From: Botryllus schlosseri
Taxonomy: Eukaryota
Direction: 5' to 3'
Assembly (NCBI GenBank): GCA_051294905.1
Contig: CM119371.1
Location: 18,230,001-18,294,000, forward strand
DNA length: 64,000 nucleotides
The position numbers were made by a program, and so were the translations under genes. Below the pieces are notes generated by a model. That model did no database searches. It saw nothing but the letters and a program-made list of their open reading frames with translations, and was not told where the DNA came from. Below are positions 1 through 64,000 of the stretch, one piece after another (position 1 is the stretch's first letter; each line of letters starts with the position of its first letter).

Positions 1-311
1 CTTGGGAATCACTGATATAGAAGCTTTTCCTCGCATTTCCTGAGCGCCGATGTTACAGTTTTGTGCTTTAGTTTCTTATTCGCTTTTATATTCTGCTGCG
101 AAAGCATGCGCTAAGCGGCTAAAGTATGAGCTTAAGACGTTTCAGTGTCACTGACATGGCTACGATATATTGCTGTCATAATTCTCCATTGATTAGCTGA
201 CTTTGGGAAATCTGATGAGCGGTAAGCCCGTGCTCACTGCTCAACGGTTCATCGAGATTCGAGAGAAGACTTTGGCAATATTGAAGCGATCGTCGCCTCC
301 CTCATTCGGCT

Positions 312-383
312 TCCCAGTTGGTCTAGGGGTCAGGATTCCTGGCTTTCACCCAGGCGGCCCGGGTTCGATTCCCGGACTGGGAA
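312..383 (+). tRNA. tRNA-Glu, anticodon TTC
   Basis: 72-nt cloverleaf: acceptor stem TCCCAGT/ACTGGGA, anticodon arm CCTGG-CT-TTC-AC-CCAGG, T-loop GGTTCGATTCC; TTTT Pol III terminator at 386-389. Confidence 0.97.
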
Positions 384-1597
384 CGTTTTATTATTGGCTG
401 GAGAAGTTGAAGGAACACTGCGGAACTGCAGCTAAGATATTATTCGAATTTGCCCATTGCCCCATCAACCTGATCATCAACACTAATAGATTCAATTATT
501 ATTATTAGCTGGTTTGGAATAAATTGCACACTGCAGCAGATTTCACACCAACTTGCACTTTGAAACTGCTTGAGTCAATTGAGGTAAAACGTACTCAGCT
601 GCAGAGTTGCGGCATTATGCTCGAAATCAATCACTACCATATACTTAGACCACAGCATATATATTTCCATTGATTAGGCTGTCACCACCATAAAGCCATT
701 GAACCATCACCTTGACTCACACGAGAAGGATGCTCACTGCTCAGTAAACAAGTACACCTGCTTTTTCGAAGGACTTTTTTGCCTACACAGATGCGTATGT
801 TCCATACATCGCGGTTGCCATACCGTCCTTATTTATAAGATTTGTCCTTATTTTGAAGGGCCACGTCTTAGAAAACTCAACTGTACTTATTTCCAAGAAA
901 TATCCTTTTTTTCGACTTGCATAATATTCTAAATTTATGCTTTTGCATCGAGATTTTATGACATTATAAGTGAACGGAGCGAATCAGCCAATGAATCGCA
1001 AAATAATTTCAAAAATCAAACTATAGAGTATGACTGGAGTGACGACTCGATTGTTCTCCCATTGTTAGCCGGCAGAATGGTCACGGTCAGATGGATCCAC
1101 CCAAAACAGGATAGCTCAGTGCTTGTTTCAATGGCGTTCAAGGCGATTCGTCGTGTATTTCTTGAAGTTGCGTCGGAATTAGTTAGACAGTTCAACATTT
1201 AGGTAGCGGTGGCGAGTCGTTATGACTAGTGAATAATACTGTGTAGCCTATGTTACATTTCTCACGAGATTGATGTGATATTGTGGCTTTGATCCTTTGT
1301 AGAGTTTGCTACGTATATGAATAATGAATATGATGACGGAAGGTATAGAATATCTGGTTCGTGTGCATTGGCTATTGTGAGATGAACTCATGGAAAGAAA
1401 GACTGAAGAATACTACAAAGTGAACAAGTGGAAAGATCTTGAACTATACCGATATGCAATTCACAATATCGTTGATTGAAAATATGTCCTATATTAACTG
1501 AAGAAACTCGAGAATGAATATAACAAATAATATTGCAACTGTCTTGTAGTCTTATATAATGCCTGTCCGATAACCGCAGAAACTTGAGTATGACTAG

Positions 1598-3289
1598 CAG
1601 GACAGTAACTGCCGCACCCCAAACCCCCAATTGGGGGGGCGAGCTCAAAGGGGGTTCCAAATTATTTCGCGAATTAGCATAAATTATTGGGTATTTTTCA
1701 AAAATTTATGCAACTTTTTCAAAAAATTTTCGCGCTGCGTGTGATTTCAAGTTGCCAACTTTCTTAGTTATTTGGTAGCCTACTCTTCCCTAAGACAAAA
1801 TACGCAAGATTTGTCGAAATGGACATATCGGCGAGACATTTAAAGTTTTAGAACATGTAACATGCGACTCCAAGAAGTGTGACAGAACGATCGGCAGCGA
1901 GAAAACCTGGGCCAAAAAGGACTGCCCGCTTACGCTGACCGAAAACTTCGTTATATATGCAAAATGCATATAGGTTTAATTTTCCATAGGCGCCTAAATG
2001 ACTGGCGCCGAATGTTCCTGTCTTGGCAATCTCAACCTCAGAAGACAAATACCATTCCGCAGGGAAAAATTGTATGCCCGTGAAGAAATACCAATTTGAA
2101 ATCGCGTGGGTCGTTAGTCTAGTACAGTTGTTCTTAACCTTGCCTCCAGCGCCCCCCAAGGGGCGCTGGCGATTTTGAAGGGGGCGGAAACGCTCAGGGG
2201 GCGCTGGGCTCTGGGGGGCGCTGGAGAAAAATGTCTTGGCAGTAGATGATGTGGTGGTAGGACATATCCTTAATGAGTATTCAGAGCAAATTAACACCGA
2301 AAACTTCATTGTATATAACCTACAAAAGACATATAGGTTTAATCGTCAATGGGCGCCTAAATGACTGGCACCGAATGTTCCTGTCCTGGCAATCTGAACC
2401 TCAGAAGACGAATTCCATCTGGCAGGGAAAAATTATATGCCAGCGAAGAAATAGCAATTTGAAATCGTGTGCGTCTTTTAGTTTAGTACGATTGGGCGAC
2501 AGGGATATATAAAACTAGATTCTGTATTTTTTGATATAACAGACAGGAGATCACGAAATGACATCATGAAACGAAGTCATACCAACGGGGCCGCCCGCTC
2601 GAATATGTTCAATTATTATTTACGGGCCCTACAGTTTCCAAGCCACCTCATTCAGCTCTACCGGTAAATCTGACAACGTGAACAGAGAAAACAAGAAATT
2701 GATAGCAATATATTAGCAATTCCCAATATTATTAACCGATTTTATCATGAATTATCGAATATTTTCCCGCCTCGCGCTGGCTCACTACACTGTGGCCCTT
2801 ATTTCGTGACAAAAGCGAACAACGTGATGGGGGGGGGGCGGTTTATCACCCTATGGGAGCCCAAGACCCAAGTTTTATTGGGGGGGCTGGCCAAGTGCTG
2901 TTTCGTTCCTGCGAACGGGTATACGCCCAAAGATGTTCAATTATTATTGAGGGGTCCTACCATTTCAAACACACCTCACTCAGGTCCACCATTAAATCTG
3001 ATTACGTGGACAGAGAGAGGATAAAAATTGATAATAATATATATTTAATCCCCGATCATATTGACCGATTAAATCATGAATTTTGAAATTTTTTGCGCAT
3101 CGCGCGTGTGGACGTCCAAAGCTGCCCCACTAAACGGACGGTGAACACAGATGATGAGTAGCGGTACACAGCGTATAGCCAATTGGGGTCTGGGGGGCGA
3201 AGTCCCCTAGAAGTTCGGTTTATCACCCTATGAGGGGCCTATGACCAACGTTTTGGGGGGGGGGCTGACGAAGTGCTGTTACGGCCCTG
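1598..3289. mobile_element. Non-autonomous hAT-type element nested in the P-like element
   Basis: Imperfect TIRs CAGGACAGTAAC / GTTACGGCCCTG; 8-bp TSD ATGACTAG (1590-1597, 3290-3297); internal ~190-bp direct duplication (~1938-2124 / ~2296-2489), GC-rich palindrome ~2144-2225, older copy of the right end at ~2830-2911. Confidence 0.8.
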
Positions 3290-4249
3290 ATGACTAGAAC
3301 AAGAGCCTTGTGTAATGTTAATGTACTGCTTGAGCTCGACTTACAATAGCCGGAGCTTACTCCTTGAAAGGGTGCAAATCGCACTTAAAGGGAACTCGTT
3401 GTCATTGCCAAGAACACAGGAAGACGTCTGCCGGTCGACATTAGTAGTAAGCCAATGCACCACGTCAAGGTTTCGACCAACGCATTGGTTTCCTTTTTTA
3501 GGTAGGGAACCTCAATGTGGATAGGCAGCATTTGCCACAGAGAGAAAAAACTACCATACTGAAAGAGCATATTGTTCATTTTTTTTTCAAGCCATCTCGC
3601 AAACTTTTGGAAAATTTGGAGGACTTTTTTTGCTTCTCATGCAATGCAAACTTTGCAAAATTGTGAGACAAGATGTTATTCAAGTGTCTCATTGCCTTGT
3701 CCATGACATCCTCAACCTCATTTAGGTCTGAGCCAGATTGAAGTGACACAGTATGAATTAATTTGTTAAAGAATGGATCACAGTGAATTGCGTCAAGTAC
3801 CCTGAAAAAATTGATCTTTTTCAGGGGTTTTGCCATTTCTTTACTGTGGATAACATAAAAGCGGAGAACCATGCCATGAAACTGTTCAGACGGGCTCTTC
3901 AATCCACCGACTTTCTTCTGCATCACTTTAATGAGGTTTCCCGATGGCGCTGCAGATGTTAGGCATGTGGCAATTGCTTCGTTAGCTTGCTTAGAAATGG
4001 CTCCCAAAAGCACTCCACCAATATATTCAAGTATGTCTAAAAACATGTCAAAGTTTTTCCATGGAAAGGCAAAGTATCAAAAGCTATTTACTTACCAGAT
4101 TCCTTGCTGTTGACTCCTCCAATCTCTGTGATTGGATCCTGTTCTTTACCACACACGAGCGAATCAAACATTTTCAAAAGTAATGCTGAAGCTGGCAATT
4201 GCGGCAAACCCAGCAACTTGTTAGCTTGGTGACAGATATTAGAATAATG

Positions 4250-5186
4250 GGCACTTCTTCGTTATTCCCCACACATCCAGAAGTGATCACCATGAAACCA
4301 ATAAATGATTCCCATGAACATGTGAAATTTTATAGACGTCAAAATGAATTGTTTTTCGCGTTGGGGTGGGATAGACGGATATTAGGGTTGAGGAGAGGGG
4401 TTAGGGGGGTTAGGGTTAGGTTAGGGTTATGATTAGGGTTAGGGGAGGTGGGATATTAGGGTTAGGGGAGGTGGAATATTAGGGTTAGGGGAGGTGGGAT
4501 ATTAGGGTTGGGGGAGGTGGGATATTAGGGTTAGGGGTTTGGTTAGGGTTATGATTAGGGTTAGGGGAGGTGGAATATTAGGGTTAGTGGAGGTGGGATA
4601 TTAGGGTTAGGTTAGGGTTATGATTAGGGTTAGGGGAGGTGGGATATTAGGGTTAGGGGACGTGAATATTAGTGTTGAGGGAGAGGGTGATGTTAGGGGA
4701 GGCGGGATTTAGGGTTGGAGAGAGGGGGATGTTAGGGTTGGGGAGAGGGGTGATATTAGGGTTGGAGAAGAGGGTTAGGGACATGATATCCCACCTCCCC
4801 TAACCCTAACCTAACCCTAATATCCCACCTCCCCTAACCCTAATATCCCACCTCCCCTAACCCTAATATTCCACCTCCCCTAACCCTAATATCCCACCTC
4901 CCCTAACCCTAATCATAACCCTAACCCTAACATCCCCCTCTCCCCCAACCCTAATATCTCCCCTCTCCTCAACCCTAATATCCCCCTCACGTAACCCTAA
5001 TATCCCCCTCTCCCCCAACCCTAATATCTCCCCTCTCCTCAACCCTAATATCCGTCTATCCCACCCCAACGCGAAAAACAATTCATTTTGACGTTTATAA
5101 ATTTTTCTGTTTATGTTCATGGGGAAACATTTATTGGTGTCATGGGGATCATTTTTTCGATGTGTGGGGAATAACGAAGAAGTGCC
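4250..5186. mobile_element. Merlin-type foldback element filled with telomere-like minisatellite
   Basis: Termini GGCACTTCTTCGTTATTCCC...GGGAATAACGAAGAAGTGCC; 8-bp TSD GAATAATG (4242-4249, 5187-5194); ~150-bp unique inverted arms, then inverted satellite. GG...CC ends with an 8-bp TSD fit the Merlin/IS1016 superfamily. Confidence 0.8.
4380..5050. repeat. ~23-bp TTAGGG-containing minisatellite, G-rich then C-rich, inversion centre near 4785
   Basis: Unit GGGGAGGTGGGATATTAGGGTTA and variants up to ~4780, then its reverse complement (TAACCCTAATATCCCACCTCCCC). Confidence 0.92.
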
Positions 5187-5996
5187 GAATAATGTTGATA
5201 AAATCCGTCAACACCAAGTTTGCAATATTCAGAATGGAGTTGTTTCACCAATGGAACAGCTTTGGTCACGTCTAGTTCCTCGAATGATGGGGCGCATTCA
5301 AAGTATTTTTTGGTATTTACACAAGCCCTCTTCAAAACAGCAATTACAGCATCCTCAGATATATCCCAAGTACTGGTGGGAACTTTATGATTTTTGTAAT
5401 GTTTTTTCAGAGCTTTCACAGTCGGAAAGGATGCTTCGCATTCCTCACAAATCACACCTTTCCAGTTATCGAGTCCTTCGAAACATTCTTCAATTTCCAT
5501 TTCAGTCAGTTCCTCCCAGTCATCCCAAAGTGATGCAGCTGAATCAGTCATGATACCGATTTCTATCCGTGACGAAATATGATCTAAATCTGGCGAAAAA
5601 TATTACAGAGGCTACACAGTATTATTCACTAGTCATAACGACTCGCCACCGCTACCTAAATGTTGAACTGTCTAACTAATTCCGACGCAACTTCAAGCAA
5701 TACACGACGAATCGCCTTGAACGCCATTGAAACAAGCACGGAGCTATCCTGTTTTGGGTGGATCCATCTGACCGTGACCATTCTGCCGGCTAACAATGGG
5801 AGAACAATCGAGTCGTCACTCCAGTCATACTCTATAATCAAACCCATTGCTGTCATTGGTTACTGAACAACTCAACATATTCATCCTGCAACCTCTAAAA
5901 CAGCCACATTCCACTATTTCTCAAGTATGCAAAACTCCGCCTAACCTACCCATCTGAGTATTCATCCCCCGGGTGCTAACGCAATCTACTTCTGAC

Positions 5997-6997
5997 TAGG
6001 GATGGTGCGAACCTCTGAAAGGTTCAGGTTCGTGTGAACGCGAACCTTTTTGAAAGGTTCTGTGCGAACACGAACGTGAACCTCATGACGTCACGTGACG
6101 TCATATTGCTAATACCAATCCTATCTTTCAGTGAAGTGATAGCCTATACCGTACAGTGTACAGCTGTACACAATACCTAGCGACGACTCGGGCCACATAA
6201 TGCCACAATGCTGAGGTACATATCGGCGTTTTAAACGTCGCTAAATGTACAACTGAGGCAATTAAGTGATATAAAAATCAATATTTTCAATCGTCTAGCC
6301 AACAATTTCGACGACGACTTACCAGGGAATAAAAGCTTACGCCCTAACGGTCTAGCCCAGACCGGACAATGTATTCGGCGTCTGAGTACTGCTACATTGA
6401 TATCGAGCAGAGTGTAAAACAGGTTTCTATACTTGCTACCGATTTTACTCCATTAACAAGTTATACAGCAGTAGCCAACACCTCAACCGTACGGATTTGG
6501 ATTTAATGATACAGTGAACCTATGCAGTCAAGATTGACCCTGAACTCCTGCTAGATTTTTTACATCAGAAAACGATATTAATCTCATTGATTGGTGGAGT
6601 AAGCATCATTGCTGACTACGCATTTCGCTCGTGATGTTGTGTGATTGCGGGTCAAGCTCACAGGAGAGAGTCACTAAATGTTCACTAAGGGTAATAAAGC
6701 TGGATATTTCGAGCAAACAATTGTAACAAAGCAAGTAAGACTTTTGAGATTGCAAGGTGCATGGTCGTTTGGTTGTTTACTGTTGATTTTTATACTGCCA
6801 GCGCCATGCACTGAGTGGCCCGCAGTTGAAATGCAATAAATTTGAACGAAAAATGTGATAATGAAGGGAAAATTGTAATATACGCGAAAGGTTCGCAGTG
6901 CAGAACGTACCAAGGTTCTGTTGTGAACGTGAACCTCTAAATTTCCGAGGTTCACACACAGAACGCGAACGTGAACCTCGCGTTCACACCATCCCTA
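5997..6997 (+). mobile_element. hAT internal-deletion derivative
   Basis: TIRs TAGGGATGGTG/CACCATCCCTA; 8-bp TSD CTTCTGAC (5989-5996, 6998-7005); GTGAAC/GCGAAC subterminal repeats; remnant DINLIDWWSKH (~6574-6606) resembles the hAT C-terminal dimerisation motif. Inverted partial copy at ~41150-41430. Confidence 0.85.
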
Positions 6998-7288
6998 CTT
7001 CTGACCGAAATTACTTTCTCAAATTTCAAAAGTACTCGTACCTCATCTCTATTTTAGCCAGCAGTTTTGTCATTTCTCGGTAATGGCTACATCTACTTGT
7101 AATTGAACAGAAATTGGCACTATCAGACTGCAATCGAGAATGCTTTTACCATGTTTCCAACAAAATCCAGCTGTTAAGTCCTGATGACACCGATGAACAC
7201 CCGGAAACTACGCAGAACACACATCTACAGCCAACAATAACATTTCCTGATCCACAAATAGTGTATTAGCTCGATAAAACGTTTCCGA

Positions 7289-7362
7289 CTAATCGAAAAG
7301 TCCGAATCCCATGTCATCGTCAGATTCTTCTTCAGATTCCTCCTTCACCTCTTCTTTTTTCG
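7289..7362 (-). CDS. RPLP2: RPLP2 last coding exon
   Basis: ttttacag|..KKEEVKEESEEESDDDMGFGLFD*; conserved P-stalk C-terminus. Confidence 0.96.
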
Positions 7363-10281
7363 CTGTAAAAGAATAGAATACGTCAGTTATGCAGCTTTTC
7401 CACACGTCACGAAGTAATATATCCTAACTGCTACACATGTTGCTGTACGTCCACGCCAGCCATACATTGTTTTGAAATGGCCTGTGGTAAGCGTTATACA
7501 GCGTTCTATGTTCCTCCAGGTAAATACAGTGAATGCGTATGTGTAGGCACCCGCTGGGTAAGATCAAGGAGGGTAATCATGGTACTATTACAAAGTGCGA
7601 ACTTTGATAGGGATGGAAACGGGCTTTGTAGGGCCTCCCCCACATCTAACTAACCTATAGTACAGCAAGCAACATGATAGACCAGCAATTGGCTCTAGTT
7701 TGCAGCCACAGGGTGACAAGTCTGCCAATGGGGCACCGAGTGAATTGCAATACATACTCGTTTAAAGTAGATGCCATACGACCCAAATCACACCATTGGA
7801 ATGACGAAGGAGACCAGGCACAGCAAATCAAGAGGAATGATCACATTGCTGGTAAGCCAAACATTCTTACTGTACACAATTGTGGTGCCATTACGGACGA
7901 GATGTGGAAACCGTGTTCGCTTCGAGCATGGCAGACAGTTACGATCAAAATCCTGAACAAGTTTTGTTAAAACAACTGGGCAAGTAACCCCTGTCGGCTG
8001 TATAGAAACGCAGGCTACAAACCACCATCGATCACCTGTGACACGTTCATTCTAGTTTCAATACTGTATTATAACTTGGTATTCACCACTACTTGGTTAC
8101 AAATTTACTGAGTTGCCAGGCAAACAGCAACGCTCGACTACTCCAACCAACTACAGAGTATAGTGCTTGTTACAAATCACATGTCTATTACATAACGTAA
8201 CTATAATGATTAAGCAACATACCCTCGGCTTCACCACCAGCAGCGGCGGCAGCTCCACCACCAGAGCTAGCGACAGCACCACCGGATGGAACGCTGGCCA
8301 GTTTCGCTTGTCCTGGTAAAAGAAAATGTGATGTCAGACCACGTCAAGGACCAAAAAAAATGGTTGTTGATCGAACGGGGTCAGAGCCTCAGAACATTAT
8401 GATTCATTCACTTTCAGTCAGGCGAAAGATGGTAATATTTTGTTCATCACAGGCGTTGACAGGACAGTGAGCTGGGTGCAACGGTACACATGGTTAGGTG
8501 CTGGAGTGAGCTATAAGTGTTAGGTAGTTCAGACACTTAAAATGGATGACGGACATCGTAACAAACTTGGTATTCCAACAATTCATGATTCTTGTTTATA
8601 AATAATGACAATTGTTATATAGGCAGAAGAAGATGTATTCAGCATCAGCCCGGTACGAAACTACATCAGATGCGACTGCAAGATACAATGTTAGCATCGA
8701 CCAGTCACCATAAATGCTATATTAAGCATATCTAGTCTTTACAAATACTGTACCAAACCACTCAATTACCATGAAAGCTAATATTTGGTCAGGCTCCAAT
8801 AACAAAATTATAAATATGGATGGAATGGAACTGTGTGGCTGTCAATTTCCCAAGAACAATGCTACACAAAGTTCATGGTGGAACGTCGTTCGTTTCTACA
8901 AATGTACACAATGTGTAAAATGACAATGGCAGAAAGAATATCAAAATCTCGCAGTTGGATGGTCGGACACAAGGGCTCAAGTGCCCAGACTGGAATCGGT
9001 GGTTGTTTTCGACAACATATTGTGTGCTGTGACTGACAGATTTCTCGCATGATTAGAGAATTTGGTCCGTGTGACAGAATAGTTTATTACGGTCTGATTC
9101 GAGACTGAATTACTTATTAAACAAAACTATGTGCTAGAAAAGACCTGGTATGATACGCCGGACTAGGGTTACGCCATATATTTGTTGTTGAGCGAATGCC
9201 ACGCTTGCTTGCTTTCATCGTAAAGCACAAGCGTTTTATTCTGGATCTGGACCTTATTATCGCTTCGTGACGTTAGCATATTTCATTAATCGGCACGATC
9301 AGATATATATGCTCGCGTGACGCGTGCCGTTGCCACAGATTTCACTTTGGTCAGGTGCTACTTTTAGAACGCGCACAATAAAACGGAACACTATAGGCCG
9401 GTGATTATATCAGAATCCAAGGTTATAGTATATAGATAGAATGGAAATTAATCTATTGTATAGCATGCAAGCCAGCAGTTCTTCAGTCAGTACTTGCACG
9501 CACACTACGTGATAGACTTCAAAGCTGCTACAAAAGAGAATTTCAAGACTTAGTGGTAATGTCTTCAAATTATTTTCAAAAAGTCTTTGAAGACTAATCA
9601 GTCTTAGCAAGCACTTTCAATCATTAAACCAAGGAATAAATTGCCTAATATAACAGACCCTCCTCCCCCAGGGATTCAGTAAGACTGAATTTGCTGAAAT
9701 TGAGAACAAATCATTACATTGCCTAGTATTCAAGAACAAAATTACAAATTTTTTGTAGTGCACTGCTCAATATACAATTCTAGTAGGCTATTCATCAAGT
9801 CAAATCTCAATATTTGGTTCATTGCATGCTGATTAGTTAAAGATACAAGTGAATCTATCATTATTTTGATGCTCAAGAATAATTTATGTTTAGAAACACT
9901 GGACCAGACAGAAATTATGTTGATATTAATATCGATTATTAAAGAGTGGCTTCAATCATGGTTCAATAATCGAGGAGAGCATCAAGATCAACTTTACATC
10001 ATCATATACTTTGTTTCATTTTCAACCAGTGTTTCAACCAGTCTGTTTCAGATGCCACGAGTTCAGACACAATGAATCTGCGACATAATTCCACAAGAGA
10101 AAACCTCACCAGCTGCGATAACTTCTTCCAGGTTCTTGCCCTTCAATTCCTTCATGACAATGTCAAGTTTTTCATCATCTACATCGATTCCGACAGATCC
10201 AAGAATGGATTTGATGTCGCTGGCGCTTGGAGAAGCATTGCCACCCAGGGCAGCCAGGAGATACGCGGCCACGTAACGCAT
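7289..10281 (-). CDS. RPLP2: 60S acidic ribosomal protein P2 (111 aa, 3 coding exons)
   Basis: Exons 10281-10110, 8312-8223 and 7362-7289 with GT-AG introns and matching phases; MRYVAAYLLAALGGNASPS...KLASVPSGGAV...EESDDDMGFGLFD*. Confidence 0.97.
7435..7573 (-). ncRNA. Box H/ACA snoRNA candidate in the last RPLP2 intron
   Basis: Hairpin 1 CCTCC/GGAGG with upper stem CAGCGGGTGC/GCATTCACTG; hinge ATAGAA (ANANNA, 7509-7504); hairpin 2 GCTGTAT/GTACAGC with GCCAT/ATGGC; ACA 3 nt from the end; ~139 nt; ends 72 nt before the 3' splice site. Confidence 0.7.
8223..8312 (-). CDS. RPLP2: RPLP2 coding exon 2 (Ala/Gly hinge)
   Basis: tttaccag|...QAKLASVPSGGAVASSGGGAAAAGGEAE|gtatgt; 90 nt, phase 1-1. Confidence 0.95.
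8386..8454 (-). ncRNA. Box C/D snoRNA, SNORD51/SNORD32 (snR39)-type guide for 28S rRNA
   Basis: GCCT-GTGATGA(C)...TTACCATCTTTCG-C-CTGA(D')...TGAATGA(C')...CTGA(D)-GGC; terminal stem; guide complementary to the conserved LSU sequence CGAAAGAUGGUGA; 73 nt from the 3' splice site. Confidence 0.88.
10110..10281 (-). CDS. RPLP2: RPLP2 coding exon 1
   Basis: cag|A-ATG acceptor; MRYVAAYLL...LEEVIAAG|gtgagg. Confidence 0.96.
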
Positions 10282-10442
10282 TCTGAAGCACCGAAACAAC
10301 AGTTGATGAATTAGTAATACCAATCGCGAAATACAATCATCACTATATTGTAAATCGCATCGCTACAACCACCATAACTACAACATGCATTATTAATTAT
10401 ATAAATGACCAGTAGACACTGAATTAACGAATGTATACTCAC

Positions 10443-10501
10443 TTTTAAGTCCTGATAGACACGAAACGACAACGCGCGATGAGCTACTGAGTCAAAAGAG
10501 G
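10443..10501 (-). promoter_or_regulatory. TCT initiator / 5'TOP tract and non-coding first exon of RPLP2
   Basis: Minus-strand CCTCTTTTG at 10501-10493 fits YC+1TYTYY; the exon ends at AAAA|GTGAGT (donor 10442). Confidence 0.75.
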
Positions 10502-13500
10502 ACGGCTGTTAAGATATTTTTTCTCACGTGTAAAATTTTCACCGCATGATGTCTCGTTCTTGTAAAAATATGGCTCGACATCGCATAGCAACTCAGGATA
10601 TGTCAGAAGATGTAAGAAGTTATTTCACATTCATGTATATTGTATATATTGTCGCTCACAATCCACGGAAAATCCATTCTCACATATAGATTCGTTCGGT
10701 GACAAATAATGAGAATTTATGTGAATAGGGAATTATGCAAACTCTGAAACTCACTCTAAATTGAGCTACTTGAAAGCGATACTTCTGCAGTCGCGGTATT
10801 GCGCGGTATCGCCAGTCGAATAATTCATCTTCGCAATTCTGACCTTGTTCATTTTGTCAGTGTAAATGTTAATCAAAATAAATGGTAATAAATTATCTTT
10901 TCTACGGGACAAAACTTCGTTCATCCAATTTGTGCATATTTTTATCAGCTGAAGCAAGCAATCTGCTCAACACATACACACAATGCGATAAACAAGACAC
11001 ACACTGCGACGTTATGAACAGATAGGGGGATGCCGAGCGACCAGTCAGTTGGGGTGTCTTCAACTGGCATCCACCTCGACCTAGTGCCCGATGTCACAGC
11101 CTTCTTTGATGTTATTCTTTCTTCGCCAGTCCTTTTTTGAAGCTATTTCTTGCATTCTTTATCGTGTCTTTTTTCTGGGCTTTTTTTGTCGCCGTAAGAA
11201 CCGCGACACGGGTGACGAGGAGCCCATAATAACCTCCGACGGCGGACATCGCACCCGAGCCGCCTGCTCGGATGTCGCCGACTCTCACCAATATGCTACC
11301 TCCCCCCTAGATTGTATAAAGACGGATTGACATCGTGAAGAAATTAAACGAACAGCCACATACAGCCCTAAGTAGTGATAGAAACATGTTCAATGCCATT
11401 GAAGCTGCGTATGCATTATCTAATTTGATAGCTGATTTGGCAATTGCCGGTCAAAAATTCCAAATTTGTTAATACATTGGGTAAAGGAACTTTTGAAGTT
11501 GACTTGTCGATTTCGTTGGCTATAACATCACACTGTCACCATGTTATCAATATCTTGCTGTTGCCAGAGCTCCACACTGTTAATGTCATGGACGATATAT
11601 TTAGTATGATAGCTGTACCTTCGTGTAGCTCATGTTTAGTGTTGCATCGGCCGCTACGTATCGCAGTTGAAATTGATTGCTTACGTGGAGATTATGGTTC
11701 AGGCGAATGGACGTATAGGCTACAATTGGCCGGCAGATCACATGCGACGGTGAGAGAGATATCCCTGAGAGAGACGTTGACTTTTGTTGTTGTGTCCTTC
11801 TGGCAATTTTTGTTTTAATCATTTTAATAAACTTCGCATAATAGCTAAATAAGCTTGATTTCGTGGCATTAGGAATATCGACATTATTTTCAGCAATTGT
11901 GATAGTCGTCATCGGGGATGTAGGCTATGATTTGTTTCGCCCTCACTAATTTTTTCCTTCGTATTCGAAGGCGTAGCCTACAGATTCACGCCGTAAATAC
12001 TCGAACCACTGGATGGTAAGTCCACCATAAGTTACTGTCATAATTACATAAGTTCCGAATCAAGTAAAGTCCTTTCACTTCATGAAAGATGTGTGTCATA
12101 TTCCATCCACACCCCTAAAACCGACCGCCTACGACCCAATTTCTTCTTGTAATGTAAGTTTTGCTTCCTCCCGTGTTCCTATAGTGCTAGCCTCTCGACA
12201 CCACTGAGCTACAGCCACACCCTACCAATATTGATCACTCCCGAATAAAACAACAACACACAAGCGTACATAATATGCAATCCTTGCATAGACGAGATTA
12301 TTGAAAGGTTGATAAGGAACTAAGCGATGCAACGGCTACAGAGAACGAACGATTTGAAGTCAACGCCACTAAATTAGGAATAGGAAAAGTAACAGCATAT
12401 CGGCCAAGCCTCAGTGCTAGAGCTAAGCACATATTAATCGCTGATCTTTTGAGGAAATACATTTGAACAGGCGGTGATCGCGAAGCAAATATCTCAGGAA
12501 CTTGAATTATTCAAACCAAAATACAAGAGATTTTTGACTAGTATGCGAGTATAGTATTCTGTTTTGAATTCGGGTTTTTCGCAGGGCGGTAATTGTGTCA
12601 CAACAATGAGATTAGTTCAACAGATCTCTGACAATGTCTTCACACTGAAAAAGACGAATTCACAATTCCGGGTATGCAATTACTGTGAACTACAAGATTT
12701 TTTGACGCACAACTTTTACCATTCAAACATCTGAAAAAGTTGTGAAGTCCTAAAAACAGACGTCATCAATCGCGAAATCGTCACAAAGCTAAAATACTCG
12801 AGTATACAAAACAAAAAAAGTATTGCAAGCGGAATGTGACTAATAGACAAGCGCCGGACCTGCGTCAATGTCTTAGCCTGGATGACAATTGTGGTTGTAG
12901 ACAAAAATGAATCACAATGTCGACGAATACGAGACTACATGTTGGTGAGTAAGAGACTGTGAAAACTCAAGCAGGCTTACATCCCGAAATCGATTACGAA
13001 TTCAGCACTGGAAAATTAGTCACACCGAGAGATACTATCAATTTCCCGGTCGTAATCAGGCGATACAATATTTTCACTTCGACGCTGTCACAGTTACCCC
13101 ATGTACGTTTGCTGCTGAATCAAAACAAATTTCGATTCCTAAACAGATGCATAGCTTATTTCTGAAGATGCGTAAGTCTAGAGGTGGTCAGTAAAGAAGC
13201 AGTTCTGCTTTTACAGAGTACTCAAATAGATTTGTATTTACTCGAATAGATCTTTTTACATCACTTACCCTTCTACCTTTCTACCTAACATTATTTAAAA
13301 TAAAACTACTTGCTTTTTAGATATTTGATAATACAAAGTAGAGACTAGCTGGGACATGCATCACTTTTTTGAGAAAAGTCGTCAGTACTGGCCGAAATGG
13401 TCCTTGCGTCACAGTAAGCGGATACATTTTCGAAAATTAGTAAAACTGGTGATGACCGACCCGATTGGCGCTCAGATGCCGCAAAAACATCAAAGACAAA

Positions 13501-13871
13501 AACAAACAGCATCCTGTCCCATCCTTGAGTACATTTCAAACCCTCATTATTGCTCCCACTTGAAATAGTTATGACATATCTTCGAAATATCTATCTACCT
13601 CTACTTGTAATACAGTTGAAATTTAACCCATTACTTTTACTTCTGGTAGAGTATTAAAGCTACCTGCTTCGACCACCTCTGGGTGCGACGCAATGAAAAC
13701 AGATGGCATCGCATAGTCCACATAAAAACTGAAAATACGATTGGAATGCTGAATGAAAACACTGAATTAAAATTAAATTGAAGAACTTTTTCTGATCTAA
13801 ATAAAGAATACGTAGGTACACAAGTAAAATGAAGGCAACGATCAACGGCTGACATCTTAAGACATCTCGAA

Positions 13872-14299
13872 CAGGGTTGTAATGACTCGAGACAAGATTT
13901 ATTGGTGACTCGAGTCCTTTTGTTACATGCGAACAATGACTCGACTCGAGTCAATTTGTGTATTGAATCGACTTGTACTCGAGTCATTGCGTATGACTCG
14001 AGACGCGAAGGGCCGAGAGCTTTCATTGTAACTTCGAAGACTAGTAAAGTTATCACTTTATTGGTATTTTGTCTATCAGTACTGGTACTTGAAAAATAGG
14101 GCCAGAAACTGATAAGAGTAAGGAAATTTACTGTATGTATATAGTGGATTGGGCATGCCTTAACCGAAACTGAACAGTGAACATAATGACTTGGTCACGG
14201 TCGTCTGCTTGCCGACTTGGACTCAACTTGACTCGAGTCAAAACTATAAATGTAGGGTTGACTTGTGACTCGGAACCTTGTGACTTGGTTACAACCCTG
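13872..14299. mobile_element. hAT-type MITE family with GACTCGAGTC subterminal repeats
   Basis: TIR CAGGGTTGTAA/TTACAACCCTG; degenerate TSD ATCTCGAA/GTCTCAAA; further copies at 19868-20381, 26003-26445, 26582-27051 and an older copy ending at ~27713. Confidence 0.85.
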
Positions 14300-14626
14300 G
14301 TCTCAAACGACGCAAAAGTGGTTGCGCCGAGATGTAAAAACTCACAATGACGTCACGATGTTCAAATGGCGGAAAATTGAGAACAAAGATCACTGTTTTG
14401 TTACGATGAGGGCAGATTACGCCTGCTGAAGACAGCACGAATTTTGATTCGAGATTTGAGTATATCTGGATTAGGACAATCGGGAATAATCTCGGCAGTT
14501 CTCGTCAGCGAATTTGCGCAAAGATTTGGACGTGATACCAAATAAATTCACGATTTGAATTACATAGTCTCGTACGAATATCGGGTTGAAGTACAGAATA
14601 ACGAAAGTGCGAATCGTAAAATGTTG

Positions 14627-14655
14627 CTAGACCTCTTCGTAGATGTCTTCGTCAG
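14627..14655 (-). CDS. FYB-like terminal coding exon
   Basis: tttttgcag|(A)DEDIYEEV*. Confidence 0.75.
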
Positions 14656-17600
14656 CTGCAAAAATAACGACAAACATTTAACCAAAGATAGAGGGAAAGA
14701 GAAACTTGATTGATGGGAAGGTCTATAAGCTGAGGCTACTTTGCCGCTACCAGAGATTGGCGTTGGACCAGGATTTTAGTAAACAGAGTTTAAAGACAGT
14801 GGTCAGATTTGCAAATTTTATGCTGGATTTGTACGTTTGGAATTTCCAGTATGTTCTAATTTCCATGCAACTTCCGCATAATCGACAGTTATCAAGTCAT
14901 AACGCACTGTGGCTTTCCATTTAGTGTTCATTCATGCCTCTTCTTTACATTGTGTAGGCCCGGACATTTCAGAACACCAGCATCACGATTCACGCCGAAC
15001 TACAACTCTGTTTTCTAGTTGTACAGCAACTGAACTTTTTTCTTAAATGTGCAATCAGGACTAGAACTACTTTTTTTTTTCAAAATCCGCAACTAGAACT
15101 AGAACTAGTCACTTCTCGAAATTCGCAACTGGAACAACAACTACTCGCTTTTCAACATTCGCAATTAGAACTAGAACTACACAAAAAAACCAGAAGTCAG
15201 TTGACCGTCAAATAACCAGATTCGTAGCTCGAAGAATTCTTCAAATCAACTCGTCTCACACCTGTTTGGTCATAGATAACTTCGTCCTCCATACCCATGG
15301 GGGGTATGCTGGACGAGGACATGTCCATACTGGGTCGGGCCCCGCCGGCAACCCCCATCATACTTCGAAGGTCGTCGATTTGAATGTCGATCTTGTCAGA
15401 GTCCACGTATCCGACTGAAGGCAAAAAGGGAATTTAATCGGGGAGCGGTCAAAGCAGTCAGCATTGCTACTCATGCAGAAGTGACAACATAAATTTCTAC
15501 TCAATTACGGGTAGAAGTGGTTGTCCAATACATGTCCAAACTAGTCTGGGACGATTCCCAAAGTAAATTTGTTGGAGCACTGCATACTTTTGGCGGCTAA
15601 TCGGAGGTGGCTACTTTGGAATGAAGCTGCATCTTCTGGACTAATTACTAGGACTAATTACTAGGGTCTAAAACAGTCAAAATTTTGTCAAAACTGTAGC
15701 GTTAGGTCGACGTTTTTTGCAACCTGCATTTCGTTTGTATCGTAGATTTTGCACTGTCGGTGAACTTAGCATTTGACATTTTACAGCTTGCAGCCTACTT
15801 TATAGGCCTACCATACGGCCCATTGTCTGCTCATTGTCAAGCATAAACATTCAAATGAAGCAAACAGGTTGACATGGTGTTATGCTCAACGTACCGCAAT
15901 ATCCCAACTGAAGCAAGACTGCGTGGGCATTGCACGGTTCTTATATCAAAAAGCGCATGATGAAAAATTGTGATGTAGACACCATTGTAAGAATGAAGCA
16001 ACACGGTTTGTCACCAGCTGTGTACGCACAACTTTAGTGTGTCAGCCAACAACTGCTGCTGTTGAACGTTCTTTCTCCATTCTTGGCAAGCTACTTGGTA
16101 AGGACAGACATTTTCTACCCGAGAATGTAGGAAAGTATCTTTCGTTGTAGTACAACAAATTTTAATCATTTCTACCATACTGCGTGATGTAACTACTGGA
16201 TTTCTTCATAGGGCCAGATTTCGTGAAAATAAAGTCTTTTCATGTAAAAATTTGTCAGTTTTGAGTCAAAAAAGTTTTTTCATGCCAAACTACTTCGTGA
16301 GGACAGACAGTTCCAACTAGAAATGAAGATAAGTAATACAATTCTAACAATATGTGGGAAAACACCTGATTTGCATACGTTAGGTCAAAATTTGGTTAAA
16401 ATTAAGTTTTTTAAGGTCAAAAAAAGTCAAAATTTTGATTTTTTAGGTCAAAATCTTCTATTTTTAGGTTAAAATAAATCGCCTTACTAATGACACTATG
16501 GACATGTGAATTTTTCAAAATCGGTTAACGCGATACAGGGGCTCTTTCGCCCACTTGTCATGACAATATTACTCATGAAATTAGCGCAACCGTCTCCCAG
16601 AACTAATGTAAAGATTAAAAACTAAGTAGTTTTGCCGAATTTGAAAAGCATAATGTAATTTTGGGATAAGTATGCATTGCTTTTACGAGTGATATTGCCG
16701 TAAGAACAGCGCGATGGCCCAGACACTGCCAAGACCAAGACGATTGGAAAACGGCTTAGGGCTTCCTTACAAGATCAAGCTTTACAATTAGATAGTATTT
16801 CAGCTAGTACCTTGTCACGCTAGCCCCAATATCGATTCCTTAGTCACTGAAAAGCGTTTTCAGGTACCGTACGCAGCTCATAGTTCAAAATAAAACAAAA
16901 TTGACGATCACAATAGTTTTTGTTGTATTTGTGCTTCTTTAATAAAATATTACATCTTTTGTGGTTACTATACCCGTCGCCAATGTTAGAGAGCACAGCG
17001 TTGTAGTGACGTAAAAGTGTGGCCTATTTTATGTCGATATTGCGTTCTCAGGGCCTCTACGATGTTTGAAAAGTGGTCCGGGCCCGTTTTGAGTTGGCGA
17101 CCCTTCCTCTAATATGTATGCACTGAGTCAAGAGAGTTGTGTCACTCACATTCCCCGTTGTTGTTTCGGACCAGCATTTTCCCTTTCGGATTGTCCGTCA
17201 TTCTGATAACGTCGACGGCCTCGCCGGCAGTCAACGCCAACGCGCCCTTGCCTTTCGCCTTGGCATTTTCCTTCGCAAACGCCTTGCCCACGTGATTGAT
17301 ATCGCCTTCCGCAGGTAACTGTAAACACGGTAGGCTTGTAGATTTCGAGATATTGAGTGCGGAACAGATTCGTACTATATACTGGATTTTCAAAATGCGA
17401 AACTAGACCTGGAACTACTCACTTTTCAAAACGTGCAACTAGGCTATTGCTCGCGTCATTGCCAAAGTCAAATTAAATCGGAGTTAGATATATCTTCGAA
17501 TACTGGAACAGACAAATACCAACATCATTATAAAATTAATGTGGCATGGTAGTTGGTATTGTATTATGGTGTGTCTTCATTTTATCCCCCAGTCAGTCCG

Positions 17601-20600
17601 AGGTTTAAGGTTTTTGAAGCAGTTTTGGAGTGAATTTCAAGTTCTCAAATCATTAAAAGATACGTGGTGTTTAAATATTGTCGAATACATGAAATTTCCA
17701 AATCCCGTGAGCCGCGTATCTGAGACCCTTCACTTTTTTTTATCATGGTTATGATGCTGTCAGCATTCTGTGTCCTAGAGCTAAACCAAAAGTGAAAAAT
17801 CAGCAAATCAATGAACAGATCGTTTTTGGCTAACAATCTCAATTTTATGAAGTGCGACCCGCGAATAGAATCAGATGTTGAACACAACCAACTGATACCG
17901 GATAATTTACGAATTACTGAATAGCAAATAAGCCAAGAATTATTGGAGATTGATTCAGCATCAAGAGTTAGAAATGGGAGGTGTTTTGGCTCCCAAAGCC
18001 TACTCCGGCTACGTCACTGTTAGCAGTGATGACTCAGAGCAGTGGCTGCAAGAACATCACGCAACAGAATTCCGATTCACGTCAAACGCAGCCAGTTCTA
18101 CAATTAATTTATCTTATTTGCGGATGGAACTAGAACTATGGTACTCAAATAACAAGTAATTATTAGTTGACCGTCACGCAACTACATGTGCATAATATCG
18201 TGTAGCACTAACGTGAATACACACATTTACGACTGCGGTTCTTCGTGCCACGATTTTCAATTTGTTGCGACACGTTTTTGGTCGTTTGGGACTAGGATTC
18301 AAAGTCGCAATTTTCGAGCGGTTGGAGTGCGGGGTTAGGACATTTCCGTCGTTTGGGAGTAGCAGTCAGATCCCACTTTTTAATTTGAGCGTTTCTGGTG
18401 TCAGTTTGATCATGATACGAAAGGAATGCCGGATTGGGACGCAATTCGAAATGAATGCTGGATTGGCCATGATACAAAAAGAAATCCTCAATTTTGACTT
18501 GGATTCATACAAGACACAAGATCAATTCTTGATTTTGACGTGGATTTTCTCACATCCAAAACAGTATTTGGAATATTACATTCGATCATCATTGCTGAGG
18601 ACAGATATCACAATGTCTGGGTCAAAGATCGAGGTAAACGGGAGACATAGCCACCTTTTGCCCCCTGGCCACGGCCCTTGTCTGCCGAAGGGATAAAAAC
18701 TAGAAAAATTGGGCATCGCACACACAAAGCATCGCAATAATAAGAAGATATGAAACAGTCCGTTTCTTGAAAATACGGTTGGCGGTACTCAACTTGAGTG
18801 TTGCTACAACTACATTCAATGCTCGAAGACTTTTCGTGCGCCCCCCATCGAGAGTTAACGGCACAATGACAAGCATACAGAAAAAGATTCATTTCATAGT
18901 TACATTGAACTTTTTCCGCATATCTTTTTCTTTCTTTTCCGATGCCTTTTTCTTCTTGTCTTTCTTGCTGCCCTCTTGGCTTCTGTTATCGAACAAAGAC
19001 CGTGTCATTACATTTCGTAAACGGCAATTATTTTCGACGGCAGGTTCTCAGGTTTGGCGCAGGCATTGAGTTAGTTTGACAAGTTCAAATCAAAGTTAAT
19101 AAAATCATTAATTCAACTCGAATTGTGAGACAAAATAAGCCACACACTTTAGCAAAAATTTACGACAGTAGGGAACGCCGTGTTCTCAAACATGGGCGAC
19201 GTGCATTGTTCCGCAAAAGTAATTTTCTATCAAAGAAATGCAAATATAACAAAAATATCATGATCATCAATTTCATTTTCGTGTCAACTATGAGCTGCGA
19301 ACGATATCCGACAACGCTATTCAGCGACTAAGGAATCGATGTCGGGGCTAGCGTGACACAGAACTAGATGAAAGACTATCTCCTCGCAAAGCTTGATCTT
19401 GTGGGGACGCCCTAAGCCGCTTTTGAGCTGGGAGGTCTTGGTAATAACTGGGCCATTGCATTTCAAGGCAATACGTGCCCATTAACATCAACTGATTCTC
19501 TCTCGAGGCCGTTTCATCTGGTGAGGAATAGCGATGTTGAGCACAGGCGACTAACGACAATATTTTGAAACTGAAAGAAATTTCAGCGTCTCAAAATGCT
19601 GTACTTAGAGTTGTTCCGCAATCTCGTATCCGATCGCGGGCTGCAAAATATGACCGTGACGGTAACCTCTGTTCTGGTGTATCACATTATACATTTTGGG
19701 TCTTGGGGGGGGATATGAAAATAATAGACGCCGCCGATTACAGCTATGGTACCCCTCTCAACTATATACTTATTAATACAGGGCTGGGCAAAATCGCGTA
19801 GCAGTGAGATTCCATTCCGAATCGAGTACGATATTGAACTTTGGGTCGAGAATCGCTTACTATGCACCAGGGTTGTTACCAAGTCACAAGGCTCCGAGTC
19901 ACAAGTCAATCTCACTTTTATAGTTTTGACTCCAGTCAGGTCGAGTCATTTTCAACTCACCACAGAGTCAAGTTCGAGTCCCATTCATCAGGCATAGGGT
20001 CGAGTGCGAGTCATGCCATTATGACTCGAGTCCGAGTCCAAGTCACTATTTTGACTGCTCAGTTTCCAGTTAAAGTCTTCCTAAACCCACTTTTTATAAC
20101 TCTGTTTGGTGATATCGAATGGTGTGTATATATAGTATACTGATTTTCCTCCCTTTTAGCAGTTTGTGGTCGAAACATGTCGCATTTTCAAGTACCAGTA
20201 CCAATAGACGAAATCCCAATAGGGTGGTCACTTTACTATTCTTCGAAATTACAAAGAATTGTCGGTCTTGGCCGTCTGAGTCTCGAGTCATATGACTTGG
20301 TTCAAGTCATGCGCAATGACTCGAGTCCAAGTCAAGTCATTTCCGTATTTTGAGAAAGTGACTCGAGTCATTGCAACCCTGCCATGCACTCACAGCCGTA
20401 TGAATGATGCAAAATATCCAAATATGCGCCTTTTTAACGACTGAAAAGAATATCAATTAAACCTTATTTGGCAGTTTTTCGACCATACCAACTTTATTTG
20501 ACGTAGTGACAATGTGTTGATCACGACTTCGCAGATATGTCATGTCCAATGATCGTTTACAAATCATTGCGCCCAGTTCTACTTATCAACAAGATCGCTT

Positions 20601-23600
20601 GCGTTTCACGCCGTGATTTCCAGGCGTTGTTTTAGGATAGGCCTTTGAAAATTAACATTTTGCAGTGTAAAAGTCATTCACCCTAGGTTCGTTGGGGGCG
20701 GCGGCTGCTGCTGCTTCTGCTGCTCAAGCTGAAGCCTCTTGAACTTCATGTATTCGTCCACATCCTCGTACATGTCTTCACCCTGATATCACGAAAAACG
20801 GGAATTACAAAAGAGAACAGTGATCAATACGTGGACACGGTCTGCAAATATTTAACATCTACTCCTGCATTAGTTGAAGTAACACTGTAAATCTCTGCTC
20901 AATTACAGATGGAAGTAGCAATTTCAAAGACATGTCCAAACTACATCAAGGGTGTGAATAATACTTAAGATAGCGTAATGGTGGAGCGTCCGGCTTCTTG
21001 ATCGGTGAATCGTGGGTTCAATCCCCGGCCGGGTCAGACAAAAGACCTGATTAGTAACACTGGTATCCATGACTCAGCTCAACATTACCGGGATACCACG
21101 AAGGGGTGGTGCAAGACCTAAAAAGCTGTACAAGGCTATATCTTCACCTTCCTTGTCCAGCGGCTCAAGCACATCATGCACTCACGGCATGCATACGCAC
21201 AGACCGCGTGTACTTACATCATGAGCCTGTGTGTATGCCGCAAAAAAGGTTGCCCGACATATCAACTTGCGACACAATGGAAGACGAGAGTCGAGCATGG
21301 GACACTTCAGCATGTGACTTTATGACCCAAAAACTTACCCTACCCGAAACATTATCCTCCAAACCTAACCCTAACCCAACAATAAATCCATCCCTAACCC
21401 ACCCCAACCCGTAATTTAACCCACATGCTCATGTGCCGCATGCTCATTAGGGGTATTCACAAATGACTTTTTTCCTCAAATTGTAATGGCTACTTGATAA
21501 AATTGTTAGGTTACCTAATTTAAGCCTACACACAGAATTTGGTTCAATTCCAGCCAGCAGCCGCATTGCTACAGAAGATAGTTTCTATTTATTATGCAAA
21601 AATAATTAAACAAAAATGTCAAAATTCTCTGTTCACCCCGTGAAAGTGTTAGGTTGTCTATGGACACGATGTTCACCAAATTTGCCTCAATTCCAACCAG
21701 TGGAAGCGGAGTTATTGCCGTCGAAACCTTTGGATTTGAATAAAATAGTATTTACAGTGGGCACAACTATAATAAATAATTAAAGAATTGGTCACCGTAA
21801 ATACTATTTTATTGATAATCCAAATTTTTCGACCACAATAACTTCGCTTCAACTGGTTGGAATTGCGCCAAATTTGGTGTGTATCATCTCTACTGACAGC
21901 CTAACAATTCTGTGGGTCGGCAGAAAATTCTAATTTTCTGATTGATTTTATTTTTTTATATAATAAATACCAAGCTCTCTACTGCAAGAACTTTGCTTCT
22001 ACTGGTTGGAATTGAGTCAAATTTGGTGTGCAGCGATTTTTTAGCCAACATATTACTTTTATCAAGTAGCCAGTGAAATCTGAAGAAAAATTTTTTTATA
22101 AACAGGATTATTGTCGACGGACCCACAAAAACATCAAGAACAGAAATATGCTACGCTATGCTACGTTTTGACATGCCTTAGAACAGTGGTTCTAAACCTT
22201 TTTGGACCGTCACGTACCTCCGCGAACCCCCATAAATTTTGGTTCAAATTTAGGTCACTTATCGTGCAATTGTCATCTGTCCGGTGCAAATATTACTTGC
22301 TATAGGCTGGTGATCAAAAGCAACAAAAGTGACTTTTCTTGAAAATAATACACTATACGTAGAAAACGGGGAGGCTTTTTTTACATAGCGAATTCCGCCG
22401 CTGAATTTCATGAAATACGTGGTCGTGTCTTGAAATTCGATTTGACATTGTAAAAACATTCACCGCTTATCGCCTGTCGAGCGACGGTAAACCAATTCCA
22501 CCGAGATAATTGGTGGCGAACGTAATATGCCTGCTAACGAGTAAAGCTCTTGGCACATATATGCCACAAAAATTGAAAAACTGATTAATTAATGAACATA
22601 TCACGTACACCCTAGTTATTTTTATCTACCAGCACATCTTGTTGAAGTTACTCTAGAATAGTATGGTTATGAATATCGAAGGAGAACAGGGATTCGGCGG
22701 TGAATTTTCACTCCCCATATTTGCACGGATCAGGAGAAAGACTTCAGGTATTTTTATGTTAACGACTGTTCCCTAATTCGCCGAGGCTAACAACTTCAAA
22801 TCAAAGCCGGTTTGCAAGTATTTCGAAGCCAGCCTTACTACTGCAACTTTTTATTTTTTCCACAAACCCCAACAAACGTGTCGAAGCAGCTATATACGTT
22901 TGTATCAGTAGACTATTGGCAATTGAAATGAATTGCCACATTAGGATGTTTCATGCCAGGTCTGTTGATGTGACTCCTGAAGTTCCATCAGTTATGCAGC
23001 GAAACTGTCTCGGGATTTCCCTATAGTTTACAAAACTTTCAAATTAGGTTTTCAATAATTTTGCAAATTCGGAGGATTCGCGGACCCTTCGGTTGAAAAC
23101 CACTGTCTTAGAAATTGCTACTTCCACACTTCCACTAGAGCCCGAACGATAAAGACTTCGCCCGTTCTCTGTTAAAATAATCAAATAAGACACTGAAAAC
23201 AGGGATACTGACCTCAGCCTCTTGTGGAATGCCTCCGTCAGATGGGTGTGCGGCTGCGAAAAAAAAATGATAGAATTCAAGTAATCCTAGGTACAGGCTG
23301 TGTGTACTGTGTCCATTAGGGTTGTTATTCTCTGGATTCCCGGGATTCACCGATTTGATTGATAGATTAGCTAAAATAATCGCTGCACACCAAATTTGGC
23401 TCGATTGCAACTGGTATATGTCAAGGTACAGGAGTTTGAATACTTTGAATATAGATAACTAACCTACAGATAGATACGCAACACCCGCCGTCACGCTTGC
23501 TTGCCCGGAGGAAATTACTGCTCAGCAATCTGAACGCAGCATAATTGCTAATCCCATAGCTCAAATTCAATATTGTTGATCTTATTTGAAAGTTACTGTC

Positions 23601-26600
23601 GCGCTGATTCCGAAAATATACTTTAAAATCTAATCAGGGCAATGGAAACCCCTTGAAATACGCCTCAAAGTCTAAAAATCAGCATTGTTCGAAACAATCG
23701 CAGCGACGCATAACAATCACCATAAAAATGGCCCTTGTGTGGTTGCGATTGTTCAGAACAATGCCTATTTTCATACTTTGAGGTGTATCTCAAGGGGGTT
23801 CCATTGCCCTGATTAGATTTTAATGTATGTTTCCGGAATCAGCGCGACAGTAGCTTTCAAATAAGATCAACTTTATTGAATTTAAGCATGCGGGTCGTCA
23901 GCTATGGGATTAGCAATTCTGTTGCGTTCAGACTGCTGAGCAGTAATTCCCTCCGGGCAAGCAAGCGTAACGACGGGTGTTGCGTATCTATCCGTAGGTT
24001 AGTTATCTATACTTTGAACTTGTTATAAAAAAAGTATCAAAAAGGTTTTATTCAAATTTTACCTTCAATCCCATGTCAAGTTGTCTAAAAGAACGATGCA
24101 TAACAATATTTGCTCATTTGCAACCGGTACAAGCGGAGTTATTGCAGTTGTACAGTTTGGTATTGAAAAAATAGCCTGGAAGGTGGATAATCCAAGAATT
24201 ATTACTGACGAAGTCAAATAACTTCGCTTCTACTGATTTGAATTGCGACAACTCGACAATTTAATGTGGGTTACAATACAAATTTTTTAATTTAAAAAAA
24301 AATTATCATCAATTCAAAATTTACAGACACTTGTGCGTTCACAACTACCAGTTATAATTGAGCCAAATTTGGTGTGCAGGGTTTTCGGCAATCTCATAAT
24401 TTAATCGGCGAATCGCCGGAATCCAGAAAAAAGGGTATTCTTGAACCACCCAAGTCCACAGCTTAATATTCGACTCATGATCGAATTCATGGGAAATTGA
24501 TTACCACCAAACCTAGCTCAAGACCTTGATGAGCTTGCGATTGAATAAGATCGCAGAGAGCTGTTTAAACTCGGGTTCGACTTCACAGGTATCAGTGCGC
24601 AATAGGGCTGGTCAAAAAAGAAACTTTTCCTTCAGATTTCACTGGCTACTTGATAAAATTGTTAGGTTGGACAAAAAAACGCTGAACGGCAAAATTTGGC
24701 TCAATTCCAACCAGTACAATCGAGATTGTTGGAGTTGAAAGTTTTGAATTTATCGTATAAAAAATGAAAAAATATGATTTCAAAATTTTCCTGTCGACCC
24801 CATAAAATTGTTAGGCTGTCAGTAGAGATGATGCGTACCAAATCTGGCTCAATTCCAACCACTAGAAGCGAAGTTATTGCAGTAGAAAAATTTGGTTTTG
24901 AATAAAATAGTATTTACGGTGACTGACTCTTCAATTATTTATTATAAAATCATGGAATTAGAAATTTTTCTACTGCAATAACTTAGCTTCTGGTGGTGGG
25001 AATTGAGCCAAATTGGGTATGCATCGTCTCTACTGACAGCCTAACAATCTTATGGGGTCGACATATACATTCTGACATTTTATTTCTTTATTTTTTAATG
25101 ATAAACTCAAAACTATCAACTGCAAGAATTTCGCATCCGCTGGTTGGAATTGAGCCAAATTTTGTGCGCACCGTCAATTTTTTAGCCAACCTAACAATTT
25201 TATCAAGTAGCCAGTGAAATGGGAAGGAAAAGTTTTTTCTGAACAGCCCTAGTGCGCAAGGATATCGCGCCAATTTTGGATTTGTACATGTGCATTGCTA
25301 CTCACAGATTGCTGGCGGAAACTGCGGCATGTCGTCCGCCGTTTCGTCATATATGGCGGCACCTTCTTCTTCGTCACTGTCGAATGTGGGTCTGTCAACG
25401 AATACGGGCGTCATTAGTCGATACAAGTAGACATTCGCGTAAATTTCGAGTTTCTGGAACAGGGGTGCGTGTTATACGAAGAAAGCGTGAATTTCGGCAA
25501 AAATTTTGGAAATTCAAATTTCATTCTAGTTTAAAAGAAATCGTATAAGATAGACACGTCACCGGAGAATACAGGCAAGTATTTCACGCATATTTGACAT
25601 CCTAGAACAGGGATGCATCTGAACGTCTCACACACAGGAAATGAAGATTTCCAGTTTCACCACCGAGTCAAATCCGAGCCCAAGTCATGGTGTTCACCGT
25701 TCAACTCTGCTCGAGTGATATAGATGGCTAGCATTCGTAACATCGAAATTTTCCTCAGTTTCAACAGTATCTAGCCCTATTTCCCAAGTATCGGGTCAGG
25801 ACTTATAGACGAAATACCAATCACGTGGTGACTTTACTGTTCTTCGAAGTGAGAACGAAACGTCTGTCTTGGCCGTACTAGTATCGAGCCAAGTCGAGTC
25901 ACCAGAAAATCGTGAGTCGAGTCATTACAGTTTCAGTTACAGTTACATGTTTCAGATGCTGCGGTACGGCGGTACGGCCAAAGTTTCAGTACTAGAAAGA
26001 ATCAGGGCTGTAATGACTCGACTTGACTCGAGACATTTTCTCAAAACACGGAATTGCGCGTGACTCAAACCAAGTCACATGACTCGAGACTAGGACGCCC
26101 AAGACCGACATTTCATTGTAATTTCGAAGAACAGTAAAGTAACCGCACTATTGGGATTTCGTCTATTGGTACTGGTACTTGAAAATGCGACCAGAAACTG
26201 CTAAAAGATAGGAAAATTAGTATATCATAAATGCAAACCATTCGATAACACCAAACAGAGTTACAAAAAGTGGGCTAAACAAGACTTCAACTGGAAACTG
26301 AGCAGTCAACACAATGACTCGGACCCGAACCTCTACTCGCTGACCTGGACTCTGACTTGACTCGGCGGTGAATTGAAAATGACTCGACTTGACTCGAGTC
26401 ACAACTACAAAAGTAGAATTCACTTGTGACTTGGTTACAACCCTGCAAGAAAGCGAGTTGACGTTGAATTGGTCTCGAAAATGAACAGTGAACACAATGA
26501 CTTGGACTCGGACTCGAACCGCTGAGTCCTGACTTGGACTTGGACTTGACTCGGCGGTGAATTGAAAACGACTCGACTTGACAGGGTTGTAACCAAGTCA

Positions 26601-29600
26601 CAAGGCTCCGAGTCACAAGTCAGTCTTACTTTTATAGTTTTCACTCGAGTCAAGTCGAGTCATTTCCAATTCACCGCCGAGTCAAGTCAGAGTCCAGGTC
26701 ATGGTATTATAACTCGAGTCCCACTTTTTACAACTCTGTTTGGTGATTCGAATGGTTCGCATTTATAATATACTAATTTTCCTCACTTTTAGCAGTTTCT
26801 GGTCGCATTTTCAAGTACCAGTATCAATAGACGAAATCCCAATAGTGTGGTGACTTTACTATACTTCGAAATTACAATGAAATATCGGTCTTGGCCGTCT
26901 GAGTATCGAGTCCTATGACTTGGTTCAAGTCATGCGCAATGACTTGAGTCGAAGTCGAGTCAATACACAGATTGACTCGAGTCGAGACATTTCCGTATTT
27001 TGAGTCAAGTCGAGTCAGCAAAAAATCGCGAATCGAGTCATTACAGCCCTGAGTTGAACCCTGACTTAGACTCGGACTTGACTCGGTGATGAATGACTTG
27101 ACTTGACTCGAGTCAAAATTATAACATAACAATCGACATGTGACTCGGCTACAACTAGAGGTCGACCGATATTGGTTTTGACAGGCCGATACCGATACTG
27201 ATATATCGACACACACACATAGGCCGATATCAATATCAAGGGAGCAGAGCACAATTTCACCAAGAATATTATACATTAGGCAAGATTGCGCTTGTTAATG
27301 CCACGGAAAGCTGAACAACAATAGAGAAAACTGAAATTGAAAAGAGTTACTGCTTAATTGTGCACATTCATTGAAATTCGGGATAACCCAAAAAGCAAAA
27401 CATGATACAGAATTGCATATCAGTCCCGAAAAGGTAGATTGCAATGCAGGAAGCATAGTCCTTCTACATTCTCACCCGGTTAAACTCGTCCCGCAAGAGT
27501 GAATCTGTCATATATCGCTCTTTGCGTCGACGATTTCTTGAGATTGAGAACACGAGGCATTGAATTTCCAATATTTTTGAAATTTTTTTAGATGTAAAAT
27601 ATCGGCTGCGTTATCGGACTTCATAGGCCGATATCGATAATCGGGAAAGCTCTAAATATCGGCCTCCATAATCGGTCATGTCGATAATCGCTCGACCTCT
27701 AGTCACAACCCTGGAAAGAATCATCTATCACTATTGCACTGGAATCAATGGACCAGACACTCTATTCAGATGCGAGTACTAAAATTATTGTCGCCAGCCT
27801 TAATCCCAGACAGTTCCACTCACATCATATCTGACGACGGCATCCGTTGCACGGGCGGCGGAACTGGTTGACGCATCGGCGGCAACATAGGTGGCGGCGG
27901 TTCAGGTGCGTCGGCGGTATCTTCGTAAATGTCGTCTCCGGGTTGCGGCACGCTCGGCAGAGGCAGCGATTTTTTATCTGAAACATATACGAACGATTTG
28001 AGAGCGGGCCAAAGCATCAGGAGTCTGTCTGGTGGCTTTGAAGATGATTTTCATATTCGATTAGAATTAGAATTACTGAATTTGACCTAAACAAACTGAA
28101 TTTGGACCTAACGTATGCAAATTAGGTGTTTTTCAACACAATGTTAAAATTGTACCACTTATCTACATTTCTGGTTGGAACTGGCTGTCCTAACGAAGTA
28201 GTTTGGCCTGAAAAAAAACGTTTTTGGCATAGAAACAGGCAACTTTTTACATGAAAAAACCAACCTACGAAGAATTCCAGTGGTTGCAATACGTATTATG
28301 GTGGAAATAAATAAAAAAATTTGTAGTACAACGAGAGATACTTTCCTACATTCTTGGGTAGAAAGTGTCTGTCCTTACTAAGAAACTTGCCAAGGACGTT
28401 CAACAGCAGCAGTTGTTGGCTGACAACAGTTATGCGTACACTGCTGGTGACAAGTCTTGCTTCAGTTAGGTCATTGCGGTACGTTGAGCATAACACCATG
28501 TCCACCTATTTGTTTCATTTCAATGTTTATGATTCACAATGAGCAGACAATGGGCCGTCTACAACGGTAGGCCTATAAAGTAGGCTACGAGCTGTTAAAT
28601 ATCAAATGATAAGTTCACCGACAGTGCAAAATCTATGAAACAAACGAAATGCAGACTTTATAAAAACATTTTGCCGTTTTTTGACCTAACGCTACAATTT
28701 TGACCTAATTTTGACCTTTTTTGACATGTCAAAAAAATCGTCCTAGTGGTGACCCTTTTTTTTTCAGTCCTCAGTGCTATCGGTCAAAAAGCTTTCAGAA
28801 TCACCACTTTTCTTTACCGTTGCTGGAGCTTTCAGAAATTTTAAAAAGTGTCCTCTTTTTCGGAACTCAAAATTTGGTAAAATTTGGGTACGTGGTTGAA
28901 AAAGGTTTGAGGGCCCATGCACTAGTAGTTTGTGTACCAAAGTTTGGTAGAACTGGACAACTACAATTATCTAGTACCTGGCTGAGGTGAAGGTAGCGGT
29001 CTTCTAAAAGGCAATTCGGGCGGTCCGTCTGCTGCTGGTGGGGCTGGCAGGCCCCTCATCATAGGCGGTAAAGGCGGGGGTTCATTACCGCGCGGTGGTA
29101 AGGGCAGTGGTAAGTCGTCCGGCGGCAATGGCAGTTCTTTTGTCTCCGGTGAAGATTTCGGCTTCAAAATTTGTGGCAATTGGAATTTCTTCTTACCTGG
29201 AATTGAGAAAGAATTCATTTAAAATGACGGTGGGCCGGGGCCTGTGTGTATATAACCTGAACCTGGGGCTATTTTGGGGGGTAATTCACTTCGACGTTTT
29301 TTGTATACCGGTACTTATAACTCTGCCTGAAGTATTTTCAAGCGTAAATATGAATTTAGGCTAACATATATTTTCGCGAGCTTGTATGTATTTCATTTCA
29401 CTTAACACACTATGCCTGCTGCTATATCATGGTAAACATTAGTGATTATGAACAACAGGGCCGAATGTAGTTTAGTGCTGGCAAATTGCACGACAACAAG
29501 GGATGTCTAAGTTCATCTTTACACCTATAATGCAGTAACAATATCGTTGAAATATAGTTTTTAGCATTGGAGAGTGCAGCGGTCTAGTCTGAAATCAACA

Positions 29601-32600
29601 AAATGCCTTCGAAGAAATGAGGACAAGAATTTGGAACCTCTTGGGTTCGCCTTCACAATGAATAGCCCAACTTTTTCGTAAGTGCGTTGCAATTGCTGAT
29701 TGAATTCCCTTCAACTTATTGCTGTGAAATAGGATTTTCTGCAATTGTAACTATCAAAACGAAATAAGTTTGCAATTGACTATTAAATGAGGTGATGTCT
29801 ATTATCCACCCCTTCGTCTAGATGTGACGACTGGATAACACGAAAACAGAATCAGCCTTCCGTTTGACTTGATATTTTAAACAGTCATTTCAGTTTACAT
29901 TACGACGTCATCTTTGCGCTGTTTTACAATAATTGAGTGCTAGCTGTAATTTGGTATTTTTTGAAAAGGGGTGATTGCATCCTGTCATCATCTTGGGTAA
30001 CGATATGAAAAAGGTTAAGAACCACTGGTCTAGGAGGTTCAGACGGGGTCAGGTTTGCAGAGACGAGCATGGATTAGAATTAGGATTTGGGAAAACCGGA
30101 TTTGTGAAACTTTGACGGATTAGGATTGGATTAAGAGTAAAGATTTTTTATCATGGACCAGGGTTAGGATTGGATTTTCGGGGAGATTGATGTGCTGTGG
30201 CAAACGGCGACAAAATTTTACGTCCTACCAAAGTTACTTTATATACTTTGGTACTCGTTTACGTTTCATTCCTTTTTACAGAATGATAGGCATGAGATGT
30301 AGGCTTTCCAAGTGGTATTCTAAGTTTGAGTCAGATTAGGATTAGAATCAGGATTGGAGTATGCAAAATTTCTGGATTAGGACAGAAATTTCAGGCTTGC
30401 ACAAACTGCTGGACTACAGAACTAGAACGATAACTGACGACCTTCAGAAATGACCAGCTAAATGTTAACTAGGACAATTTTTTACCTAAAAACAGAAGAT
30501 TTTGACCTAAAAAATCAAGATTTTGACATCTTTTTACCTTAAAAAACTTAGTTTTGACCTCATGTGTGTAAATTTGGTGTTTTTGCAAATAATGTTAGAA
30601 TTGTAGTACTTATTTTCATTTCTGGTCGGAATTGTCGGTCCTTACAAAGTAGCTTGGCCAGAAAACACTTTTTTGACTTAAAAACCGACCAATTTTTACT
30701 TGAAAAAACTTTATTTTAACGAAATCGGGCGCTATGACGAATTCCAGTAGTTACATCATGCATTATGGTGGAAATTATTAAAATTTGTTGTAGTACAACG
30801 AAAGATACTTTCCTACATTCTCGGCTAGAAAGTGTTCGTCCTTACTAGGTAGCTTGCCAAGTATGGAGAAAGAACGTTCAACATCAGCAGTTGTTGGCTG
30901 ACAACACACAAGTTGTGCGTGCGCCGTACATTGCTGGTGACGAACCGTGTTGCTTCATTCTGACAATGTTTTCTACATCACAATTTTTCATCATGCGCTC
31001 AAGTTTTAATATTGCGGTACGTTGAGCATAACACCATGCCAACCTATTTGTCTCATTTGATCGTTTGTCATGCACAATGAGCAGACGATGCACCGTCTAC
31101 CAGAGATGAGCATGGATTAGGATTAGGTTTTGAAAAAACAGGATTTGTGAAATTTTGTCGGATTTGGATTGGATTAGACAGTTTTTTCGGAACGGATTAG
31201 GATTTGGATTGGATTGACCGATTTTCTGGTAGATTGAAATGTCGTGTGGCGAATGGCGACAAACTTGATTCAGATCAGTTATTAATGTACTTATGGTTAC
31301 TAAGTTATCTTGAATCAAGTGAATCGTTGGTTGTGGAAGAAAATTTTCGAATCCCTCCATTGCATAAATTAGGATTTTGTCTGAATTTCCAGTTGGAATC
31401 GGATTAGGATTGGACATGGACTTGAGTATGAAAATGTTATGGATTAGGATTTGGATTTGAAGGTTCGGATTTGGATTGGATTAGGACATAGAAATTTCAA
31501 ATCCGCTCATCTCTGCCGTCTACCACGGCAGGCCTATAAAGTCGGCCACAAGCTGTATAATGACAAATGAAGAGTTCACTGACAGCGCAGACATCTACCA
31601 TACAAACGAAATGCAGGTTGCAAAAAAAATTTGACTTTGTAAATAATTTTGATGGTTTTTGACCTGCCGCTACAATTTTGACAAAATTTTGACAGGTGTC
31701 AAAAAAATAGCCCCAACGCCCCCATAATAACTGATAATACAAATTACGGAATTGCGAATGAGCCAAGAAATGTCGGATATTTTCGAACAACTATACAGTC
31801 GCTATCTGAACCAGTGATTGCCAGCAGCTGATCCAAGATAGCTTTCTTGCGATCTCACAAACAACATAATAGAGAGCCATAGAGAGTCGCTTTTTGTTCC
31901 TGTGAATAGTTTCCCTCAAAGTCAGTATATCCACAATAAAACAATAGAATCTAGTTATGTATGAGCCGCTCAAGGCTGCTTCTGAAAACCAGGAAGAGGA
32001 TTTTTGCAGACTACCGTGCAAGCATCGAACGCACCGTGTACCATTGCCATTTGCAAATATCTTGAGCTCTGCTGGTTATAGACGTTTTTCGATTGTTTCT
32101 TTGAAGAGCAGATGCCCGTCCAATTTCACTGACATCAAAATAACGGCTAATAGTCAAATACAAATCGCAGCAACTTCAATATCAGCCCACGTACATTTCC
32201 CCTGCAAACTTGTACATAGGTGTGTGGGAAGTTGTAGAGCAGGGGTCACCAACGCATTTAGCGCATCAGGATATCTTCTGGATTAAAACAAGTTATGGAA
32301 ACGGTGAATTGAGTGACACAGCGGCATCGTAGAGCCTTTGGCTGTCGATACTATGTTTTGGAAAAAATTGGAGTTGGTGAGCCCAGCTGTAGAGCTATCA
32401 TATAACGGCATATATCTTACGTTGTAGTAAGGACAGTAATTTGCAGTTAGTTTCAAGGAATTGCACTCCAGAAGCCGAGGGTTTTCATGTGGCTTCACAG
32501 GTACCGGTACCGTTAGTTGAAAGTTTAAAATTCGCCCAAAAAAAGTGGGAACCACTGATTCAGACTTGGACAATTAGAAAATTTACAGCTTTTCTAAATT

Positions 32601-35600
32601 AGAATCAGAATTATAGGCCTAGCTATACAGTTTTTGGTCCAAATTAGACTAGAATTAAAATGATTACTAGGCCTACACAGTTTATTTCCAAATAAGATTA
32701 AAATCATAATAATATCTGAACAGGTTTTTCCAAATTAGACTAGAATTAAAATTATTGCTAAGCCTGCACAGGTTTTTCCGACTAAGATTATTAAAATTGT
32801 AATAATAGCTAAACAGGTTTTTCCAGATTAGATTAGAATTAGAATTTCTGAAGTCACCAAAACCAGGAAATTGAATGAACTTCAGTCCGTATCAAAGCAG
32901 AGCTCATCATCTCGAGCACGGGAATGACAAATGTCTGTACGCCGTACTGCAAACTTGGCTCGTTTCGCACTATACAGTTCTCCCGTAGCATTTTCAGGGA
33001 AACCAGAAATTAGATTAGAATTGAGAATAAAAATTTAAGATTGAAATTGGTTGGATTGAGATTGAAAATTTTCACAAATTAGATTAGAATTGGATTATCG
33101 TCATTTCGATCCAGTTAGTCTGATGATCCAGATGTCCAAGTCTACACTGATGCCGCTATTCAACAATAAATAAGTGAGCTGAATAACGGTTTGATCAAGA
33201 TAGTGGATCAGGGGCCAAATGAAAAGCAGAAAATATGTTGGCGGTCAGAGTAAAAAAATTTAACTATATTCTCTGGGGTATTAATCATATTTCTAAATTG
33301 AAAGCGGTGAATCACAGTGTTAATAAATGCTGCTCAGTGATTGTGTCGATATTAGGTAGTGATAAAGTGACGATTAATTAACGAAAATGACATGCCTGTT
33401 CGTCCTAATGGGTGATGATGACTCATATCAGTCACAAGCATTGATTGACTTGTTTTACGAATTAGGTATTTGGAAGCACAGGCCGTGTAATTCGTAATGT
33501 GACCATGACAACAAAGAAAGTTTGAAATAAACTATATGTAAAGAGTGTGTTCTTGTGACTTCAATTGTTACGGCATACTTACCTACCTTTATTTTGAATA
33601 TGAATTACGCATGCGAGGTACTAGGCTGCGTAATGACGGCACATTAATGAACGGGCTTCAAAGTAAACCAATTTGTGGTTCAGTTTATACAGCCTATGGT
33701 TTTTGTCTACGCAGCAACATTCTAAAGTATGTTTTATCTTTTGAATCCCAAAGCGACTTTTGGCGGGCCGCTCAGAACTGCTCCGCGGGCCGCAGTTTGC
33801 TCAGGGTTTGTAGTAGACGATGCAGAAAAAAATACATTGCGGACGTACAAAATATTTGCAGAAAAAACAAGGCTCACTCACCCTTTGTCGGCAGCACCAC
33901 GTGCGGCGGCTTCGATTGCTTGATGGGCGCGGGCTCGGAATATTTCTCTGGCGGAATCCGTAGCCTAGGCGGGACACCGTTGACTTTCGTGGGCGTGTCA
34001 GGAAACATTGCAGGCGGCGGTGGTAAGCTGCCAACTGTGAAGAAAACTGTTTTACAAATCCTTGCCAAAAAAAAAGTACTTGTGTTTCGGAGAATCCACG
34101 AATTTCCCAGGGGCCATAGGGGAATTTATAGAGTCTTCATGACACCAAAGGAGTTCAGTAATGAAGTACTTCTACTTATTCAGAGTACTCAACTAGCACT
34201 AAATACTCAAGTGAGGATGTTTTTTGACTGCTCCCTCTTCCTTCTTGAACAGTTTTTTATCAAGAACGGCTATTTAGTTTCTGAATACTCTATTCAATTA
34301 TTCATATTGAAATGAACCCGAATATTTTCGGCTGACACTCGTCAGGGCTAATCGTCAGCAACTAGTTGAGAATTGAAAAGAACATCATATATCAACAATC
34401 GTGTCACAAAATATGACGTCACCGGCATGAAATTTTGAATAATCGGCGCAAAGAGAGCACTCTCAAGCCCTATGTTATATCTTTAGATGGTACACAAACT
34501 CTTTCTGCTGGCCCAGACTCATTTGGCGTATTTTGATATAAGTTGACTCCAAGGCACCCAAATGAAAGCGTAAACGGCCTGTCCCGACAACACGAAATCT
34601 TTCGCCTCGTCAATTTTTCATGAAACAGGATTTTAAGAGCTTCTTGGAGGTACAGAACCTCAATATACAATTGCAACAATCATTATTGGTGGATAATCCG
34701 GGAATTATCAACAAAAAACTCAAATAACTCCGCTTCTATTAGTTGGAATTGAGTCAAATTTGTTTTGCACCGTCTTTGAAGACAGCTCGACCATTTCATG
34801 GGGTTAACAGGAAAATTTTAAAAAAATTTTTAATTTTCCCTAATAAATGAAAAATTTTAATTGGATCTGCGGTGTCTTATACTTGTTAGAATTGAACCAA
34901 ATTTGGTGTGCAGCGTTTTTTAGGGTAACCCGACAATTTAATCAGTGAATGGCTGGAATCCAGAAAAAAGGTTCATTTTTATTGCACAGCAATCTAAGGC
35001 CAAAAATTCTGCCATTGGCAAGCATCTGTTGGATAATCCCCCTTGTGAGAAAAATTATACGACAGATTTCGCGCCGTCGGAAGGGGCCGTTCACACTTCC
35101 ATTCGCGTGCCTCGGAGTCTACTTTTATCAAAATACACCAGCCAAGTCTGTGTCAACGAAAGGAGTTCGTGTATCATCTAAAAATAGCACATTGAACGCT
35201 CTCTTCTTCAAAATTCCATGCCGGTGACGTCATATTTTGTGATACATTGTTCATATACAATGTTCTTTCCAGTTCTCTACTAGTTGCTGACGATTACCCC
35301 TGACGAGTATCGGTCTAAAATATTCGGGCTCATTTCAAAGTAGCAGAAATCCACGAATACATTACCGTATCTCCGAAACGTGACGTGATAGAAAAAACAC
35401 CAGGTTCAGCACCCTCAAATTAGGTATAGATGACCCAAATATAGCCTAGGGCCAAAATAGTGCAGACCGGTGTCATTATCATTTGAAATCATCTTCGTTT
35501 ACCAGGTTTCGATTTTAGACTCGGCTTTGGACTGACGGGTTTCGGCCCCGGCTTTGGGCCTGGTTTAGGACCCGGCCTCGGTGCCGCCTTCGGAAGCGCA

Positions 35601-38600
35601 GGAGCGTGCAAAAACGACGTGTTTCGCCTGCCTGGCTTTTCTTCTGAAAAATACATCACAGACAAAAACAATTACACGGACGTCAACGTAACAGTGCACA
35701 TCGCAAATCGTACAGAAACAAAAGAATATCTCACAAAAAACACGTGCACGATACGGCTGTTCAAAATAACGTGTTTTTTTTCAAATTCTACAGGCTACTT
35801 GATAAAATTGCTAGGTTGCCTCGGGCCCTACGATACTTAGTACTTAGATACTTAGACAGTTAAGTATCGTAGGCCCCGGTTGCCTACAAAACAGGTGCTG
35901 GTGCACACCAATTTTGACTCAATTCCAATCAGTGGAAGAAAAGTTTTTGCAGTATACAATTTTCGATTTGAAAAAAAATAGTATTTACGGTGGCACACTC
36001 TTAGATTATTTATTATAGACCTATCCATCGTAAATACTGTTTTTTCAAATCCATAATTTTCTACTACAACAACTTTACTTGCACGGATTGGAATTAAGTC
36101 AAATTTTATAGGCCAATACGGCACATCGTTTTTCCAGACAACCTTACAATTCCAGGAGCCGGTAAAATTTGAAAAAATTTATACTTATTAAGTAAATCCA
36201 AAACTTTATTCTTGCATAGCAATGCTTAAACAGCTTGGAATTGAGCCAAAATTTGGTGTGCAACGTTATCTTAGGTAGGGTTACCATACTTCCTGTTTTA
36301 AGAGGAATTGTCCTCTTTTTTGAAAATTTTGGTTAAATGTATGTTGAAATTCAACTGAGATATAGGAAATCAGCCGAGTGAAAAGTTGCCCTTCTTTTTT
36401 TTTGTTTTTAGTCAACCAACTACAAACTCGCACTAAATTTACCATTTTTTCCAGGATTTTACTCCGGTATATTGTAAGTCTGGAAATTTTTAAAAAGCGC
36501 CCTCTTTTCAGATTTTCAAAATATGGTACAGGTAACCTAATAATTTTATCAAGAAGCCGGTGAAATTTGAAGAAAAAACATTTTGAACAGCCGGAGTGTA
36601 AACGTTCATTGTTCATTGAAGACGAGAAAATATAATGTCTAAATCCAAATACGAAAATGCTGCGAAATTTGGTTCGAATCTAAAATTCACATCTCATCGT
36701 AGCACGTGATCAGACATACACAACATCAATATGATCAGGAATGTCTGCACACAACATTCCACGTTACCTAGTTCATTATTCAAGCCGTGGTGGCATTATA
36801 GCCATAACCAGGGCATGGAAAAATACAAACATTACAGTAGGTCAAATCACGGAAATTGCTGGTTCACCAAGCACGACCCATAGACACATAATCCATTGGT
36901 TTTTCCAAAGGATGGGGACAATCTCATTGCATGCAAACATTAACAATCACTGATAGCTACACACTGTAGACTAGGGTCATGTAAATAGCCAAGAGATGAA
37001 AGGAGCAATCACGAGTCACCAAGATAAAAAGCTAACTAAAAACACAGACACGCATACTGGTAGCTTTCCAAATAGGCCGTGAGTAGGTTTGGGGCAGAGA
37101 TGCCATCAGCTTACCAGATTTTTGAGGTGGGCTGCGAGCATAAAAAGGTCGGAAACCACTGGTTTCGATTGAGGATATACAACATTCTTTCCAGTTATCT
37201 CCTAGAAGTTCACGATTAGCCTACCCCTAACGATTTTCAGTCCGAAACGTTTTGGGCTTGTTTTGATATGAATATAATATTCGATTGCATACTGAAGTCC
37301 TGCACTACAAAGAGTATCTTCAAATGTAACACTTTAGCCCAGTGGTGACCAACCACATTTCGATTACTTGTGTAGGCTACGGCCGCATTCCAGGGCACAT
37401 CCGAAATTAGCTAACTGGACACCATATGTACCCATGTTAAACTGTCCATGTCCATTACCCCGGTGAACTCCGGACTAATTAACTTTTTCATATTCGCAGG
37501 GGTGTCGTCAGGGGTGATCGTCAGCAACTAGTAGAGAATTGGAAAGAACATTGTATATCAACAATCGTATTACAAAATATGGACCCGACAATTTAATTAG
37601 TGAATGGCCGGAATCCAGAAAACAAGTTATTTTTGAACACTGAACAGCCCGAATGCACAGCAATCTATGGCCATAAATTCTGCCATCGGCAAGCATCTGT
37701 TGGATGATCCCGTTCGTGCGAAAAATTATCGAGACGACAGATTTCGCGTCGTCGGAAGGGGCCGTTCACACTTTCATTTGTGTGCCTTGGAGTAGACTTT
37801 TATCAAAACACACCAGCCAAGGTCGTGTCAACGAAAGGAGTTCGTGTATCATTTAAAAATAGTACATTGATCGCTCTCTTATTCGAAATTTCATGCTGGT
37901 GACGTCATATTTTGTGTTCCGATTGTTGATATACGCTGTTCTTTTGAATTCTCTACTAGTTGCTGACGATTACCCCTGACGAATGTCAGCCGAAAAGATT
38001 CGGGTTCGTTTCAATATGAATATGCTATCCAAATTTTCTTCTGCAGCCAAAGGTTGCCCACCCCCTGCTTTAGCCTATAAAATCACCGGCAAAACACTCA
38101 CGAGAGTCGTCGCTGTCCTGCCTGTTGTAACTGCCCGGGTACGTTTTCGGCGGGGTGGCTGGCGGTGCCGGAAAGTCGTCAGGGCCGGTGCTTTCCAAGT
38201 ACATATCATCCTCGTCTTGTGGAAGAGTCTGGTCACCTGACTGATTTTGATTATTACTAGACCAGGACGGCGCGGAATGTGTGTCTTGTTTCGCGTTCCA
38301 AGAATTAGACGGGGCTGGTTTTTTCTGCGCCCAAGGCGGTGTATTCTGGGTCTTATTTTCAGGTTTCTTTGCCCAAGACGGGGTGTTGTCTTGGGGTTTC
38401 GATTGCCAAGACGGGCGGTCCGGGGACTTTTCCTTATTTTTGGCCCAGGGCGGAGTCGAATCGGTCGGGGGGTGGTCTGGGGATTTTTCTTTATTTTTGG
38501 CCCACGACGGGGTGGAATCGGGGCTCGGTTTGTTACCCCAGGAATTGCGAGGCGATGGGGCTTTTTGCTGCCAAGGTGGGGTGTTGTGTTGCCTTGCGTT

Positions 38601-40984
38601 TTCGCCAGGTTTCTTACCCCAAGGAGGGGTGTCTTTTTTCTCATCATCTTTGGGCTTGCCTTCAAAAGACCCCGGTCTGGACTGGTCTAGAGGTTTTGGT
38701 TTCCAAGACGGGGTCTGATCAGTTTTTTGTTGGTTTTGAGGTTTGGCCCATGGCGGGGCAGTGTCTTTTTGGTCCTGATTTTGCGGTTTCTTCCATGCGG
38801 GCACTGGTTTGTCCTGTGTTTTCGACGCCCAGGATGGGGCGTTATCTTGTTGGTTTGGGGTCGGCTTTTTCCAAGCCGGGACAGTGTTCGTTTGGTCGCT
38901 TTTAGCCGCCCAGGATGGGGTGCTTTGTCCGCCTGGGTGTAAAGCGGAAGGCTTTGGACCGAAGCCAGGACGAGTTCCGTTTGAAGGTTTTGGCGCAGAT
39001 GGGGGTGGGGGTTTTCGGCCAGGGTCAGTTGAAGTGCTGACGGGAGGCCATTTTCTTGTCTGGTTGAAAAAATTAGAAAACATCAGCATCAATATAATTA
39101 TGTGTGTGTAGAAGAAATGATTTGTAATAAGATATTACCGGCTTAATAGATCTTTTAAATGTTTCAAATAGAAGGCAATGAATCGAAAATTGAATCTAAA
39201 GTTGGAATTGAGCCAAATGTAATAGGCAATAATTTTTTGACAACAAAACAAATTTACCAACTAGCCCTACACTACACCCTACTGGAATCTCGGAACGTTT
39301 TGCCCAATATAACAGGTGAGCAGCGATAATTCTCCAAGTTCAAGTACTTAAAATAAACTATAATAAAATAAAGAACTTCCATAGGTTGAACTAGCCAGTA
39401 AAATTTGAAAAAAGTCATGTATAGGCCGATAGGCGTACAGTGAGGCTTTAGGGAGTAGATAAATTAAGGACAGGCAAAATACAATCTAATTATAATAAAT
39501 AGGCCTACTAGTTAGCTCTCTAGTTTACGGGACCACAACCTGACACATCGATCTCGCCTTCTGACACATGCCACACATATTTTGTCACCTGTCCTTTTCT
39601 ATTATCTTCTTCTACTTTTCATTCAGTGTGCAATGTGCATGCCTCCTTTTTTACATTGCCTAGGCCAGGTGGGTGTCTGATTTCGAAGACTACTCTAAGT
39701 CGTCTCGACACCTTCCTATCTTTCACTGTATCGCAGTCTTGTTGGTGTATTGAAATGAGATAATTTTTAGCAATAAATTGAACTGAATTACGGTAATGCT
39801 TTGCTGTGCTAGTAGCAGACGATATATGTATAAAGAAACGTAAGACGTTTTTATCTAAGTATAAGGAGATTTGAATAACCACGTCCTGACTCATTGCTTT
39901 TCCTAGCGACACCGTAAGTAAATCCATTTGTCACCAAAATATACCTTTCTTCATTTCCTGGAGATGGAAGGACAACGCCGCCTGTCAACAAACGCTGCAG
40001 CGGCGCTTGCAACGCACACACCATTGAGTTTAAGTTGATAGGTGATGACACGCTTCAGTGAATCGACAAAATGTCCTGCTGATTCACGATTCGGGTCTGC
40101 TCGAGCGGAATCAGGTCTGATTTGAATCGTTAAACCAGCGTGCACTTTGAGTACACGCGGGTTAAACCCAATCACCGGTCTTGCACAACGTACAAGTTTG
40201 TCGCGAAGTAGGTAATGCGAAATTTTAACTTCACGGTGCCATGTAATCAACAACTGGTTACGGCATCTTCTAACTGCGTAAATAAGTACTACATCATGCC
40301 TAATTAGCGGATTAAAATATTGGAACCGCCAGGTATGATTACGACTTCAGGTATCATTTGCCAATCATATTAAAACCAAAATTATTTGGATAAATAATGG
40401 TAGGAATCAAGAAAAGTAAAGTTTATGCATCAGTTGCATTGCGTTCACTGTCGAGCAAAATTTAACGCTCTCTTCATGTTGGAATATAAGCAGCACAAGT
40501 ATATAAATCCAGCTCGTCCTTCTCTTCCAAATACTATATGTTCAGCATGGATTGCAACAGAACGCATTGCTCTATCAAGTATGGAGGACCATGACCATGG
40601 ATCGGTATTTCGCTACTTGTAATTCAATGTACAAACATGCCTCTTATTTGCATGTTCTATGGTAGAGGTGAGATTCTTATTAAAAGACTACTACAGGTTG
40701 TTTCGACTTGTCCCTGTCTTTTAATTATTAGCGATCTTGTGTTGTTTTGAAGAGATTAAATTATTAACTGAACTGAAAGGCAGCAGCGCACATTTAAACA
40801 CGACGAGTTGGCCGTCTATAAACAAATTGTATTGACAGCCAGATGACTTACGCGCAACCGTCGCACAGCCGTTAACATGCTTCCGCGGAGTCAAGTTGAG
40901 TCAACCAATATGCATAATACTCACCACAGGTGCTTGAGGCTTCGAATTCGTTGTTGGATTTTGATGTGAATACATCTTTACCAT
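14627..40984 (-). CDS. FYB1: FYN-binding protein (FYB/ADAP)-like adaptor, ~780 aa, 13 coding exons
   Basis: Exons 40984-40925, 39059-38102, 35643-35503, 34034-33882, 29196-28978, 27977-27824, 25391-25306, 23253-23213, 20782-20682, 18982-18904, 17318-17150, 15414-15262, 14655-14627. All GT-AG with consistent phases, 2343 nt. Pro-rich body, YEDV-type motifs and KKEKDMRKKFN...VIRMTDNPKGKMLVRNNNGEFGYV (helically extended SH3). Start codon uncertain because that exon has an acceptor at 40997; the symbol denotes the family, orthology is not proven. Confidence 0.82.
15262..15414 (-). CDS. FYB-like exon (hSH3 end, IYDQT)
   Basis: ccttcag|(F)GYVDSDKIDIQIDDLR...EVIYDQT|gtgtga; 153 nt. Confidence 0.87.
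15660..16490 (+). mobile_element. hAT derivative (hAT19/CGGBP-like transposase C-terminal remnant); ends approximate
   Basis: Remnant AVERSFSILGKLLGKDRHFLPENVGKYLSL; AGGTCAAAA subterminal repeats; inverted copies at ~28080-28745 and ~30470-31712. Confidence 0.7.
17150..17318 (-). CDS. FYB-like exon (hSH3 core)
   Basis: tttacag|LPAEGD...IRMTDNPKGKMLVRNNNGE|gtgagt; 169 nt. Confidence 0.9.
18904..18982 (-). CDS. FYB-like exon (basic helix preceding hSH3)
   Basis: taacag|.SQEGSKKDKKKKASEKKEKDMRKKFN|gtaact; 79 nt. Confidence 0.87.
19868..20381. mobile_element. GACTCGAGTC-family hAT MITE nested in a CAGGGCTGGGC-type element
   Basis: CAGGGTTG...CAACCCTG; TSD CTATGCAC/CCATGCAC. Confidence 0.82.
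20682..20782 (-). CDS. FYB-like exon (MYEDV)
   Basis: atcag|GEDMYEDVDEYMKFKRLQLEQQKQQQPPPPTNL|gtgaat; 101 nt. Confidence 0.85.
20965..21290 (+). mobile_element. tRNA-derived SINE (MetaSINE-like); ends approximate
   Basis: A box TAGCGTAATGG, B box GGTTCAATCC; body shared with ~44880-45130 (-) and ~58400-59245 (+). Confidence 0.75.
22184..23105. mobile_element. hAT-Charlie-type MITE
   Basis: CAGTGGTTCTAAACC/GGTTGAAAACCACTG; TSD CCTTAGAA/TCTTAGAA; related to 45972-46754. Confidence 0.8.
23213..23253 (-). CDS. FYB-like short exon
   Basis: ttttttcgcag|..AHPSDGGIPQEAE|gtcagt; 41 nt; needed to convert phase 1 to phase 0. Confidence 0.75.
23450..24011. mobile_element. Palindromic MITE with TATAGA termini and 7-bp TSD (P-like)
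   Basis: Near-complete inverted repeat of 562 bp; TSD CTTTGAA (23443-23449, 24012-24018). Confidence 0.88.
24603..25251. mobile_element. Foldback-like MITE (AATTCCAACCAG family)
   Basis: TAGGGCTG...CAGCCCTA with long inverted arms; TSD GTGCGCAA (24595-24602, 25252-25259); related copies at ~21448-22110, ~24030-24450, ~34690-34980, ~35755-36592 and ~39190-39420. Confidence 0.85.
25306..25391 (-). CDS. FYB-like exon (AIYDET)
   Basis: ttgacag|.PTFDSDEEEGAAIYDETADDMPQFPPAI|gtgagt; 86 nt. Confidence 0.85.
27156..27701. mobile_element. hAT-type MITE (CCGATA repeats) inserted into the TIR of a GACTCGAGTC-family element
   Basis: TAGAGGTCGA/TCGACCTCTA; degenerate TSD GCTACAAC/GTCACAAC; host TIR completes as ...CCTG at 27713. 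Confidence 0.78.
27824..27977 (-). CDS. FYB-like exon (DIYEDT)
   Basis: gtttcag|..KKSLPLP...SSDM|gtgagt; 154 nt. Confidence 0.85.
28978..29196 (-). CDS. FYB-like Pro-rich exon
   Basis: ttccag|..KKKFQLP...RPLPSPQP|gtacta; 219 nt. Confidence 0.85.
31101..31515. mobile_element. hAT-type MITE (GGATT repeats)
   Basis: CAGAGATGAGC/GCTCATCTCTG; perfect TSD CCGTCTAC; nested in the ~30470-31712 element; truncated copy at ~30058-30395. Confidence 0.88.
32561..33144. mobile_element. MITE with internal ~42-bp tandem repeats
   Basis: CAGACTTGGACA/TGTCCAAGTCTA; TSD CACTGATT/CACTGATG; AATTAGACTAGAATTAAAA-type repeats at ~32570-32850. Confidence 0.72.
33882..34034 (-). CDS. FYB-like Pro-rich exon
   Basis: cttcacag|..GSLPPPPAMF...LPTK|gtgagt; 153 nt. 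Confidence 0.85.
34295..35340. mobile_element. Penelope-like retroelement 3' ends as an inverted pair (split by a MITE)
   Basis: NSAIGKHLLDNPPCEKNY...TFIKIHQPSLCQRKEFVYHLK (frameshifted) resembles the GIY-YIG endonuclease C-terminus of Penelope-like elements; ~34295-34625 (-) and ~34985-35340 (+). Confidence 0.78.
34316..34349 (-). ncRNA. Minimal type-I hammerhead ribozyme motif in a Penelope terminal repeat
   Basis: AGCC-CTGACGA-GTGTCAGCC-GAAA-ATAT-TC-GGGT: intact CUGANGA/GAAA/UH core, palindromic ATAT stem III, stem I CC/GG. Confidence 0.65.
35503..35643 (-). CDS. FYB-like exon (PGPK repeats)
   Basis: ttttcag|..EKPGRRN...KPG|gtaaac; 141 nt, phase 1-1. Confidence 0.85.
37505..38022 (+). 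mobile_element. Penelope-like 3' fragment with a short inverted partner
   Basis: Same NSAIGKHLLDDPVRAKNY...FRVVGRGRSHFHLCALE remnant and tail as 34985-35340. Confidence 0.75.
38102..39059 (-). CDS. FYB-like large Pro/Trp-repeat exon
   Basis: Lies within the 340-aa ORF; caaccag| acceptor, C|gtgagt donor; 958 nt. Confidence 0.9.
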
Positions 40985-40996
40985 ATCAGAAACTTT
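40925..40996 (-). CDS. FYB-like 5'-most identified exon
   Basis: tattttcag|KVSDMVKMYSHQNPTTNSKPQAPV|gtgagt; 72 nt, phase 0-0. Confidence 0.65.
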
Positions 40997-42981
40997 CTGA
41001 AAATAGACAGATGCCATGCGGTAATTTTAAGCAGCGTTCAAGTACGAGTTCTGCCAATTATGGATACTAAAAACTGTACAGTCAAATCGTAAGGCGGCGA
41101 TACTGATTTAATACAATCTTCATCATTCTGCCTTGCCGTTTATGGGTTGTAGGGATGGTGTGAACGTGAGGTTCGCGTTCGCGTTCTGTGCGTAAACCTC
41201 AGAAATTTAGAGATTCACGATCACAAACGAACCTTGGTAGGTTCTGCACTATGAACCTTTTTCATATACTACAATTTTCCACGTCATTATAACATTTTTG
41301 GTCGAAATTCTTTACATTTCAACTGCGAGTCACTCTATGCATGGCGCTGGCAGCATAAAAAATCGACACTAAACGAGCATGCACCTTGACAATTTCAATC
41401 ATTTTTCTTGCTTTGTTACAAAATTTTGGGAAACGATTAGCCAACAACACGCCACATCCTGCCGGATCACTGGATTCACTTCACTAAATGCATTTCCGTA
41501 ACTAATTCAGTCCGGGACCGTCATAACTAACCCAGGCTAAAACTTATTAACTAGCAGATCGAGTGAGATAATGCCTCTGAAGTGGCGCTGTGTGAAAGGT
41601 GGAATTCATCCCGTTCGGTAGGATCACTATTTCGACCAGAAACCGATGCAAATAAATCCGCATAGGTTTCTTTTCCATTCGAAAGAACTTACGAGGAAAA
41701 CGTCATATATACAGCATTTCGCTTCAAATATCAGTCACAACAAGTTGAACACAAAACAGTGATAAAGTAGCGAAAGTACAAAGACCAGTTATGGCTCTAC
41801 TAAATGGCAGTCTGGGAACTTATGCCAGTATAGCTGCATCATAATCCGTTGTGTCCAACAAATATGATATGGGCTCGACAACCCGGTTTTATCAACGAAA
41901 TATACCATCGGCTTGACAGAGAACTAGCTATTTTACTAACCAATCAAGCAATAAATTTATACATCCACCCAATACTCAGACTGATGCGACGACTGTGGAG
42001 GATGGATGTTCGTATATTGACACGGACAACATAGTAGAAAAGTTGAATATCTCATTACAAGGACAAAATACCAACTGTTGCCGATAAATATGATGGACAA
42101 TTAGTCAGTGCGCGTAAGTGTTCAAGCGCAATCGTTAGCAAAATACATACTTGAGTTCGATACGCGGATTTGTGTATTGACGTTGTGTAGCCTATTTTTT
42201 TTATTAAATATTCCCTTAAGACAGCAAAGGTCGAGAATCTTCATAGGCTACATTATAACCACCCGGCTCCCGATTATATAATAATCACCAAAATTCCAAC
42301 ATCCGTGTTTACAATTAAATGTCTTGTGTTCCTCACAGCGCATGCGCAGGGCTGAAGCCAGTTTACGACTGAATCGAAGAAATATACCAACTTATATCGC
42401 CGTTAGCGCCATTGTTTTATCGGTTCTTAACTGTATTTGGTCGGACAATCACCGTATTTTTACCAATTCCATAGTTCACGAATAAAGGTGTTGTGACTTG
42501 CTACCTAGAATAAGACCCCTATGATCCGAGTATTATCTATGCTTGATAATAAAGTATTCAAGTGTAAAGCAAGGGCACGAGGTAACATTTTGGAATCAGT
42601 TGACTGGTCCGGCCCGCGAGCGGTTTGAAGGCTCGAATCCGGCCCACGAAGCAATTCGGGTTCGACACCCCTGGTGTACAGTAGGCCTATACTGTGCATA
42701 ATACATTCCTTATGATCGAGATTGCTTATAATCCACGTGTCACCCTCAATATTTAAGCTGAGATGAATGCGACACAGTATTACTTCCAAGTAAACGTAGC
42801 ACGGCAGGTACACCTCTACTACTCGCACCGCGTTCCGCTTATTCGGCATTCGAGCAAAATAGCGAGTGTCATAATAGAGAAACATTCAAAATAGCGGAGC
42901 CATCAGAATAGCGAGCGACCAGATCATGTGGAGACATTGTATTTGTTTGGTGCGGGTGTGATCAGACTTATTGTTCTATAA

Positions 42982-44386
42982 CAGTGGTCGGGAACCTATG
43001 GCTCGGGAGCCATATATGGCTCTTTTGGGCATAAGATATGGCTCTTTTCTAAATTTTTATTTCTTTGTTTAATTTATCACTATTGCTGCAACTTGTTATT
43101 AAATCTTCAGCAAAAGCAGTACAATTATTATTGTGGCAATATAAACATGTCTTTGAGAGGTTAATACAGTGACGTATTGAGGGTTAGGGGCTCGGACCCC
43201 CGTTTCAAAATCCTCAAATTTAAGTTGCTGTCGCGCAATATCACTCGCAAATTCGACGTAGCTGGTACGAAATCATGAATTTAACGATGCGTTCAGTGAT
43301 CAAAGAGACTAGGAGACATGGCAGCGCCTGTATCACAATGCTGTTTCAAATATACATTGTCTTTCTGATCTGCGGCGATAAATATACTGCCATGGAAGTG
43401 ACATTCACAAATACAAATTCTAATTACAAACATCGCCATAGCTATCCCCGTTCTTGACAGATAACGTAGCTTTGCAGTCGCTGTTAAAATGTAGGCGTGT
43501 TGCGCTTGCGCAAATGTTACCGCCGAATACTTTGCGAATTGAGAAGCCAAATCGGAATCGGCGCGACAATTACGTTCGAATAATATCAGTTACTATACGT
43601 ATACAATCTGTGATATTTACGATGAATTTCGCTATCACAATCCCTTAACCTACGTTTCGAACTTTATTTTCTAACAATAAATAAGCAAGTTGCGTGATTT
43701 TGGGAGTAAAATGTTTAAAATCTATTAGACAGGTGAGACACTGCGTCACTTGCCTTCCCTAACCCCACGCCATTGACGCATCACAAATGGGCAAGTACAC
43801 TAATGTATAGTGTCCATGTTCGGCTCCAACTAGGTATGCCATCATGGGCCCTCGCATTTAAGAATGGCTTCAAGACGAACTTACGATCTCGTATAACTAG
43901 CGAAAGCCTCAAATTTTGTATGAGGCTTAACCTTACCGGTTACCAACTACGCAAAAAAGCCTTCAGGAATACCGTGCAACACCAAAAGACGCAATAACTG
44001 TAAAAGACGGGGTAAAAGTAGATTCATGGTTTTATTGTTGTCCACGTCTGTTGGAAATCTAAATGTCATTGGTCTTAAGCTTCGAAAAATATCATATGGC
44101 TCTCAGTGCATATAATTAAAAATATATTACTTGCAAAAAAGCTATATAGCTCAGGTTTTGCATACTCATTATTCAAATAAAGCAACCAGCATGATTAGTA
44201 CGAGATTTTAGCGAGTTTTTGCGGACGACGAATTACCATGTAGTGATGTCGAATTTGCGCTACCATGACGTCACGATTTTTCAATTGTAATGTAGTAGTT
44301 GATTGTTATGTATGGCTCTTTGGGAGGTAAAATGGAAAATATGCGGTCAATATGGCTCTTCGGGCGACAAAGGTTCGCGACCACTG
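42982..44386 (+). mobile_element. hAT-Charlie/SPIN-like internal-deletion derivative
   Basis: CAGTGGTCGGGAACC/GGTTCGCGACCACTG; perfect TSD TTCTATAA; ATGGCTC repeats; remnant KTNLRSRITSESLKFCMRLNLTGY resembles the Charlie/SPIN transposase C-terminus. Confidence 0.85.
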
Positions 44387-45971
44387 TTCTATAAGGTCGT
44401 ATGGTTCACTCCCATCCAACACCAAATACTGCGTACCAAATACTATGTTTCCTCTGTATAATCATAATTACAGATGCTGTCTGCTGGTAATGTATTTCGG
44501 TTTTCTCTCCAACACAATATCATTTACCAACATCAACTTTGAGAAGTTTCAACTGACACGCGGCCTTGCGATGTGTAGCCTATATTTAGAACCTGACACA
44601 ACATATACTTTCTACAGGGCTTAGCAACCGAAAAGGGAACTTACTCTCGTCGCGTATAGGATGCCGGGCAATATTTCGGCGTTGGCATGCACGTCCACAA
44701 ATTCGTTTCACATCATAGTGGTTACACACAGAACTGGAGCCCAATATAACCTACCAATAAACTTTGGAATACATAATACATCGCGCGCTTCCTGCATATA
44801 TGCTCTATGCAGGCAAAAGGGGTCAAATTAGTCAACGTTGGTACTCGAGTATCTAGAAGAGGTTGCATTATAGATTTCCACTCAATAACTATAGGATGCA
44901 GTATAATTTTGTCCTTGATGTTTCTGCGGCATATGCACCGACTCCTGATATATACATACATGCATACGCACCATCTGTCCATGTGCAATGTGCATACCAA
45001 GAGTACATGATGTGAATATGCCGCAGCACAAGGAAGGTGCAGATATAGCCTTGAAAGGCTAAGTCTTGCGCCACCCCTCCATGCTATCCCGGAAATGGTG
45101 AGCGCCAAACCGGGAAGCCACGGAAACCACGGACATTGTATAGCGTGCATATTCACGACAAATACCAAAAGAGTAAAGATACTACGGATGAGTGCAATCT
45201 TCGAAAATATATTCACTATTCAGTTATCGTGATACGGGGGCTATGTCGCCTAATTACTACTACCATTTCATTCGTAAATGTGATACAACATGGAAAGATA
45301 TCAAAATACTATTTGCACTTTCTAAAATCCAAATCGTAATACGCAAGCATAGTTTTAGTAGTGAAGTATAGTAGGTAGTGTAGGTAAAAATGTTTAGTAA
45401 AATGACAGTAATCTAAAATATAACTATTCGAACGTGTCGTAAAAATAGGCAACATCTAATTGTGCACTCGTAACAAGAATTAGTTCTTCGTTACTGACCA
45501 CTGACCGGGCGACCACCTCTGTTCTAAATACAAATCTGCGCATTGGAATCGTCCCTACGTTCTGACTAAGAGCAAAATGCGACTCAGTTGAATCTCACTT
45601 ATACGCATCTGTAACAGATGATCCGGTTGCGGCCAGGTTTACCGAGAGATTCGTGGTCTGATACGGTGCCATACAATGAGCGGTTTCCAGTATGACGGTT
45701 CTATGTTAGCGAGTGACGCAATTTAGACAGCATGATCTATGGATTGCATAATATCATTTCTTGGCGTGAATGCATGCCAGAGCCGTGATGGCAGTGCAGT
45801 CGTGTACCAATGCCGACCAGGGATGCAGTTGTGCAATACCAAATTATATAATTTATATGTGGTCGGTAAGGAAGAACTTCTACATTTCCAAGTAGGCCTA
45901 CTCAAGTATAGATTGTGCAATGTGCATGTGCACCCGAGTGGGTAGGTTTTAGACTATTTCCAATTCTAGGA

Positions 45972-46754
45972 CAGCGGTTCTTGAGCGGGGGTCCGCGGAA
46001 CCTCTAAATTTGAAAAATGATTAATAACCTAATTTGTAATTTGTTTTAATTGAAGAAGCATGACACAGTTTCGCTTCATTATTGTTCAATCTTCAGGACT
46101 CACATGATTAGAATAGTCGTCTGATATAAAGCATCCCACTGTGCAAACTCATTTTAATTACCATTTGCCAATAGCCTACTGAAATTCCTGAGTTTTTATC
46201 CTAATCTGTCCCAATGAAAGGATTGAAACCTCGCCACGAAATCCATTTTCTCCTGTGATGTACATACCTACTATTCCAGAATAACTTCAAGATGAGATGC
46301 TAGATAGAAATTACTATAGGCTGGAGGTTATATGTTCATTAACTATACTCTGTTTTCAATGTTGGTGCCATATATGTTGCGATCATACCCGAAGGTGTCG
46401 TCGGAAGTGTTGCGCGTTAATATTACATTCGCCAGCACCTATCTCCGTGGAAATATTTTCGGCACTCAACCTTCATATCAAATCGAATACGGGGTTTTGC
46501 AAGACAATAAATACAGCTGCGAAATTCAATTCGAAATAATAAAAGTCTACCCAATTTCTACGTATAGTAAGATGTCATTTTCACGAAAAGTATTTTTGTG
46601 GCTGTTCCTCACAAACCTACAGTTAATATTTGCACATGACAGATGACGGTTGCACGATAATGGAGCGAATTTTGGACGAAAACTTGAGGGGGTTGGCGGG
46701 GGTCCGTGAAGGTTCAAAGGGGGTCCGCGAAGACAAAAAGGTTGAGAACCACTG
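45972..46754. mobile_element. hAT-Charlie-type MITE
   Basis: CAGCGGTTCTTG/TGAGAACCACTG; perfect TSD TTCTAGGA; GGGGTCCG repeats. Confidence 0.82.
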
Positions 46755-46778
46755 TTCTAGGAAGTACATATCTTCAAT

Positions 46779-46976
46779 ATACAATTGAATAGTATATTCA
46801 TATCGAAATGAACCCGAATATTTTCGGCTGACACTCGCCAGGGGCAATCGTTAGCAACTAGTAGAGAATATTGAAAGAGCATTGTATATCAACAATCTAC
46901 TAGTCGCTAATGATTACCACTGACGAGTGTCAGTCGGAAATATTCGGCTTCATTTCAATATGAATATACTATTCAA
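46779..46976. mobile_element. Short inverted pair of Penelope terminal repeats
   Basis: TTGAATAGTATATTCATA...TATGAATATACTATTCAA palindrome; each arm has a mutated hammerhead core. Confidence 0.7.
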
Positions 46977-48734
46977 CTTCTACTCGATTAGCAAGACTGA
47001 CTGCTTTGATCACCTGTGAATTGAGCACTCATGCCAATGCTACATGTGTTACCTTTTACTAGAGAAGTATGGGTTTGTGCTAAAACGTATGATTGATGAT
47101 CTGACAGCCTGCGCAGTCACACGCAAGAAGGGAAGCACCGGCCTTGTAATACTGCGTAACGCAAGTACTTTCAACCTTCCACAACGGTTTTTTTTAACCT
47201 GCGCAGTACCCAGTAAAGACCGGGTTCGTTTCTGTACTTTCCCTCATTAAACGTTGTAACGATGCGTATGATTGCGACAGCCATTCGAGGCGAGCATTTT
47301 ATTGATGAACTTCACATGATCGCGACTTAGCGGAAATAGAGTTTCCATCTATGCGTGCGTGGCTATGTGCTATGTTGTTATGCGGCTAATCGAGATATTT
47401 GAGCTTTCACGGTAGGAAGAAAGCATAAAAACTATAATTAAGGTCGATAATATACCTGTTAGTGGAATGGGGCGTCTGATTTTAGTACACGCGCAGAAAA
47501 GGGGGTACGCATGAACATGACTCCATTATGATTAAGAGGACAGCATAGGATTACATGCCCTAATTTTCGAAGACTTCGGCTCCACCGGTATATATCTGAT
47601 CACGTTGGCGCAGAGACGACTTTTTTGATATTCAAGGAAAATCTTACGTTGTTGACAAATTTCATTCACGAACTTTAAAAACTCTGGAGTACAAATGCCC
47701 ACCGATATTTAATAAATGTAGCACTCGCGATTTTGGTGCGTGGTAAGCCGCTAGAAGCAAATAAATATGTCTATGTTCGTAGTCCGGCCTACCTACGGAT
47801 CGTACGCAAATCGCGTGATACCGGACTGCATGTGTTCGCTACAGAAAGTGTGCGCGTCTATGTTTGTGAATCATAAATAAAAGGTGCTTCAGAGCTGGAT
47901 TCTGCGAAATTGATCGCCAATTTCAATACTGCAGGGTTCGCTGAGCTTACAAAGTGATTACCCGCGAGGGGTTTGACAATAGGAAATGGTTTGAAACCAC
48001 TGAGATACCCAGCATAGATCCCAATAAAAAGTGTTGTAAATAAATAATACGGAATCAAGGACTTTTTTGTAATGAGTGATGTTTCATAGCACTGCGTTGC
48101 GTACAACTGGCTATCTGTACTTTCTCTATTCCGTACATTGTAAGTAAAACGTTGCATAAACTAACATTAGAAATTCATTTATTTCAATGTGTGAGGTTTA
48201 GGTCGCGAGATGTCATTAAAACTCAGATTAGGGCCGCGCTGTAAAAAGTTCAAGAAACACTGCTGTAGAGTATGGGCATCTATTCGGGTACATTCTAGTG
48301 TCAATCGTTATTATATCATACCAGTATGGACGCCGCGGAAAGTTCAAATATGTACAATCGGTTATACATGCGTTGTAATCGCCAAACAAACATAATCAAC
48401 AACAACACGCATTTTGCCATTAATTCCAAACAGAGTATTTCGTTTACAGCTTATTTTAATTTCGCTTAAAAAGGAAAGACCAAGTCCACCTAGCCACAAA
48501 GATGCAAATTTTAACACACTATATTGATTGGTTTTGCACCGATTATGGAATAGGATTTGCTAGCTGACAGCTTAAAATCACCCAATTTCTTTCGAAGAAA
48601 TAGCTTAAAAGTATATCGTAAATCAAATCTAATTGCTCTTTCTGTCTGATTTATTTGGATACTATACCTGATTTCATCGTGCTTATTTATCAGCTGTTTA
48701 AGAAGTTGAAGCGTTTTTAAGTCACGTATAGCCT

Positions 48735-49720
48735 ACTAAACGCCTCGAAATCCCAATTGCTGACAGTAAATTCAAAAAATAACCTAACCATTAATATCGC
48801 CGGTCAGCCCGTTTCCAACACAGATAATGCCAAATATCTCGGGGTTTTACTGGACTCGAACATGTCCCGGAAGAGTCACATTCAGTCCCTAGAAACTAAA
48901 TTATCTCCGAAGTGCGGCCTGTTCTACAGCCTTGGGCGCTTCATACCAGCATGGGTTCTTCTGATACTCTTTAAATCCTTAATCCCATCGAAGTTACATT
49001 ATGGCATCCTTTGTTGGGGGGCTGCCAGTAAAACTGCACACAAGCCACAGCAGAAACTACAGCATAAAGTGCTCCGAATCATAGCTAGGGCCCCAAACGG
49101 GCCTGGCTGCCCATCCAATAAGTCGCTGCTGAAGAGATTTGGCGTCCTAAACATAGAAGATATGCGGAAACTAGAAATCGCCAAGTTTATGTATCAGTTT
49201 CACTGCGGTCGTTGCCCCGAATATTTCAATGACTTCTTTACCTCTGAATCAAAAGCGCACAAGTACAACACACGCGCGTCCACGTCGTCCAAATATCATA
49301 TGATCGACCAAGAAGATCATCGCTCTATCAGATATGCCGGACCTGATGTGTGGAACAGTATCCCGCCGGCCATCCGGCAGTCGACGAGCATGTCCACATT
49401 CAAGTCGAAATACAAGCAATTACTACTAAATAAATACAGTCCATCCTCAAGATTACCGGACCACGACTGACCTATCGATCTCGCTTCCCATGACATGCCG
49501 CCCTGTTTCTTGTCACTTCCTTTTTCTATACTATCTTCTTTACTTTCATTCAGTGTGCATGCCTCCTTTTTACATCGCCTAGGCCCTAGGCCAAGGTGGG
49601 TGTCTGATTCCATAGATAACTCCTAGTCGCTTCGACATCTTCCTTTCTTTTCATTGTATCGCATTTTTCGTGGTGTGTTGAACTGATAAAATTGCTAATA
49701 AACCAATGATGATGATGATG
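48735..49720 (+). mobile_element. 5'-truncated LINE (L2/Crack-like, CR1 group): ORF2 C-terminus, 3'UTR and (ATG)n tail
   Basis: ORF 48757-49470: KYLGVLLD...LHYGILCWG...HKYNTR...YAGPDVWNSIP...FKSKYK; AATAAA then ATGATGATGATG. 3'UTR-only relatives at ~39520-39790, ~56200-56465 and ~63430-63690. Confidence 0.9.
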
Positions 49721-51327
49721 GTCTTCTGGCCTCTTACAAAATGTCTATACAGTAATTTTCCAAAACTCCAAAAATGTTCGCGGCACACCAGAGAATCTGT
49801 GGCGGCACACAGTTTTGGAATCACTGCTATACATCATTTTAAGGTGATTTGAAATGTTCGCATTGCACTCCGTGATAATGCTGCTGGCTGATCACGACAG
49901 ATATATCGTTTCCACTTACTCGCGTAGCTTTCTACTCTGTCGTGATACGACTAATCGCGGTTTCAACGCTCCCCTAATGGGGAAAATGCATCGAAACTGT
50001 AATTGGCGCTAATAATGATATAACTCTTAGTGGGTAGAGGCGTCTAATCTAAGCACTAGAAAAAACATCGTCTCACACAACTCGACTAAAATCAATTGCA
50101 AGTAATATTCGACTAGGATGTGAGTACATGATATGCTCACTGCTCAGTCCAAGTAACTACGCTGTAAAACTAAATAGTTATTATTAAACATCGATTAAAC
50201 ACTTTCACGCAAACTAAGGCAAACTGTAACGTACGGTATGCTTCATAAATGCATCCAATTTTCTTTCATTGGATATAGCGCAATTGCCAGCCGACGAACA
50301 AGGATAGTTCATAAATAGCAACCGTAACTGATGTGGTCTCATTACATACGCACAAAATGTAGCTCTTATGCAATCCCTAGTGACTGGATTAGATGCACCA
50401 TACATGAATTCTTACCGCAAATATCATTAGCAGACTATTACCCCAATAGGCATCAATCGTATAATTCCATTTCAGGATATGCATTCTACAGCTTCTCCCC
50501 GCATAATTATGCAAAATAGTTGCCCATGCGTTTGAAATTGTCTCTGCCTAAACGTCTGTCGCTAACGACAGAAGTATACTCTGTATGGTTCACACCGTAC
50601 AATAGTCGGTCGGAGTTGACGCTCAGTCCCTTTGGACTGATGCCATTTTGACGCTGTCGTAAACTAGCTAGAATTATATCTATGAAGGTGCATCACCGCA
50701 TACATATGTCATGCGTAATAGGAAACATTGGTTACAATTTAAACACTACCACTATCCAACAGCCTGCTGGCCTCTACATATACTGCACGGAAGATGCCAG
50801 ATTACGAATTGGTGAGTAAAACAAAGCAATAAACAGAAACTAGCGGCATAATCACGATCCTTTTTAATAGCGCGCGTCGAAATGGAATAATCGATACGAT
50901 GAGAATTATGAAAAATTCCCATGCATCCATGCCAAGAAATTCTAAGCTTTGTTTACGGGCGTTTTTATGCAGATTAGGAATGAAGTTATCGAAAGGACTG
51001 CACTGTCACGCTTTTCTCAACGTTGAGCTAGTCATGTACTTCCGCATTACCGGCATCCTTCTGTCTATCTGTTGACTGTTGGTGTCAACTGCTACACAAG
51101 CAGCAAAATCTCCGTTTCTTGTGTATGAAAATAGCAAGAGTCTCTGTAAACAATTGACGCATACTGCGAATCTCGCGAGGTTAACCAAGGAATGTCACAC
51201 AACGCCACTGGAGTCGGTTTCAACATATTCTAAAGCAGTGCACTTCAACCTCTTTTTAGATTTTTGTATTGCTACACCCTTAATAATTGTAGCTCTCTAC
51301 GTTACTACTAAAAAGACGTATGACGAC

Positions 51328-51749
51328 TAGGGCTGGGCAAAATCTAGTACCTGAGTGATTCGATTCTGAATCACGTATTATGCTTCGAGTCGAGTCGAGT
51401 ATTCGAGTATCTATCATTATGACGTCATAACAGCATGAAAGATATCGAAAGTTTAAATATGTACCTTTTATGCTACCTCAAAGAATATAATGCCTGTTAA
51501 GCACCACAAAGTAAATTTGCAGCTATGTAATACAACTTTTCCATGATATGATACGACCAATCATGGTTTCAAGGCTGCCACATTGCAACATACTGTCGAA
51601 ACTATAATTTTCATCGATATATCAACTCTTAGTAGCATCGAAAGCATAATTTCAGTACTCGAAAAACTCATATTTTACTACTCGACTCGAATCATTGGAA
51701 TAAATACTCGATTCAGATTCGAGTACTCGAATCATTGTGCCCAGCCCTA
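51328..51749. mobile_element. hAT-type MITE (TAGGGCTGGGCA)
   Basis: Perfect TIR and TSD ATGACGAC. Confidence 0.88.
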
Positions 51750-54499
51750 ATGACGACCAAGAAAGGTCATAATTATTATCACCCGCTGAGTAAAAAAAAC
51801 TCAACAGCCCCGCGCGTCGCTAATCATGGTCCATATCACATAAAACCGCATTACCGTACTTTGGAGTGTCATGTTTCTCATGCACCAAAGTGCACCATTT
51901 CATACCATGCAGATTTTTATGCGTCCACGCCGGTTGAAGAGAGCTGCTCTAACACATTTCAACCGGTTTCGACACCGCAGACGTTGACACAAAGCAGAGG
52001 TGGTTACTGGTGAGTAAACGAGTACTTAAACTTTTTCGGAGTACGCAAGAACTACACAAGTAGGTAGGTACTCCAGAGTACTCAAGTATGTAATTCCACT
52101 GCTACGTGAACAATTTTTAGTCAATACTCCTTATATTTCACACTTTAGACTTTTTCGAGTAGAAAGCAATTTTGCGATAGGTTTGCAGCCCTTTCGTGAG
52201 TCAAATTGTCGAAAGAACCACGTGAAATATAGCCCCCTGCCGCGCGATTGTTGAATATTTAATTAGGAGATCGCATCTATTCGCAGTGTCACGAATCATT
52301 TTGCGTTCGTTCCGAATATACATCTTGCAATTGCGAATGTATAGTCGCCTCCGATTGGCTGCAAAAAGTATGTGACCGCTCGGTTAGTCTACTTCTGACT
52401 CCAGATCTTCATTTGCTGCTCCAACTTGATGGAGTTTTCACATGTCTCGAAAATCGCTACTTGTACTTGTAAGGGATTTGGAATTTATGGTTATTACTTC
52501 TACTTCTATACTTGATTAGCACGCTGACTGCTTTGACCGCCCTGCCAGTATTCGCATCAAAGGCGAGCTCTTTCATCGCACGAAATAATAACTTTCCTAA
52601 CGCTGACGACGTTAAACATAAATGCAGTGTGACGTAACACGCAGGTGACAATATTACCACAGCAGCAGCATGGAAGGCGGTGGAGATGATCTTTCGAAAC
52701 CACGAAAAATCGAAATAACGCGTTGAGCTAAGTAGCGCCTGCAATCTGCATTGAAAACCGCTTCGAAAAAGCAATGCAACTCACAAACTTGCACTTGTTC
52801 AACGCGCAGCCATTGTATGGCGAATGCGTGACTCACTTAGCAACGGAAAATCTCCAGACATCAAGACAAATGTCTATAGCTCTAGCGTCTATACAACGCG
52901 TACTGCATGCACAAACCCGATATACAATTCCTGCCAATGAATATTCTAGGTCCATGTAGCAACGCACGTAGAGATAGCATTTCACTTTCGCTTCTGGCAC
53001 ATCCATCCTACCTCACCAAAACATAGCGAACGTGTGATAAGATGATCAAATATGAAGCTCTATACCAGCCCATATGGTTTGATATCGAATGTCTCGCTCC
53101 TATGACGCAACCCAGAATTTATTGGTGATATTGCCTTTCGAAAGGCGGTTATTTTAATAATAGATTACTATCCAGGGTAAACAACCGGGTGATGCTACGT
53201 GGATTTACTGTTACTGGCCAATATAAGTGGGCAGCACTGGAACGCTATTTAATACACATCTACGCATGGTGAAGGAGCGGGTAATGACTAATGAGTTTGC
53301 TTGTCCAATGTGAATATAACACATACCCTATACTTCGTTAGGTTGCAGGGGATTGCGAAGAACGTATGCCACTGCTGGGGCAGTCAAGACAACAGTGATG
53401 AACAGTGATGGGCAACATACGGCCCGCGATTCCCCACATCTTGCTTGCTACGTAAAATTTTAGTGACTGTATTACTACATAATATGTGTGCGTAGCGTGC
53501 ATGGAGAGTGGAGCTTACGCGTTAAGTTTGTCGAAGCTTACATTATCGTATACATTATTAGTTTATTACATTACTTACATTATCGGCATTTACGATTTAC
53601 TCAACCCTAATGTTGTTTGTGGTAATCATGATGTTTGTCGACTACAATGGTCATTTACACCAGGCCGATATTTCTTATTTTTGATTCCCTAATTAATTGA
53701 TATATTGGGAAATTTGGGGTGCCGGGCTTATAGAAAGCCTTGAATCTTAATTAAGGATTGCACCGTATGTTGATTGATCAGAGAGAAGCAGACATGACGG
53801 GCGGCGTCGCCTGTACGACAACGCTGTTAAATAATCCACATTGTCTTCGTCGATATCGGCGAGAAATGGCTTTGCAGTGACATTGCTGTCGATAAAATAC
53901 ATTCATTAAATACGATGTATTCCTTGTATATGTGGATAAATTGGCGAATATTGTATCGATTTAGCAATCCGGCCCGCCGACTGGAGAAGTTTCCTGCCCC
54001 TGACTTAGTGGACGTGTGTGGTTTTTGTCAGCTATCCCTTCTGCTGCTGTTGTCGCAACACCACGAAAGGAAAATACGAGGTCGTTAAACTTTATAGCGT
54101 TGACATGCAAAGTTATATGGCCAAACGCGCTTTGTCAATAAAGAATTGGTTGATTTCATACCATTAAAACCTGTCGTCGTTTATGCGACGAGCTGTAGTT
54201 TCTCGCCAATAAATTAAACCAGGCCACCGCTCACCGGCCACAAGAGTCTTACTACGGCTTTACGAAAGTGTATGCGTATCTGTGTGTACTCATCACGTGA
54301 ATCCCCTCTTAACATCACGCAGTCAAGCGGAGTTACATCTAGATCACTTCCACTTCACCGGTACAGCCTTTGGCTTCGAGTTATTTCCATTTCAAATTTT
54401 GAAATGATGGCGAGCATAAACTGTTGGATTTCGTTTCGAAATCGCTCATCTATGTTATCAATTCTGCATCAATATCGGGTCTATTTATTAAACTCTGAT

Positions 54500-54800
54500 A
54501 GTTGTTTGTTGTTGTTGTTGTTGTTGTTTGTGGTATTCATCGTGTTTCGACTTCTATATTCAGTTTACACCAAGCCGAGATTCTATGTTGTGATTCCGTA
54601 TCTGCCGACTTGCAGCACGGCCCAGTTCTAGTCATTTACAAAACACCGCTTACGCAGATCACAAGGCGAGGAGGAGCTTCGATCAACCACCAACACTTTG
54701 GTGGGAATTCTGGAGTCGATCACGTTCGGACTCGAACCCGCAACCCATTGGTGTTGTAGCTGTGGAACGTACTTTATAACTGCTCGCAACCGCCACTAGG
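54500..54800 (-). mobile_element. Second tRNA-derived SINE candidate with a (CAA)n tail
   Basis: Minus-strand B box GGTTCGAGTCC (~54728-54738) with a weak A box upstream; (GTT)n microsatellite at 54501-54528 as the tail. Confidence 0.5.
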
Positions 54801-57800
54801 AAGTCGTTATATGATTCGCATAAATCGCTACTTCCAATCCACTAGCCACTGACTGAATTTTCTACCATCACTGTTGCATTTACTCGAGTGGCATCGAAAA
54901 CTATACATGGCCCACCATAGGTTGCCTCACACATGACAGTAATTCCAACAGACCAAAATGGGCTGCGTTATTTGACAGTGCGCCCGACTACTTTTGTGAA
55001 GAATCCAAACACGTTGCTAATATTCCACGAATTCCAATTTTTGGAGCCGATATACGTAGAGATCACCGGCTTATAGTCGAAAGTTATCATTTACAATAAC
55101 AACCGATTGCTTCCGCATACAGTTCAGGACAAGCATTCGCTAAGTTTAGTTACGTTCAAGTTTCTCCTGAAGCACCAGCTGGTTCACAGAAAGTTCAAGT
55201 TCCTAATTGAAGGACAAGATAGTTTGCAATCTCGTGTGCAGAGAATAATATTTGTAGTTATTACCATTTCGACATTTTGAGCAGAAGTACACATTCATGT
55301 CGCAACGAATGGCATTCGAAATTGTTTTAAAACTGTAAAATCTGAGCAGCTTGAAAGAAGTTGAAGAGCACCTATACGCAACACTGCTCACTGTGAAGTC
55401 ATAACTGTTTTCTACGTCACAAGGGGTGTTAAACGTCACCACAAATTATGAATTTTCACTGCCAAATTTTCGTGTCCTGGGTACGCCAGTGATGACAGCT
55501 GAAAGGTATTTCTAGTTGCGAAATGCGCATCTTCCGCGAGTCAAAGAACAAAACTAACTTGCCCAGACTGTCGCAGCGTGACTTGATTCATATAGTAATG
55601 TACTGTACAATGTACATTATTATAGCTTAGCTCCGAGCACTACTGTAGGCTATAAGTTATGTCAGCCACAGCGAAGAGTCTAGGAAACTTATTCTATGAC
55701 AAGCGCAGGTCCATATCCCTGCAACACGATGGAGACGATTTTGATCCGACCATCAACAAGACTACAATCCTCGACGTCGTGATTGGATATTAGATACCGT
55801 ACGTAATTTAATTATTTCCAATTTTTACACTGTTTGACTAAACTGTATCATATCTTGTGCGCTCCTTGTCAAAGGGCAATTATCGCCTTGAAACATATAT
55901 TCCAGAGATTATGTGATTTACTATTTTAAGATTCACACACTGTCCCGGAATTGACCCGCCGATCTAAAGCAAATAATGACTTCGTTCGGGAATCACATGG
56001 CCGTTGAATGTATAATTATCACATGAAAGTCAAATCCAAAATAATAATACTGTTCCGCAAAAGTCGCAGCTCCAAATCCGGCCAACATCTTCGAAGCCTT
56101 TTTAAAAGTGAAATATATTTTACTTCATATCTATCTGACATATTAGTTATTTACTGACGCTGCATGATGTATCATTTTACGCATAGGTCTCACCGATACT
56201 TGTCAGCCCTACCGGACCACAATATGGTATATCAACCTCACCTAATGCCGACATATACCGTATTCATTTTCGGCGCTTCATTTTATGTTATTCTTTCTTA
56301 AATCCAGTGTGCATGCCTCTTATTTACATGCAGTAGGCCATGGTGGGTGTCTGAATAAAAGTCTACTCCAAATCGTTTCGGCACCCATCCTATCTTTTCA
56401 ATTTTATATCACAATCTTGTGATGTATTGACTGGATGAAAATTTTAGTATAGTGATGATGATAATGAGATCAAGTCATCATCACGGAAAGTCATTGATCT
56501 ATTGTAGATTATCGGAAAACGCACTGGTAGTGATAGTAAGTCACGACTAGGAACGACAGTGCGTCTAACCCACTGAGTTATATATAACCTCATAATAGTA
56601 TTACAAAGGCAATGAACTATGGCATATCATAGAAGGCCTGTTACCGGGCTATAATATACTGGCTGTTGTTTGGCCGTCGCATCACTCATTTCCCTGTACG
56701 CAATTATGGAAATCATGCCATGCGATTCTGATGTCGCCGTTCCACATTTTACGATGCTATTTCTATCTGTGTAAGACTGGAGGCTAGCGTGATCACTTAT
56801 TCTATTACTCAATCAAGCCGAGCTTGAAGTAGACGCTGCCAAGTTATGTGCATTATGTTCCCTGTGCAATATATTCTCTGTGAGTCATCTCCGCCTCTAT
56901 GCATGATCGCTATCTCGCATTATAAAATCTTCTACGTAAGCATGGCAACTTACACCTCTTCCAACTGCTTGCTGCCAGCTCTAACGCGGAAATATTTCCG
57001 TTAGGGTTACAAGTACTGGCCAGCAAGGTCTCACACATCGCTTCAATGCGATAGCGGTTCCATGCATCATACTGCATAGACAAGCCTAAAGCGTGACTCA
57101 ATATATGGCTTCCGTATCTGACTCAGCAGAAAGAAATAGCGTTTGTGATCTTGCACAATCGGTAAAAGACAACAAGGAAACACGTTCTTGAATAAGGACT
57201 TCAAATATTATACAGTTAGACATATAAATACCCATCCGAAAAAAACGGTGTCCCAACTAACTGTGGGCAGAGAAAATAACGGCGTATTTATGAGGAATAT
57301 TGAGTAATAATTACATAAGTGTCGCGTATCGGCGAAATTTTCTGTTGAATATAAAATTAATTGGTTCATCCAATGTGGGGTGAACGACCGCATATTTGAC
57401 TATGCACATGTACCTTGCACCATCTCATTAAATAATAACTCTGAGCGCATTACTTGCGAACATAATCAACAGAGATAGGCCTACTGGCCAAGTCGATAGC
57501 GATATCTTGCGGATTGCATTATGTCACTTGATTAGGTGGGTGCTGCATGGCTCGGTCAAACTTCATTCGTAGGGCACCTGTATTTGATAAACCTTAGATA
57601 GCGATTTCTGGTCTGCCTTCCATGTTTGGCCACGGTGATACAAAATATTGGATAACGATAAATAAATAACCTATTTAGCAGTGAACACTCGCACGCGCAT
57701 TAGCACGCCTCTGTAATAAGATTTGGCTTGTGGATGCATCTACTTTTTCGGAGTAATACTCAAGCTGAGGTAGTCAAATAGTCGTGTTGCTACTCATGTA

Positions 57801-58572
57801 TTAGAAGTGAAAATAGCTATTTCAAAGACATGAAAAACTACTCGAAGTAGAAGGTAGAAAATAAAGATATGAAAAGTACTCAATCACGAAGCTTCAAAAA
57901 GTAGATTTTATCGAGTATAGTCGCATACTTTCAGCAGTAAATCGGAGGCGGATATACTTTCGTTATCGCTTGATGCATGGTGTAGCGAAAATTTTGGAGG
58001 ATAGGTATTCAATGCGGGACAATGGATACATGACGTTGGGGCATTGTGATAATTAGATATGGTACCGGTAGTTATCGTTGGTACTCAAGTATAAGCAGTA
58101 TACCGACGTTATTTCAACTCTCGTACAAGTAGAAGTATAGATATTACGAATTAAGCAAAAAGTAAGTATTTGTAGGCATAGTTTTGACTAAAATTCATAG
58201 TGGAAGTGGATGGTGCCTAAAATCAGAACCACACGAGTAAACTGTGCAAGTAGGGAAAACCTATTGAGTACTGTGCAAAGGTAGAAGTAATTCGTTACTG
58301 ACCTCTGACCTCGTTACCTCTGGGTATAACCCTACAATTTTCATTCGCAGCTCTCAAAATTTCAATAGAACTACGCTCACAATGCACGCTACACTCCAAA
58401 CTAGCATAATTAGCGGTAGCTCGTGAGTTCGATCGCTGCGGCCTGGTCAAACCAATAAAGACCAGGTAATTAGTAACACCAACATCCATGACTTCTCCGC
58501 TTGGCGCTCAGCATTACCGGGATAGCATGAAGGGGTGGTGCACGATTTAGAAAGCCTTACAAGGCTATATCT

Positions 58573-59114
58573 CAGGGACGGGCAACATACGGCCCGCGAA
58601 GGGAGTTTGACCGGCCCGCAGAGAGTTTCTACCCTGAAAGTGGAATTCTATTCTGGAAGTATTGACAATTTTTTTGCCTCACAGAATGAATCCAAGTTTG
58701 CCAACCAGAGAAAGATAGACATGAAACTATTTGCTCTGTTCGGGTGTACAATTTCGACCATGAATATTAACATTAACAAGAAAAAGCTGCGTTCCAATCT
58801 GACTGATGTTCACGTGTAGGCTTTACTATTGGTTTCTATACATACGACATGGAGCTAGAGTTCAAAGAACTTGTTGACAACTTTGACCGACCACAGATGT
58901 CTGATGACTTCAACGGCTACTGTTAATAAATTCAACAAATACTGTTTTTGGTGTCTATGCTTTAATCTTAAAGTTTACATTAAATACGATTTATTTCTTT
59001 TATAGGTAGACAAATACGCGATTAGTGTATACTGTATATATTCTGTAATCCGGCCCGCCAAGTACTTCATTGCCCCATATCCGACCCGCCGACTAGAGAA
59101 GTTACCCGCCCCTG
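58573..59114. mobile_element. hAT MITE (CGGCCCGC repeats) inserted in a MetaSINE-like SINE
   Basis: CAGGGACGGGCAAC/GTTACCCGCCCCTG; perfect TSD CTATATCT; SINE sequence resumes after it; relative at ~53403-54002. Confidence 0.85.
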
Positions 59115-59614
59115 CTATATCTGCAACTTCCATGTCCAGCGGCATATGCACATCATGCACTCACAGATCGCGTGTATACTGTATGTATATCATGCGTCGG
59201 CGTATACGCCGCAAAAACATCAAGGACAAAAATGTACTACGTCCTATTCCTATTTGCCGGTGCTATACGCGAATCTGGTGACATTCGTTACAAATTAGTT
59301 CCGCCGTAGCGTGTAATACGACGCGATGATAGTGCATGGATATCAAGGGCTAAATACATCCGGACGTTAGGTAGTAGCTGCTTAGTTGTTACTCATGCAA
59401 AGTCCCCGACTACTGATGCCAATGCCCATATAGGCATCCGGTGATTGTATAGTACGTTACCATGATACCCGGTAGTCTAGTATACTGGGCAGCATTATTC
59501 GGCATGTAGTATCAGTTTCGTGGTCAATTATGGCAAAATTCGAATTGCTAAGGCCCGTGGAATACATGGGAATTTCCATGAAAGACGTCAGGCGAAAACG
59601 TAATGTATTGTAGG

Positions 59615-60143
59615 TAGGGCTGGGCACAATGATTCGAGTACTCGAATCTGAATCGAGTATTAATTTTGATGATTCGAGTCGAGTAGTAAAAGACGATTTT
59701 TTCGAGTACTGAAATTATACTCTCCTCGCCACTGAAAGTTGATTTATCAACGAGGAGTTTATCAACGATCAACGAGTTTATGCTAATTTCACTGTTGAAG
59801 CCTTGAAACCTTGATTGGCCGTATCGTAGCATACGAAACATGAAGTACAAAGCTACGAACGTTACTGGATATAGCACATTTTCGAAGTCATGATCCACCC
59901 ACAATATTGTCACCAAGTGCAATGAAATCGGTAGGGTCGAAAAAAATAACAAAGTATCCTTAATATGATGGATAACAGGGATTATATTCTTTGTGGTCGC
60001 TTAAAAGGTACATATTTGAACTTTGACAAATAATATTCTGCTATGACGTCATAATGAGTGATAGTCGATTACTCGACTCGACTCGAAGCATTTTACGTGA
60101 TTCAGAATCGAATCACTCAGGTACTCGATTTTGCCCAGCCCTA
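59615..60143. mobile_element. hAT-type MITE, inverted relative of 51328-51749
   Basis: TAGGGCTGGGCA/TGCCCAGCCCTA; TSD ATTGTAGG. Confidence 0.88.
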
Positions 60144-63100
60144 ATTGTAGGTATAAGCATCTGTGATGAGATGGGTGTTGACTCGGTAGACAGGTAAACA
60201 CACATAGCTATTTTCGTTCGCCAAAAATTTAGAAGCCCGTCCGGCTAGAATCCAAAACCTCAATCCTGAACCATCTGCGCTGAGCGAGCATGCTAAATGC
60301 GCACCTGGTTACGTTACACTGCAAGAATCATATTTCGATTTCGAAGAAAGTACAATTTTGTTGACCATTGCAACGATTATTATAACTCGTTATCATGACG
60401 AAAATTTTACAGGAACAAATCTGTACTTACCGACATGTTGTATGTTCGCTGAGAATACCAGCGCGAAATCGCGCAGCGCACAGCCAAGTGGATTAGTAGA
60501 CCATAAGATTGATAATACTTATTTAAAGCTGTTAAATCGGTAATTCGTGGTAAGAGAAATGCCTCGGAAACAATGCGCCTTCAACAAATTCGATCCAGCC
60601 ATAGCATAGCATATATACCGATAATCCAACAATAATGCAGCAAAGCCTAAAACTCCGCACTGTGTCGGGACGTTCCAAACTATAATAGAGTAAATGCGTT
60701 ATATGCAAACATAAAAGTGAATATGCCTAAACCAGAGGTGTGCTTGTGCAACCTAAGCTGCGCAATCTTTGTCAACGAGCCGCAGGTTGCACAATGCACA
60801 CTACACAGTGCACACCCCTGTCTCATATCGAATCTGCTCTGACCAATGCAAATTATACAATTGCGTAACACTAACATTAATTTGGCGACTCGACACGCGC
60901 GCTGCCAGCTATGAATCTACTGTTTAGAAGTGTGGCGTAAATATACAGCGCTAGGAACGCGAAGCTGATATCCTGTAGCCTACCGGTAAAGTTTATGAAC
61001 TGGTTGCTGGTTTTACAAGTTACATTCAATTGATTGCTGCAAGATGGCCTACCATACCATCTCACACCCAGGTAAACTTCTTGAGAATAAATGTCGATAT
61101 AGTTGCAGTGATAGGGTATACAGCAACGGTTGGGAACCCCTGGCACGCGTGTCAAAAAAGTCAAAAAAGAGGACCAATCCTTTTAAAAGAGGACGTACGG
61201 CAACCCTACCTAGATGCTATATAGAACGAATTTCCATCGCGGTATCATTTTCTGAAACAAGGAGTCCTTGAAGCTTTTCTGCACGATTATTCCAGTGCAA
61301 AAGAAAATTTGTAATGCAATAACAAAAATAGACATTTTTTTAAGTTTCAGTTTGTATTACTACGTCCGGGGCTGTATTGCAATGAGCTGACAGTAGATAT
61401 ACGAGATCAATGTTACCAGTTGCGCGAAGTTGTCTCTATATCACAGTAAGAGTCACTTAGGAAATTGTGCCTATTTATGCGCGATCACTGATTAAACAAA
61501 ACATTCTCAACCAGTCGAGAAGATGAATTTTGCTATTTTGTAAGCTTACGGATGCCTTTGAAGTTTGAACTTCTACTGATTCAAACTGATTAATTCAGTA
61601 TTTGCCAGACATTTTACTGCTCCATACTTCCATTTCAAGTAATATATTTATTGAAAACATTCTGATTTGCTGAGATATTTTTGGGTACATTTGCAGCTGG
61701 CACTTATGGGGAAGTTTTATATGAGACTACATGCGTTGTATCCCTACAATGGTTGTATGTATAGCATCGAAATTGAAACACTATTTTTATATATTGCAGT
61801 TTCGGCGTGTGTCGCCGTGTTCCCACCTGGTTTCGGTGCATATCATGCAAATTCTGCTACTCAAGAACCAGTAATTGGTACGCCTGTATACCATATCACT
61901 AATTGCTACGAAGCTACACGCGCGCAAGCGGGCGAGAAATATTGGACAACTTATATGGACTGTACCAGTACGAATATCTTGACCATCGCGAGTGCACCAG
62001 CGGTCAATGTACTTTCTTTGTTCTGGTTCTGTCAGTTAAAATGCAAAACTGCAATATCAGATTCTCCGTATCATTGGTAATGACCAGGAACGCCTGGATA
62101 TGCGACCAATAGAACTCGACCGATAAAGGTTGATATCACATTAAGGATTGCATTTAAAACAAACGATGTTTTAAAACGCTTTGTTTAAAATATGTTTTAA
62201 ACAGTTTTTTAAACAAATGCCTTTTTTCAAAAAACAATTTTCTTTTAAAGCGTTGTCTAATTATGCCATAATTATGGAAATATATCCGAAAAACATGATG
62301 CTACGGTCGATTTCCGTCCAATATAGTCGACGTATACGTTGTGGGGTGGCTGGAACCCTCAAAATCGTCGTCGGTTCAGCAGTTACAGCATATATATTAT
62401 ATATCATTGATCCGGAATGGATCTTCTGATGATGAAGACCACCGACCGCGAAAATGCTGCATAACGATGTAGTCCTGGTTAAGGATAATTTTGGTCTGTC
62501 TATGACAGTGGTCGGAATCGGAAGCCCTTTTCGTCTAAGAAGCCATTATTTACCCTACATTTTCAATTGTCAATGTCAATACATTGAGACGTCACAATGA
62601 AATATTCGTGACGTCATCGCTAAAATTCATTTTTAAACGAGGGCCAATATTTAAACATTTTTGTTTTAAATACAACCCTAATCACACATCGAATGAAATA
62701 TCGGTATCAGCCATTTGAGTCAATTTTGATATTGTCGCGCCTTGTCGCGCCATCTGGCTTACAGGTTTCCAGAGATGAAGCGTTTGTAGTTTATTCCATT
62801 GAACAAGCATAGCAACGGCTGTAAAGCTAGTCAAATAAGTGCTCTGAACCTTTGGAAATGTACCGCCGCTAGATGTTAGATCTTTTGAAAGGACGCTAAT
62901 GAAGGTTTTAGCGGTATCGGCCCAAAAATCTGATATCGTTCGTGCTCTAGCGACCAAAAATTGGCAGGGTGAAGGATTTTGATTTCTAAATATACAATAT
63001 ATAAGAAAGTTAGAATAGTAGTTCCAATGCGGTCACTGCCGCGAAATAGTTCGCGACTTCCTCGCATACGAATCGAAAACGCATAATTACAGGACAGGCG

Positions 63101-64000
63101 CGTCCTGATAGTACAATTACAATATATTGAGCGCTAATTACAACAGAACACATCGTTCGATAAAGTATATGACGGACCACGACTGAGGAACAGTATTTCG
63201 CCGGCAATCCAACAGTGTTCGAGCATGTTCCCCACATTCAAGTCAAAACACACGTAGATTCTACTTGCTAAATCCTATAGTCAATGCTTGAGAATACGTG
63301 ACCACGATCTGACATATCGACGTCGCCTATACCAACTTAATTTCGTCGCTTTACCCTTTTATCTTATCTACTATTGCTTGCATGCAGCACAAAGTGGTGT
63401 CTGATTGAGCGCTCAATCAATCAATCAGTTTTATTAATATTTTCATCATTTCAAAACATCACAAGATTGCGATGCAATGAAAAGATAGGAAGGTGTCGAA
63501 ACAACTTGGAGATCAGACACCCACCTTAGCCTAGACGAAGTAAAGAAGAGGCCTGCACACTGAATGAAAAGTAATGCAGAGAATATAAGACGCAAGCTGG
63601 TTACTACAAGTCGTTTCGATTTCCTTCCTATCTATTCATTTAATATAAATCTTGTGGTGTTTTAAGATATTAAGAATATTAATTAATAGACCGAACTGAA
63701 GAGCTACCAGCCATCTCTCACGGTACGACCATAGCTATAGCTATAGCCCCAGAACCAAGCTCAAATTTCTGTGTGAGGTGAGTACTGGTACCACTGCGCA
63801 GTAGTGTAGAATATTTCGTAGTCGCAGATATTGTGAGCGAATGTCATCATGATCAAATGAGGTTCGTCCATTCCATAGCTACATTGTTTACAACGGAGGT
63901 AATTTTGGTGACGATATCGACTGGCCCGCGTAATCCACTTTATAATCACCTTATTCGGATTATTTCATGTTTGTAAAATTTTGATTTCGACATCCGAGTG

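Follow-up and report, generated by a model that had tools for sequence, protein, structure and literature searches.

We propose that a P-type transposon of Botryllus schlosseri, found at positions 1022–5836 of a 64,000-nucleotide stretch of DNA (the window), is a dead copy of a non-autonomous element that arose by deletion from a two-gene P element, losing the catalytic gene and keeping the tail gene, a reading to which we assign a probability of roughly 0.6. The element has matching ends flanked by a target-site duplication, carries two nested inserts and a 323-codon frame whose product belongs to a protein family and matches a domain of the fly P transposase, and has no detectable catalytic part. 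The product predicted for its lone gene is a P-transposase C-terminal domain that stands on its own. The features are as follows.

1015–1021: left target-site duplication, 7 bp, identical to 5837–5843
1022–1249, plus strand: left terminal inverted repeat, 228 bp, 2 mismatches compared with the right arm
1250–1597, plus strand: left interior with no open frame and no Pfam match; plus-strand RNA at 1176–1514 (reads about 46:1)
1598–3289: non-coding hAT-like insert, 1692 bp, with CAGG ends and an 8-bp duplication at 1590–1597 and 3290–3297
3298–3575: interior downstream of the stop codon of the gene; possible end of a plus-strand partner gene, not significant against shuffles
3576–4036, minus strand: exon 2, predicted P-transposase C-terminal-domain fold and basic tail; stop at 3578–3576
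4037–4095, minus strand: predicted intron, 59 nt, phase 1, GTAAGT...TTTTTAG, with gapless homology
4096–4249, minus strand: remainder of exon 1, where the N-terminal helical domain of the family ends; by itself it scores 9.0 bits with the family profile
4250–5186: 937-bp fold-back insert in exon 1 with its own inverted ends, presumably Merlin-like
5195–5551, minus strand: exon 1, first part, with the ATG, acidic start and C2H2 finger
5609–5836, minus strand: right terminal inverted repeat, 228 bp, from the comparison of the arms
5837–5843: right target-site duplication, 7 bp, identical to 1015–1021

Both ends of the element start with TATAGAG. The arms differ at positions 97 and 139 and then at 229, giving the near-identical repeats of 228 bp that had been predicted, with 2 mismatches, beyond which the similarity weakens gradually to about 261 bp. 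The predicted 7-bp duplication is likewise borne out by the identical copies of ATCAAAC that flank the two ends. Terminal inverted repeats of this kind are a mark of the P superfamily, and the duplication, seen in the one insertion examined, lies within the 7–8 bp given for its members in PMC5199201 and PMC3698922. Without both nested inserts, the element measures 2170 bp. The end motif has no match in viral contigs or elsewhere in the window.

In agreement with the original prediction, the gene of the present copy is interrupted by the insert at 4250–5186, which has its own inverted ends and is flanked by an 8-bp duplication, GAATAATG, at 4242–4249 and 5187–5194. The insert has GGCAC ends and 23-bp minisatellite arms containing TTAGGG. 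We take its 8-bp duplication and GG-initial ends to be those of a Merlin element; the insert carries no transposase that could confirm the class. Contigs from two read runs exit the window at 4249 and never enter this insert, which suggests that insert-free copies exist. The second insert, at 1598–3289, had been overlooked in the earlier description. From its 8-bp duplication and short CAG-initial ends it is presumably a hAT element, again without a transposase that could confirm the class, and it has a very high copy number, most bins being 10–60 times deeper than the gene (run X5).

Two apparently unrelated open reading frames had been predicted to fuse into one spliced gene, and as regards the frame this stands: removal of the 4250–5186 insert, of one copy of its duplication (which must go together with the insert) and of a 59-nt GT-AG intron leaves 323 stop-free codons. 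The intron at 4095–4037, which starts with GTAAGT and finishes with TTTTTAG, gave the longest open frame among all GT/GC-AG pairs tried. A profile of 11 uninterrupted relatives aligned residues 117–323 as one piece (133 bits), spanning the insert site and without a gap at the intron; residues 60–170 alone scored 11.2 bits, compared with 4.9 for the best of 1000 shuffles, and the homology of three relatives starts exactly at the intron-boundary residue. The ATG lies at 5551, 57 nt inward of the right arm. The protein has the expected acidic N-terminus (net −11 in 30 residues) and a single C2H2 finger (residues 34–56, about 5452–5384; Pfam E 4.3e-5, its 23.8 bits not reaching the cut-off of 25), and ends in a basic tail (net +8 over the last 25 residues).

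The splicing itself was not recovered when reads were searched for the 4095–4037 junction, a check that had been suggested with the original prediction: no spliced junction was seen among the 15 of 494 joints listed, all of which lie in the hAT-like insert, and those displayed contigs that span the intron retain it (X15 record 7 and X17 record 16, from runs whose RNA label is a guess and whose depth profile is DNA-like). A lower word share of the runs guessed to be RNA was considered as a sign of splicing and abandoned because the contigs are unspliced. In run X24, minus-strand RNA predominates by about 10:1 over the gene (3549–4113) and plus-strand RNA by about 46:1 at 1176–1514, which suggests that RNA is made from both strands and converges. 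The stranded signal may stem from oligo-dT priming at A-runs in read-through RNA; an A-run at 3579–3587 is a possible priming site, and neither AATAAA nor ATTAAA was found.

Judged by homology, the protein is a member of an unnamed family of about 265–312 residues. Eighteen relatives were found at E ≤ 1e-3, eight of which are uninterrupted ORFs of 277–312 residues, and identity within the family is 23–48%. In 10 of 17 relatives, 109–157 residues precede the first motif of the domain, and the N-terminal domain of one relative has a high-confidence predicted fold. The C2H2 finger occurs in none of the 17, and the nearest relatives are exon-2 fragments. One relative belongs to a cluster whose 11 members are nearly identical and include one that is present on 25 contigs, and no relative bears the name of a host gene. 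A single-copy host gene had been named as the finding that would speak against a transposon gene; the reads and this cluster instead suggest a multi-copy family. Losses of 1 nt at 3625, 3805 and 3940, two of which fall in homopolymer runs, appear in 8–19% of the DNA depth and indicate that some copies are decaying, and two of the three common differences listed in the exons are silent, which is too few to count. Word-index protein searches, which are weak, returned no longer relatives, and a search among proteins of near length returned only two members already known. Rfam gave no match and the Atlas no usable one; searches for the context of the relatives found nothing in viral contigs or prokaryote genomes, and one of two metagenome scans gave a single related locus, whose 2 kb are too short to reveal a convergent transposase. 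A previously unannotated family of about 300-residue proteins is thereby brought to light.

The predicted similarity of the C-terminal half to the C-terminal domain of the fly P transposase is supported by sequence profiles and modeled folds. A profile run against PDB sequences had 6p5a_B as its sole match under 0.1 (E 4.9e-4). Pfam PF12596 was matched at E ≤ 1 by 8 of 16 alignment members, and on rescanning by 1 of 14 members over the curated cut-off; exon 2 of the window alone gave no PF12596 match. The fold predicted for one relative placed 6p5a_B first of 48,161 chains (Z 9.5, rmsd 2.8, 115 of 118 residues), as did that of exon 2, which covers about 4034–3624 (Z 9.6, rmsd 2.5, 105 residues), although a Z of 9.6 is modest for a helical domain and unrelated helical chains reach 8.5 in the exon 2 search. 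The E-values given by Foldseek, 0.22 and 0.53, are weak. Every route to a P-type C-terminal domain, a further mark of the P superfamily, is moderate in strength, with the same best match throughout.

In the Drosophila P transposase (6P5A chain B, PF12596), residues 617–734 share the fold predicted here and also carry the EY-x-G-G-Y ... P-S motifs, with a basic tail behind the domain, as here. The catalytic E531 of the fly enzyme lies about 95 residues ahead of the first motif. In the fly, a single 751-residue chain carries THAP, RNase H and GTP-binding domains ahead of this domain, which is attached by a flexible linker, lies between the subunits and touches both transposon and target DNA (PMC7776569), and which can therefore be regarded as a separable part. 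Here, unlike in the fly, the domain would belong to a separate 323-residue protein that has a C2H2 finger and an N-terminal helical domain of its own.

Pfam scans of the gene, of 21 interior fragments and of relatives detected none of the THAP, RNase H and GTP-binding families, in keeping with the short non-catalytic gene originally described; the present copy is not an autonomous P element. The ATG, 57 nt from the right arm, leaves no space upstream for a core. A decayed transposase had been suspected at 1320–1590 and 3300–3500, a suggestion that found no backing: none of the 21 stop-free fragments matches a P-transposase Pfam family, and six-frame reading, with or without the letters common in other copies, gave no long frame. 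The segment 1250–1597 is likely to be a leftover of the 5' region of a partner gene. On the other side, a candidate remnant at about 3370–3500 was compared with a convergent frame in L001, a distant relative (39 bits) with an open frame, free of Pfam matches, about 490 nt downstream of its gene and ending towards it. The likeness, which has the same spacing, is not significant: 79 and 73 of 1000 shuffles score as high, as do 7 of 91 control stretches, and BLASTP gave no alignment.

A stand-alone tail gene that points inward beside one arm, from a family with uninterrupted ORFs, is the arrangement expected of a two-gene P lineage. The parent would have had two facing genes, both driven by the same promoter sequence in the identical arms. 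One of them would have encoded a core with DNA-binding, RNase H and GTP-binding parts, ending before the tail, and the other a tail protein that docked on the core in trans and provided the contacts with transposon end and target DNA that are made by the fused domain in the fly. The basic tail would extend to the target DNA, the N-terminal helical domain would stand in for the covalent linker, and the zinc finger would contribute DNA affinity. The derivative would have lost most of the core gene, gained the hAT-like insert and spread via core made elsewhere, and the insert at 4250–5186 would then have hit the present copy alone. The gene had been predicted to encode an accessory or regulator; it is indeed short and non-catalytic, but the evidence is better matched by a part of the transposase itself that has a gene of its own. 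More tentatively, and at somewhat less than even odds, a P lineage may exist with a two-protein transposase and twin arm promoters, in which a multi-copy "half element" without a catalytic gene expresses a zinc-finger tail subunit. If so, the element could provide or titrate this required subunit in trans, steering the jump sites and jump frequency of its autonomous partners.

Several other explanations deserve consideration. Given the same two-gene origin, the protein could be a regulator, acting either by competition for transposon ends or target DNA or by poisoning of complexes, which would make the derivative a repressor element. Truncated fly P proteins (66-kDa, KP) are known repressors (PMC7776569), the gene seems to be retained and transcribed in a core-less family, and the few silent differences, too few to count, point the same way. 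We nevertheless consider this unlikely, because known repressors retain the THAP end rather than the tail, and an old conserved family (23–48% identity) with its own N-terminal domain is what would be expected of a structural partner. It is rather less probable that a core gene was never present and that a one-gene non-autonomous family carries the tail protein and borrows the cores of other families. About 630 bp of interior remains for a second gene, with no significant remnant, and the contigs shown share the layout of the window, whereas the plus-strand RNA from the left arm and the symmetric arms suggest a lost facing gene.

Slightly more improbable still is the internal deletion of a one-chain transposase, joining a zinc-finger start to the tail without any two-gene ancestor. 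Deletion derivatives are frequent among P elements, and the uninterrupted relatives lack the finger, but residues 117–170 match the N-terminal domain of independent ORFs of roughly 300 residues, that domain is predicted to fold with high confidence in a relative, and the weak searches found no longer protein. We give the least credence to the capture of a host gene, in which the element would carry a domesticated P tail domain as its cargo: the predicted spliceosomal intron and the zinc finger would suit it, whereas the cluster of near-identical relatives resembles that of a mobile gene, no relative bears a host gene name, and a P-domain match within P-type ends would otherwise be a coincidence.

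On the preferred reading, a tail-only derivative of a two-gene element, the present copy is dead, and its value lies in marking the lineage and such a derivative. The transposase of the fly P element is described as a single chain in which the tail domain holds on to both transposon and target DNA (PMC7776569). A tail protein that occurs naturally on its own would demonstrate that the domain is able to work in trans, and its role could then be tested directly by omission or swapping. Such a protein might also provide a two-part switch for transposon tools. No description of a two-gene P element was found in the literature searched, a scope that excludes Repbase reports and supplements.

Among known systems, PIF/Harbinger, Kolobok, MuDR and ProtoRAG carry, besides the transposase gene and often facing it, a second gene with a non-catalytic product. 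The proposed parent would resemble them in this respect; in those systems, however, the second protein bears no relation to the transposase, whereas here it appears homologous to a usual domain of the enzyme. A Kolobok identity was rejected, as the target duplication of Kolobok is TTAA and that found here is ATCAAAC. Galileo has long arms, and both Galileo and 1360/Hoppel encode one-chain transposases. A 7-bp target duplication, as found here, is typical of these two P-superfamily members, for which the passages of PMC3698922 consulted describe no separate tail gene. The Drosophila P element has 31-bp arms and 8-bp duplications, whereas the arms here measure 228 bp and the duplication 7 bp. 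Its KP and 66-kDa repressors likewise encode a piece of the transposase and no working enzyme (PMC7776569). A KP-type repressor element was considered and rejected, since exon 1 matches C2H2 families and not THAP; KP and the 66-kDa protein are truncations that keep the THAP start, whereas the gene described here would be a complete, separately evolved tail gene.

The P-like element is delimited, as originally predicted, by near-identical terminal inverted repeats (arms), which match over 228 bp with 2 mismatches and lose all likeness by ~261 bp, and by a 7-bp target duplication. Two younger inserts lie within it, whose superfamilies we presume from their ends, and 2170 bp remain once both are subtracted. 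The features of the locus are:

1022–5836, P-like element with inverted arms and a 7-bp flanking duplication
5551–5195, 4249–4096 and 4036–3576, minus strand, exon pieces of the predicted gene, 323 codons without a stop
4250–5186, nested insert, presumably Merlin-like, with an 8-bp duplication and fold-back minisatellite arms
1598–3289, nested insert, presumably hAT-like, with an 8-bp duplication and CAGG ends, overlooked in the original prediction

The stop-free 323-aa frame expected after removal of insert 4250–5186 and an intron was reproduced. Among 1.84 billion proteins, 18 are related to exon 2 at E ≤ 1e-3, eight of them uninterrupted ORFs of 277–312 aa. A profile of 11 relatives aligns with residues 117–323 of the gene model as a single piece that spans the insert site and is gapless at the intron, and residues 60–170 score 11.2 bits compared with 4.9 for the best of 1000 shuffles. 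The homology of three relatives (P0003, P0004, and P0006) begins at the residue where the window intron ends; because these three cluster with window exon 2 and two further relatives, P0002 and P0015 (support 90/100), the intron is likely common to them and the window gene. Judged by its introns, the host is a eukaryote of animal-like type. The proposed RNA check of the 4095–4037 junction gave no spliced reads among the 15 of 494 joints listed, and the contigs shown there still contain the intron. In two runs labelled RNA by guess, with DNA-like depth profiles, contigs track the window up to 4249 and then depart, one (X17, 544 nt) without entering the insert and the other (X15) likewise, with 13 letters past that point, from which we infer that insert-free copies of the gene exist.

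Exon 1 begins with an acidic stretch and carries a single C2H2 finger (Pfam E 4.3e-5, a match that falls short of the cut-off). The predicted likeness to the P transposase C-terminal domain (the tail) is supported by three routes, each of moderate strength and all pointing to that one domain. PF12596, the corresponding Pfam family, is matched by 8 of 16 relatives at E ≤ 1, with 1 of 14 above the cut-off on rescanning. Against the PDB, the family profile has a single match under E 0.1, chain B of the fly P transposase structure (E 4.9e-4). The same chain ranks first of 48,161 for the predicted folds of window exon 2 (pLDDT 89; Z 9.6, with unrelated helical chains reaching Z 8.5) and of a relative (Z 9.5), and is also first in Foldseek, with weak E-values (0.22 and 0.53). 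The window protein ends in a basic tail (net +8), and the N-terminal helical domain (residues ~54–136 of the relative P0007) has no clear match.

THAP, RNase H, and GTP-binding families are absent from every scanned family member, and no recognisable catalytic remainder (core) was found in the remaining ~630 bp of element interior, where a decayed opposite-strand transposase had been suggested as possible. Of the collection scans, only one was productive, yielding a ~2-kb locus, L001, with two features:

L001 89–340 and 570–1280, plus strand, distant tail-family gene (39 bits) with a likely acidic first exon
L001 1769–1900, minus strand, facing frame ending ~490 nt from the tail-family gene, without a Pfam match

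Judging by a motif, the facing frame may be the end of a tail-less core; the faint likeness of the element interior to it is not significant.

In the DNA run X5, contig depths over the gene sum to ~7,900–14,000, compared with 6–17 for single listed contigs, which suggests hundreds of copies, although summed depth is not a copy number. Arm bins are mostly several-fold deeper than the gene, so arm-only relatives may exist. Since contigs enter the hAT-like insert from the flanking interior at both of its ends, many element copies likely carry it; of five contig records of this kind, one satisfies the 31-letter rule for bridging and the others have 20–29 letters. One relative is identical on 25 contigs in another assembly set, which fits a young transposon, but repeat assemblies could also explain the count. 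In the single-cell RNA run X24, of which 3% was read, summed depth is 139 vs 14 in favor of minus-strand RNA over 3549–4113 and 107 vs 2 in favor of plus-strand RNA over 1176–1514. This is what two transcripts running towards each other, one from each identical arm, would produce, but priming within A-runs of read-through RNA could give the same.

We favor a two-gene origin of the element (probability about 0.6). The window protein would be the P tail produced as a separate subunit, with fold and basic tail kept; its own N-terminal domain would hold the tail on a tail-less core, and identical promoters in the arms would secure equal expression of both. The window family would have lost its core and then spread in trans, still carrying the tail gene, and the window copy would have been broken afterwards. 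The original prediction of a non-catalytic product is supported; its role as an accessory or regulator fits the evidence less well than that of a transposase part made separately, and a repressor role for the tail protein is unlikely. That the element natively had one gene is more doubtful still, a one-chain transposase reduced by deletion is lower again in our estimation, and capture of a host gene is very improbable.

Several further observations concern the element and its surroundings. The hAT-like insert, extremely abundant in DNA runs, has paired internal repeats spaced by 363 bp and ~330–380 bp. Its point of insertion coincides with an imperfect copy, at 1585–1597, of the motif that marks the element's ends; this internal copy is possibly a site for subterminal binding, and another, weaker one is present near 1500–1520. 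In the Merlin-like insert, a fold-back element, both arms consist of 23-bp minisatellites with TTAGGG, and a similar stretch occurs near 21351. At position 1097 (within 1095–1124, a stretch with its counterpart in the right arm), some two thirds of the DNA depth shows a different letter while both arms here agree, suggesting subfamilies or arm-to-arm homogenisation. Seven extra bases at 1317–1323, a short duplication absent from contigs of two runs, are possibly an excision footprint. A tRNA-Glu(TTC) gene (312–384, plus strand) lies ~640 bp left of the element, probably by chance. Elsewhere, inverted-repeat families at 15700–37900 (e.g., 21400–25300, 26053–26940, and 34299–38022) are likely MITEs; a proline/tryptophan-rich frame of 354 codons (38070–39134, minus strand; no Pfam match) is likely a host exon; and a 249-codon frame (48721–49470, plus strand; no Pfam match at 0.01) presumably resembles the closing part of a LINE reverse-transcriptase ORF.

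The terminal repeats and target duplication fit the P superfamily as portrayed in PMC3698922 and PMC5199201, but the element is not an autonomous member of it. In the freely accessible literature searched, outside Repbase, no paper describes a P tail domain encoded on its own, and the relevant part of PMC5751038 gives only the usual P domains. KP-type derivatives keep THAP, whereas the window element differs from them on that point.
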